64,000 nt of DNA from Rhynchobatus australiae. Taxonomy: Eukaryota. The position numbers and the translations under genes are program-made. Positions 1 to 64,000 of the stretch are shown here, piece after piece. Under the pieces are notes generated by a model that ran no database searches, was not told where the DNA came from, and saw only the letters and a list, made by a program, of their open reading frames with translations. The stretch spans positions 38,045,605 through 38,109,604 of the forward strand of contig JAUZTB010000033.1 in assembly GCA_034780895.1 (NCBI GenBank), read 5' to 3'. Numbering within the stretch: the stretch's first letter is position 1; each line of letters begins with the position of its first letter.

Positions 1-1349
1 GGCAGACATATTGAAAGGTGGAATCACATAGTTTAGGGATCTGGCAGCTGAAGGCACAATCTCTAATGGTGAGGTGAATAAATTGGAGATTATCAAGAGG
101 CGATAATGAAAGCATCACAGATATCTCAAAGGGTTATAACACTGAACGAGATTACAGAAATGGAAAAGTACAACCATAGAAGGACTCGAAAATAAAGATG
201 AAACTTTAAAAAATTGACCATTGCTGATCCAGAAGCAAACTGGATGGTAAGTAAACCGAGGTGAAGGGGATGGTGCAAGTTAGGATATGGGCAGTGGAAG
301 TTTTCATGACCTCTGCTTTACAAAGTGGAACAAGAGAAATTGGCCAGATATGTACTGGTATAATTATGTCTAAAGGCTATAAAGGGATGGACAAAAGTTT
401 CAGCAGCAGATTAGCTGATGCAGGGAGTTGAAATAGCCAATTTTAGTGATGTCATGGATAATTCAGCCTAACCTCTTCAGTAGGTCATGTAAAGCACAAA
501 GATTGCAAACCAGGCAGGCAGGAATTAAGCACTGTGTAACTTATGAGGGTTAATGATCTGAATTGCTAGTGCCAAGTACTATATTGAGATACCCAATCCT
601 GAAATGCTCGATGAGCCCAGTGTGTTCCAAGGCCCACATCTAGTGTTAAGGTGACAGAGAGCTGTGTGCAAGACCCATCGGAGTTACAAAAATAATCCAA
701 CTTAAAGCTCACGTCATAGTCATGCAAAATGGGTGAGAAAGTGGACTACAATTTAAAAAGCAATTCTGTCTTTCTCAGGCATCTCCCTTCACTTCTACTT
801 CTGTGTCAGTCTACCCCCGCCACCAATTCCCACACCCCAACCTCGAATACTGCTTGATGCAGGATAGGCAGCCAGTTGTCCTTTACTGTTATAGATATCT
901 AAAATAGAATGCTGCCATTTCTGATTTGTTTTTAGTGATGTATCCACAAGTAAATCATCTAAATGAGCTGATCACTTATCCTTGGCCAATCCTTGTGTGC
1001 ATTCAATCCACTGCACAGTGCAGGAGTTGCATTATCAATCTTACAGATTTTTGCAGATACATGTGCAAGACCTGACAGTGAGAAATAAATAATTCATCAG
1101 AACAAGTTGTTCCATTTTACAGGTCTATTACATCATGTGCTGTGGATGGAGAACTCACTTTCTGCTTCTCTGGACTCTGTAGGAACTAAGTGCAAATTTG
1201 ACAGCTAGGTTTTCCCGTACCCTTCCTTGTGACTGGTTTAACAGCTATGTTCTACTCTGTATAACTGCAGGAGAATTGCAGACTATTTTATGGTGTTTCT
1301 TTTCATTAATAGCAGTATTAAACTGATAATGTTTTTGTTTTGTTTACAG

Positions 1350-1487
1350 GGCTATGGAGGGGAGGAAAAGGTGTACATTGCTACTCAGGGACCAATTGTG
1401 AACACTGTGTCGGATTTCTGGACAATGATTTGGCAGGAAAGGTCAACCATTGTTGTCATGATTACAAACCTGGAGGAGAGGAATGAG
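1350..1487 (+). CDS. PTPN5: PTPN5 exon (138 nt) [46 protein letters not shown]
   Basis: tttacag acceptor, gtactg donor, PTP motif YIATQGP. Confidence 0.93.
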
Positions 1488-4400
1488 GTACTGGGNNNNN
1501 NNNNNNNNNNNNNNNNNNNNNNNNNNNNNNNNNNNNNNNNNNNNNNNNNNNNNNNNNNNNNNNNNNNNNNNNNNNNNNNNNNNNNNNNNNNNNNNACAGC
1601 TGTCAGCACCACTGACTCTTTAAAAGAGAAGGGAACTACTGGACAAGGCAGTTTGCATTAATCAGAAAATATTTTTACTTTCATGCTGGTATTCCTTCAG
1701 TACTTTTAACCACAAGTTTTATGCATCTGTTAGTTTACTCAGTGCATGCCAGCATCATAACAATGCACCTGATCTTGTTTGTTCCTGACCACATTTTCAG
1801 TATTATCACCTTTTGCCAGGATGGCTAATTGAAAACAAATAGGGGACTGACTCCTCTTAGTCACTATGCTCCAGTGCTGCATCAGACAGTCCACTTTACC
1901 CAAAAAGCACAATTGTTCTATCCTCTATAAAACTGCAATCTCACATTTTAATTGTGTAGACAGTCATTCTGCTTAACAGATCAGAATGCTGATTAGTCAG
2001 CAGGAAGTTGGCAGGATAATGAAGTTAAGATCTTGATGGTCAAATCCCATGAGCAATCTTAATCACTTTGCACTCATTTTCCCATGAGATGAGCAGGGTT
2101 TAAATGGCTTCTCTTGCTTCCATTTGCCAGAGGAATGTGAAGAAATCCTTGCAATAGTCAGAGGATTCCAGGTAGATAGGATACACCAGAGAGGGACATT
2201 TGCCTCTATCTAACTGAAAGATGCTTCTGAGAAAGCTTCTCCACCATCAGGCTTTTTAGTGCTGTTGCCACATGTCAACATTTCCAGGACTTAGTATCTT
2301 TAGAAAGAGATCCAATACTATATTCAATTCTTCTTCATGAAGAGCACAATACAATGGATNNNNNNNNNNNNNNNNNNNNNNNNNNNNNNNNNNNNNNNNN
2401 NNNNNNNNNNNNNNNNNNNNNNNNNNNNNNNNNNNNNNNNNNNNNNNNNNNNNNNNNNNTTCAAATTCCACCACTAGCCAATTATCACAATCAATCTTTA
2501 TATATTAAGGATAAGGAAAGCAAACATTGTACCAACTAATAGTCTTTACAAAAATTAAACTAATCATTGTTAGTGGCTTTCTAAAAGTGCTCTTGGCATT
2601 CCTGGTGCTTCTTGAACTGTAGCTAATTGGTTACAACATGTGTGGCAAATGTCTGCTGAGAATTTGAAGGGTGTAGTTGAGGTGTCCTCCTGCAATACCT
2701 TCAAAGGACTATGGGCCATGGCTTAGATTGCACTATCTCTGCATGGATTATAGTCTGGGTGGACAGACTATAAGAGCAATGATGAAGCTGGAAGTGGGAA
2801 TACTGCCATCCAGACGAAGGTTGTAGGCTGCTGTGCTTTCCTCGTATTACTTTAGGACAGGACAACTGTTCAGCCAGTTTAGTGATCTACTGGAGAGACG
2901 TTCTCTGAACTCCACAAGCCACTTTCAAACAAATTGGCCAAAGCCAATGAGGCAGATGCATGAGCTTCCAATCCAGTGCTCTGTCAATCCATAGATTATG
3001 GTGATTGCGCTGGTTATCTTCCATTGCAACTGCTAATCATATCATGTAGGTTGGTCAGCATTCCATGCAAGTTGCAATGGCTGTATTGGAAGCTGGGAAA
3101 CAAATCACCAAACACTGAAAGATTTTGAGTTCCATAGATAGTTGGATAGAATTGGCCATCCTCCAAGTTGGAGAGTATTTTGGCTACCCTATGAACCAAG
3201 TATGTAGTTTGTTAAACTAATTAATCTTTTCCTGAAGCTTCGCCTAGTAGAGTGCTCATCTAATTCCTCTGCAACAGAACTAGAATTCAACCTTGCTCTG
3301 GCACTCTTATATAGTGTAACTGTTGTTGACTAATGCCTGATGAGGATCCTTCTCCTCTGCTACCTCTGTGATACAATGTGTAATCATACCCTGTGCGGTT
3401 TTCGAATAAGAACTGTCGATACACAAAAAAAACAGTTTTCCAAATACCTCCAAAAATAGGCCATGAGTTCTTCCATTACAGTGTAAACTTCCACTAACAG
3501 TGCCTTCTCAAAGGGAATAAGTCACAGAGTTATACTTCCCCTACCTTAGTTAGGTGTTTATAGCTCTTGTTGTATGAGATTCTCTCCTAAAATTGAGAGA
3601 AATGGCAAATGTGAACAAGTGTATTGGCAGTTGTGATCGTTTGTGATGTGTTACATGACTGAAAGCTGGGAGGTTTGTATGAGGTGTGAAAAATGCTGTT
3701 GTACGATGTAATAGTGTGGAATGTCTGAAATAAGATGGTGGTGTAACTTGATTAAGGTGTGACTGTGGTCTTGGTCCAGTTAACGATAAATGTAGTTTTG
3801 GGATGGAATCTTGATGAGTCATGGCAAATTGTAATATTTTTTTACAGCATATCCTTGGAGCAGTCATCCTGGCTGTGGCCTCCTCATGGATTTTCTCCAT
3901 GGCTTTCTTCCCTCTTTTGGAAAGAATATCACATCTCCCCACCCACCCGCACCCTATATTTTGTGAACCAAGATCTCCAGTGATGTCACTGAGAACCTAC
4001 GTGTCCTCTCCCTCCATTCCTGAGCTTTTCTTAGAAGTGCCATCCCCTGTCAGCCTGCACAATGTACACCCTCAGTACAAATGTCTATGTGGAAGCTGTA
4101 CATACTGCAGTGTTTCTACTAATTGGCAGTTTAGCACCAAACTTACAGGACTCAGTTTCAGTGGCTCCAGAAATGATGAAAACAAGGCAAACAGCAGTTA
4201 GTTCCAGGATTATGGCTTAATTGAGGATTTTAAGATGGCAAGTTTATTAACACTGTACTCATTGAGTACCTCCTTTCACACCTAATCCAACATATTTCCC
4301 AATGGCTTTTTAATAGAAACCTTGATCTGCAACTACTTATTTAGAAGTCTGCTTTTCCTTTGTAGGAAGATTGATCGTTGAAAATCTTAAAATGAATTGG

Positions 4401-7400
4401 AAGAATCGAATGCAAATTAGGAAATTGCTTTGCTGAATGTATGTTTCTTTCAGAGAGTATTAGTTCTTAGTGTTCTCAGACATCCTTTTAAAAGTCCCTT
4501 CTATTCCATTTCTGACCTTTTACATAGGATATATGGCACAGAAATAGGACATGTGGCCTATCCAGTTCATGCTTATTACATTATAAATGGCTACTTTTTC
4601 TCTTTCCTCTGAACTAATGCAGTGAGGAACAGGAACAATATTTCATACTTTTCTTGGGCTTTCTGTACAGCTCTGGTCAGAAGAGTTAAGATTCTTGGGT
4701 TTGTTTTTAAATTTGTAATTTAATTAATGACCTGAGTATTATCTGGTGTGTGTATTTTGGTATCAAGTACAGCTTGTATTAAGCTTATTGGTGATACTTC
4801 ACCAATGATTCAATAACCTGTTCAAATTAACTTTAGAAGAAAGAAATTTGAGTTTGTCCTCAATCTTCTCGCCTCTGATCTGGGCAGCAAACCCAATTCA
4901 GCAAAATTCAGCCCATCAACAATGGGAACACAGGAGACACAAGCAACTGTGGATGCCGGAATGTGGAGCAAAAAACCTTGTGCTGGAAGAACTCAGCGGG
5001 TGAAGTAGCATATGTGGAGGTGAAGAGATGGTTGATGATTTGGGTCAAGACCCTGCATCAGGACTGAGGTGTANNNNNNNNNNNNNNNNNNNNNNNNNNN
5101 NNNNNNNNNNNNNNNNNNNNNNNNNNNNNNNNNNNNNNNNNNNNNNNNNNNNNNNNNCTCAGTGATGAGTGAAACAATAAGGGGGGGGGGGATCTAGAAA
5201 AGGGGATACATCCTCCTTACTAACCCACTCACACTTAGTTTTCATTGATACAATAAAAGATCATCTACTGTTCCTAAATGCAATTTAGTTGTACAAACTT
5301 TGAGGTAACGACATGAATCCTTCCATCTATTCAGTGTGGACTGGAAACATTCCATTCTGAGTAAAACATAGGTCCTTCACCTCACCACACCCATACTGAC
5401 CCATTTGTCTGCATTAGTGCTGTATCCTTTTTTGCCTTGCCTAATTAACAATCTATCTAAATGTCTCTTAAGCGTAGTAATTGTATCGGATTTCACCACC
5501 TCCTCTGGCAATACCTTCCAGATATCAACCACTCTCTGTGTAAAAAAAAATTACCTCCTGATCCCCTTTAAAACTCCTACCTTTTCCCTTAAACCTGTAC
5601 CCTCTTGTTTTGGTGCAGCCCTTTTAATTAACTACTCTCTTTCAAGTGTATTCCTCTGTTTCATTATTTCAGAAATGTACAGTGTATTGGCCTGAGTATC
5701 AAGCCAATTATCAAGGAATTGAAGTCATTGTCAACAATGTTCTACATGCAGATGATTACAGTTTGAGAAACATCACCCTGAAGGTGAGAGAATGTTGTCT
5801 TTTGGACCTTGATTGTAACTATTATTGTTGGATCAAGTATTCTTGAAGAGTATTATTTATTCACACAAATAATATTATTATTTTCCATCTCTTTAACTAA
5901 ATAAACTAATTATTTCCCATGAAACCCTACCTTTTCATTATTTGATATGCACTATCACACTGTGCCATATAGATGACTACAAGTATGAAAGACTTGAAAA
6001 TATAACTAATTCAGAAACAAATGGGCTTTGTAAAAGACGTCGGTGGTCTAACAGGAGCTTTGAGAATTTTGAAATAAATCATTAGAATTATTTCAGACAG
6101 CTGATTCACTGTTGAAGAGTTCAAACACCAGAGGAAATCAAAAGTAAAAAGAATTCAGCTGATGCATTTGTAAAGGATAGTTAAATAACTAGGGAAATAC
6201 ATTTGAACAGTCACTACAGATGAAGTTGGGACAATTGGATTTTTTTTTAACACAGTAAAGACTGAGCAGATTGGTTGGAAGATTGGGATCTATAAAAAAG
6301 GAAGAACCTGTTGTGTCTGATGCTGTTTCGTCATTCTTAATTTTGTTCCACTCCTGTGCACAATTCCTACAGAAGCAGAGACAATGGGGCCAACCTTCAA
6401 TTTCAGTAGCATCAAAGCAGTGGTGCTCACCTAAACTAATTTTTATTTCCACAGAAGTCAACACAAATTCATGTGAAAGAATTGGACTTATTTTGTGAAC
6501 CCTCCCCACACTCCCTTTTGAAATCAAGGCCATGGCCAGGAGCTGAAGGATTTGGGGGTCTGAGTGTCTTATTGAAGAAGGAATCCTTATTGCTGTAAAA
6601 TTAAGGCACCCAATCTAAAATGACTGTTGCATACGCAGAAGCTACCAATATCTGTGTATTGCAGGAGAAGCTGTAACTTCTTTCATGGCTCTAGTTCAGG
6701 TTTAAAGGGACTTTAAGAGTGTTACAGCAGTCCAGGAATCAGTCCTCCAACAAATTACAATGCAATAAGAAGCCGTGGGTTTGTGGCACAAATCTGCTAT
6801 TCTCTTTTAGGATGTTGACATCCGTCCTCCTATAAAAGGCGATCTATATTCCAAATTTATTCACAGCAGAAAAGGAGGCCAGTCAGTCTACTGAGTCTTT
6901 GCTAGCTCTCAGAAAAGTCCCATTCCGCCTCTTACTTCCTTGTAATCTATTCTCTCACATGCCCATCAACCTTCCCCCCAACCGCCCACCTACATGGGGA
7001 ATTATTTGTCCTGTACCAATTAATCTAACAGGCAGTCCATCTTCAGGACATGTGAGGAAACCAGAGGACCAAGGGAAACCCACACGGTGACATGGACAAT
7101 GTGCAAACTCCACACAGACAGCACACGAGATGAACCTGGATTGCTGAAACTGTGAGGCAGCAGCTTTACCTGCTGCACTACCATGCTGATATGCAGTGTC
7201 AGCCAGCCAGCTAAAATTGACTACTAACTTTAAAAGATACGCTGCAGACATGGACCAGTATATCACCCATAAAATTCCAACCAAATCCACATTCCTAGAA
7301 TTCAAACAACTAGTGCCTCTTTGTGACCACAGTTTTCTAAACAAAATTCTAAACTGAAGCTATTTTTATACACTGTTCATTGGGAAAGGAATAAAATAGT

Positions 7401-10400
7401 CCCTGTAAAATGAACATGACTAATCATAATATTCAAAGCAAATGGGGAGTAAAGTTAAATAACAACTTTCTTTACTCCAGATAACAAATTAATAGGCAAA
7501 CTTGTAGATTTTTAAACCAGAAATTAAAAGATTAAAACATAAATAAAGACTAAATTAACTTTCATTCAGAACATTCACCTCTTACTTGAATAATAATATA
7601 GTATATTCCTTTCAGAATTTCTATGAATTTTTCTTCTTTCTGCTGTTCTTGTTTACATACTCTCATATACAAATATATCTCTAAATAAGAAGGATTCAAT
7701 CCCAAAACCATCTGGAAACATATCAAAATTTCATTTATCACATCCTATGTGCTGACCAGCTAAATTTCTCCACACGAGAGTTTTCAAATTACGTTCTTCT
7801 GGTTTTAGGATGGTTTTGAGGAACGACATTTAAAGCACTATTGGTACACATCCTGGCCAGATCAGAAGACACCAGACAATGCTCGACCACTTTTACAACT
7901 GGTCCAGGAAGTGGAAGAAGCTAGAATGCAAGCAAAGAAGGACAGTCATGGACCAGTAATAGTCCATTGCAGGTAGAACAAAGAACTTTATATAATTTCA
8001 GAGCTAGAACCTTGCTGTACTTTTCCAGACTCAATCTTTCCCATGAACTTAGCTCTTATAATTCCGGCTCCTTCACCTGCAAAATTTAAACATTCACATA
8101 TGAAGTCATTTAATCTCTGCTTCCTGATTTGCTTATCCTTTTTTTTTGTGGTAATCTAGTTTTTTTGTTGATATAGCTCTTCACCAGTCTTCTCCGTCAT
8201 TAAAGCAAGCTCCAGAATGATTTCCGCAGCTGGATTCCAGTAGAAAGGGATGCTCTCAACCAAATTCGATTTTACTCCACTCACTTGTTGTCTTAAGTGT
8301 GCAAAATATAGAGTCCCATCACTTTATGTGGAATAAATTATTTATTTGGTTTACTTGTTATTGTATTGCAGTGCGGGCATTGGGAGAACAGGTTGTTTTA
8401 TTGCCACCAGCATCTGTTACAGAGAGCTGAAGTATGCTGGCGTGGTTGATGTACTGAGGACAACTTGTCAGCTAAGGATAGACAGGTAATTGTGAAAGAT
8501 AATTGCAGACATAAAGGGTTTTAGCAATGGTACATCAATGAAATTGGGGGAAAAGCACAGAATATGAAGAAGATTTGTAATAATGGTACAGCAAGAATAA
8601 AACAATCATTTTCTTAGCAAACACTAATAATCTACCAAAGTATTTCTAGTTAAAGTAAATGTCTCATTTTATTCACCACTGGACTACAAAAATCTTATTG
8701 AATATATGCAAAGACTGCAGGTACAAAAATACTGTTGATTAATCAATTTATTTTGTAGAAATCCTTATTATGTATCAGCATAATTCTCTTATGGCTTAGG
8801 GATTATGCCTTTTCTCATTTATAATTACATTATTTTCCAAACTATTTGAAAACAAGATGGAGAATAACTCTCTATTGGAAGAATTGTGAGAGAGGGCCAA
8901 ATTAAGAACCAATTCTTTACACCCCACCAATTCTTTTTTCATTCTTATCCAATTCCCTTTTGAGATCTATGAACAAATCTCCCTCTGCCAACCTTTCTGC
9001 AGACCTTTCAAATGCCAATCACTTGCTTTTGTAAAAAGCATTTCTTTATGTTGCCATTGGTTCTTTATACCATGGAGATCATTTTAAACCTGTGTTCTCN
9101 NNNNNNNNNNNNNNNNNNNNNNNNNNNNNNNNNNNNNNNNNNNNNNNNNNNNNNNNNNNNNNNNNNNNNNNNNNNNNNNNNNNNNNNNNNNNNNNNNNNN
9201 NNNNNNNNNNNNNNNNNNNNNNNNNNNNNNNNNNNNNNNNNNNNNNNNNNNNNNNNNNNNNNNNNNNNNNNNNNNNNNNNNNNNNNNNNNNNNNNNNNNN
9301 NNNNNNNNNNNNNNNNNNNNNNNNNNNNNNNNNNNNNNNNNNNNNNNNNNNNNNNNNNNNNNNNNNNNNNNNNNNNNNNNNNNNNNNNNNNNNNNNNNNN
9401 NNNNNNNNNNNNNNNNNNNNNNNNNNNNNNNNNNNNNNNNNNNNNNNNNNNNNNNNNNNNNNNNNNNNNNNNNNNNNNNNNNNNNNNNNNNNTTTGTGTT
9501 GCCTTCACATTTTGAAACATCCCTATACATTCCAAATTCAAGTTATTAATATGTATCAGGAAAAATAATCCTCTCTGCACCACAGACTTTAGTTTGAAAA
9601 ACAATTGTTCACCTTTTACTCTGTTTTCTGTCCCCAGGCCAATTTCTTATCCACACTGTTTCTTTTATTACAATGCCTTCAACCTTTCTGGCAACCTATT
9701 ACATGGCACTTTATCAAAAGTCCATATACACTTCAACCACGCTGACCTCATTAACCGTATCAATTCAATCAGATTAATTAAACACAATTTGCCTTTTGGC
9801 ACAGAAATAGTTGATATAAGAGCAGTACAATTTGTTCTTTTAAGAATATAACAGCAATCATTCTTTATAGAATTTTTATTCTGGTGGAAAACTTCTTTTA
9901 TATCTGCTTGGGATAAAAGTATTTTGGATTGCTTTCACAAATAATTTGAAAGTGATCCAAAAGGAATATAAAAAGCCTTTGCAAGCTAACATTTCAAATG
10001 AAAGCTGTGATCAGCATTGTTTTATTTTAGAGGAGTACCCCAGAAGCAAACAAGATCACTGTAAATAGATGATTACTTTTCTTGGTCAAAAATGAGCATG
10101 AAAGGATTCAATATAACAGAGGTCATGCATGCACACATTGCAAGTTGGTATTGGTTTATTATTGTCACTTGTACCGAGTTCTTCTTCAGTCAAAATCCAT
10201 TATGAGAAAATAGCAAAAGATATATCCATGACCCATATTCAAAGCTGGTATTAAGTCTTCTCCAGGTGCAATAGAAGACCTAGTTTTAATATTTTTCATT
10301 AAATGGGCTTTTGGCAATCATCTTAAGTTTCAAACTTCATCTAGTTCTATCCTGGAATGGTTACTGGATCTATGACTTAAATAGGATATTATGTCATGGA

Positions 10401-11048
10401 TAGGATACTTAAGTCATCGCAGTCCAAATGATGGGTCCCAACCCAAAAAGTTGACAGTACACTTCTCTGCATAGATGCTGCCTGACCTGCTGAGTTCCTC
10501 CAGCATTTTGTGTGTGTTGCACTTTGGCAAAATGGTCAAATCTACCACTAAAAATGCTCAATGTGATGGGATGGTAATGCCATGACATCAGATATATACC
10601 ATTTCACATTTGCATGTACAAAATGAGGGAGAAGGATGTCAAATGTGGAGATTGGGAATGGTTGTGCAATCAACAATTGAATAAGTTCTTTGGAAAATAC
10701 AAGAGTAAATGCAAGGCAGCTGAGATCTGAAAGTGCAGGTGAAAGTTCCCAGAGCTGACTCCCTGTCAATGGAAGTGGCAAACTGTGACATTCAATAATC
10801 TCTGAATTTCCTAGTGTGAATTATTATGATTCTTGCACTAAACAACATTAGCTGCCATAGGATTTCTGAGTTTCTTCAGTGTTTCGAATAAATTGAAAGT
10901 ATTTTGCACTTCCACAGGAACCTTACCTGATGTTGATGTTGTATTCTTTCTTAGGGGAGGGATGATCCAGACATGTGAACAGTACCAGTTTGTGCACCAT
11001 GCCCTGAGCTTGTGTGAGAGACAGTTATCCCAACAAGCAGAGGAGTGA
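1350..11048 (+). CDS. PTPN5: PTPN5/STEP KIM-family tyrosine phosphatase, 3' part (5 coding exons: 1350-1487, 5673-5783, 7809-7972, 8372-8485, 10955-11048); 5' exons lie upstream of the window
   Basis: Spliced translation [15 protein letters not shown]...KCTVYWP...[14 protein letters not shown]...[17 protein letters not shown]...[16 protein letters not shown]; all introns GT-AG with consistent phases; [15 protein letters not shown] and [11 protein letters not shown] fit PTPN5 rather than PTPRR/PTPN7. Confidence 0.93.
3780..3945 (-). mobile_element. Degenerate Myb/SANT-like (trihelix) coding remnant, probably PIF/Harbinger-derived
   Basis: Minus [27 protein letters not shown] resembles the WEEIAxxVNAxxxxxRTxxQCRKK pattern. 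Confidence 0.35.
4930..5073 (-). mobile_element. Penelope-derived short repeat (chondrichthyan ...GATGCTGCCTGACCTGCTGAG family)
   Basis: Reverse complement reads cctgatgcagggtcttgacccaaatcatcaac...tgctacttcacccgctgagttcttccagca. Confidence 0.7.
5673..5783 (+). CDS. PTPN5: PTPN5 exon (111 nt) [37 protein letters not shown]
   Basis: tttcag / gtgaga splice sites; KCxxYWP motif. Confidence 0.93.
6990..7185 (-). mobile_element. HE1/V-SINE-like tRNA-derived SINE
   Basis: ggaaaccagag..gggaaacccacacggtgaca..gcaaactccacacagacagc..ctgtgaggcagcagc is the reverse of the V-SINE core and head. Confidence 0.75.
7809..7972 (+). CDS. PTPN5: PTPN5 exon (164 nt) containing the WPD loop and VHC
   Basis: ttttag / gtagaa; [54 protein letters not shown](S). 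Confidence 0.94.
8372..8485 (+). CDS. PTPN5: PTPN5 exon (114 nt), catalytic P-loop
   Basis: ttgcag / gtaatt; (S)[37 protein letters not shown](R). Confidence 0.94.
10421..10520 (+). mobile_element. Penelope-derived short repeat
   Basis: atagatgctgcctgacctgctgagttcctccagcattttgtgtgt shared with the copies at 21.2, 30.7, 38.3 and 49.8 kb. Confidence 0.75.
10955..11048 (+). CDS. PTPN5: PTPN5 terminal coding exon (Q loop, stop TGA)
   Basis: ttcttag acceptor; [30 protein letters not shown]. Confidence 0.94.
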
Positions 11049-11289
11049 GTGACAACGATCCAGCCATGGACCAAAGGGACAGAAAAAGTCTTGTTGACTA
11101 TTTTATGATCATAGTTTTACGTCATTCATCAGAAAAATGATGCTGAGGTGTGTGTNNNNNNNNNNNNNNNNNNNNNNNNNNNNNNNNNNNNNNNNNNNNN
11201 NNNNNNNNNNNNNNNNNNNNNNNNNNNNNNNNNNNNNNNNNNNNNNNNNNNNNNNGTTTTCCGTCATTCATCAGAAAAATGATGCTGCG

Positions 11290-11316
11290 GTGTGTGTGTG
11301 TGTGTGTGTGTGTGTG
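11290..11316. repeat. (TG)n microsatellite
   Basis: Direct reading. Confidence 0.95.
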
Positions 11317-11348
11317 CATGGTTCTCAACCATAATGTTTCAGTGTAGG

Positions 11349-12588
11349 TGATCTTGACATGCAATATCCTAGCCTTCTCATGTTTAAAAAACAGTTTTAC
11401 AGTTTATCAATTGTGCAGGAGTTAAAACATCAAATACACTAGTACCTCACTTAGCACTCAGAATATGTTCCCAGGAATGAGAGCGCTAATAGAATTTGTA
11501 CTAAAAGGGCCCTTACAGACTGTTCATACAGAAATATCTAATTGAAAACGCTGCTGTGCCAGAAAACTGGAGCAATCCCCTGTGCTCCCTGCACCCAGGT
11601 GCTGCTGTGCTCGGAAACTGATTGCTGGGAATTTGGAGTGAATCCAGCAATCAATTGGTATGAAGAAGCTGCTGGAGGGGGGTGGTGTTAGGTGGGCTGT
11701 CATGAGCCGTGTGGCTACTCAGCATTGAGATGTTGGGCTCAGGGCTGTAGCTTGTCTGCGACAGTGAGTGTAGACCATTGTGTTGACAGACTGTCCAGAT
11801 CCTACCAACTCTCTCATCACCATCATGTTTTGGATATGAGGGAAACTGATGTCTCCCATCCCTGCTTGTTTGGCAGTACAGCTCTCTCCAACCCAGAGGT
11901 TTCTCTATGATAACAAACTCCATAATGGTCACTGGCCTTTGAACTTGTGCAGCCAAATTGATTGGGGGCTCCAGCTTCTATCACATCCAAGAGGAGATGA
12001 TGAGATGGTAGGATCTNNNNNNNNNNNNNNNNNNNNNNNNNNNNNNNNNNNNNNNNNNNNNNNNNNNNNNNNNNNNNNNNNNNNNNNNNNNNNNNNNNNN
12101 NNNNNNNNNNNNNNNNCTGAATAGTCTGTCAGCATTTGGGGCAGCTGCTGCCTGTCCCCAGCACCAGCCTGCGCTCACTGTGCTGGGTAGGATGCAGCCC
12201 TGAGCCCCACACCTCAGAGGTAAGTGGCTGCACTGCTCACCCCGGCTCCCCACAATATCCAGCCCTCACTGGCATCCTCTTCACATTATGCCGTGGATGT
12301 AACATCGATGTAAAAGTGCCTGTGGAAATAGGGATTTGCCCAAATTCCTGACAGAATAGCACGCAGCCCAAGCGAAGATTTCTTTGAAGAACAGGGTCTT
12401 ACATGCCTGTGCATGTTCAGACTGGAGGACCAAAGTGTTCTGATAAATCAACACTCTGCAGGGTGGCACTAAGCAAGATACCAGTGTATTGTTGAGTGTG
12501 TAAAGCGTTTGTGTCTAAATAGGTATTTCTCACATCATAGGACATGCAGTGTTTCATCTAGGTTTCCAAAGTGATGTTGCCAGGATCA
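11349..12588 (+). repeat. Long degenerate inverted repeat (fold-back) in the presumed PTPN5 3' UTR, centre ~11913
   Basis: Nested complementary blocks, e.g. 11433-11457/12466-12490, 11622-11645/12331-12354, 11702-11771/12171-12240 (48/70 ungapped), 11781-11807/12006-12134. Confidence 0.85.
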
Positions 12589-15500
12589 ATGATGTTATCC
12601 CATCATATGAATCATTCAGCTGTTAAATTCCCATCATACTGTTTGAAGATTCTCCTGTTCAACGTTCCTCCCACAAAAAATACTACCAAAAACAATTAAC
12701 TGCAGTTTCATCTAAAAGTTGTTTGTAAAACATTGCTATACACTTTTAAGATACTTCTGTAAAAAAGTATATGGTGCTAGGTGTAAGTTCTTTTTTCCGT
12801 TCCTTCAGCACCATTTGCGTCAACAATCAGTGAATGCAGATCCTCTCATCTCAAAACAGAGGAAACAATTCTTACTTTTCCAAGAATATAATTATGAAAA
12901 TTATTTCCATTATGGCATGTCAAATGTGAGGACTGGTGAAATGTCTTGTTTAATACACGTACGTTTTAAGTATTTGTTTACTTTGTCGTGAAGGTAACTT
13001 TTTTTTTTATTCCTCTTTGCACATTTACAACTTTGGCCAAGAGGTTGAGTAGACCATTTTTAGGGTCTCTGAAAATGTTATTTGGGAATTGGCAATAACA
13101 GTCATTTTATCTATTGAAACATGAATGACTATAGAATGTGGTATCCATGCTGAGAATCTACACCAAAATAATATACAANNNNNNNNNNCTCAGGACCCCT
13201 CTCCCCCTCCTATAAACACAGCTATAAACTATCTTTGCAATCTGCAACTTTCTTAATTGTTGCACTTTGATGTTAGCCCCCAGTAGCACTTGATATTACG
13301 GTAATCCAATAAAACAAGGATTAAAATGTACAAAATAGAGCAGAATACAGCTTAAATAATATAAAATATCACAAAGACTTAAATATGATGAATCTTAATA
13401 TGACATATCTTTGAAGACCTATTATGGTGGAAGAGAAAGAATTTCATTCCTGGGGNNNNNNNNNNNNNNNNNNNGGCGATTTTGTGTTCCTGCTCTTAAC
13501 AAGTGTTCATCCCCAATTCTCAGAAAATGTTTCACATTTGTTGGGAGATTGGACTTTCTGTTCCTCTTTTCATCATGAGTAGGGTTTTATATAACAGACA
13601 ATTTAAGATATTCTTGTTAATATTGACTGTGATTGTAAATTGAAATGATTGTAGTATTTCTAAAGCTTTGAAGATTGTCGGTGGATAGGAACCCATTTTG
13701 TTTCTGGGGAGGGATAAGCTATTTGATCCCAATTTTGTACTGACTTGAATTTCTCGGAACAAACACTGGAATCAATGTGTTTGTTGTACTGAAATTTACA
13801 ACAATATAAGCAATGTGAATTTCTAGGTAATGACCTGCAGATAACAATTAATTATCATTAGTCATAATATCATAGAAGATTTACAATATATCGAGAGTAG
13901 AGAACATTATATTACAGGTAAAAAGTATAATGCAGCCATTTGTTAAATAAAATGTTCACTTGTAACAGGCATATTTCATTTATACTTAACTTTAAAGAGC
14001 AAGAGAAACAAATGTTTTTTTAGGGCTGTTCTCAAAACGTGAAGGATGTAATTCAGAATTTTCAGCCCAATTTCAAAGAGACATAATCACAGTACAAAAA
14101 TGTCCTAAATTAGATCATAATTGGACATCTAGTGTTTGGCTGACCAGTAGAGGGCATTCTTCTCATGTTAGAGTTAGGGTGCAAATGGATAATAATTGCT
14201 TTTACACATGCTATATCTGAGCTGGGAAAAGTGATGTCAATGCTTTTAAGAAAAGTTCAACATTATTCCATTCTTTAGTATTGATGAAACTCATCTTGAG
14301 CTTTAGCATGAAACTTATGGAATAGAGTATTGCCCTTAATTGTTGCCAAGTATAGGGTACTCTCTTCAATTATATTTTATTTCCCACAAAGGAAGTTAAT
14401 ATTAAGAAATGCCACCCTAATGCCAGGATCCCATATACATAAGTGTATATGACAAGTGAAGAGATATTCCTCAAATATCAAGAAAATTATACATTAGAAA
14501 GGAAGTTTTTGTATCTAATGAACATAGAAAGCAGGTTAGAATGAGCAAAATCATATCTTTTATTGAAGGTGTCAATGATTATAATGGTATTACAAAACTC
14601 TTCCGCAGTCTTTGATGTTGCTGAGTTGTGTAACTGTTAGAATGTTGAAAAGTTAAGTAAACAATTACAAACTCTTAAAAAGACTGTATGGTCATCAAAA
14701 GGAAGGGATAGGATCCATAACGAATGCTGTGGCATTCTTGTGGGAAAATGAACCCTTTCGGCTTTAATGATGCTACATATTATACTGAATAATCAAGTGG
14801 AAAACAATGTTTTGCCAAAAATATTTGTAGTGATTATAGAGAACAGCACTAGGATCTGGCTGAAATAACTGTATACAACAGATTTCACTTTGAATAAACA
14901 ATAATTAAATGAAGCACATCTTCAGAACTACATGCAGGCTGTAGAAAATAAATTAATTGGATTTCAATAATATGCAGCATACTTGATTTAGGTTGTATCA
15001 TTAACCGAAGATAAAAAGGCTAAATTCTGCCAGAAGTTTATTTTAAGAAGGGTATTCAAGAAGTAGGGAGGGAGCAGAGTTTCAAGGGAATTATAAATGA
15101 ACCAATAGCACAAGATCAGACTTTCAGAACATTTTCAGCAAACAGAATATGTTGTTGTGGCAACAATGAATATAGTATTCACAAAAAATTGCAAAAACTG
15201 AATTCATAGTTATAAGCAGATAGACTGTACCATATTTTACTGTCATACAGCTGTTCTGGGTCCTATAGATACATAAAATACTTGATATTCTACTTTATCT
15301 GTGCTGCTGTGATAAACATTCTGTGCTCAAATGCTACTAAGTATATATAATCTGTACTACTTAATAGATTTTGGAAAACAATTCCCTTTTAATTTCTTAT
15401 TAAATTGTTATTCATAGTTTTATTGCTTCTGAAAAACATAGAAATTTATAGATGAAAAAAGGCCCTTCTAGTTTGCCCTCCATGATTCTGATGGTTGTGT

Positions 15501-18500
15501 GATGCAACAACAAGGAAGGTTTTGATTAATCATGGCAATCAGTCAATATCAATTACACAGAAATTAGAAAAGGCTACTCAGTTTACTAACTGTACCAATG
15601 TCTCTGCTCCACATGAACATTCTCTCATCTTTGTTTATCTCACCCTATTAACTCATCCATCCATTCTTATCTGTCTCTTTAATCTAATGTCCCCTTAAAT
15701 ATAGGTCTATGCCTGTTCAACCCAACTATGCTATTTGTTGGCAAGGGTACAACTGACTCAGGCATAGAGCAAGGGAAAACTTTGAGATCCAAAGGCCACT
15801 TGTTTCTCCCAGAAAAACTTGCCATTCAAGCAACTACAAATATTTAAAAGTATTACTTCACAATATTTAAAAGTATTACATTATATAAGAAATGAAATTG
15901 TATTTAAATAAATCACAACTTTCTTCTCCCATTTGAACAATTGTTTTGAATGCACCTCTCTGTTTGAATACATAATTCTGCAGGTTATTTCAATTAAAGG
16001 TAATATGGAAATTAAAAATTTCCCCGGAGAGCCCCTTCTATATATCACCTGCTCCCTGAAAATAGTAATTCTCTATTGAGAGAAGTGCTACTTTCAATTG
16101 ACCTAACTTCAAGTTTGGGCTATTTCCTAAACTTTGCTAGTTTCAGACAATTATCCTTGTCCACATCACCTACTCCCTCTCAAATCCTATAAACATGAAT
16201 AATACCACTTCTCAAAATGCTTTATTTCAGTGATAAAACCTAATATATATACAATTCCTTCATACTTTCATCCATCAATTTATATTTTTTATCTGCACAT
16301 TGTTAATCAGTATCCAATAACCCATGCAGGGAAGTACATGAGGAAGCTCCCCTTTAAGAAAGCAATCAAAAATAATAGTGATTCAAAATAAATCTTGTTA
16401 CTTGTCTGTAANNNNNNNNNNNNNNNNNNNNNNNNNNNNNNNNNNNNNNNNNNNNNNNNNNNNNNNNNNNNNNNNNNNNNNNNNNNNNNNNNNNNNNNNN
16501 NNNNNNNNNNNNNNNNNNNNNNNNNNNNNNNNNNNNNNNNNNNNNNNNNNNNNNNNNNNNNNNNNNNNNNNNNNNNNNNNNNNNNNNNNNNNNNNNNNNN
16601 NNNNNNNNNNNNNNNNNNNNNNNNNNNNNNNNNNNNNNNNNNNNNNNNNNNNNNNNNNNNNNNNNNNNNNNNNNNNNNNNNNNNNNNNNNNNNNNNNNNN
16701 NNNAGAATTCCAAAGTTTCACAGTTCTCTGAGTGAGGAAATCTCATCCCAGTCCGAAATGAGCCTTTACCACAGACTGTCCTCCCTAGTTCTACATTCTC
16801 CAACCAGAGCAAACAACTTCTCAGTATCATAAGGCAAGTTTAAACTTCATTAGTTACCGACTTCAAAACTACAAGCATAGTTTTGTAAAAGCCCTGAACT
16901 ATTCCAAAAAGATCTTCTCATTCCTGTATAGCAAACACCTGCAAAAAAGCCAACATATACTCTGCCTTTCTCAAGGCTTGTCATTCACCCATCAATCTCT
17001 CACTAATGTGCCATTCACACCTGCTAAATGTATCATTGGTGCCACAAACAATCTTTGTGCTGTACATACATCTACAGCCTGTGCAAGCCATGCCAAATAA
17101 CTACTTGTTCATTGGCTTCATGAAACGGCACCTATCAGGTGATAACCATGTACACTTTAGCCAAATTTGCTAAAATTATATCTTTCATCTATTCTGTACC
17201 ATTCACAATCACTTGGACATGAATGCAAAAGGTTGCCATCACCCACCATCTTATTAATCCATGGTAAATGTTCACATATAAAACTGTTTGATACTTGAAC
17301 ACAAGAGAAACACAACGAGCAGGAGTATGCCATTTGACCCATCAAGCTTTCTCTGGTGTTCAGTAAGATCATTCTGATCCTTTCCCCTCCTCAACTTTCC
17401 TGCCTGCCCTGCATATCACAACTGCCATACTATACAAATCTAGAAGTCTCAGCTTTCAATATACTCCGTGACTGAGGCAGAAAATTCCAACTTCCTGATT
17501 AACGACATTTCTCATTTCAGTCCTAAATGGCCCATCCCCTATTTGGAGACTTTACCCCTAAATTTCAGATTCACCAGTTTGGGGAATCTACCCTATCAAT
17601 CTCTTTCAAAATCTTGATTGCTTCAATTGATATTACTTCTTTCTTCAGCGGGCATAAAAAGAGAACTGGAGTAGGGTTGTCATGGCAGAGCAGAGTATAT
17701 GAATGTGAGAAGAAAGGATGGGATGGGGAAGTGAAGGTAGGGAACCTGGGGCGTCTAATTAGGAGAGGAGAGTCCAACCTTTGCATTATATTTTGGAGAT
17801 GATTTTAAACTGAGATCATTCCATCTATTCAATAGATACAAAAGTTCCCAAATGCTAATTGTCTTCAAGTCCTGGCTAAATTACTTTCCAAAGGCAAAGC
17901 CAGATTAACTGATCATTCATCAGATTTATTGTGTGTCGCCTTGCCATGAGTAGCTATTGTGTTTGTCCTTTTTGACTTCAAAAATCAGAATTAATATGTT
18001 GTTAATACTTTGGGACACCCAAGAATGTGACAAAGTGATAGGGAAATGCAAGTCGTCTCACATTTAGAAGTATATATTATCATCAACCTTTGTCAAAAGA
18101 GTTAGAGGACAGATTCTGATCACTGAAATGTCGCAGGACCAATCTTATTTGTAATAGGCCTAGTTGTCTCTAACTGTTGGTTACTTTGTTCAGTTTATGT
18201 TTGAACTCACCTCCTGATATCTTCACTGATCTTAAGAGTTTAAGTGGTTTTGAACTCTTAATCCTAAACCTTTGAAACTGCGTAGTACAATTTTCACAAA
18301 AGCAAACACAAGAAGACTTAAGAAACTATTTTAAACAGTAGCAAATTATTTTTGTACTCTGCTGTAGTTTATTCAGATGCATTGTTACAACTCTGGTCAC
18401 ATACTGGACACTGTAGTATTTGCCTTGTCTTGCTTGTTTACATATGATCTGTTTGTAATTACACATGAGCAGAAAAATCACTCAGAGCAAATTAATTTCT

Positions 18501-19940
18501 GGTTTTTCAGTCACTATTCTACCAAGTAGACAAAACTGCATGGCTGGGAAACCCATTTTTAGTCCTCCCTATACAGTGTCTTTCAGATCAAATTAGAAAA
18601 AAAAGTGGCTACAGTAGAGGTGTCTCTCCAGTGAAAATAGCAAATATCAGGTTAATAATTGTTCTTAAAATGGCATGTTAATATAAAGTGTTGTTTACTA
18701 AGACTTTGAGCTCAGAGCCTGATAACAAAGTTCAAAATTAACTAGCCTATTTGTTAATATATGAGAGGAGAGATTAGAAAACCATTACTCTGGAGAAATA
18801 GATACTTGGGAGAGAATTGCAGATAAAGCAGTTCTTGCTGCGTTAATAAACAGTTTCAAAAAGATCGGCGTGGAGTTGTGAATAGTTCGAGAGGAGTGGA
18901 CACTTCATAAATGGAATGTCTGAATTACAAGCTCAGGATCAGCGTTCATAGAAATATCTGTATATTTTACAGCAATACTTGGTAAATAATACTTGCAATG
19001 CCATTAAACTGAGACGCTCCAAGGTGGGGTTTCCACCACAATAGCATTGGATCTATATCCGAAACCAAATCTCAAACATCAGTCTCAGCAGGGAAAAACA
19101 TTGTCTCCCACTTTCCTACCCAACTTTCTATAATTAATGATGGAGAGATGAGCCTGACAATCTGATTAATTTACTTGCTGTTCATATCTGATCCAGCTAA
19201 CCTCAGGGTCAAGAGATGGGTGATGGTAGTTCCCAAGAAGGCCAGTGATGCATCTTCTTGGAGCAAGAGTCCAATCTTGTGAAATTTCCCTCCCCACAGC
19301 TCTGCATCTTGACAACTTGCAGCTCTTTCTGAGAAGTAACAATAAAAATTAAAGTTTCTATACTTTGATACCTCTTCTCCACAGCTGTTGAGCCACAGAG
19401 GTGGACTTCCTCTGATTCAAAGAAGCTCACTTGTCCCAAAAATAACTATGATCTCAAAGATTGCTCTGAATACACTTATAATGTAAAATAAGTAAATATA
19501 GTAAAAAAGCAACGTAATGATCATGTATCATTTGTAGATATATTCCTTCACTCGCAGCGTAGGAAATAAAATCATTAAGTCTTAATTGTGCTGAAAGCAC
19601 AACATTTAGTTTGTAAACAGAAATAAGGATGTGCCCTCAAGGCCTATCTCTATACAAACTGATGTCAGAAAATTTTATGTAAACTTAAAAGCTATCTAAT
19701 TTGATTTGATTTGAAGCTGGACTGAGAAACATGAAATTGATATACTGAGATGTATGTTTGTTATATGGCATGTTAAGTGTTTAACAGGACAAACAAGATC
19801 TTGGTCTATTTTTTTAAATTTAGTTTATAAAAGACCGAGATAATGTTACAGCATTTAAAATAATTTGTTCAATATCATATACTGTTAAATGGTTTGATGT
19901 AATTTTTTGATAAAATGTGATGGAGGTGATTATGAATTTT

Positions 19941-19946
19941 AATAAA
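19941..19946 (+). promoter_or_regulatory. Candidate distal polyadenylation signal (others at 13308 and 13946)
   Basis: AATAAA following an AU-rich, TGTA-containing, repeat-poor stretch. Confidence 0.3.
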
Positions 19947-20647
19947 AATAATGAATGTGTTGGCTTACCTGAATTTCCATCCCCTTATTTCATCTGTGGC
20001 CAAGATAGCAAATGCTTGACTTTATATCTAAAGGCAAGAAAAGGATTGTGGTCCACTGAATATGTAAGTTCTTGTACTTTTGTTTTATTCTGGGTAATCT
20101 GAATTCAAGTTCTCACTGCAATATCTATTAACCTACTTTAACATAACTTTGATACTTCTTGTGCAGCAACACATTGTACTTTATCCAAAGCATTCTGAGC
20201 TTGCACATCCACTTCAACTGTCATTTTAGTGAACTCCTTCAGTCCTCACAACCCTGAGTTCTCCAGTTCTCACCACTTGTGCATCTCCAATGTTCATTGC
20301 TTCACTATTTTCAGCTATGCCTTGGGTCCATGAAATTTTGTTCTTAAATCTTTTTCCTATCTTCTCAGATCTACCACACCTGCCCTGGCTTACTTTCATA
20401 AGGTAAGCATAAGTTAAGCTTCATAAGCTAAGCACTAATCATAAGGCTTACTTTCAAAATTTGTTTGTTTGGTGAGCAGTCAGAGGACATTTTTAATAAC
20501 ATTGAAGATACTATATAAAAGCAGGTCCTTGTTGTCTGTAAACTAGCCTGACCAATAGAACAGTGTGAGTAATTTGGAGACATCACCTCAGAACTATAGA
20601 TGCATAGAGTCGCTGACACATTACACACTTAAGGAGTTCATTTTTAA

Positions 20648-20990
20648 TGGTGGCACAGCGGTTAATTTACTGGACTAACAATCAAGAAGCCTAGACTGAT
20701 AATCCAAAGACCCAAGTTCAAATTTCACCATGGCTGCCGTGGAGTGCAAATTCATTTAATAATCTGGAATTTGGGGAAGAAAAAAAACAAGTCTTAGGAA
20801 TAAGTACCACAAAGAGACCATCAGATTGTCTGGTTCACTAATGTACACCTGGGGAAGAAATCTGCTATCCTTACCTGTTCTAACTCTTAAATAGCCAGCA
20901 AGCCACTCTGTTGCAGGCAACTCACTGTGATGAGAAGGGACAATTTGGAATGGGCCATAAATGTTACCCCGACAGCGATATCCAGATCCT
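20648..20990 (+). mobile_element. tRNA-derived chondrichthyan SINE
   Basis: A-box-like ggtggcacagcggtt, B-box-like gttcaaat, body ctggttcactaatg...gaaatctgctatccttacctg, A-rich tail. Confidence 0.6.
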
Positions 20991-21122
20991 AAAAAATGAA
21001 AAAATAAATACCTTCTTCAAAGCCTTGCCTGTGCAAAATGATAGAGGATAAGTATGAAGGATTAATTTTAAGGTGGGGGGAAGGTATGTGTGGTGCTGAA
21101 CTGCATTTATGGGAATATTGAG

Positions 21123-21297
21123 ACACAAGAGATTCCGAAGATGCTGGAATCTGGCCAACACACACAAAAAGTGGTGGAGGAATTCAGCAGGTCAGGCAGC
21201 ATCTATGGTGAGAAATAAACAGTCAACCCAAAACATCGACTGTTTATTTCTCTCCACAGATGATGCCTGATCTGCTGAGTTCCTCCAGCACTTATTG
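21123..21297. mobile_element. Palindromic Penelope-derived element flanked by a 16-bp direct repeat (TSD)
   Basis: ttatgggaatattgag at 21107-21122 and 21298-21313; inverted arms 21170-21224 / 21238-21292. Confidence 0.8.
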
Positions 21298-21999
21298 TTA
21301 TGGGAATATTGAGCCTTGCTGCAAAGGAGAGTGCAAGACACGTGGCAATATTGTGAGCCTGAAATTTGGTATTACTGGAAGTTGGCAGTAGGATGGGCAC
21401 AAGGATGTTGTCAGGATGTGAAAACAAGAAAATATGCTCTAGATGAAGTTTCCTGAGTTTGGGATTGTTCGAGAGACACTTCAGGATCCAGGGTGGGGTA
21501 TGTATCCCATAGCTATTTATAAAGCACTGCTAACAATATGAAACATCCCAGGGCACTTGAAAGGAGTATTATCAAATAAAACTTAGACAAAATTTGTAAT
21601 TAGGTGGCATAAATATTTGGAGAGATGTCTAAAGGTTTGATTGTAGATATAGATTGTAAGAATCTTAGAGAGGGAAAGAATAGTAGAGTTAAAGGATATT
21701 TAAATGAAAGAATTCCAAAGACTAGGGACTAAGCAGCAGAAAGTTGGAGTGAATTCCATCAAACTCTAGACAATATTTCAATCCATAGCTTTTGCTTTCA
21801 GATCAGAACCTCTTTTAACCTTTATGTGACATTCTCCTTCCAAACCAATGTGAGGGAACAGTGATATAGATCCTATCCCTTTAGCTTCAATTACATCAAT
21901 TAGGCAACTGACATACTGATTCATAATATTCTTAATTTCACTCCCTGGGTAGTTATGTAGCACAGTGGATCACTCACATTTAAAATTATTAATTGAGGT

Positions 22000-22400
22000 A
22001 GTGTCTACTGTCTTATGTGGGGACAAAGATCCAGACTGCCAAATTTTACTAATGCAGATTTGTTTCTTAACTTCTCTCCTGTATGTTGGAATCTAATTTT
22101 GTCATATTCCCTTCTCCCAGAGAAAACCAGCAGAAAATGTCTCTCTCTTAGATCAGTTTCCTTGAAATTCTTAAAATCCTTTATTAAATGATATCTTAAT
22201 GTTCAATGGATAAACTTTGTATAATCTCCATTTAGATTCTAACTCCGAGAGCACTGGGAACAATCTGGTGAATCTGTGTTGCACTTCTTCCAGGGGCACT
22301 ATATCCTTTCCAATGATTGGTACACACTGTACATAGGACTCCAAATGTGACCCAACCAAAGCTTTTATAGTTACAACAAAACTTCATTCCCTTTATATTC
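22000..22400 (-). mobile_element. CR1-type LINE 3' fragment
   Basis: Minus ORF HLESYVQCVPIIGKDIVPLEEVQHRFTRL resembles the CR1 ORF2 C-terminus (LEYCVQFW...LExVQRRFTR). Confidence 0.7.
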
Positions 22401-24399
22401 TAACTTAATGACCTGGCTATACAGACCTCTTGATCTCCACTATTCACTGCATCTCACTCTTTAATTCATAGTCAGATCTATCTCTTTTTGCTATAAGATG
22501 GATCAGATCACACAGTCTGATGGATTTTCATTCATTAACTTAATCTATCAATGTCTTTTGAAATCTCTATCAGTACAATTAACTTATGCTTTATGCAGTT
22601 GAAAATTGATTTTCTTTGGAATAAAATGCAATAATGACCATTTCCAGTTTGTTGAAGTCACTTTGAAAATTTGACCAAGTACTTTCAGCAGTGGGTCACC
22701 TTTGTGGCCTTGATGTGATTTCTACATCAGGGATAGAGGATGATTCTCCATGCACGCTCCTTTTGGAGCACTGTAGGAGAATGATATCATTGACCACAAT
22801 GATATCAATGACCATATTGTCTTGGAAGCTCCTGCAACAAAATGGTCTTCTCAGCTGGCTGAACCCATATGGTCAAACTTGTTTTAGATTAAATATGGTG
22901 TCATTCATACCTATAAATTTAAGAGCAACTTGAAATCAATACAAGAGAACCAAACAGGCAAATGCATGTTATTCTGACATCTGTCATGATTTGTTTATTC
23001 TGTGGCAGTCAGTGGTACTCTAGCAAAAAGAAAGTATTTTTCACCATAGTCATCACATTAAATGAATTGGACTTCAAAATGAATGAAGTAATGTTTCATT
23101 TCCACAGAGCTTCCATAAGATCCTTGTTTGTATTCATGAAATAAGTGAATGGGAACAGTTCTTTGATGGGAGCAATCAATTCCCTCTTGTTGGGACTTCT
23201 TACAGACTGCATCAGGATGGGGTGCCCATTGCAGAATATCCATCCCCTTATCTCTTTTTCTTACCTCTGGCCAATTAATTTTGGGATATTTGAAATCCTC
23301 AATATTATTGGGAAGGATTGTGCTAAGCAGTTCCAAACAAGCTCCAGGCTTGGTTTCCATGCCGCTCCATATAGTGAAAAGGACTATAATTAGTGACTCA
23401 GCTTCATGAAGTGGATCCTGAAGCCCTGCCCCTCAATATTAATAGTGGAAGGGAAATCTTTGCAATTTTTTGTTTATGTTCTACAAATGCATCTAATTAT
23501 TCCACTACTAGAAGATGCCATAGAACTGTAAAAATGGAGTTCACGATTATGTCTTAGTATTCACATTTTACGCTAACCAGGCAATGGACTAATCTTAAAT
23601 TCCTAATTGTACTTTGTGCTAATGACATAAAACAAACCATGCTAAATTAACTTTTTTACTGCTTTTCAATTTAATAGCATAGAAGTTTAGTTGGAGTGTT
23701 TGTTTGGCAGATTCTAGAGTCCCGCTGCCAGAAGCCAGACATTTGTTCTATTTTTAGGAACAACAGAGTGTTTAAAATGAATGCCTTAATGTCAACCTTT
23801 GTATGGTATTTTGTTGTTCCCTGATGCCGTGGGATTTCTTTAAATCAGGTGCATCAAAGACTCTGAATGTTTAATAGGGCTTTTCTTGAGGTGCCAATAT
23901 AAAAACTTTATGGAATGTTGAGCAGGGTTTTCCTGGGAATTGCCATCATTATGGATCCAAAATTCCAGGAAATTAGGGAATGCATACTTTATGCTGAGAC
24001 CCTTTCCAAAACAATAAAAAATAATTAGATTATTTTATTTTAAGAAAAACTTGCAAGATATCAATGTCAGTGAAACCCTTGGTCTCAGTTAAAGTAATAA
24101 ACCAAAAGGTCTGAGCTTCTTAAGAATCAAGTTTAGGATTAATTTGCACCATTTTTTTCTAATTGAGGATGCCAAATTTGCACTGCCAGTTCATTTAATG
24201 AGTTCTATGTCCAGCCAGTGTTAACTGTACTTCAGCTGAAGGCCAGTAATGTAAGTGACAAATTTCAATTAAATTTGGCCTGCACTCTTTAAAGGGGAAG
24301 TCGTTGTGCTTATGGTCGTGCTGGAAGTGATTTTGTCCTGGAGTTATGGCACAATATGGGGAAAAGAAACACATACTCCAAGCATTTAAGACCTTGCAT

Positions 24400-24560
24400 T
24401 GGAGGCCGAGCAGTTGATATCCTTCATCTTTACTCTACCAATGGGCCCTCCAGGTACATATCACAAGTTAGTGGGGGTTGACAGCCATGGAGATTAATGC
24501 TAGAGGTCAACCCGACAGGACCTGGATGAAGCTGATGCAAGAAATGTGATGATTTCAACA
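24400..24560 (+). mobile_element. Degenerate Myb/SANT-like remnant (PIF/Harbinger-like)
   Basis: AMEINARGQPDRTWMK, then with a frameshift CKKCDDF, resembling EVNAxxxxxRTWxQCRKKFNDL. Confidence 0.4.
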
Positions 24561-27509
24561 AAACTCAGTGAATGCATCTCCCACATTCTACCAATAGACC
24601 ACAAGGTTTGGACCCTGTTCAATTCATCACACACCCACCAAAGCTTTGTCAACTAGGACTCGTGCCCTACGTTTGAGACAGTTGCCAATCTTGGATTATT
24701 ATGTCAAAATTATCAACACTTAGTCATTCTGCTTTTCAATGGCGCTTGAAAACTATTATTCCAGACAGGTTACTTGGTACTTCAGAAATCAGAATGCATA
24801 CCTATGATCAAAGGGAATCTTCTTCATTCAAGAACATTGTTAAGGAAGCGATTGCTGGAATTGCACCCTTGAATAGAAAATGCCAAGCACTAACTTCAGA
24901 AATATTACACTCTCAGATGTCCAACATCAAATAGAAACATTTAGTCTGAAAACATAGAAGGAGAAGATACTCATGAACCAAGAAGGATTTGCAAAGCCTT
25001 GTGTTCTGTCTCAGTGTAGAAGACATGTTGTGCTGCTATCTCTTGTTTAGTCAGATATCAGAAGTAATTGTTAATTTGTAAAATCTCCACAGCCGCACAT
25101 TTTTCATGTAACAAGCAAGGGTCATAATTTTTTGCATTCTGATAAAACACATTAAAACCAATTCCAAATTTCTATTTTTTTTCTTTTCACAAAGTTCTCA
25201 CTGGGATTTCTTTCGGATATTGAAAGGACTGTTTTGTATTTCAACAGAAAAAAATACTTGGCAATAAGATAGAGGGGTGTGGGTTATTTTAAGCTGGTCA
25301 TTCCCTTAAATTTGACACTTCAAGCCTAGTTTATGATCCTCAATTACCTTGGACAAATGTTTTCTTTGCTTGTAGAAAAGGATTTTTTAAAAATTAAAGT
25401 ATGATATCAATGAGTGTGAGGTAATTGCATTTATGGTCACTTATTCCATTTCTCCTTTTCTTGATTTGCTGTTCGCTATTTGAAATCATGTATGCATTGA
25501 ATGGGCCATGATACATCTCTTCCAATTTGCATTTCCATTTGGAAATTAAAATCAGGATATAAATATATTGGGCAGTTGAATCACTGTCTCTCTTTTAATA
25601 ATATATCTGAAATCAAAATTGAGCCAGTAGGTCTTGATTAGTTGTAGTCTCTTGACAGCATTAAGTTCCTTCAGTATAATAAAAATCTGGCCATTACTTA
25701 TGTAAATTTATATGCATTCAGGAGATGACTGTCAGACTAACCTACTATAGTATTGGCTTCTGTGAGAGTTGGTATGACGAGAAAAATAGGGAGGAACTAT
25801 TGCAAGATGCTTAGTGGCCTACACAAGCAAGAGGACTATAAANNNNNNNNNNCAATGTCTGGATGGGCTGATCTTAAAAATGACTGCCACTATAGATTAT
25901 TGGAGGTTTTTGAAATGCAGATTAGTTTGGTAGATAAATTGAACCATGATATCTTATAAATAAAAAAACAGAACAGATCAATGTAAATAGATCTACCTAG
26001 TAAAAGAATGATGAGTGAACTTCTTCAAAGTTTGTTTGGAAAATTCCCCAGTTACAAATTTCATAAATTTGCATTTTGTTTTCCATAGTTTTACCCCCAG
26101 AGATGACAGAGAAAATGTAATTTCATCAGAGCAATGTAAAACAGTTATTAAGGTAAATCTGTGCAAAACCTGATTTATTGATTTGTAGTCCCAGGATTCA
26201 ATTAAGATTAGGCTAATGTCTGCAATATCAGGATCTGATAGCAAATTCTCAGTAATTTGGTCACTTTTAGGACCTCAGACAGCACTTTGTAGCTGAGAGT
26301 TCTTACTTTTACAGTAAAACACTGTTTGCTATGAACAGGTATGATTGTAGAATTCTCTTTGTCCTAAGAATTTTGCACTTTCTCCTCCCACAGTGCCTGA
26401 AAAAGGAGGTTTCAGCTCTTTTCCCCTCCTCGGCCTGGTATCTGTGTNNNNNNNNNNNNNNNNNNNNNNNNNNNNNNNNNNNNNNNNNNNNNNNNNNNNN
26501 NNNNNNNNNNNNNNNNNNNNNNNNNNNNNNNNNNNNNNNNNNNNNNNACCAAGAAGATGGTGGGGGGGGGGGGGTGTGGAAACAAAATCAAGTTAAACAA
26601 CTTAGGCGATTTCTATTGGTGCTGGCACTTGATTCAGTATAATTTTGTTCACTAGGGAGTGAAATGCTACATGTAGTCGGGCAAGTTTCATAAATAATTT
26701 ACAGTATGGAGGTTACAAGAATGTAATTCTTTTGAACTAATCTCAAATAGTTGAAAGTCTCAGCCAAGATATATTGGATAAATCATAGAATACAAGGTAA
26801 TACAGTTATTTAAAGTTTGCTTTTAAATATAGAAGCTGATGACATTTTTTCTTGAATATGGCATTCAACATATACCTGTCTACTTATATTTTCCGATCTT
26901 CATTACAGATCTTCAGGAGTCATCAAGACAAAGGTCAGCAAGAGCCCCATTAAAGAATTTTAAATACATATAGGATGCACTTTTAATCAGATTTCACTTC
27001 AAAATTTATCATTAATAATAATCAAATAATGTAGGTCAGAATTATTTAATCTTTTTGCTTTATGAGGGCATTATAATTTTAAATAGGATTTATCCATAAA
27101 ACATTTAACAACAAAAAAACTTTGCCATAATTTTTTTATTATAGATTTCAATTTAATAAACAATTGTTGGGTTGGTTTGTGTTACCTCACCCTCAGGTGG
27201 AAACATTGGTCCTAAAAGCTCTGCTAGCTATGCAGTGTGTCCATAGCGAACTTCCGTCCGACTGCCGTGCATTCTCTGACTCCAGATTTCCTTGACTCCG
27301 CACTGAAGTGTCGAAGCTGGGTACAATTTGTCAAAAGGTCATCAGGAAAAACTGTGGATGGGCCTTGGTTTCTGCTGTTTGCTGACATATGCTATGATGA
27401 AGAGATTAGCAACAATGCTGGCAGGAGCATAAGAACTGTATGGTTACAATAATTTAGTTCAGTCACAGGACTAGCAGGGGCAGAACTTAAAGGCATTTGC
27501 TGGGGCAAT

Positions 27510-28270
27510 ATGGGTGAGTGGCAAACACATGGTAGATTCAGTTTAATTTACAGCACAAATGTGAGGTTATCCAATCTGGTTCCAAAAACAGAAAGACGGA
27601 CTGTTTTCACCTGAAAGGTGAAAGATTGTGAAAAAGGAAGGTGCAATGAGACCTGGATGTCTTTGTACAACTGTCAACGAAAGCAAGTATACAGCTTTAG
27701 CAAGCAGATAGGAAAACAAATAGTATATTGGCCTTCATTATAAAAGAATTCGATCACAGGAGGAAATATATCTTGCTGCAGCATTGGGATGCCTGATCTT
27801 GAGATTTATATTGCAGTTTTGGTCTCTCTTTACTTGTTTTTACCAGGGATGAAGCATGAGGAAGGTTCATTAGACTGGTTCTTGGAAATGTTGGACTGAC
27901 GTATGAGGAGAGATTAGGTGGGTTAAGCTGAATATACACTGAATTACAGAAGACTGAGAGGAAATCTCATGGAAAAATTCTAACAGGGTAAATACAGGAA
28001 GTATGTTCTTGATTGCTGGAGAGTGCATAACGAGGGATAACAACCTCGTAATTCTGAATATGCTACTAAGAATTAAGATGAGAAATGTCTCATCCAGATG
28101 GTGAACCTATAGGATTCTCTACCACACATGACAGTGGTGGCCAAGTCATTAAATATATTCATGGAGTGAGATACATTTCTGGATGGTGATTGGGATGTGG
28201 GGAGAAGGCAAGAACACATTGAAGTAGATACTGGTGTTGAAGGTTGGAGCAGGACCGAATGGTCCACCCT
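27510..28270 (+). mobile_element. CR1-type LINE 3' fragment
   Basis: tgggtgagtggcaaacacatggtagattcagtttaat...gcagttttggtctc...gtatgaggagagattaggtgggttaagc...gtgaacctataggattctctacc. Confidence 0.7.
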
Positions 28271-28349
28271 TGACTCTATTCTGGGATCAACGTAGGAAGT
28301 CTATTATCCCACAAGACACGTTTATAGCAAGCCTTGCAAAAGAGTTCTC

Positions 28350-29035
28350 CCAGCTCGGTGACGCGGGTCTCCGGCGAGGAGACGGCGAGACACCCTCTTT
28401 GGCGAGCGGCCGGAGAATAGGCAGAATTGCCATCGTCGAGAGACTCCGCCAGTCTTTCGGACCAGTTACGACTCGATGATGGTCAATTTGCTTTCCACCG
28501 ATTATTAGACTATAAATAAATGATTATGTCGGTTTACGCCCGGTATGCGAGAAGTGGCAGTTCTCTATTTGACTGGACTTGAAGGCACCACAAGTGCTGG
28601 CGCGGATCCTCTTTCAAATTAATGGCGCCAGGATTCCACCCCCAACCGTCAGATGATTCGAGCGGGAGAGAGGCCGGTTCCCGGTCCGGGCCTCGGCCCC
28701 TCCCTCTTCCCGGACCCGGGCCGCACCTCCACCATCCACCATAGCTTATCTCTGCCTTCGCTCGGTCAAAGAGCAGCAGCCTGCAGCTCATCGCTCTGTC
28801 GGTTCCGCTGATTTCAAGCACCGACGCGTGGCTTCCTTCTCCGGGCTGAACGATGCACGTAAGCACCCGGGGAAAGGTGGGGATAAATGGAGCGGCTTTG
28901 GGGCCATCAACCCGGCGGCAACAGTGAGGCCTTCCTGCCGTTACAGGTCACAGCCGGGGTGACGGACGCCGCCTGATAACAGTGGTGACATAAGAGGCAG
29001 ATTTTTGAAGGGAACTGTCGGCACTGGGCCGGCTA
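28350..29035 (+). promoter_or_regulatory. CpG island / TKFC promoter and first exon
   Basis: The only long GC- and CpG-rich block in an otherwise CpG-depleted AT-rich window; contains ATG followed by a strong gtaagc donor. Confidence 0.85.
28853..28858 (+). CDS. TKFC: TKFC first coding exon end: ATG CAC (MH)
   Basis: gaacgATGCAC|gtaagc; A at -3; phase-0 join to HSKKLLN; the next exon has no ATG before the conserved KKL. Confidence 0.7.
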
Positions 29036-32000
29036 TGAAGAACATTATTAAAGTGGCAAGTTATGTCAGAGAGTAGATTTAAGGAACCACATCTGTCAGT
29101 TATGTTGTCACTTGCTGAAGCACTTTCCTTTTTAAAACCTTAAAACACGTCAACTTTGACTGTGTTTGTTGTGTAAAGAAGCTGTTTTGCATCGATCACT
29201 AACTTACCGATTGAAACAACTATAAAAAATGGGTTTCCATGCTGACTGCCACAGAGAAAGTAATCGTTAGGTCCTCCTCAACTGCCACCTCCCAGTGGCC
29301 AAAGAATTGCTCCCTAAATGGCAGTGTGGTATCCATCCACCTGTCAGCACATTAGGCATGATCTTCAGCCCACATCAACTCCAGCAGAAGTGCAGGAGGG
29401 CGTGGCGTCAATCTCTATGTAGTCTTTTATTGACCTCTCAAATGCAGCTTTATAAACTCGATTGAAAAGGTATTGGATTATTATTGTCACCTGTCTTGCA
29501 TACCAATTGTACAGGTCAATTCATTACACAGTGCAGTTACATTGGGTTAGTACAGAGTGCCTTGATGTAGTACAGGTAAAAATAACAGTACAAAGTGTCA
29601 CAGCTACAGAGAATGTGCAGTGCAAGGTCACAACAAGGTAGATCGTGAAATCATAGTCCGTCTCATCGTATAAGGGAACCGTTCAATAATCTTATCACAG
29701 TAGGGTAGAAGCTGTCCTTAAGTCTGGTGGTACGTGCCCTCAGGCTCCTTTATATTCTACCTGATGGAAGAGGAGAGAAGAGAGAATGACCCAGGTGGGT
29801 GAGGTCTTCGATTATGCTGGCTGCTTCACCAAGGTAGTGAGAGGTAAAGACCGAGTCCAAGGAGGGGAGGCTGGTGTCCCTGATGTGCTGGGCTGTGTCG
29901 ACAACTCTCTGCAGTTTCTTGCGGTCCTGAGCAGAGCAGTTGCCATACCAAGCTGTGATGCTTCTATGGTACATCAATAAAAGTTGGTAGGTGTTAAAGG
30001 GGACAAACCGAATTTCTTTAGCCTCCTGAGGAAGTAGAGGCGCTGGTGAGCTTTCTTGGCTGTGGCTTCTACATGATTTGACCAGGATAGGCTGTTGGTG
30101 ATGTTCACTCCCAGGAACTTGAAGCTTTCAACCCACNNNNNNNNNNNNNNNNNNNNNNNNNNNNNNNNNNNNNNNNNNNNNNNNNNNNNNNNNNNNNNCC
30201 CCCTTTCCTGAAGTCAATGACCAGCTCTTTTGTTGACATTGAGGAAAGGTTGTTGTCGTGACACCATTCCACTAAGCTCTCTATCTCCTTCCTGTACTCT
30301 GTATTGCTGTTTGAGATACGGCCTACAACGGTGGTATCACCTGCAAACTTTTAGATGGGGTTAGAGCAGAATCTGACCACACTGTCACTGAGGAGGATCC
30401 TTCTCAAATTTGGAGCGTACCACTTCTCAAATAGCTCACCAGCTCTCCCTTTCAAGCACCAGCGGCAAAGTCTACAGGTTTCTCACTCGTCTCATCAGCT
30501 ACTTCAGAACCAGAGTGGAAGAAAGTTACCAAAATCCAGAGGGGTAACAGAGAGATAAAAGGTTTTTCAAGCTATAGCTGTTTCTGTGTACCAGCACACC
30601 TTGCCTCTTGCCCCCATCCCATCCATTCAACCTCCCATTACTGGCTATCTCCCTTCAACTCTTTCTTCTAGATGAAGGGGTCTTGACCCAAAGCATCAAC
30701 TATCCTTTTCCTGGCACAGATGCTGCCTGACCTGCTGACTTCCTTCAGCAGTTTGTTTTTTGCTCCAGATTCCAGCTTCTGCAATCTCTTGAACCTTCCA
30801 TTGTACTTGAGTCCCAGATTAATCTGGAGATACCATTTCCTTCCTGGACTTTTCACGCCAGAGGCCTGCTGATACTGTTCTGTATCATTTAAACAACTGT
30901 TGCTTCTAATGATCTGACTGACTCCCATACCCACACTAATCTTTTACGAGAACCCTCTGACTCTCTGCTATTCTCTCTGCGATTCCCCTTCTTAACCTCT
31001 CCAGCACAGAATTAATAAGACAATTCTTCCAGTGTAGTATGTGCAGCTTCTAGAACAACAATCATAACTATGTAATATTTCATAACCTATTACAGAGGGT
31101 TGTATCACTGATGGTAGCATCATGATTTTTCAAATTAAGTCATGGGTGTATATGAACATTTTAGTAACTGTCACATGGACCAAAACAGTAGATGTTTTTG
31201 TGTCACCATCCTGCCTGACACGGATGAACTTTTTGAGCCAACGGATGTTCGAGCCCCATTACAGGTCTCAAGCACTTACTGAAACGTACATGAATGTTTG
31301 ACTGCAGTACTGAGAGAGTGCTGCGTTTCTGGCTGCTTCTTGCTCTATGGAGTTCTAAAGTGAACCTACTCCTGATTTCACCGGAACTACCACTGTAGCT
31401 TTGCAAATGTAGAGATTTCAGTAGAAAGTCCTTCAGTGCATTTGGTCATGGAAGGCCCAATCTACTGTGCATGATACCTCTGGCATTCTGAGCTCTCCAT
31501 TGATCTATTCAGATGCATATTAAATCTCATTTGGCGCTATTTGATGAAGAGTAGCGGTTCTTCTGCTGTTGCTGCCAACGTTCATTCAAGCAAAGCCCCT
31601 TTACAGGTGATTTCTGTTTAGGATGTATTCTGTGATTAGCACGATTGCTAAATCTCTTTTACACAACAACAACAACGACAACCTTCAAAAGCAATTGTTG
31701 GCTATGGATTGCTCTGGGTGTCCTTTGGAAGTGAGAGGTATCAAATATAAGCACATTCTTCATTCCAAAATATATATTTTCTAGTAAAAATCTTGACTAT
31801 TTTACAATTAAGTTATGTCAACTGTAAAGGTGATATACAGAGGAAATTGTACACTCAGTTTCTCAAGCCTGTTCCTTCATTGAAGAAGATCATGGCTGAT
31901 CTGAGAGTAACCTAAACTCCACATTTCTATCTCCCCCATTAACCTTTCACCCCTTTGCTTATCAAGAAACTATCTGCCACTGCCTTGAAAATATTTAAAG

Positions 32001-35000
32001 CCTCTGTTTCGGCTGCCCTTTGTTCTAGAGAGTCCCAGAGACTTGCAACCCTTTAAGAGAGGAAAAGAAATAACCTCATCTGTCTTAAATGGGTGGCCCT
32101 TTTTTTTAAAATATTGAATCTTGCTCAAGATTCTCCCTTCTAAGAGAAGACATTTTCAGGATTCTCTAAATTTAAATCAAATTGTCTTTCACTCTTATAA
32201 AAATCTAGGGGTAAAACCTAGCCTGCCCATTCCAGATATGAGTCTAGTAAACCTTCTCTGAACTGCTTTCAAGTCATTAGTGTCCCTCCTTAAATAAGGA
32301 TACCAGTACTGTACACAGTACTTCAATTGTGGTATCATCAGTCCTCTGTATAACTGAAGCATAACCTCCCTATTTTTGCCCTAATCTCATTTGGAATAAT
32401 AAGTAAATATTCTGTCATTTTTCCTAAATACTTTCTGTACTTGAATGCAAGCTTTCAGTGAATCATGCATAAGGACAACAAGATAGTTCCCTCTGCATCT
32501 CGGAGCTCTACAATCTCCCCATTTAGATATGTTCTTCTATGTTTCCTGTCAAAAGAGAACATTTCAAATTTTCCCACCTTGTACTTCATTTTCCAGACCT
32601 CTGTTTAGTTCTTAACTTTTCTACATCACTTTGTAATCTCCTTCTGTGCTCTTTGCATCTTACTTTCCAAGCTTTCTTTGTATCAGCAGCAACTTTAGCA
32701 AACATAACTTTGGTTCCCTCAAGTTATTTACATAATTTGTAAAAAAAAATTATGCCCCAGAACTGATGCCCATTGCAAACTATTCATTACCATTGCTAAC
32801 TGGAAAAAACCCTCATTTATGATTGCTCTCTGTTTCCTGTTAGCCAACCAATCTTCTATCCAAGACAATGTTATCACCTACAACACTGCAAGGAATGCAA
32901 AATTCACTAAATCTGGAAATAGATTGTAGCTGCAGGGAACGTCACACTTGATTGGTGCCCCCCACAGCAATATCAATTGCTCAGAAAACCTAAAGTATCA
33001 TGGTAGATTGTGTAAGTAGATTGGCCTTCCATGTCCAAATGCACTGAAAGATTTTCTACTGAAATCTCTGCATTTGCAAAGCTACAGTACAGTGGTAGTT
33101 CCCAGGGGTGAAGTCAGGAGTAATCTGGGGTGGTGGATAATTTAGCACAAGTCAAGTCTTCTGGATTTTCATTCTGGTGATGGTGGTGAGAGTGAGAGCA
33201 GGATCAGTATTCGAACTTGATATCCCCCATTAGTTCTTGGGTATTTCTGTAGCAAAAATAAAAATAATTTGTTGCTGGATTGAAGGTACACTGCAAGCCA
33301 CAACATGCAAATTGAATGGATTGGAAAACTGATCTTCAATCTTTAGAGGGAGAATTTAATTTATAATTTTGCTTTAGCATTCAAAGAAGCTTTTAAACTC
33401 TGTGGAGCATTGTGTAGACGATGCTTTGGAAGGACTCGTGGCCTGGAATGTAGGAATGCAGCTGGTGCAAGGACATCGTATCATTATCAGGTCGGACCTG
33501 AAGAACATCAAAGGCAAAGTGGCCTTGCTGTCTGGAGGAGGTTCTGGGCATGAGCCAGCACATGCAGGTATCAAATCTCAAATGTTGACCTTGGTAGATC
33601 TCTCTTAGATTTTAAACTTTTCACTAATCATGGATCAAGCTGGTGTAATCTGTCTGGTTGCTTCAATTGGTGATGGTTTCACATTTCAAATACTAGAAGA
33701 CTGCTGCTTTATTAAAGTGACATCTTCTGGGTGAGATATTAAACTAAGGCCTTGGTTGCCTATTGAGGTGCATTAAAACAATCTTGGTTTTGATGAGGTA
33801 ACATAAGTCATTAACATAATGTTCAAAAGAGCAGTAGTTCTGGCACTTAATCCTTCACCATCCTCCACTCTGGAAAAACAACCATCACAATTCTCTGCCT
33901 TCTGTACTTTATCCATTCTCCCACTGTCCTCTTTTACAATATGGGCCTCATTTGCTAATCAAGCCTTTCATTTGGGACTTTGCAAAGCATCTGTAAATAT
34001 ATAACGTCAGTGTCCATGCATTTAATTTCAGAAGTGATCATCGGAGAACATGTGTTTTATGGTAATAGGGCTGGACAAGATTATGGAGGTAGGGAGGGAC
34101 AAGGCATGAGATAGATTTGGAAGTAGGATGAGAATTTAAAATATGTTGTGCTGTTTGAATACTGTGTGTATCAATGTAGGTCAGCAAACAAGATATGAAT
34201 GTAGGCCTTTACAGGCTGGGGAGCAGGGGACTTCCCTATCCCACCCACAGCCAAATTCATGGGGGATTGAACAAAGGAAGCCAGCCAGGAGTACATTTGA
34301 GCAGTGAAGTTTAGAAGGAATAAAACTACAGATGAGGATGCCAGAAGAAGAGCTAAGATGTGGACAAAAGGATAATGTTACAGAGATGACAATAGGCATT
34401 CTTAGTGTAGGTGAAGATGTGGTTCAAAATAATGCAGGATGTCGTTGATGGAGGAGTCTAAAAAATCTGAATTATGTATTTTCCCTGCAGTACAAGATAC
34501 ATTAGTTGAGCATTTACCGTCTTTTGCCAGAAGTGATCCATCTTGGCTTATTCCCCAGGCTAACGAGATAAGAGCACAACAGTATTAGGGGAAATGTGTT
34601 AACATGGACTGAAGATTGGTTGTCACGTGGAAGTCAGAATAAATGGGTCTTTTACAGATTGGAAAGATGTAACTTGTAGAATGCCCCCAAGGATCAGTTC
34701 TTGACTGTGAATTATTTACTATTTTTGTTAATGACTTGAATAGCTGACACATTGCCCGCTCCAAGGTTTCTGCAGACACACAAATAGCTGCAATAAAGGT
34801 GTTTAGACTCTACAACAGGATATGGATAGATAATGAATGGGCAAGAACTTGACAAATGCAGTTCAGTGTAGCAATGTAACATGATCATGTACTTTGGGAG
34901 GAATCAAAAGGCAGACTGTTATTTAAATAGAGTAATACTGCAAACTATTAGGATCCAGGTGTTCTGTATTTAACACATAGTTAAGTGCAGCAAGTAATTA

Positions 35001-38000
35001 AGAAGGCAAATGACATGTCCTTTGTTTCTGGGGTGAGGGTGGTTAGGGGTGGGGCTAAGTTTAAAAATGGGAAGTATTGTTGCGACTGTACAGGCTACTG
35101 CTGAGGCTTTACCTGGAGTACTGTGTATAGTTTTGGTCCCGTTATTTAAGAGGATATACTACACTGAACGTGATCCATAATTGATTGAGTAGTCGTATTC
35201 CTAGGATGAAAGGTTTGCCCCATCACAAATGACTTCAAAGTTAGATCTATATTCTCTGGAGCTTAGAATGAAGAATCAGTTTTATTATTGTCACGTGTAC
35301 TGAGGTACAGTGGAAAAACCTGTCTTGCATACCGTTCATACAGATCGATTCATTACAACAGTGCATTGAGGTGGTACAGGGTAAAAACAATAACAGAATG
35401 CAGAATAAAGTGTAACTGTTACAGAGAAAGTGCAGTGCAGGCAGACAATAAGGTGCGAGGTCATAACGAGGTAGATTGTGAGGTCAAGGGTGATCTTACT
35501 AAAACACAAGGTCCTAAGGGAGCATGTCAGGGTAGATGTGATGTTTCCACAAGTAGGAGAGTCTCAAATGAGATGNNNNNNNNNNNNNNNNNNNNNNNNN
35601 NNNNNNNNNNNNNNNNNNNNNNNNNNNNNNNNNNNNNNNNNNNNNNNNNNNNNNNNNNNNNNNNNNNNNNNNNNNTGATGATCAATTGAAAATAAATATG
35701 CAGTACGAATCCACTATTGCTGAAGATCATCCTGCAGGACCAAGTGTTAGGTCATCAGTTGTACATAGGCCATGCTTCATTTAGTGGGGTAGCATTGCAT
35801 GGAAATTTTAGAGCAGGTGTAGGTTAGACAGACACTAAGTCTTTTGTTTAGTTGATGTTTGAATGGTATTTGGCATGATTTGATTCATAAATTTGATTTG
35901 GGGTGTTGATTTTATGTTTGATTTTACATTGGCATTCTGACCAAGTATGATGATCAGTAACAGAAGAAAGACAAAGCGTGGGATTGTTTGAATGAGGAAC
36001 TGGAGGTTTGTTCGTTGGTGGTCCTATCTGATGAATTAATCCCAGAAAATTTGGGCTTTGTTGCTTCCTTCCTCTTATTCTCCATTTGCTGGCTTGGGCT
36101 GAGTCCTCAAAACTGGAAGATTGAATTCTGTATAACAGACCACTACAAACTTGCAGACCTGCTCTGCTGAATACTTCAGGACACCTTTATGGATGACAAT
36201 GTTTTAGTCAAAAGATTATGTAAATTTTATAAACATTGTAATGAAAATGAGGCAAATATTGTAAATATGTTGGAAACTTTTTTTTAAAAAACTGATTCCT
36301 TCAGAGCAATTCAAATGGCAGAACTACTAGGGCTGCAAATATACATATACGAAAGTGTACCTCAACTGTTAATGTTAGAACCATTAAAAATACAAGCAGA
36401 GAAAGTTATAAAGGAGAAAAAAAATACATTTGTCAGTGTTAGCTCTTATATTCATGGTCTGTCATTGAATTTTGGAAATTTATCTTTTTTCAGGCTACGT
36501 CGGAGCAGGAATGTTGACTGCTGCTATTGCTGGAGATGTCTTCACTTCTCCCCCAACAGGAAGTATTTCAGCAGCGATCCGAACTGTGGTCAGAGCAGGA
36601 GCAGGTATATACACTACTAAATAGAGTGAGGTTCCCATGATGGCCCTTTGAGGGCTACCATAATGTTCATGTGGCCCTCAATGAAAATGAGTTTGACACG
36701 CCTGCTGCAATGTATAACCCAGGTAGTTANNNNNNNNNNNNNNNNNNNNNNNNNNNNNNNNNNNNNNNNNNNNNNNNNNNNNNNNNNNNNNNNNNNNNNN
36801 NNNNNNNNNNNNNNNNNNNNNNNNNNNNNGTAAGTCAATCTATCTCATCAATGTTGGATACATATCCTTATTGTGTTACTAAATTTTGTATCATGAATAG
36901 ATTTATATATATCTTAAAATTCATTTATAAATATGGTGACATGCTGCAGCGCCAGTTTTTTTTATATAAAAACAAGTTCCTGGGGAAAACCACAAATGAA
37001 ATTCTGCTATTTGAGTACCTGCCTTTATCCCTTGTTCTCCCTTTCATCTTACGAATTAGACCAATGCTTTCCAACTCTTCCATAGCTTTAAGTTCTCTGG
37101 CGTGCACAACCTCATCTTCACCATGGACATCCAGTCCCAATATACCTCCATTCCCCATCATGACTGCCTCACCACCCTCCACTTCTTTCTTGACCAGAGA
37201 CTGAAGCAGTCCCCTTCCACTAACACTGTCCTCCGCAAGGCTGAACTTGTTCTCGCCCTAAACAACTTCAATTTCGATTCCTCTCACTTTCAACAGACCA
37301 AGGGTGTAGCTCTGGGTACTCACGTGGGCCCCAGCTATGTCTGCCTCTTCACTGGCTATGTTGAACAGTCTCTGTTCCAAGCCTACTCCGGCTCCATTCC
37401 TTAACTCTTTTTCCACTATATTGACGACTGTGTTGGTGCCACCTCTTGTGCCCGTGTGGAACTCAACGGTTTCATAAATTCCACCACAAATTTTCACCCT
37501 GCTCTCCATTTCATTTGGACTATCTCTGACACCTCTCTTTCCTTCATTGATCTTTCTATCTCCATTTCAGGAGATTCCTTATCCACCGACATCTTCTACG
37601 AACCCACTGACGTCCACAGCTACCTTGATTACAGCTCTTCCCAGCCTGTTTCTTGCAAGGACGTTGTCCTTTTTTCTCAATTTCTCCGCCTCTGCCGCAT
37701 CTGTTCCCAAAATGAGGTTTTCCACTCCAGGACACCCGAGATGTCCAACTTCTTTTCTAACTGTGGCTTCCCCCGGACTTTGGTCAAGAGAGCTTGCACA
37801 CATATTCTGCCATTTCCTGAACCTCCGCTCTCACCCCCTGCCCCCCTTCGCAGATCCAACAGGGATAGGGTCCCCCTTGTCCTCACATTTCATCCTGCAT
37901 ATTCTACTTATCCAACACATTATTCTCCACCACTTTTGCCATCTCCACTACCAAGTATNNNNNNNNNNNNNNNTATATCTTCCCCTCCCAACCTCTTTCT

Positions 38001-41000
38001 GCCTTTCGCAGGGACTGCTCTCTCTGCGACTCCCTAGTTCACTCCAGCCACCCACCCATCGTGGGAACTTTCCACTGCCCCTGCCATAGGTGCAACACTT
38101 GCCCCTACACACCTCCATCTCCCTATCACCACCTTGTGCCCACCCCACCTCCTCTCTTTTGTCCACCGATCACTGCTTTTGCCTCCTATATATTGGGCTT
38201 CCCCTTTTCCTATCTTCAGTCCTGAAGAAGAGTCCTGCCCCGAAACGTTGATCATCACGGATGCTGCCTGGCTTGCTGAGTTCTTCCAGCATTATAGTAT
38301 TTTTCACCTAGATTCCAGCATCTACAGTCCTTTGTTTCTCTAGATAAAATCCATAGACACTAGCCAGTCTACCTTATTTGTTCCTGTTACAAAAACTTCC
38401 AACAAAATTAATTTGACATGACTTTTACATATTCATGTTGGCTGCCTCTGATGTATTCAAATTTGTCCAAAAACTCTGTCATAATAGATTCTGATAACTT
38501 CCCCATAACTGATAGTGGATTAATGAATCTGTCATATGATTGTGTATCTCTCTTTCTTATGTAATGGAGTGATATTGGCAATTAGAATCCCTCCATCTTC
38601 TGGCACCACTCCTTGAAATCCAAGGGGAATGAAAAATTATTTCCTGTGCAATCTCCTTCCATCCTTCCTTTAACATCCTGGGATGTATTTCATCCTGGCA
38701 ACTTACCCATTTTCAAAGATGATAAACCCCTTAATACTTCTGTTTTACATAAATATTTCATTCGATATTTCACGTTCATTCATCTTCACTATGGTATCGG
38801 CATCATCCCCATCTTCTGTGAAGACAATTGCAAAATATTCTGTAAGCGTCTTACCCACATCCTCTGTCTGCACACATAGGTTACCTTTCTGGTCCTTCAT
38901 GTGCCTNNNNNNNNNNNNNNNNNNNNNNNNNNNNNNNNNNNNNNNNNNNNNNNNNNNNNNNNNNNNNNNNNNNNNNNNNNNNNNNNNNNNNNNNNNNNNN
39001 NNNNNNTATGTACTTATAACAGGGGTTTGGATTTTCTTTTGTTTTACTTATCAATATATTTTCAAGTCATATTTATTCTTTTCTAATTGCCCCTTTTATT
39101 TTATTCCGAGATTTCCTATACTTCTCCAGGGTTTCTTCTGTACTGAGCTCTTGGTATCTGATGTAACCTGTACTTTGATGTTCTCTTGTTTTTGCAGCAC
39201 CATACACGGACATATTTAGCTATACTTGAAGACAAATGTCTTGTTTCTTGCTGCTCCCTCATAGTTTCTTGCTGCTACACACTGCTGATCTGTTCCTCCT
39301 TGCTTGCACACTGCTGCTACACTCACCTCAACTTTGCTACTTCACTCATTACTATCCACCCCCCACCCCGGCTACTTTGTTCAAGGTTCCCACATTTGCC
39401 ACATCCCTAGCTCTATCCACCCTTGCAGACTTGTGCTCATCAGTACAGTAATCCGATGTTGTATGTTGATATACCTGTGCCCTCTTATGCAGTGCCCTCG
39501 TGTTACAAAGTAGCAGACCCACCAGCATAGTAATCTAGTATTGTATGTTGATGAAGTTGAGGGACCTTGACAGAATGGATATGAAGAGAATGTTTCCTCT
39601 TGTGGGAGAATCTAAAACTAGAGGTCACTTTAAAAATAAGGGATGAGATGAGGCAATTTTTTTTCTGTCAGAGAATTGTGAGTCTTTGGAACTCTATTCA
39701 AAGCACGTTTAAATCAGAGCCTTTGAATATTTTCAAGGCAGAGGTAGATAGACACTTGATGACGTGGTGGAGGATTAATATGGGTGGATGGGAATGCAGA
39801 GTTGAAGTTGAGTTAAAATTCGCATTGACAGAGGTTGGTTTCCAAAAGGCCTAATTAGATTTTTTGGGTGAAATGAAAACAACCAGAGAGCTCTTCATAT
39901 ATCATTTGAGGCTGTAATCTGTGGAATGCATATTTTGCAATAACAGGAGAATCGGCTTAATGGCCAACTGAGAATCTCTGATTTCTACAAAGATATTTGT
40001 AGCCATTGCAAAACATGATCATGGTCTTTTATGGTTTTTTTTAATATCCATTTCCTTCCAATGTCATCAACTGCAGAGTCAGCTGATATACCAATAGTTT
40101 TCATTAATCTTTTGCTAACATTTTCTAATGCCTCTAAACAGTGCAATCTCCATTTTTTGATTAGGCTTCCATAATACACTTTGGAACATTGCTTGTTATC
40201 TGCATAAAAGTTTCAGTATTCCTTAATGACTGGCAAGAATAATTTGTCTGAAGAGGGCTAAATTAGTTGGTTGGATGTGGAATTAAAATGGTTAGGAAGA
40301 CAACTGTGATGGATTTTTAAAGACCTATTTTTCTGTACTTTATATCCAGCTGGTGTACTGCTGATTGTCAAGAACTACACAGGAGATCGGCTAAACTTTG
40401 GTTTAGCCCTAGAAGAGGCAAAAATGGAGGGAATTCCTGCAGAGATGGTTATTGTGGCTGACGATTGTGCCTTTACCAGGCAGAAGAAAGCTGGTAGGAG
40501 GGGTCTGTGTGGCACAGTACTTATACATAAAGTAAGTCCATTTATTATAACTCTCTTCAAAGCATTTTTAAGGTAGAGCCTTTGAATACTTTTAAGGCAG
40601 AGATAGATAGGCACTTATTAATATAGTGGAAGGTTAAAGTCTGAAGCCTTGGTGCTACATCAAGAGATCAATTTCACATAGTTACTAATGGGATTGGGAG
40701 TTTTTAAAGAAAGTGATGCATCCTATCCAGAATGCTAAAATGTCCAGGACAGCACAAAGAATTTTTCAATTTTTTTGGGGGAACTAGAATTGTGGTGAAT
40801 ATTATAGCTCTGTCAAGAATGGGTTAAGATAGGTTATAATAAACTCATTAATTTTAATTACGCCTCTGGTAGATACCTTGGCCTAATGGTACAATATTCA
40901 TGTCATCATGCTATTGAATCTCTATGAAAAATGTTGTCCATGAAAGCTGGAGATATCACGTGAATCATGGACCGCAGTTTTCCATCTGGTTATTCCATCC

Positions 41001-44000
41001 ATCTGAAGCTGTGACCCTTGGAGGATTCCAGACATCTGCAATGGCTTCCGTTGGAGTCCAGTGCAACTTCCATGATTTTTATTCGCAAATGCATGGCTTG
41101 CAGTTAACACGAGCCAGTCATGCAGAAGCAAACCTTGACGTTTCTTTTCAGGTCTGTTTTTGCTCTTTCTAATCCTGTCTCAGAACAACTATTAGGAATA
41201 GCTGGCAGTGGTTATGGCCTGTAAATAGGTACTGTAAATAGGTACTGTAAATAGTAACTTGCAAAATTAGTGTAAATGGACNNNNNNNNNNNNNNNNNNN
41301 NNNNNNNNNNNNNNNNNNNNNNNNNNNNNNNNNNNNNNNNNNNNNNNNNNNNNNNNNNNNNNNNNNNNNNNNNNNNNNNNNNNNNNNNNNGATCTGATAG
41401 TAGTGGAAATGGAAAGGATAATAATGCATTGAGTAGGAAATGAAGTGTATAGCAAAAGAATAAAGAAAATGCTTGGTAGTGAAGGGGCAAAAGTTCAGAA
41501 TGCCACACTGAGGTAGGAAAGGAATAAGAGTGCAAACATTGCCTGAGGAGCTGGAATCAAAAGTGCTAACTTGAATTGAGAAGGAAAACAGAAGATTCAT
41601 GTTACCTTAGCTCATGCTGGCAGAAGAATGGCAGCTGAACCGAATTAGTGCATGCAGACCAATACAGAAAATAATGCTTTTTTAAAAAAAAAGCTGTGGA
41701 TGCCCCCAGGCAGCTGAATTCAGGAATAGCCTCAATGTGAAAAACAAATCCTTATAGACAAGGTCTGCAATGTGGAGTGTAAGTCTAATTCAGGATTCCT
41801 AACAGAAGAGGTAAATATAGAGAACTTGAAGGGTCATAACCAGAGCCATTTCTACCAATGAAAGTTATTGGCAGGAAAATACCATATTTTCTTCATTTGT
41901 GCCTAATTTTGTTGAAGGTAGGGAAAAGGAAAGTGGAAATTTGTAAAATAAGGTTTTTGAATAAAATGTGTTGGACATTTTTTCATAAGAACTAATGTTT
42001 CACAGAAAGAAATACTCCAAAATGATTAGAATTGTTTCTTGTCAATATTGTGCTTTGAAAATTTGTATTTGAAACATTTACTTTGAGATTAAAGAGTTGC
42101 AAGGTGAGATTCGCTTCACTGAGAAAGGACTGAATTTGGAGATTGAAATTTGAAAATGTGACAATGGCTGAAATATTCAAATCAGACAATGATGTACTCA
42201 GGCAGCACACCAGATGTTACAAGTCAAATAACGAGTCTTCCTTGGCTTGTGACTTTTTAAATTAAAAGTGACGCTGCCATATACCTTAATAATCAGATAC
42301 TTCCTTGTGAAAGATTGCAGTAATCTTCAAATGTGGTAATGGTTGGTGAATCAAGGACCAACTACTGATGTTCTTGTGATTGCCTGTGATCATAACTTAA
42401 AGTAACAACTCTGAGAGATGTATTGATGGAACTTTAGAAAGTATTTCTCCAGCAGGAAACCAAATATTTTCAGGAAAGAAGGAATGTTGGGTATTTAGAT
42501 GGCGGCCCTTCCTTTATTTTTAATTAACCTATCTTTGCTGTTGACAGATAGCTGGGGCCATGTCTGAAATGGGGAAGTCATTGAATGAAATTTTAGAGAA
42601 ACTGAACACCACTTTAAATAAATTAGGTAAGTGGAAACGAAGCAGGTTGTAGAAACTGTTAACTTTTCAGGTTGATGACCCTTCATCAGAATGACCCATC
42701 TCTGCAGATGCTGCTTGACTTCTGAGTATTTACAGTATTTTCTGCTTTTACTTAAGACTTCCTGCATCTGCATTTTTTAAATTTCACTACTACTACTAAC
42801 AATGCTTACACAGTGCACAACGTAGAAAGCAATTTTTGTGGGATTGCTGAGTTTGAGGTACACTAAGAAAACAGTTGGATTGAATCACCTGCCAGTCAGG
42901 TTGGTGAGATATGCATTTTTGCAGAACAGAACTATAGAGCAGATTCAGTGTAGACAATATCATTGTGCATCTAAAGTGAGTGGCGGTAAATTTGCTTCAA
43001 GTGAAGGGCATCCAAGGAATGAACATGGAATTAAACTATGTCATTTGCATATTCAAATGGAAATAGGAAGATTGCTATTTACCACTTATTTCACTAATGT
43101 TGGTCTCCTGACTTTGCATCCAGATCCCATTCAGGGATGGTAGATGTGGAAGGATGCAGGCCACAGATGAATATCTGCCAAGGATGCTATTCATCCAGGG
43201 CAAAATAGAGGGCAGTCATAAACCATGTTTTCTACTTGTGGACTGTCAGCCTCATGATGCTCTGCTTCATCACCTCTTGGGTCTAATTACAGACTTGGAC
43301 CTTGATTAATCTGACAAATTAAGAGCTAGAGTAGGCCATAAAGATTCTTTTATCTGTTCCACCACTCAATAAGATTATGACCGATCCAGTCTTTGGTTTG
43401 AAATCTATTTACATGCCCATTCCCTATAATCCTCAATTCCTCCATATCTCTTACTCTTTAAAAGATGTAATAAGTTTTGGGGCTGTAAGAGCTGCTATTG
43501 CTTAACTTCAGCTTGAATATATGTCATTGTGACGTGGATCCATTGAAAGCAGAATCATGTGCGTATCCTCTTGACCTCATTTGTTGTTTTTTTTTCTGTA
43601 TTCTCCTTCTCAGGTACAATGGGAATCTGTTTGTCACCTTGTAGCGTTCCTGGATCTGGGCCAACCTTCCATTTGGATGCAGATGAATTGGAACTTGGAC
43701 TGGGTAAGAGGTTGTTCGTAGAATAAAATTTAGTATTACTAATTAGTCACGTACTGTAATACAATAAACTTAACTCAACATGATTACAAAAAAGTGTCTT
43801 CTTCCTGGGATACTAGGTTTGGAGGTGGACTCAGGAAGTCAATGTAAAAAAAACATGAGTAGATCATTCATTACTTGATACTACTTCACTATTCTATTAG
43901 ATCATAGATAACCTTTCATCTCAACACCACTTTCATGCACTAAGCCCCATATCCCTTGATTCCCTTCATAACTAAAAACCCAGTGATCTTTTTTTGAATA

Positions 44001-47000
44001 CACCCAGTGACTGAGTCTCCATGGTCCTCTTGGATAGAGAATTCAATAGATTCACCACCTTCTGAGTGAAAAGAATGTCTCCTCCTCCCCTCTCCTGAAT
44101 GACCAACTCCTTATTTGATATTGTGACTTCTGTTTTCTACTCCAGCCAGGGAAACATTAAAATCACATCTTTCCTTTCAAGCCCCTCAAGAAATTTGCAC
44201 CCTTCAATAAGATCACCTCTCATTATTCTAGAGAGTATAAGGCTAGTCTGCTTAATCTCTCCTCAAACGATAAACCTTTCATTCCAGGAATTATCACAAG
44301 AATATCCTTTAATGGGTAGAGAGACCAGACCAGTGCACAATTGTCAAGATCCAATCTCACAAGTGCTCCAAATGGTTGAAGGTGGAAGTCACTGTCTTTG
44401 TATTCAAATTTTGTTACAAGACAGGTCAACATAATGTGGACTTCATAACTGCATTCTGTACCTGCATGTTAACTTTCCCAAGGAAAACCAAACGCTTCTG
44501 AGTATCAACATCAACTGTTTCCTATTTATTCAGCAAAACCAGATGATCTCACATTTTTCTACTAATCATTCATTCTCCATGCCCTTGTTCATTCACTTAG
44601 CCTCTTTATATCCTCTTGCAGCCTTTCTGCATCTTCTTTGCAGCCCAGATGGTCACTGAGCTTTGTATCATCAACACAGTTGGAAATATTATCTTCATTC
44701 CCTTTCTCCAAATCTGTGAACTGCTGGACCCCAGCATTATTCCCTGTGGCACATTGCTGGTCAAAGCCTCCCAATATAAAACTGTTTCCCTTAATTTTAG
44801 TCTTGGTTTTCTGTCCATTAATCAATCATCAATTTGTGTGTGTGTGTGTGTGTAAATATATGTCATATCATGTAGTCTAGTTTTGTTTCCTGATCTTTTA
44901 GGTGGTGCCTTATCAAAGACCTTCTGAAAGTCCATATCAATTGTTTTGCCCTCTATCTATTCTGCTAATTACAACTGCAAAAGAATCTAACAGATTTGTT
45001 AAATATAATTTCTCTTTCAGTAATCTATCTTTACTGTGTACAATCCTTTTTGCCCTTCATGCCATTACTTNNNNNNNNNNNNNNNNNNNNNNNNNNNNNN
45101 NNNNNNNNNNNNNNNNNNNNNNNNNNNNNNNNNNNNNNNNNNNNNNNNNNNNNNNNNNNNNNNNNNNNNNNNNNNNNNNNNNNNNNNNNNNNNNNNNNNN
45201 NNNNNNNNNNNNNNNNNNNNNNNNNNNNNNNNNNNNNNNNNNNNNNNNNNNNNNNNNNNNNNNNNNNNNNNNNNNNNNNNNNNNNNNNNNNNNNNNNNNN
45301 NNNNNNNNNNNNNNNNNNNNNNNNNNNNNNNNNNNNNNNNNNNNNNNNNNNNNNNNNNNNNNNNNNNNNNNNNNNNNNNNNNNNNNNNNNNNNNNNNNNN
45401 NNGAATGAATTAGATTGTGTGTTTGAGTGGTTTCCCAATGACAACCAATAACTTTTTTTGCTGAGTGAGTCAATGTCGAACAAAATTTTTTGCTGTACTT
45501 TATGGATCAGGATACTGGATTTCCATTCCTGTGCTGGATCAGAACATTTATGGATTCTCCCATTTGTCTCTACTATTGGGCTCAATATTGGAAGAAAAAC
45601 TATCAAATTTTATCCAACTTTAACTCTCACTAGGAAGTGCATTGCTGCAGACAGTGGATGGAACAAGATGGCTTGGCTTAGATTCTGCCCTTCTGTTTTA
45701 ATAGAGCACTCATTTTTAGGCATATAAAGATTGCTGTTTTGAGTGAGGTATCAGAAGGTGAATGAACACCATGCAACCCTGTGTAACAAAGCTGAACATT
45801 TTATTGAGAGAATAGAAATGCACAAATAGTTACAACTATTATTCTGAGACCACTTTCATTCTTTACTTAGGTATCCATGGTGAAGCTGGCATTGAGCGGA
45901 TAAAAGTAAGAGAGCTTTATACTGTGAGGTACAGTCGGGGAGGGAAGCCTAATTTATGAGGTTCAATGTAAAGGAAATAAAATGTGAAATGATTATTGTA
46001 AAATACCTTTGCTTGCTTATTAGAACAGAGACAAAACAGTGCATTGCACTGCTTGCATTATGTAGAAGTATCTCATCAAAATTCTAAGCAGATGACTTGG
46101 ATCTATGCCAGTGCATATCTGCTTTTAAATAGGTCTTGAGTGACGTAACTGCTGGGAATTGCCCTATGTTCCTTCCTTCGCACTAGGGTTAGTATTTTGA
46201 AGTTAGGATTAGTATTAGAAAGTTAAGGTTAGTATTAGTTAGTTAGGTAAGTTTAGGGTTGGCATCAGAAAGGTTTTCTAAAATCATAAGACTTTATTTA
46301 ATCCATGGAGCTGCTAAGATACTACTAATAGACAAATGTAATTTAAGGAGTGCACTTTGTATCAGAAGATTAAAATGCTCTTGAAACATAAGGACAAAAT
46401 CAAGATTGATGCTTTAGTGCAGGGCCAAGAGAATTGTCATTGCCAGAGATCATATTCTTTGGAACGTATTTTAGACCAATGCCCCCTAAACAGCCCATGG
46501 CACTGTTTTGAAGATTTTTTCTGCATGTTCAACCAAGATTAATCTTTTAACCAAGATCATTAATCCAGTAAAATCAATTAATGTTATTGCAGTGTTATTT
46601 GAGGGGCTTTGCTATATGCAGATTGATTTGTTTCTTTTTTCTGTTATCATTACCCTTCACGTCCCTTTCAAAGTAAAGCNNNNNNNNNNNNNNNNNNNNN
46701 NNNNNNNNNNNNNNNNNNNNNNNNNNNNNNNNNNNNNNNNNNNNNNNNNNNNNNNNNNNNNNNNNNNNNNNNNNNNNNNATGCTAGCTGAAAAAGCTAAA
46801 GGTCGGCTAAATTATGAAAAGTATCAAAATGTTGTACAAAAATAACAAAAGCCTAGTTAAAAGCTAAAAGCTAGCCTAATGATAAAAGTAGCAAAATTCT
46901 AAGTAAATACCAGAAGTAGCAAACTTTACTTAATAAGTCATCCATTATGCCCCCTTGTTTAGGACTGGAGCCAATCTCAGCTGCTTTTGAGTGAAGGCAG

Positions 47001-50000
47001 GGGACGCCCAGGACAAGTCTCCAGTGTGTCCCAGAGACACCTAAGGCAGGTCTCCAGTCCATCACAGAAACAGACAGAGTCGAACAACCATCCACAACCC
47101 CAGTCACAGTATAGGAACAATTTACTGTTGCACAGAAAACAGGGATTCAAACTGAGGACTCAAGTTCTCAATTGAGAGTTCTAATCACTAATTATCAATA
47201 ATAATTGATCACATGCTAAATCCCTCCAATGAATCTCATCTGAGTTTGCAAGCAGGTAAATACTCGAGTTCTGTGTGAAGGAAGAGCTAATTTGTGCTAG
47301 CCCTTGATGCATTGAGCATCAAACTAACTGTAATTTTTAACGTTCATCACTATGAAAAATGTGTAAGTCACTAAGAAGCATCATCTGAACCCAGGAAAAA
47401 ATGGTAACTTGTAAGAAGTCTTTGGAGAATATCTCACAGCCTAATCATCCTCTGTGTTAAATTTTACAATTTCAGAGCATTGGTTCTGAGTTGATGCATC
47501 ATAAATTCAGACTAATTCCACACAAAATATTTGTATCGAAGGAATCACCACACTTTAATTCAAAATATAAAATGTAATAAGAAAGAAGGTGTTTAAGATG
47601 TATTAGGTGGTTACAGATACAAGTCTGAGGAAAAGGAAAGGCACTGTTCAGTGTACAGTTGTCCCCCTAAGGGAGAAACTGGGGAACCATCGTGCACAAT
47701 GTACAAATATTTCCTTGGTAGATAGGTAAGGAGAGACCAGAGTCATTTCCAAATATTTTTTCATATTCACATTCTTAAAAATATGATTTTGAATACCTAA
47801 AGAGACAGAATGTTCACTAGCAAGATTATAGAGGCCGATAGGCATGATTACAAAGCAATTTCAATGTCCACACATTGTTCTGATTTTGTGTTATAGGTTA
47901 ACCTTGCATGCATATTTGAATATCTTTTGTGTTACTGGAACAAATTATTGCTCTTCTGAAGTATTCAAGCCAATCACTGAGATGGTGTGTGGTAATAGTT
48001 TAAAGAATATAAACAAGCTTTGCCATTTTTATTTTTGGTTAAGAGTTAAGACAAAGTACTGAGTTAATGACTCAATTCAAAAGTTTGGTTTTGCGGCCTC
48101 AGCCATAGGATGATGATTGCTTTAAAATTGATGTTCCTGTCTGGATTATAAGGGGTTTCAATAGCCTTTAGTTGCTTCACAAGTTTCAGCTGAACTTGTT
48201 GGTATGCTTGCTTTCTTACTGAATTTCATTTTCTTCTGTGCCTCCAGGAGATCATATTGTGCTGATTGTGAACAATCTTGGAGGGATGTCCTGCCTGGAA
48301 TTGAATATTGTGGCAAATTCTGCAATTAAGTATCTGGGTAAATTCACCAAGGATTTTCATCTGAAACTCATAACTAAGATTAAAACAAGTGAACACAAAG
48401 AACAAAAAGAATGATGATTAGTAATATGGACATTAANNNNNNNNNNNNNNNNNNNNNNNNNNNNNNNNNNNNNNNNNNNNNNNNNNNNNNNNNNNNNNNN
48501 NNNNNNNNNNNNNNNNNNNNNNNNNNNNNNNNNNNNNNNNNNNNNNNNNNNNNNNNNNNNNNNNNNNNNNNNNNNNNNNNNNNNNNNNNNNNNNNNNNNN
48601 NNNNNNNNNNNNNNNNNNNNNNNNNNNNNNNNNNNNNNNNNNNNNNNNNNNNNNNNNNNNNNNNNNNNNNNNNNNNNNNNNNNNNNNNNNNNNNNNNNNN
48701 NNNNNNNNNNNNNNNNNNNNNNNNNNNNNNNNNNNNNNNNNNNNNNNNNNNNNNNNNNNNNNNNNNNNNNNNNNNNNNNNNNNNNNNNNNNNNNNNNNNN
48801 NNNNNNNNNNNNNNNNNNNNNNNNNNNNNNNNNNTGTGTTAGTGGTGTTTCTACGACCTATGGAGGAAATGGTTTCAGGTGTTAATATGCATAAATCATT
48901 AAAAAATTTTTAATGTGTACAAAAAGTACTTTTTAAAAAAATCTAATAGTATAGGGTTTTTCTTAAGGAGATTGGCATTCAAAAGTGCACAAGAAATGCA
49001 TCAGTTGTGCAGAACCTAATTATATCCCATCTTCATTCAGAACCTCAGGACTTGTGTTTTGACTTTGGTGAGGGTATAATGCAGATTCACCAAAACAATA
49101 CCAGAACTTGATGTTATAACTGAGCACTTGGTTTGCATTCCATTCAGTCTGGAAGGATGTGGTGTGATCTAATCAAGATTTTAACATTAGGACATTTTTT
49201 TGTATTCCTCAGATGTGGCCATCTGTTGCAAACCATTTATTGTTCATCCTTATTATCCTTGAGAAGACAGTGGTGACAACTGAGCATCTTATTGGGTTCT
49301 TTCAGTGAGCAGTTAGGAGTCAACCACATAGCTGTGATACCATGTTAGCCAAACTGCGTACGAACAGCAGAGTCATTAGGGTAGCCACAGAGAAACAATT
49401 TCCTCAGTAAGGGACTTCAGAACAACAGTGCATTATCTTAAAATGAGAGAGAGGCCAATTAACAGTCAAGAAGCATTATTTTACATAAAAAGTGGAAATC
49501 AACATTTTATTCCGCAAAGTCTGTGGACCAAGTTTGCTTAATTTTTATTGGGCATTGATTTCTCAGGATGTGAACAAACATAAATAAATAGGGTTGAGGT
49601 ACTAATCAGATATGATATAATTGAACAACAGAATAAGCTTGTGGCAGAATGGTACACCGTTGTTCCTTTGTTTCTATCAGCCTACCTCCCCAAAGAAAAT
49701 ATAATGTAGGAGAGACAGTAGATTAGCATATTCAACTAATTTTCATCTAGATGAAGAGTCTCAACTTGAAAGGTTGACTGTTCAATTCCCTCCACAGATG
49801 CTACCTGATCTGCTGAGTTCCTCTCTCTAGTGTTTTTTGTGTTGATCCAGATTCTAGCATCTGCAGTCTTAGGGTCTTCTTTTTTTATGTCCCTTTGGTT
49901 TGTGCCACATTTGATTCAAATCCAGACTTAAGAAGAAAAGGGACATGTTCTAACCTCCAGCAATATCAAAGTCTTCAGAATTGAAGCAATAGGTAACAAG

Positions 50001-53000
50001 TTCATAAAAGTACATCCCTACCACCAATTTACTTTTGTTCTCTGCTATCTTTATTTTCAGGTATAAATGTATGCTTTGTAATTTTAAACAACTTTGTCAA
50101 ATTCTGTGCCAGATGGAGGTCTTTTATCAAGAGGATTCTTTAAACATATATTTTTGCAGAATTATAATAACATTGTTATTTTGGATTTTTTTTCAGAGAG
50201 TAAGGAGGTCATTATTGAAAGGGCTTATATTGGGTCCTTTATGACAGCATTGGAAATGGGAGGAACTTCTCTAACGCTGATGCATGTTGATCCTGAACAA
50301 CTGCAATTCCTGGGTGAGTGCTTTTGGGTGACATCTTCTCTGTAACATTCTGCATTCCTAACCCTCTTGCTAGATTATTATAGGTAGTGTAGACATCAGG
50401 TAAAGGCAAGTTAATTCTGCCAAACCCTTCTCTCACAGAATACTAATTTATATGTTCTGCAGCTGAAATTTGAGGGATGCTGTTCTACAGTCACTTTTTT
50501 GGAGCATTGTCTCCAATGCTTAAAAGGACAATAAGCTTGTTTTATATCCTGGGGATGGGTTACTTTACTTATGTTTGGTGGTCCAGCACCTGAAGAGGTG
50601 CAGCAAAGATTCAATCTCAGAATATCTATGTCCAGCCTAATTTACCTGCATCACACATTTTTTCCAACACAGTTTAGAACTTTGGAATATTTCTGCTTCT
50701 GATTTTGGAGTACCATCTTCTTTCCTAAGACTCTTGTTATTATTCTATGTCTGCTATGTTGAAGCATTTCCTTAAGTTCCTGTTCTGAACACTTACTTCC
50801 AAATTGTGCACTATATAAAACAGCATTGGCAACTGGAATAATTGTGGGCACTGTCATTCATACTATCTTTTTTGGGATCAAGAAATGAAAGTATGTGCAC
50901 TAGCCTCTGTCTATCACTGCCACTTGTCAGTGAACAGTTGATTAGACTGCTATCTGCAGAAGATATGGTGGAAAACAACTAACTTGTCTCTCTATTGATC
51001 AGAGATGTCATAGCTGTGTTTTAGAAGGCAACATTAATAGTTGCTCATTCTCACAAATGCCCAAGAGCTTTTAAAGTCCTCTGATCTGAATATTGTACCT
51101 TTTAAGAGCTTATCACATTCCTCTCCATTTATTAATCATCACATCTTCATTGTTTCAGGCCCTACTGTCAAGTGTAGCTGAACTAAGTTTGTTTGAAGTC
51201 TTTATAATTTATAGCGATTATAAATATTACTTAAGATTTATAGTCTTTATTCTTCCAAAATAGTCTCCTGTTGCTCCTCTTTTCATTAAGGCACATAGTT
51301 AGCTGAATGGTCTGGAACAGCATCCACAAGGGTATTCTTCATTTTGAGCCAAGAGTGTCATTCAACTGTAAGGGAAGGAGCATTGCACCATTAGCAGTCT
51401 GATTCTTCTCTATCACTCATAATCTCCACTTGCTTACTGCCAAAAGCAAAGAGGCAGCAGGTTCAGGCAGTTTTTGTGACACCTCTATTATACTCTTGAA
51501 AACGATTAGCCAAAGCGGAGATAAGGAATGAGACATTGAATCCTTTTGCTCTGTATGGTTTATCCCTGCAGGAACTACATTTATGAAAACCATTGTAGAG
51601 GAATTGGGGTCCATTCTTTAACAGAATTGGGGTCCATTCTAATTTTGTGTTGCCTGATTGGCATGCATTTTCGGAGTTCATCGGGTAATACATTCTATTG
51701 CATCTTTGTAGATCTTCTTTTAAACAGCAGGATTCTACACAATTCTGTTTCAACAGATTCACACACTTCAGCTCCTGGCTGGCCTAATGCATCGAAGAGC
51801 AGTTTAGCACAAAGGTCCAAGACTTTGAGTATCCCTCATCTGGAACCTGAGAACACACATATACCTCCTGGGTCAGGTAGATGCTGCTCATGTTGTTTAT
51901 GTGGCATGTGAAAGTGATCCTGGAGAGACAGTACAATATTCGACAGAGTCAGAAATGACTGAAAAATATAGATAACGAAGATTATTGACTCTATTGTGGA
52001 AGAGAAAGAATGAGTAAAATTAGAGAAATCTGGAATAATTGGAAAGAGAGAAAGAATGATTACACAGTAGGAGAACAGGAGTAAAACAAAGAAATACTAT
52101 AATTATTTTGCGTCATTTAAATTAAGTAACACAGGGTTACTGTAGAAAGTAACATTTTCAAGATATCATCGATGTGTGCCTGGGCTTTGACAGTCTTAAA
52201 CACATGCGAGTTGTGTTTCCTCTGTGATAACATAAATAACTGTCCCTATTGGACAGTTATTGCTCAAATAATGTGAAGCAAATTACATAAAGAGGCCTAT
52301 TTTAGTAGTGAGTGGATTTTTACTTTGGAAGNNNNNNNNNNNNNNNNNNNNNNNNNNNTGAGTCAGATACTTTGTTGTTTTGAGCATATAATTTGTGTTT
52401 GCAAAAGGCAATCCTGAGGCTGTTCTAGTGTTGAGAATGTACCTTCTCAATAAATGATAAATTAAACATGATATGCATATCCAGTCAATGTAAAAGATGC
52501 AAAGAAGAATTTCTCCTGGTTTATATTCCTCTCTTGACTAACGCATACACTATCAAAGATTATCCACCAATTTGTCATATTCTACTCATAGGAACTTTCT
52601 TCAAAAGAATAGTGACTGCACTTTAAGAATTATCCAGAAGATTGTTCCACCAGGAAATCTTCTCTTCTGTGAAGTATGCTGAGGCAAATTTGGATTCAAA
52701 ATTGTTTCACGTAGTGCAATGTTTTTATACACTTGATTGCTAAACAGCCCTAGTCTCATCCAAAATTCCATGGATCCTTCCAAAATTGTCTGGTTTCTAG
52801 AACTTTGGAAAGTAGCCAGTGTAATACCCTTATGTAAGAAATGAAGACAAGGGAAAGTGGAGAGGTATAGGAACAGTTAGCCTGACATCTGTTGCTGACA
52901 AACTGCTGGAGTCCATCATTAAAGACATGGTACAAGGGCATTTTAAAACAAAACAAAGTATGATTTGGCAAAGGCAAATGGTTTTATGAAGGGAAAAATC

Positions 53001-56000
53001 ATATTTGTTACATCTAATAGCATTTTTTTTGAGCATGTAACTGGAAGGGTAAGTAAGGGAGAACCACTGGATTTTCAAAAGGTTGTTGCACAAAATAAGT
53101 GCTCATTGGGGTCAGGATAACTTGTTCACTTGGCAAGAAGACTGGGTAAAGGACAGAATCAAAAAGGAGGGAATTTATGGGAGCACGTTTAGGTTAGCAG
53201 CCTTTTTATAATTCCTTTAAATGTTGGGTTGGGNNNNNNNNNNNNNNNNNNNNNNNNNNNNNNNNNNNNNNNNNNNNNNNNNNNNNNNNNNNNNNNNNNN
53301 NNNNNNNNNNNNNNNNNNNNNNNNNNNNNNNNNNNNNNNNNNNNNNNNNNNNNNNNNNNNNNNNNNNNNNNNNNNNNNNNNNNNNNNNNNNNNNNNNNNN
53401 NNNNNNNNNNNNNNNNNNNNNNNNNNNNNNNNNNNNNNNNNNNNNNNNNNNNNNNNNNNNNNNNNNNNNNNNNNNNNNNNNNNNNNNNNNNNNNNNNNNN
53501 NNNNNNNNNNNNNNNNNNNNNNNNNNNNNNNNNNNNNNNNNNNNNNNNNNNNNNNNGAATCTGAAAGGCTTGTAATGTCCTGAAGCTTCCCAGGGTCTGA
53601 GCAGTGGCATGATCTCCAACAACATATTGGAGTGTCTTGGTCAGGCCAGAACAAGCCTTGTCTATAAAACTACTCTGGAGCTCCTTGACAGCTAACACTG
53701 AGGCTGACATTCAGAAACATTTATAAATTTTAAAGTGGAAAATTTAATTTAAAATACTGCCCAAGACTGACAGTGAGTTGTCATTTCCTCTTTTTCAGAC
53801 CTTTTGGTGGACAGATTACGAGGCTCTGCACTGATCTTTGAGCATAGATCCTCAAAATCTTGTCAACTTTTTAAATCTATTCCTAATGGTTGCATAATTC
53901 CAAGCAGACTGAAGTCAGTCTTGATGACAGCTTGAACTTCTCATCAATAACATTTTCAATAGGTCCCTATTTGCTTTCTTAGCAATGAACAGCATCCACA
54001 AGTCTGAAGTGTCTAATGCCAGTGCTTTTGACATTATTTTGCTCTCTCCCAGTTTTCAGAGTAGAGAATGATTGCTCCAAAATAATCTACAGTTTGTGAG
54101 TTAGGTGCGCAATGGTGCTCACACTAGCTTGCATTATGCCCTGTGATAACACTAAAGTATAACTGTGTATGTCCAGGAAGTATCCTCTGTTCCCCTGTTA
54201 AACAACCTGCTGGACATCAACAATGATATGACTTTGTAGTTGGACACTTATTGATGTGTGATGCACTCAGTAATGCTGAGGTAGGGGGATGGTAAGCTGA
54301 CAGAATGACCTCTGAGTACCAGAGAGGGGGGGGCATTGTGTGGTTCAAATGTTTAACAGAGCAAGTTCTTCCATCTTCCTTACATTGTTGATTAGTGGTC
54401 TGTGGACCTCCAGGAGCCATCAAGCATGAAGTCAGCCTTGGCACAGCTGGACTGAAGTATAGATATGAAAATGTTCCTCATTTGAGATCTCTAGCCTTTG
54501 TCCCAATATGCCCCCTCCAGCCTCTTCCTGTCGGCCTGGAGCTTCAGCATCATTTGCTCACAATTGATGAGGACCTCTTGCCACAACCTTCCCAATATTT
54601 TTTTATTCACAAAGCTACATTAGACACACAATGATGCAGATGATGCGCTGTACTGAAGCTAAGTCCGGTAGTAGGTGGAAATCTGTAGTAAACATTAAAA
54701 GAAATATGAGAAATGCTGAGCAGGTCAGTCAGATTTTGAGCTCAGATGCAGATGACTTAAAAATTGGTCATTGCATTTTTCAGTGTGTTAGTTGAGATAC
54801 CTTCCATGAAGGTGTGGTGCTGTCAGTTAACGAATGTTCGTGAAGCATTTAATTTAAACTGTTTTACAGGTCCTTTTGTCGATAAGATGCGTTCAGTTCT
54901 GGATGTAGTTTCCACCACTTTGCTTCAAATGGAAGAGGAACTGAATGAACTGGATCGGGAAGCAGGAGATGGTGACTGTGGCAGTACTCATGCAAGAGCA
55001 GCTCGTGGTCAGTTCCTGAAAAGTTGTAACTTTGGGAATTTGGGGATAAACATTGATCAAAATTGTTAGTACTAGTTGAATGGTTAGTGATTGAATGACT
55101 AAAACATCAATAATTTGTACCATCAACTAAATTTAAGCCAGACTAACAGACAACTTAGTAAGTTATTTCTCAATAGAATGATGCTCTCATTGATTCATTT
55201 AGAAACATAATTGTACATAATTTCATTCAGTCCCTCCTTCAGAGCTACAATAAGGGACCTTGTGTTGTTTGTGTCATCTGATTGAATTAATATCACATGA
55301 ATATTAGAAAGTGCATTATTTTTTTAAGTTACCATGAGAATGAAAAATAAGAATTNNNNNNNNNNNNNNNNNNNNNNNACCTGCGCTGTGAGCTATTCCA
55401 GAAGGTTGTCTGTGTGTGAGGCAGAAAATGTGGGTTCTTGGGGACCTTGTGGAATACTTTGTAGTTAGCTAGCTTCACAAAAGAAGACCACACTGAAATT
55501 TTACTTGAGGGAATTTCTGAAATATTGATTGAGATAAACATAGTAAAGAAGAAGTTGTTTAGCATCTTTGAACAATGATAAATCACCAGGTCTGGATGAG
55601 TTGAGAAGAAACAAGGGAGGAAATTATGTAGGCACCAACCATCACGTTTTAATCCTCCCAGGCTGCAGAAGTAGTTTCAGGGGATTGTAAGACTATTGAT
55701 GTAGCATTGTTTAAAAAGGATCATCAAAGCAATTGCAAGTGGTGGAGAAATTATTGGAATTGATTCTGAGTGACAGTATAAACCTTCATTTGGAAAGATT
55801 AATCAGAATGGATTTGTTAAGGGGAGGTTCTTGCACTATGATTTGATTGAATTCTTTTAAGGAGGTAGCAAGAAGGATTAATGACGCTATTGCATTTGAT
55901 GTAGCTGCATGGATTTTAGAAATGTTTTTGACAATGTCCCACAAGGTAGGCTTGTTTAAGAAAAGAAGTAAATCCCTGTATGATACAAGGCAGAGTGTCA

Positions 56001-59000
56001 GATTGGATTTGAAATTGGTTCATTGACAAAATACAATGGATGACTGTGTTTTTGTGACCAGATAGCTGTTACTACTGTGGGCCAAAAGGATTTAGTAATC
56101 CCATGCATGTTGTAATATGAATGATTTAGTCTTAAATGTAGAACACATGATAAAGAACAAAAAATGGCCATGTTTAGACCTGAGGAAGATCCTAGAAGGT
56201 GGCCTCAGCTCCAGTGACCTGGGTTCAATCCTGACTTCTGTGTAGATGTATGTTCTCCCTCTGATTGTATGGGTTTCCTCTGGGACAATGAAAAGGACAA
56301 AAGGACAATCTAATTATGATGTGGATCAATGATAAATGGATTGAGTGGTAAATATCAATGAAGATAAGCCACGTCTGAATGCACTGAGATGAGGATATGG
56401 AATATGTTTATCGTACTATAAGAGACGCAATTTAAATCTTATTGTGTTTAAAAAGCTGAAACTTTGTAAATAAACATCAGTGATCTAGAAATGATTCTGC
56501 ATCTCAGATAGCATGTTTAGTGAGCAGTGGTGGGAAGGAAATGATGGGCAAAACAACATTTGAACATGGCCCACTTGAGCAATATTCTTCTAAGTTTGAG
56601 GCTCAGGATGTCATGAACAATAGATTGGGCTTTGCACATAGATGATCAGGACATATGTTTGTGATAATAAACCTGATTCTGATTCTAGTGAGTTTGGGGA
56701 TTGGACTTGGAAACGGAGTGAGTTTTTAAAAAAAAATCTTATGGATNNNNNNNNNNNNNNNNNNNNNNNNNNNNNNNNNNNNNNNNNNNNNNNNNNNNNN
56801 NNNNNNNNNNNNNNNNNNNNNNNNNNNNNNNNNNNNNNNNNNNNNNCAGAGAAAAACACGTCAAAAGAGATAAATTAAAGGAATACATTTCCAAATCTTT
56901 CATCTAAGCTATGGCATTGAATGCAAAAATGAAAACAATATGAACTGGTAAGAGTTTCTGATAACATTCATAATTATATTTCATTAATAACTTCAAAGAC
57001 GCTTCTAGTGATCTAAAAACAGTTTTGAAACAATTTGAAACATAAAAATAATGCTCATTCAATAAATAATATTGTACAACAACTAGCTTATAATCTGTCA
57101 TTGTTAAATGGGTGGTCAAGGCAAGCTTGTGAGTAAATTGTTTCTTTTACTGTATGTCCCCTACTAGACATCCTTGGTGAATTACAAAAGTGCAACAAGT
57201 AACTCATTAAAAGTTCCTAAGTAATTATATACTATACTTCAGGAACAGTAAACTTTCAAATGAAGTCCATCAGTAAATGTAACATACTGGAATTTATAAT
57301 GAGCCAGAACATACTGAAAATTCACCAGCAGTACGATGTGCTCTAAAGGAGGGCATGATGATATATAAAAAAAATTCTTTGAAAAATAGTAATTGAACCC
57401 TCAAACAACCAAATGCTAAAAATGGTAAGAAATTCAGAAGGACATTTTAAATTGTATTTCTTCAGGAAACCAATTGTTCCACGGATGAACAGAGTTACTC
57501 TTGTATGATGATAACCTATCAAGTAGGTATGATTTGATTAGATCAAGTTCTTGACAGGTATCAATAATTTAAAAAAAATTGAATCCTTTGATTTGGTTCA
57601 CCTTCTTTTCTTTGTGATTAAAATAGTGGGAAATGGGGTACTAATATTTTATAGAAGTTAGAAGCCTTTTAGATTCAAAGAATACTGCTGTGTGCCTATA
57701 AACCTGTGTCACAACTTCCCTACATTTATACTCCATGGCCCTTACAATAAAGGCAGCATGCTATTAACATTCCTAATGATTTGATCTCTTTACATTCCAA
57801 CCTTTTATGTTTTATGCTCTAGGATACCCAGATCTCATTGGACTGCAACATTGTGTAAATTCACTTCATTCAAATAATAATTTGCTTTTTGAGATCTTCC
57901 AAAATGAATAATCTCAATTTTCCCAAATTATGCTGCATTTGCCAACTTTTTTCTCTCACATAACCTCTCAATATCCATTGTAAGCCTTGTGTCTGCTCAT
58001 GATTTGCCTACACACCAATCTTTGTATCATCAACAAATATGGCTTCAGTACACTTGGTTTCTTCATCCAAGTCATCAATATAAGTTGTAAATACCTGAGG
58101 TTGCAGCACTAATTCCTGTGGTACTACACTAGCTACTGATTGCCAATCCAAAAATGACCCACTTATTCCAACTCTGTTTACTGTTCATCAGCCATTCCCC
58201 TCTCCATGCCAATACATCATCCTGAACTCTAGGTGCTCTTAATTTGTGCAGTTACCATTTATGTGATACCTTATCAAATTCCTTCCGGAAATCCAAATAC
58301 ACCACATTGATTGGTTCTTCTTCACCTACCCTGTCCGTTACATCTGCAAAGAACTCTAGCAAATTTATCAAGGACCATTTCCCTTTCAAAAAAAAGTCAA
58401 CGCAACTCTATTGTCTTATGATTTCCTATATCCATTTTACCTCCTTAAAAATTGATTCTCATTAAGGTTGTACTAGACAAACTAAAAGCAGAAGGCAGCT
58501 ATCACTTTAGATAGGATTGCCAGGCAGCTTGAATGTTTCTAGAGGTTTCACCACATGACCTTTGACCTCCAGTCACACTGCCTAGTTAATTGCATGTTAC
58601 CTTCACTACTAATATTTTAAAGAAAATTTAGGAATGCTAATTTTTTACTGTGAAAATATTTTGATGTAGAACAAATACATTTTGATGTAAGAATCCAAGT
58701 ATCATTTAACCAACATCCAAAACATCAACAGTGACTTTCAATATTTACACTTCAATATTAGAATCAATTGTTATCTTGTAAATCTATCATGAAAACTTTG
58801 ACAAAGCACAATGAAGTTAATAACAGGCCGACAAAGCCCCAAATAGATGTTAAAAAGAAAAAAAAATCTTATGGATCTGCAAGAAAAGGATTTGTATGTT
58901 TCATTCAGTGTTGTGAACCAAATCAGACTGAAAGCTTTTCATTTATGCATTTGTTTGCCGATCTTTTGAAATCCTAATACTACGTGAGTGGTCTGTACCA

Positions 59001-61522
59001 ACAGATGGTCATGTGTAAACAATGGAATTTTGTACAACTGACAGCAAAGTGTGCTTTGGATGCTTCTTGACATCACTGCACAGTTCTGGGTTCCTCTGTG
59101 TCTCATCTCATCTGGATATGAATATCTTGAATTAATTTTTTAGTGCACAATACATTGTGCCACTTAAGAGAATTTCTAAGTCAGTATCTGAGAATATTTA
59201 TTACTTTCAGCCATTAAGGACTTGCTAACATCACATGCAGTTCCCGGCAATGGTCATCAGCTCCTTTTGTGTCTAGGCAGAATGATTCGAGACCAAATGG
59301 GTGGATCTTCAGGAGCAGTAAGTCTAAATGGTAATTCTATTTCCAACCGGCAGACAAAGAAAAAAGATGAAGTAGCAAAAAATGACTTGAAGTTAAGCTA
59401 AAAGCACAGCGATTAGTTAGATTTGTCTGCAGTCATTATTTCAGGTAACACAGCCAAACTTTAAGCAGTTTAAAATGTGTAATGATGAAAAGTATGTACA
59501 TTTATTCATTTTACATTATGCACGTATTACAACCATATTGCAGCCTTATTTATCTTGAAATCTAGACATGACATCTTCTACATCATAGTTTTTACTGCTG
59601 CATTGTATTCTTCCTGCAGAAAAAAGTTCACTATTGTGGCTTCCCTTCTACAATATTTAGGCTTTCAGAAGTTAACTTGTTGATGGTGTTCACTTAATAC
59701 TAAGCAGAACTTTCAGAGTTTTGCTTTTGTTTACAGCATAGGAACACTTAATTGTATTTGAGTTATCAAGACTTTTTGATTACAGGGCATCTGAAGATAT
59801 TGGCATTGCCATTAGTTTGCTGCTCTTGTGAATTGCAAGGTGGCATAATTTATATTTGATCTGTTTATTCCCATTGTTTGTTTTCAGTCTGATAGGCAAT
59901 TCTCAATCCCTATCACTGTACAATTTCCATTTCTGTGCACTTTAACCTTGTTGACCAATTTCTTGTGCACAATGTTCTGAAAATCCAAATATGCCACATT
60001 TTCTGATTTTTTTTTTTGTTTCTTCCCCCATTGTCTATTATGAGTAACATCCTCAAAGAACTCCAGCAGATTTAATCGAACATGATTTTCCTTTCATAAA
60101 TCCATGTTGGTTCTGCTCAGTCATTGTATTCTTTTCAAGATGTTCTGTTAGTACATCCTTCATTATAGATTCAAGCATTTTGTTTCCTACTGACATTTCG
60201 ACAACAGGTCAGTAGTTCTATGTCTTCCTCCTTTCTTAAATAGGGGAGACTGATTGTCTACCTTCCAATTTACAGAATCAATTCCAGAATCTATAGTTTG
60301 GATGAAAATAAAACTATTCACTGTCTCTAAATCCACTTCTTTCAAAATTCTGAACATGTAAATCATTATATTCTTGGGATTGTTCAGCTTTCAAGCTCAC
60401 TGACTTTTCCAGTACAATTTTCTGACTAATACTTTGTTCCATCCATTTTTCATTCTTGGTAAACTGTGTATACTCTATTATCTATGGTAGTTTTTGTGTG
60501 TTTTCTTCCATGAATACAGATGCAAAGTAATTATTTAATTCCTCTGATATTTCCTTATTCCCATTTTAAATTCTCCTGTCTCTTTCTGTAAGGACCCACA
60601 CTCATATTTATAAATGCTCTTATAGTAAGTTTTTATTTCTTGCCAGTCTGTTCTTGTATTGTATCTTGCATTTTTTTTAATCAAGTTTATGGTCCTTCCC
60701 TGCTGACTTCTGATATTCCTTATCCTCAGACCTTTTGCTGTTTCTAGCAACTTTATAAGTTTCTTCCTTGGTTTTTACACTGCCTTTAATTTCTTTGTAG
60801 GCTATGGATAAATCACGTTTCCTATTTTTTCTGATTCCTTAAAGGTAAATATTTTTTTCTACAGCATGCATTTTTTCTTTGAATGCTAACCATAACCTGT
60901 CCACCTTCATATTTTTCAATGTGTTCTCCCAAACAAGCACAGGCAACTTTCCTTATGCCTTCATATATGTGGCTGATCTTCTGGGATTAGGACCAGCCCT
61001 TCCTCTGCAGGGTGAACTCCCAATAGGAAGGAAGCAGCTTCATGTTGAACAACCTAGAATGTTAAGACTTCTTGACATGGGACTGCTGAGAATGAATAGA
61101 TATGTGACCTGTAGAAGCCCCTGAAGTTGGCAGGCCTTCCACTGGATGAATGATCAATAATGGGCATATGCTGGAAACATTTGAGAACTGAAGGTCGGAG
61201 GAATGTAATGATTAAAACTTGTTCTTGGAGTTGAGTTCTGGGTATTGAGAATCTGCACATCATTTTTTAGTGATTCTGAAAATTAACATTATTTGATGAA
61301 TTGACTGTGAATTTCACCCAATTAAAAAGGTAATTCTGTTCCACTCAGTAAGAACGAGTTGAGATTTTCATTATTGATTTGGAATTTCATCTCTAATGTG
61401 ATGCCCTTTCTGTTGTAGCTGTACAGTATTTCCTTGATTGCAGCAGCACCAAATCTAAAAAGTAACAACAATCCCTCTGCCTGGTCAGCGGCGTTGGATT
61501 CTGGGATTAGAGCATTGAAGAG
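28853..61522 (+). CDS. TKFC: TKFC (DAK; triokinase/FMN cyclase), 14 exons traced, 3' end not found in window
   Basis: Spliced translation contains [67 protein letters not shown]; exon sizes 190/111/182/79/90/35/(85)/90/117/120/138/107/104 with consistent phases. Confidence 0.95.
29469..30380 (-). mobile_element. Rex1/Babar-like LINE, 3' part (relatively young)
   Basis: Minus [30 protein letters not shown]...[11 protein letters not shown]; 3' UTR ends in aataataa-like repeats. Confidence 0.8.
30668..30790 (+). mobile_element. Penelope-derived short repeat
   Basis: gatgaaggggtcttgaccc...cagatgctgcctgacctgctgac...ccagattccagc. Confidence 0.75.
31260..31765 (+). mobile_element. Old Deu-domain-like SINE (SacSINE/AmnSINE-like), degenerate
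   Basis: gcagtactgagagagtgctgc; ggcgctatttgatgaagagtagcggttctt; tail ctttggaagtgagaggtatcaaatataagcacattctt. Confidence 0.4.
31860..32880 (-). mobile_element. CR1-type LINE fragment
   Basis: ccttaaataaggataccagtactgtacacagtacttca is the reverse of the LEYCVQxW codons; tgtatcagcagcaact is the reverse of the (F)ADDT region. Confidence 0.7.
33378..33567 (+). CDS. TKFC: TKFC exon (190 nt) [19 protein letters not shown]...[12 protein letters not shown]
   Basis: ctttag / gtatca; DhaK motif. Confidence 0.95.
34560..35575 (+). mobile_element. CR1-type LINE fragment with a nested Rex1-like 3' UTR (35273-35488, minus)
   Basis: ccccaaggatcagttctt (PQGSVL), cctggagtactgtgtatagttttggtccc; the insert matches 29475-29655. 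Confidence 0.75.
36494..36604 (+). CDS. TKFC: TKFC exon (111 nt) [37 protein letters not shown]
   Basis: tttcag / gtatat. Confidence 0.94.
36641..36704. mobile_element. hAT/Charlie-like non-autonomous transposon end
   Basis: tggccc repeats and gagtttgacacgcctg (reverse complement CAGGCGTGTCAAACTC, Charlie/Chaplin-type TIR). Confidence 0.6.
37060..38342 (+). mobile_element. Penelope-like retroelement, degenerate RT with internal deletion and terminal repeat
   Basis: [49 protein letters not shown]; stops and frameshifts; end cctgaagaagagtcctgccccgaaacgtt. Confidence 0.85.
40350..40531 (+). CDS. TKFC: TKFC exon (182 nt) [19 protein letters not shown]...[14 protein letters not shown]
   Basis: atccag / gtaagt. 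Confidence 0.95.
42548..42626 (+). CDS. TKFC: TKFC exon (79 nt) [26 protein letters not shown]
   Basis: tgacag / gtaagt; phase 0 to 1. Confidence 0.9.
43614..43703 (+). CDS. TKFC: TKFC exon (90 nt) [30 protein letters not shown]
   Basis: tctcag / gtaaga. Confidence 0.94.
43900..45050 (-). mobile_element. CR1-type LINE fragment
   Basis: Minus ORFs [14 protein letters not shown]...[32 protein letters not shown]. Confidence 0.8.
45871..45905 (+). CDS. TKFC: TKFC exon (35 nt) [12 protein letters not shown] (catalytic His)
   Basis: acttag / gtaaga. Confidence 0.93.
46960..47195 (-). mobile_element. V-SINE/Mermaid-like element of teleost type, internally deleted
   Basis: ctggagccaatctcagctgc..gaaggcagggg..ggacaagtctccagt..ccagtccatcacag..aacaaccatccaca..gggattcaaactgaggac. 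Confidence 0.6.
47198..47255 (+). CDS. TKFC: TKFC exon, 3' part only: [19 protein letters not shown](G); 5' part and acceptor missing
   Basis: Matches the expected DHMxNxxNxSH motif with a gtaaat donor in the correct phase; in-frame TAA at 47189 and no acceptor upstream. Confidence 0.8.
48248..48337 (+). CDS. TKFC: TKFC exon (90 nt) [30 protein letters not shown]
   Basis: ctccag / gtaaat. Confidence 0.94.
49748..49870 (+). mobile_element. Penelope-derived short repeat
   Basis: gatgaagagtctcaacttgaaaggttgactg...cagatgctacctgatctgctgagttcc. Confidence 0.75.
50197..50313 (+). CDS. TKFC: TKFC exon (117 nt) [39 protein letters not shown]
   Basis: tttcag / gtgagt. Confidence 0.94.
51757..51876 (+). 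CDS. TKFC: TKFC exon (120 nt), K-L domain linker [11 protein letters not shown]...
   Basis: caacag / gtagat. Confidence 0.9.
52750..53230 (+). mobile_element. CR1-type LINE RT fragment
   Basis: tataggaacagttagcctgacatctgtt (YRxVSLTSV), ggttttatgaagggaaaaatcatatttg (GFxKGKS). Confidence 0.65.
54870..55007 (+). CDS. TKFC: TKFC exon (138 nt) ...[25 protein letters not shown] (DhaL domain)
   Basis: ttacag / gtcagt; GDGDCG motif. Confidence 0.95.
55570..56190 (+). mobile_element. CR1-type LINE RT fragment, followed by an HE1-like SINE head (~56195-56285)
   Basis: gataaatcaccaggtctggatg (KSPGxD), ggatttgttaaggggagg, gtttttgacaatgtcccaca (FDxVP); gacctgggttcaatcctgac. Confidence 0.6.
57690..58460 (-). 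mobile_element. CR1-type LINE RT fragment
   Basis: ctttgtatcatcaacaaat (reverse of FxDDTK), ccttatcaaattccttccggaaatccaaatac (reverse of YLDFxKxFDK). Confidence 0.7.
59211..59317 (+). CDS. TKFC: TKFC exon (107 nt) [36 protein letters not shown]
   Basis: tttcag / gtaagt. Confidence 0.93.
59940..60960 (-). mobile_element. CR1-type LINE fragment
   Basis: ttctgaaaatccaaatat, catgattttcctttcataaatccatgttgg (reverse of QHGFMKGKS). Confidence 0.65.
61419..61522 (+). CDS. TKFC: TKFC exon (104 nt) [34 protein letters not shown](R)
   Basis: ttgtag / gttagt. Confidence 0.92.
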
Positions 61523-61807
61523 GTTAGTTTGTGCAGATACTTACTTGGGCTCAAAAAAAAATCTGTGAAAGGGGAATATGAAAAGTGAGTATTGAGAATA
61601 TCTGTGAAATGTTGATGGTTATTATGAGGAAGTAAATACACACTGGTGAACAACATAGCAGCTGAGGAATTTATATAATGTTAAAAATCTGCAGATAAAT
61701 GAAGACCTTTAGTCATAGCTTAATAGCCTGTAAAATAATCAATGACGGAGTAAATTAGGATTAGTAAATACCTCAAATCATGAATGGAGTAAAATAATTG
61801 GTTCTCA

Positions 61808-62335
61808 AATTCAAGTTTATTATTGTCATAGACATACGTATCTACATGGAGTATAAATGCCATGAAAATTTAGCTTTTTGCAGCAGCACATTACAAGATG
61901 AAGATGAACATAAGTTTCCATAAACTTAAAATAGCATAAATTATATGTAACTTAAAATAAACAACATAAACAATGGCATTAGTGCAAGATTAAGAGTGCG
62001 GAAAAAAAATAAGTCCGAGGTTGTGTTCAGATATTCTTATGTCATTTCAAGAACCTGATGACAGTGGGGATGAAGCTGCTGTTGAACCTTGAGTGGGTCT
62101 TCAGGCTCCTGTCCCTCCTGCCTGATGGCAGCATCAAGAAGAAGGCATAGCCCAGATGGTGGAGGTCCCTGGTAATGGTTGATGTCTTCCTGAGACATCG
62201 CCTCTTATAGATGGGGAAGCAAGAACTGTACCTGTGATGGAACTGGCTCAGTCCATCACTCTCTGTAGCCTCTTGCATTCCTGTGCATTGGAGCTTTCAT
62301 ACCAAGCTGTGATGCAGCTAGTCAGAATGCTATCT
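61808..62335 (-). mobile_element. Rex1/Babar-like LINE 3' end
   Basis: Minus ORF HLGYAFFLMLPSGRRDRSLKTHSRFNSSFIPTVIRFL; 3' tail ttcaagtttattattgtca. Confidence 0.75.
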
Positions 62336-64000
62336 GTGTGAGCTCTTCATTTCTTCTGCAAGAAATTACAACTCAATTGATGAAAAATCTTCTGACAGTG
62401 TACTTAAATTTCGTAAGAGCATCTGGTAAGGTTCTTTTGGTAAGAACTCAAACTGGAAACTGGAGATTCAGTCTAAATCTTCACAATACCTTGAAATATA
62501 TATTTGTTTAACAATAGAAAACAATGGGTGTTGGTTCATGGAATTTCAGGGTTGTGGCAGAGGAGGACTGTCCTTTAATAACTTTGCCCAGATATTGCGA
62601 TTGGATCAATATTATGTTTAACTTAATCATAACTTTCATTCAGTAACTTACTAAAATTAGGTAATTTTACAGGCAACTCAAACTAGCAGAAGCATTTGAT
62701 TCCAGTAAGAGTACAAGAAAAATACAAAGTAAACCAAAATACACGTTGTCTGGTGAAAGACAGATGAAATATAATGTGGACTAATTTAAAGTAATGCAAA
62801 TAGTTCATGAATATTGCTGATGCAGCTGAGGATGAAGTTAAGAGACTTTTAGGATTCCAAACTTAAGGTTTCCTCCAGGTTAGAGCAGCTTTCACCGATC
62901 AACAAAACCAATAGAATATTGAACTATTNNNNNNNNNNCTAGAAAAAAGCAATTGTAGGCTGATCTTCACAAGGAATAGACAGTATATGGGAAGAGCTTA
63001 TGGATAGAGTATTCAAGGCAAAAACTGGTATTATTTCAACAGGAATGGAATATTATCAGCTGAATAGACATCTTTAACTGCATTTATCTGCTGGTTTAGC
63101 AACAACTGATGTTGTATCCCATTTGGAATGAATGCATGTCCATGTCTCCTTCCTTGAGGTCCTGGATCTACCTGAGCAGTCAGCCATGGTCAGCACAGAA
63201 TGTCTAGTAGTCAAGTGCTGCCAACATTCATTGAATGAATGTGTTAGCTGCTCAATTTTGGTGGGAGTGGGGGAAAGCACTCAATGTTAGTTGTACCACA
63301 CTCTGAAGAATGTGGCTTGAGTTATCTGCAGTCAGGTCTTCCAGTGCCACTGAATGTCCCTTTAACACTGAGAAAAGCAAAGGGAGATTTGCTGAGGCTT
63401 TTCTGTGATTGTCATAAAGCTCCACACTGTGGGAGAGGTCAGACATGCTAATGTGTATTGTGGATGGAAGTGCAGGGTGCAATGTCACCTGACATGATCT
63501 CACCTCGCAATAATTACAAGATGATCTATTTCAGGTAAAATCAAAATTGAATCACATAGTGTTGGAAAAGCGAGCACTCCACAATCCACTAGTTCTCTGG
63601 TTAAATGCTTTATTTTAGGATATCTAGTGCTTACTGTATTGATTAAGACATTTGTTACAACACAAAAGTATCAGAATATTTTTTCAAGTGTTATTTCTTA
63701 TATACATTTTAAAATAGTACTTGATTGAATTATTTCATGGCNNNNNNNNNNNNNNNNNNNNNNNNNNNNNNNNNNNNNNNNNNNNNNNNNNNNNNNNNNN
63801 NNNNNNNNNNNNNNNCCCACCTTAAAATGATTCTGCCACATTATATTCAACACAGAAAATATCAAAGATGAAAAAGTAAAGTTCTTGAGGTTGAATATGA
63901 AAAGCAAGATTTCCTCTGCAGCAATTCAACATCTACACAAATGTAACACTTCTTAAATCTTAGTATTTGGCAAACAGCCCTGATCCAAAGATTATAGGAT

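Follow-up and report, generated by a model that had tools for sequence, protein, structure and literature searches.

A degenerate fold-back downstream of the PTPN5 stop codon in Rhynchobatus australiae, a candidate double-stranded RNA element of the 3' UTR

The fold-back directly downstream of the PTPN5 stop codon in Rhynchobatus australiae is real, and its solid part is about half the size originally reported. An earlier note on this DNA had described a fold-back of about 1.2 kb. Within the window, that is the whole stretch of 64,000 nucleotides analysed here, the core of this structure was robust against shuffling, whereas its outer blocks were weak. Long imperfect duplexes in 3' UTRs are a known kind of element, of which the one at PTPN5 would be a further example.

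Extent of the inverted repeat

The core consists of a left arm (11656-11884) and a right arm (11941-12288) on the plus strand, separated by an apical spacer (11885-11940, plus strand) that has no stable fold and whose minimum free energy (MFE) loop lies at 11909-11924. The left arm is rich in G and U and holds a 70-nt block as well as a G-tract (11674-11692). The right arm is C-rich and contains an N gap (12017-12116) and a 27-nt unpaired insert (12135-12161). Aligned with each other, the arms gave 152 Watson-Crick, 28 G-U, 14 A-C and 20 transversion positions. The arm alignment, in which G-U was given no bonus, scored 176 compared with 52 ± 8 (maximum 86) in 300 dinucleotide shuffles, and the nested, collinear core claimed before is thus present. 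In a scan for inverted matches over 575 centres in the window the top four were all the PTPN5 element; the next scored 104 and the median was 56. The inverted repeat was also recovered by blastn of the whole window (E 2e-7). When the core was divided into halves (11651-11780/12135-12292 and 11781-11890/11935-12134), none of the 1000 shuffles attained the score of either half in any of the eight settings. The count given earlier for the 70-nt block (11702-11771/12171-12240) was exact, with 48 Watson-Crick, 12 G-U, 3 A-C and 7 transversion positions, and the block at 11433 had the opposite polarity, as had been stated (19 Watson-Crick, 0 G-U, 6 A-C).

Both flanks of the N gap in the right arm carry the letters CT, and when joined they keep the register with the left arm (11781-11811). 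Since they overlap by 2 bases and continue in register, we take this gap to be a placeholder of approximately zero length. The true span of the fold-back would then be about 1.14 kb, and that of the robust core about 530 nt.

Outside the core, the outer left arm (11340-11655, plus strand) is weakly complementary to the outer right arm (12289-12600, plus strand). The score of these arms (11340-11650/12293-12600) was reached by 4, 29, 14 and 78 per 1000 shuffles in four settings. When the zone was split, the middle part was reached by 17-100 and the outermost part by 0-12 per 1000 shuffles. We concluded that a weak outer extension probably exists and that its register is uncertain. One of the outer blocks described before (11510-11533/12438-12463) was absent from the optimal alignment, and the block at 11622/12331 was rivalled by 11550-11582/12329-12367, which prevailed in the ensemble of the whole UTR. 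When 11256-13330 was folded as a whole, the pairs with P>0.9 comprised 124 in the core, 38 in the outer arms (11459-11582 with 12329-12442) and 61 others; the outermost blocks, at 11349 and 11433, contributed none of them.

Two further features were observed in this region, either of which may be due to chance. A degenerate direct repeat (11545-11573/11596-11624, 51-nt spacing) lies in the outer left arm, so that 12330-12367 has two possible partners. In addition, 12122-12143 can pair with 12337-12358 (82% over 22 nt), in competition with the inner core helix.

The PTPN5 locus and the inferred 3' UTR

The last five coding exons of PTPN5 (STEP) lie on the plus strand at 1350-1487, 5673-5783, 7809-7970, 8370-8486 and 10956-11049. 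The last of them is preceded by an AG acceptor, ends with a TGA stop (11047-11049) and matches the C-terminus of elasmobranch PTPN5. Compared with solved structures (PDB), its translation matched PTPN5 best (E 3e-10), with PTPRR and PTPN7 behind. The exon at 7809 matched PTPN5 of sharks and rays at 91-94% and that of bony vertebrates at no more than 82%; the elasmobranchs with proteins named PTPN5 included Hypanus, Rhinoraja, Pristiophorus, Heterodontus, Scyliorhinus, Chiloscyllium, Rhincodon, Carcharodon and Cetorhinus. Among 16 proteins compared over 206 PTPN5 exon residues, Hypanus sabinus was closest (201/206 identical), followed by Rhinoraja (198). The position of the PTPN5 stop directly upstream of the element is thereby established by translation and by the PTPN5 matches.

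The inferred 3' UTR (11050-13965, plus strand) ends near 13330 or near 13965, as judged from poly(A) signals only. The first canonical signals lie at 13308-13325 (AATAAA at 13308, ATTAAA at 13320, plus strand) with a weak downstream element (T+G 0.33), and a second AATAAA follows at 13946 (plus strand). Neither AATAAA nor ATTAAA was found between the stop at 11049 and 13308; weak variant hexamers lie upstream of or beside the core at 11433, 11488, 11500 and 12442. Because no canonical poly(A) signal precedes the core, it is likely, as read from the sequence, that the inverted repeat is transcribed with the PTPN5 mRNA and lies inside its 3' UTR. Its location and its predicted stability agree with a duplex in the 3' UTR. 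After 12600 the stretch becomes AT-rich, with a U-rich distal UTR, in which motifs that we take to be miR-30 and miR-19 seed matches occur at 12975 and 13016.

The next gene identified after PTPN5 contains a Dak1 domain and lies on the same strand (plus), so no convergent transcript was found across the element. Its exons (40310-40573 and 50088-50342, plus strand) are preceded by a GC-rich stretch at 28001-30000 (GC 0.49). By its Dak1 domain, the gene that directly follows PTPN5 is one for triokinase/FMN cyclase, presumably TKFC by name. The two genes are not known to be adjacent in human.

The sequence comes from a draft assembly, and 26 N gaps interrupt the 64-kb window. A 100-N gap at 11156-11255 carries a 42-nt repeat on both flanks (11114-11155 and 11256-11297), which is probably an overlap of contig ends. 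At least two of the window's 100-N gaps thus appear to be placeholders, one with the 42-nt repeat and the other with the 2-nt overlap across it, and distances in the assembly are inflated where such placeholders separate overlapping contig ends. The sole tandem repeat found was (GT)n at 11290-11316.

Mismatch polarity and predicted folding

The earlier note had further claimed that mismatches favour G-U on the mRNA strand and that this fits selection on RNA pairing better than decay of a DNA palindrome. The bias held over the whole core when compared with controls from the window, while the ratio of 12:3 on which it had been based is that of the best block, picked afterwards. In the core, G-U made up 45% of the mismatches on the mRNA strand (28/62), compared with 27% (243/897) in the controls (p 0.0025). 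The controls were the window's other inverted pairs, 25 in number, aligned in the same way and excluding the PTPN5 element and a self-palindrome at 21164; they are dispersed repeats trimmed by blastn and so differ in kind from the element. With the 11 non-overlapping control pairs the excess remained (p 0.003), and none of the 17 controls with at least 20 mismatches reached 45% G-U on either strand. Relative to transversions, A-C was as frequent in the core as in the controls (p 0.46).

Taken alone, the comparison of G-U with A-C in the core (28:14) was marginal, with p 0.02 against a share of 0.5 and p 0.05 against the controls. Over five gap settings p was 0.008-0.024 at the null of 0.5; at a neutral share of 0.57 it was 0.06-0.15 and significant in no setting. 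The G+T skew was 0.994 in the PTPN5 introns, that is none, and 1.053 in the downstream gene. As the PTPN5 introns lack this skew, 0.5 is a fair null for the G-U share, and a transcription-linked mutation bias is an unlikely cause of the excess. A strand-flip null (0/100 reached -30 kcal/mol; null +8.3 ± 16.4) is tied to the G-U count and does not amount to extra evidence. The outer arms were balanced (G-U:A-C from 15:15 to 24:25), and mismatches in the core were unclustered. Thus the claim that the bias speaks for RNA pairing was upheld in part. Tolerance of changes to G-U on the mRNA strand would produce such an excess. The signal at the RNA level is modest, amounting to some dozen additional G-U pairs in a single sequence, and is suggestive and no more.

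The arms are 71% complementary and diverge by a K2P distance of 0.38 with a ts/tv of 2.1. CpG is depleted in the core (observed/expected 0.11 vs 0.20). These values of ts/tv and CpG resemble methylated, decaying DNA and count against reading the element as an RNA rod, whereas the GC content of the core (0.53 vs about 0.36) counts for it; 85 of the 152 Watson-Crick pairs are G-C.

For folding, the Ns were dropped, which left 546 nt (GC 0.53) for the core and 1161 nt for the full element. The MFE of the core was -258 kcal/mol on the mRNA strand, lower than that of shuffled sequences (-192.5 ± 5.9 kcal/mol, z -11.1, 40 shuffles), and -228 kcal/mol on the other strand (z -5.9). At full length we obtained -426 kcal/mol on the plus strand (z -5.3) and -410 kcal/mol on the minus strand (z -7.0), with 8 shuffles per strand, and hence no strand preference. 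Any inverted repeat folds better than its shuffles, so these z-scores confirm the repeat and not a function. The core duplex has 181 pairs at -237 kcal/mol over 472 nt (77% paired). It was computed to be a rod of two stacked segments, of 100 bp at -141 kcal/mol and 78 bp at -96 kcal/mol, which are 84% and 80% paired and have the 27-nt insert of the right arm between them. With a score that approximates the dsRNAscan scoring of PMC11838218 (threshold 75), the element reached 197 on the plus and 125 on the minus strand, compared with 91 and 102 for the next best elsewhere (419 centres per strand). Counting against the rod, the longest paired run in the core was 15 (permutation mean 19.6, p 0.87), and the non-pairs did not cluster to form loops (6 adjacent, with 5.0 expected; p 0.39). 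A test for tandem G-U pairs in the core gave no significance (p 0.25). A pre-miRNA at the apex was considered and rejected: the fold of 11860-11965 was no better than shuffles and formed no stable hairpin (z -0.14).

The G-tract at 11674-11692 pairs with 12252-12270 in the rod, and with the left arm alone ViennaRNA predicted a two-tier G-quadruplex there. A switch between stem and quadruplex is speculative and derives from modelling; it would be of interest since STEP mRNA is a target of FMRP.

Origin and possible role

We tentatively favour, at somewhat short of an even chance, an old inverted duplication that was partly kept as a dsRNA rod in the 3' UTR and is bound by proteins of the ADAR or Staufen type. 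An old local inverted duplication would now lie inside the 3' UTR of ray PTPN5, and the transcript is predicted to form an imperfect rod, about 180 bp long and made up of two stacked segments. On the sequence evidence it is about as probable as not that changes compatible with G-U pairing were retained in the core by selection on the RNA, the outer arms meanwhile decaying. The rod could serve as a landing site for dsRNA-binding proteins: ADAR might edit it selectively at short helices and A-C mismatches, proteins of the Staufen type might pack the mRNA into neuronal granules, and localisation, stability or signal-dependent translation of STEP would be tuned in this way. In the available text of PMC3516890, STEP mRNA is described as bound and repressed by FMRP and translated upon mGluR stimulation, and editing of GRIA2 in cartilaginous fishes is indicated by a title cited in PMC8659423. 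A role as an MDA5-type immune ligand was rejected, the rod being too short and too mismatched (181 bp, 77-84% paired) compared with the more than 300 bp and more than 96% pairing given for immunogenic dsRNA in the available part of PMC11838218.

For edited, non-repetitive human dsRNAs, Table 1 of the same paper gives a median length of 144 bp, a median of 30 contiguous pairs and a median energy of -185 kcal/mol; for unedited ones the part available has 75 bp, 14 contiguous pairs and -45 kcal/mol, and for conserved ones 65 bp and -42 kcal/mol. Against these values the ray core exceeds the edited median in length and energy, but its contiguity of 15 is like that of the unedited and unlike that of the edited dsRNAs. 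It resembles the dsRNAscan class, as far as that source describes it, in being rod-like, with at least 25 bp and at least 70% pairing, in its score and in belonging to a neuronal gene; to the ADAR substrates of this class it is likened by sequence and predicted fold alone. With the Staufen-bound long-range duplexes described in the accessible portions of the STAU1 hiCLIP atlas (PMC10164587) and of PMC8657808 it shares the place in a 3' UTR, a span that runs to hundreds of nucleotides and numerous symmetric 1x1 mismatches, as well as an mRNA that is neuronal and whose translation is controlled. However, the long-range STAU1 duplexes are enriched in A:U (PMC10164587, same portion), whereas the ray core is GC-rich. 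The Staufen type is moreover one isolated duplex and the ray element a continuous fold-back, whose Staufen binding is putative. For Rgs4, the available text of PMC8657808 describes a defined long-range duplex in the 3' UTR as the driver of granule assembly by Stau2 and of Stau2-dependent dendritic localisation.

Inverted SINE pairs of the IRAlu type likewise consist of two inverted copies that form a long imperfect duplex in a UTR, but the ray arms match no dispersed repeat in the 64-kb window. The claim that the arms do not resemble the repeat families elsewhere in the window was borne out, with no second copy found by blastn or nhmmer (arm profile over the window, next E 8.4). Searches of the whole window with Rfam gave 0 matches at gathering thresholds, and 11000-13500 gave two chance matches at E<=5; ARAGORN gave 0 matches. 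Pfam gave 0 matches in 12 of 12 arm frames (stops as X) and on the 4 arm ORFs (of 22 ORFs), and these results, by which the arms translate to no known protein, speak against a hairpin derived from a pseudogene or a virus. Two arm reading frames used as protein queries returned no usable homologue for an orthologous UTR, one of them matching an unnamed repetitive protein of 324 aa (23 residues in 6 stretches). Comparing 121 PTPN5-like proteins with 11050-13500 by tblastn gave three matches at noise level (E about 0.05). No target-site duplication of 6-10 nt was found at three candidate boundary ranges, where age may have erased one, and no hammerhead core was found in the arms.

That the repeat is a neutral fossil which came to lie in the UTR by chance is quite possible, if somewhat doubtful. 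It could be an old inverted duplication, two copies of an ancient repeat placed head-to-head, such as an inverted pseudo-LTR of a Penelope-like element, or a decayed foldback element or MITE; it might then be edited passively and have no selected role. The divergence, ts/tv and CpG depletion of the arms, the scattered mismatches and the outward fading of the pairing into outer arms without G-U bias are all in line with this. So is the fact that copies of a dispersed repeat form head-to-head palindromes in this genome (21164-21298, 81%). According to the available part of PMC8557442, inverted structures are often left behind by Penelope-like elements, and inverted duplicates are described in the accessible part of PMC5398296 as very common in vertebrate genomes, numbering millions in mammals. 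From the repeat palindromes of this genome and the inverted Penelope-like remnants, an ancient repeat origin of the arms is possible, and the palindromic layout of MITE/foldback elements and Penelope-like pseudo-LTRs is similar. However, the excess is specific to G-U on the mRNA strand, the element is single in the 64 kb, and it lacks the target-site duplication, the hammerhead core and any Pfam match; unlike in MITE/foldback elements, its best identity is not at the outer termini. A much more far-reaching reading, which we consider improbable, is that a non-repeat rod of about 180 bp has been selected for pairing across sharks and rays for hundreds of Myr and gates the neuronal STEP mRNA via Staufen or ADAR, or is diced into endogenous siRNAs; the rod would possibly hide a G-tract to which FMRP could bind once the stem has opened.

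The remaining explanations have lower probability still. The repeat could lie outside the main mRNA isoform because of early polyadenylation, or act at the DNA level as a cruciform or through gene conversion that raised the GC of the arms. The variant hexamers, the raised arm GC and two gaps of unverified size would allow this, but the lack of a canonical signal before 13308 makes it quite unlikely; a cruciform, in which both strands take part, would lead one to expect no G-U polarity, and its extrusion would be improbable at 71% arm identity with a spacer of about 56 nt. Drosophila hpRNAs are long, G-U-rich rods, which the core resembles. A Dicer-cut precursor of hpRNA-like endo-siRNAs or a miRNA precursor embedded in the UTR is nonetheless very unlikely, given a longest paired run of 15, no Rfam family, and arms for which neither a target nor a source gene was found. 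At about 1.1 kb, with some 70% of it paired, with raised GC and with folding in both polarities, the element is comparable to the rods of viroid-like, deltavirus-like or obelisk-like RNAs, and the G-U bias could stem from life as an RNA replicon. We regard a reverse-transcribed fossil of such an RNA as barely conceivable, as no ribozyme family was found in Rfam at E<=5 beyond the two chance matches, the arms have neither a hammerhead core nor a Pfam match in 12 frames, and pairing is uneven along the length. Equally slight is the probability of an assembly artefact, namely a chimeric fold-back read or a mis-join at the N gap. The draft does have 26 gaps, and the right arm contains one of them. 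However, a fold-back that arose as an artefact would be nearly 100% complementary, so that 71% speaks against a chimeric read; the 70-nt block lies in gap-free sequence, and the sequences on either side of the gap continue in register.

The available main text of PMC4053846, PMC10164587, PMC8657808, PMC11838218 and PMC8659423 does not mention PTPN5, nor does one supplementary file each of PMC8096273, PMC8657808 and PMC11838218. Such a duplex is likewise not described in the accessible literature, large site tables excepted, on PTPN5 with UTR/dsRNA, editing, Staufen or local translation, nor in that on catshark editing, cartilaginous-fish ADAR and Eulor palindromes, and the same literature describes no structural element in the STEP 3' UTR. 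If the reading of a long-conserved rod were true, the rod would surpass the usual conserved human dsRNA (median 65 bp) several-fold in length and stability. The signal-dependent translation of STEP, which is known, would then have its first cis-element. If conserved and bound, the element would offer a large, easily mutated handle on FMRP/mGluR control of STEP translation, and would be an instance of a long non-SINE duplex that a mature mRNA of a cartilaginous fish tolerates. If not conserved, it would count among the many old inverted duplications and hold little interest.

Elsewhere in the window, a dispersed repeat of about 130-170 nt was observed at 4927-5071 (minus), 10401-10522 (plus), 21115-21302, 30654-30791 (plus), 38212-38345 (plus) and 49724-49885 (plus), two copies of it lying head-to-head and forming the palindrome at 21164-21298. 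The copy at 38222 has a hammerhead-like core and lies downstream of a reverse-transcriptase remnant (37060-38037; RVT_1, E 0.001, below the cut-off). From these two features it is probably the pseudo-LTR of a putative Penelope-like element. A LINE-like remnant at 29977-30213 (minus) matched Pfam ALKBH8_N (E 6e-9); since the neighbouring frames are reverse-transcriptase-like, it is probably a retroelement and not an ALKBH8 gene.
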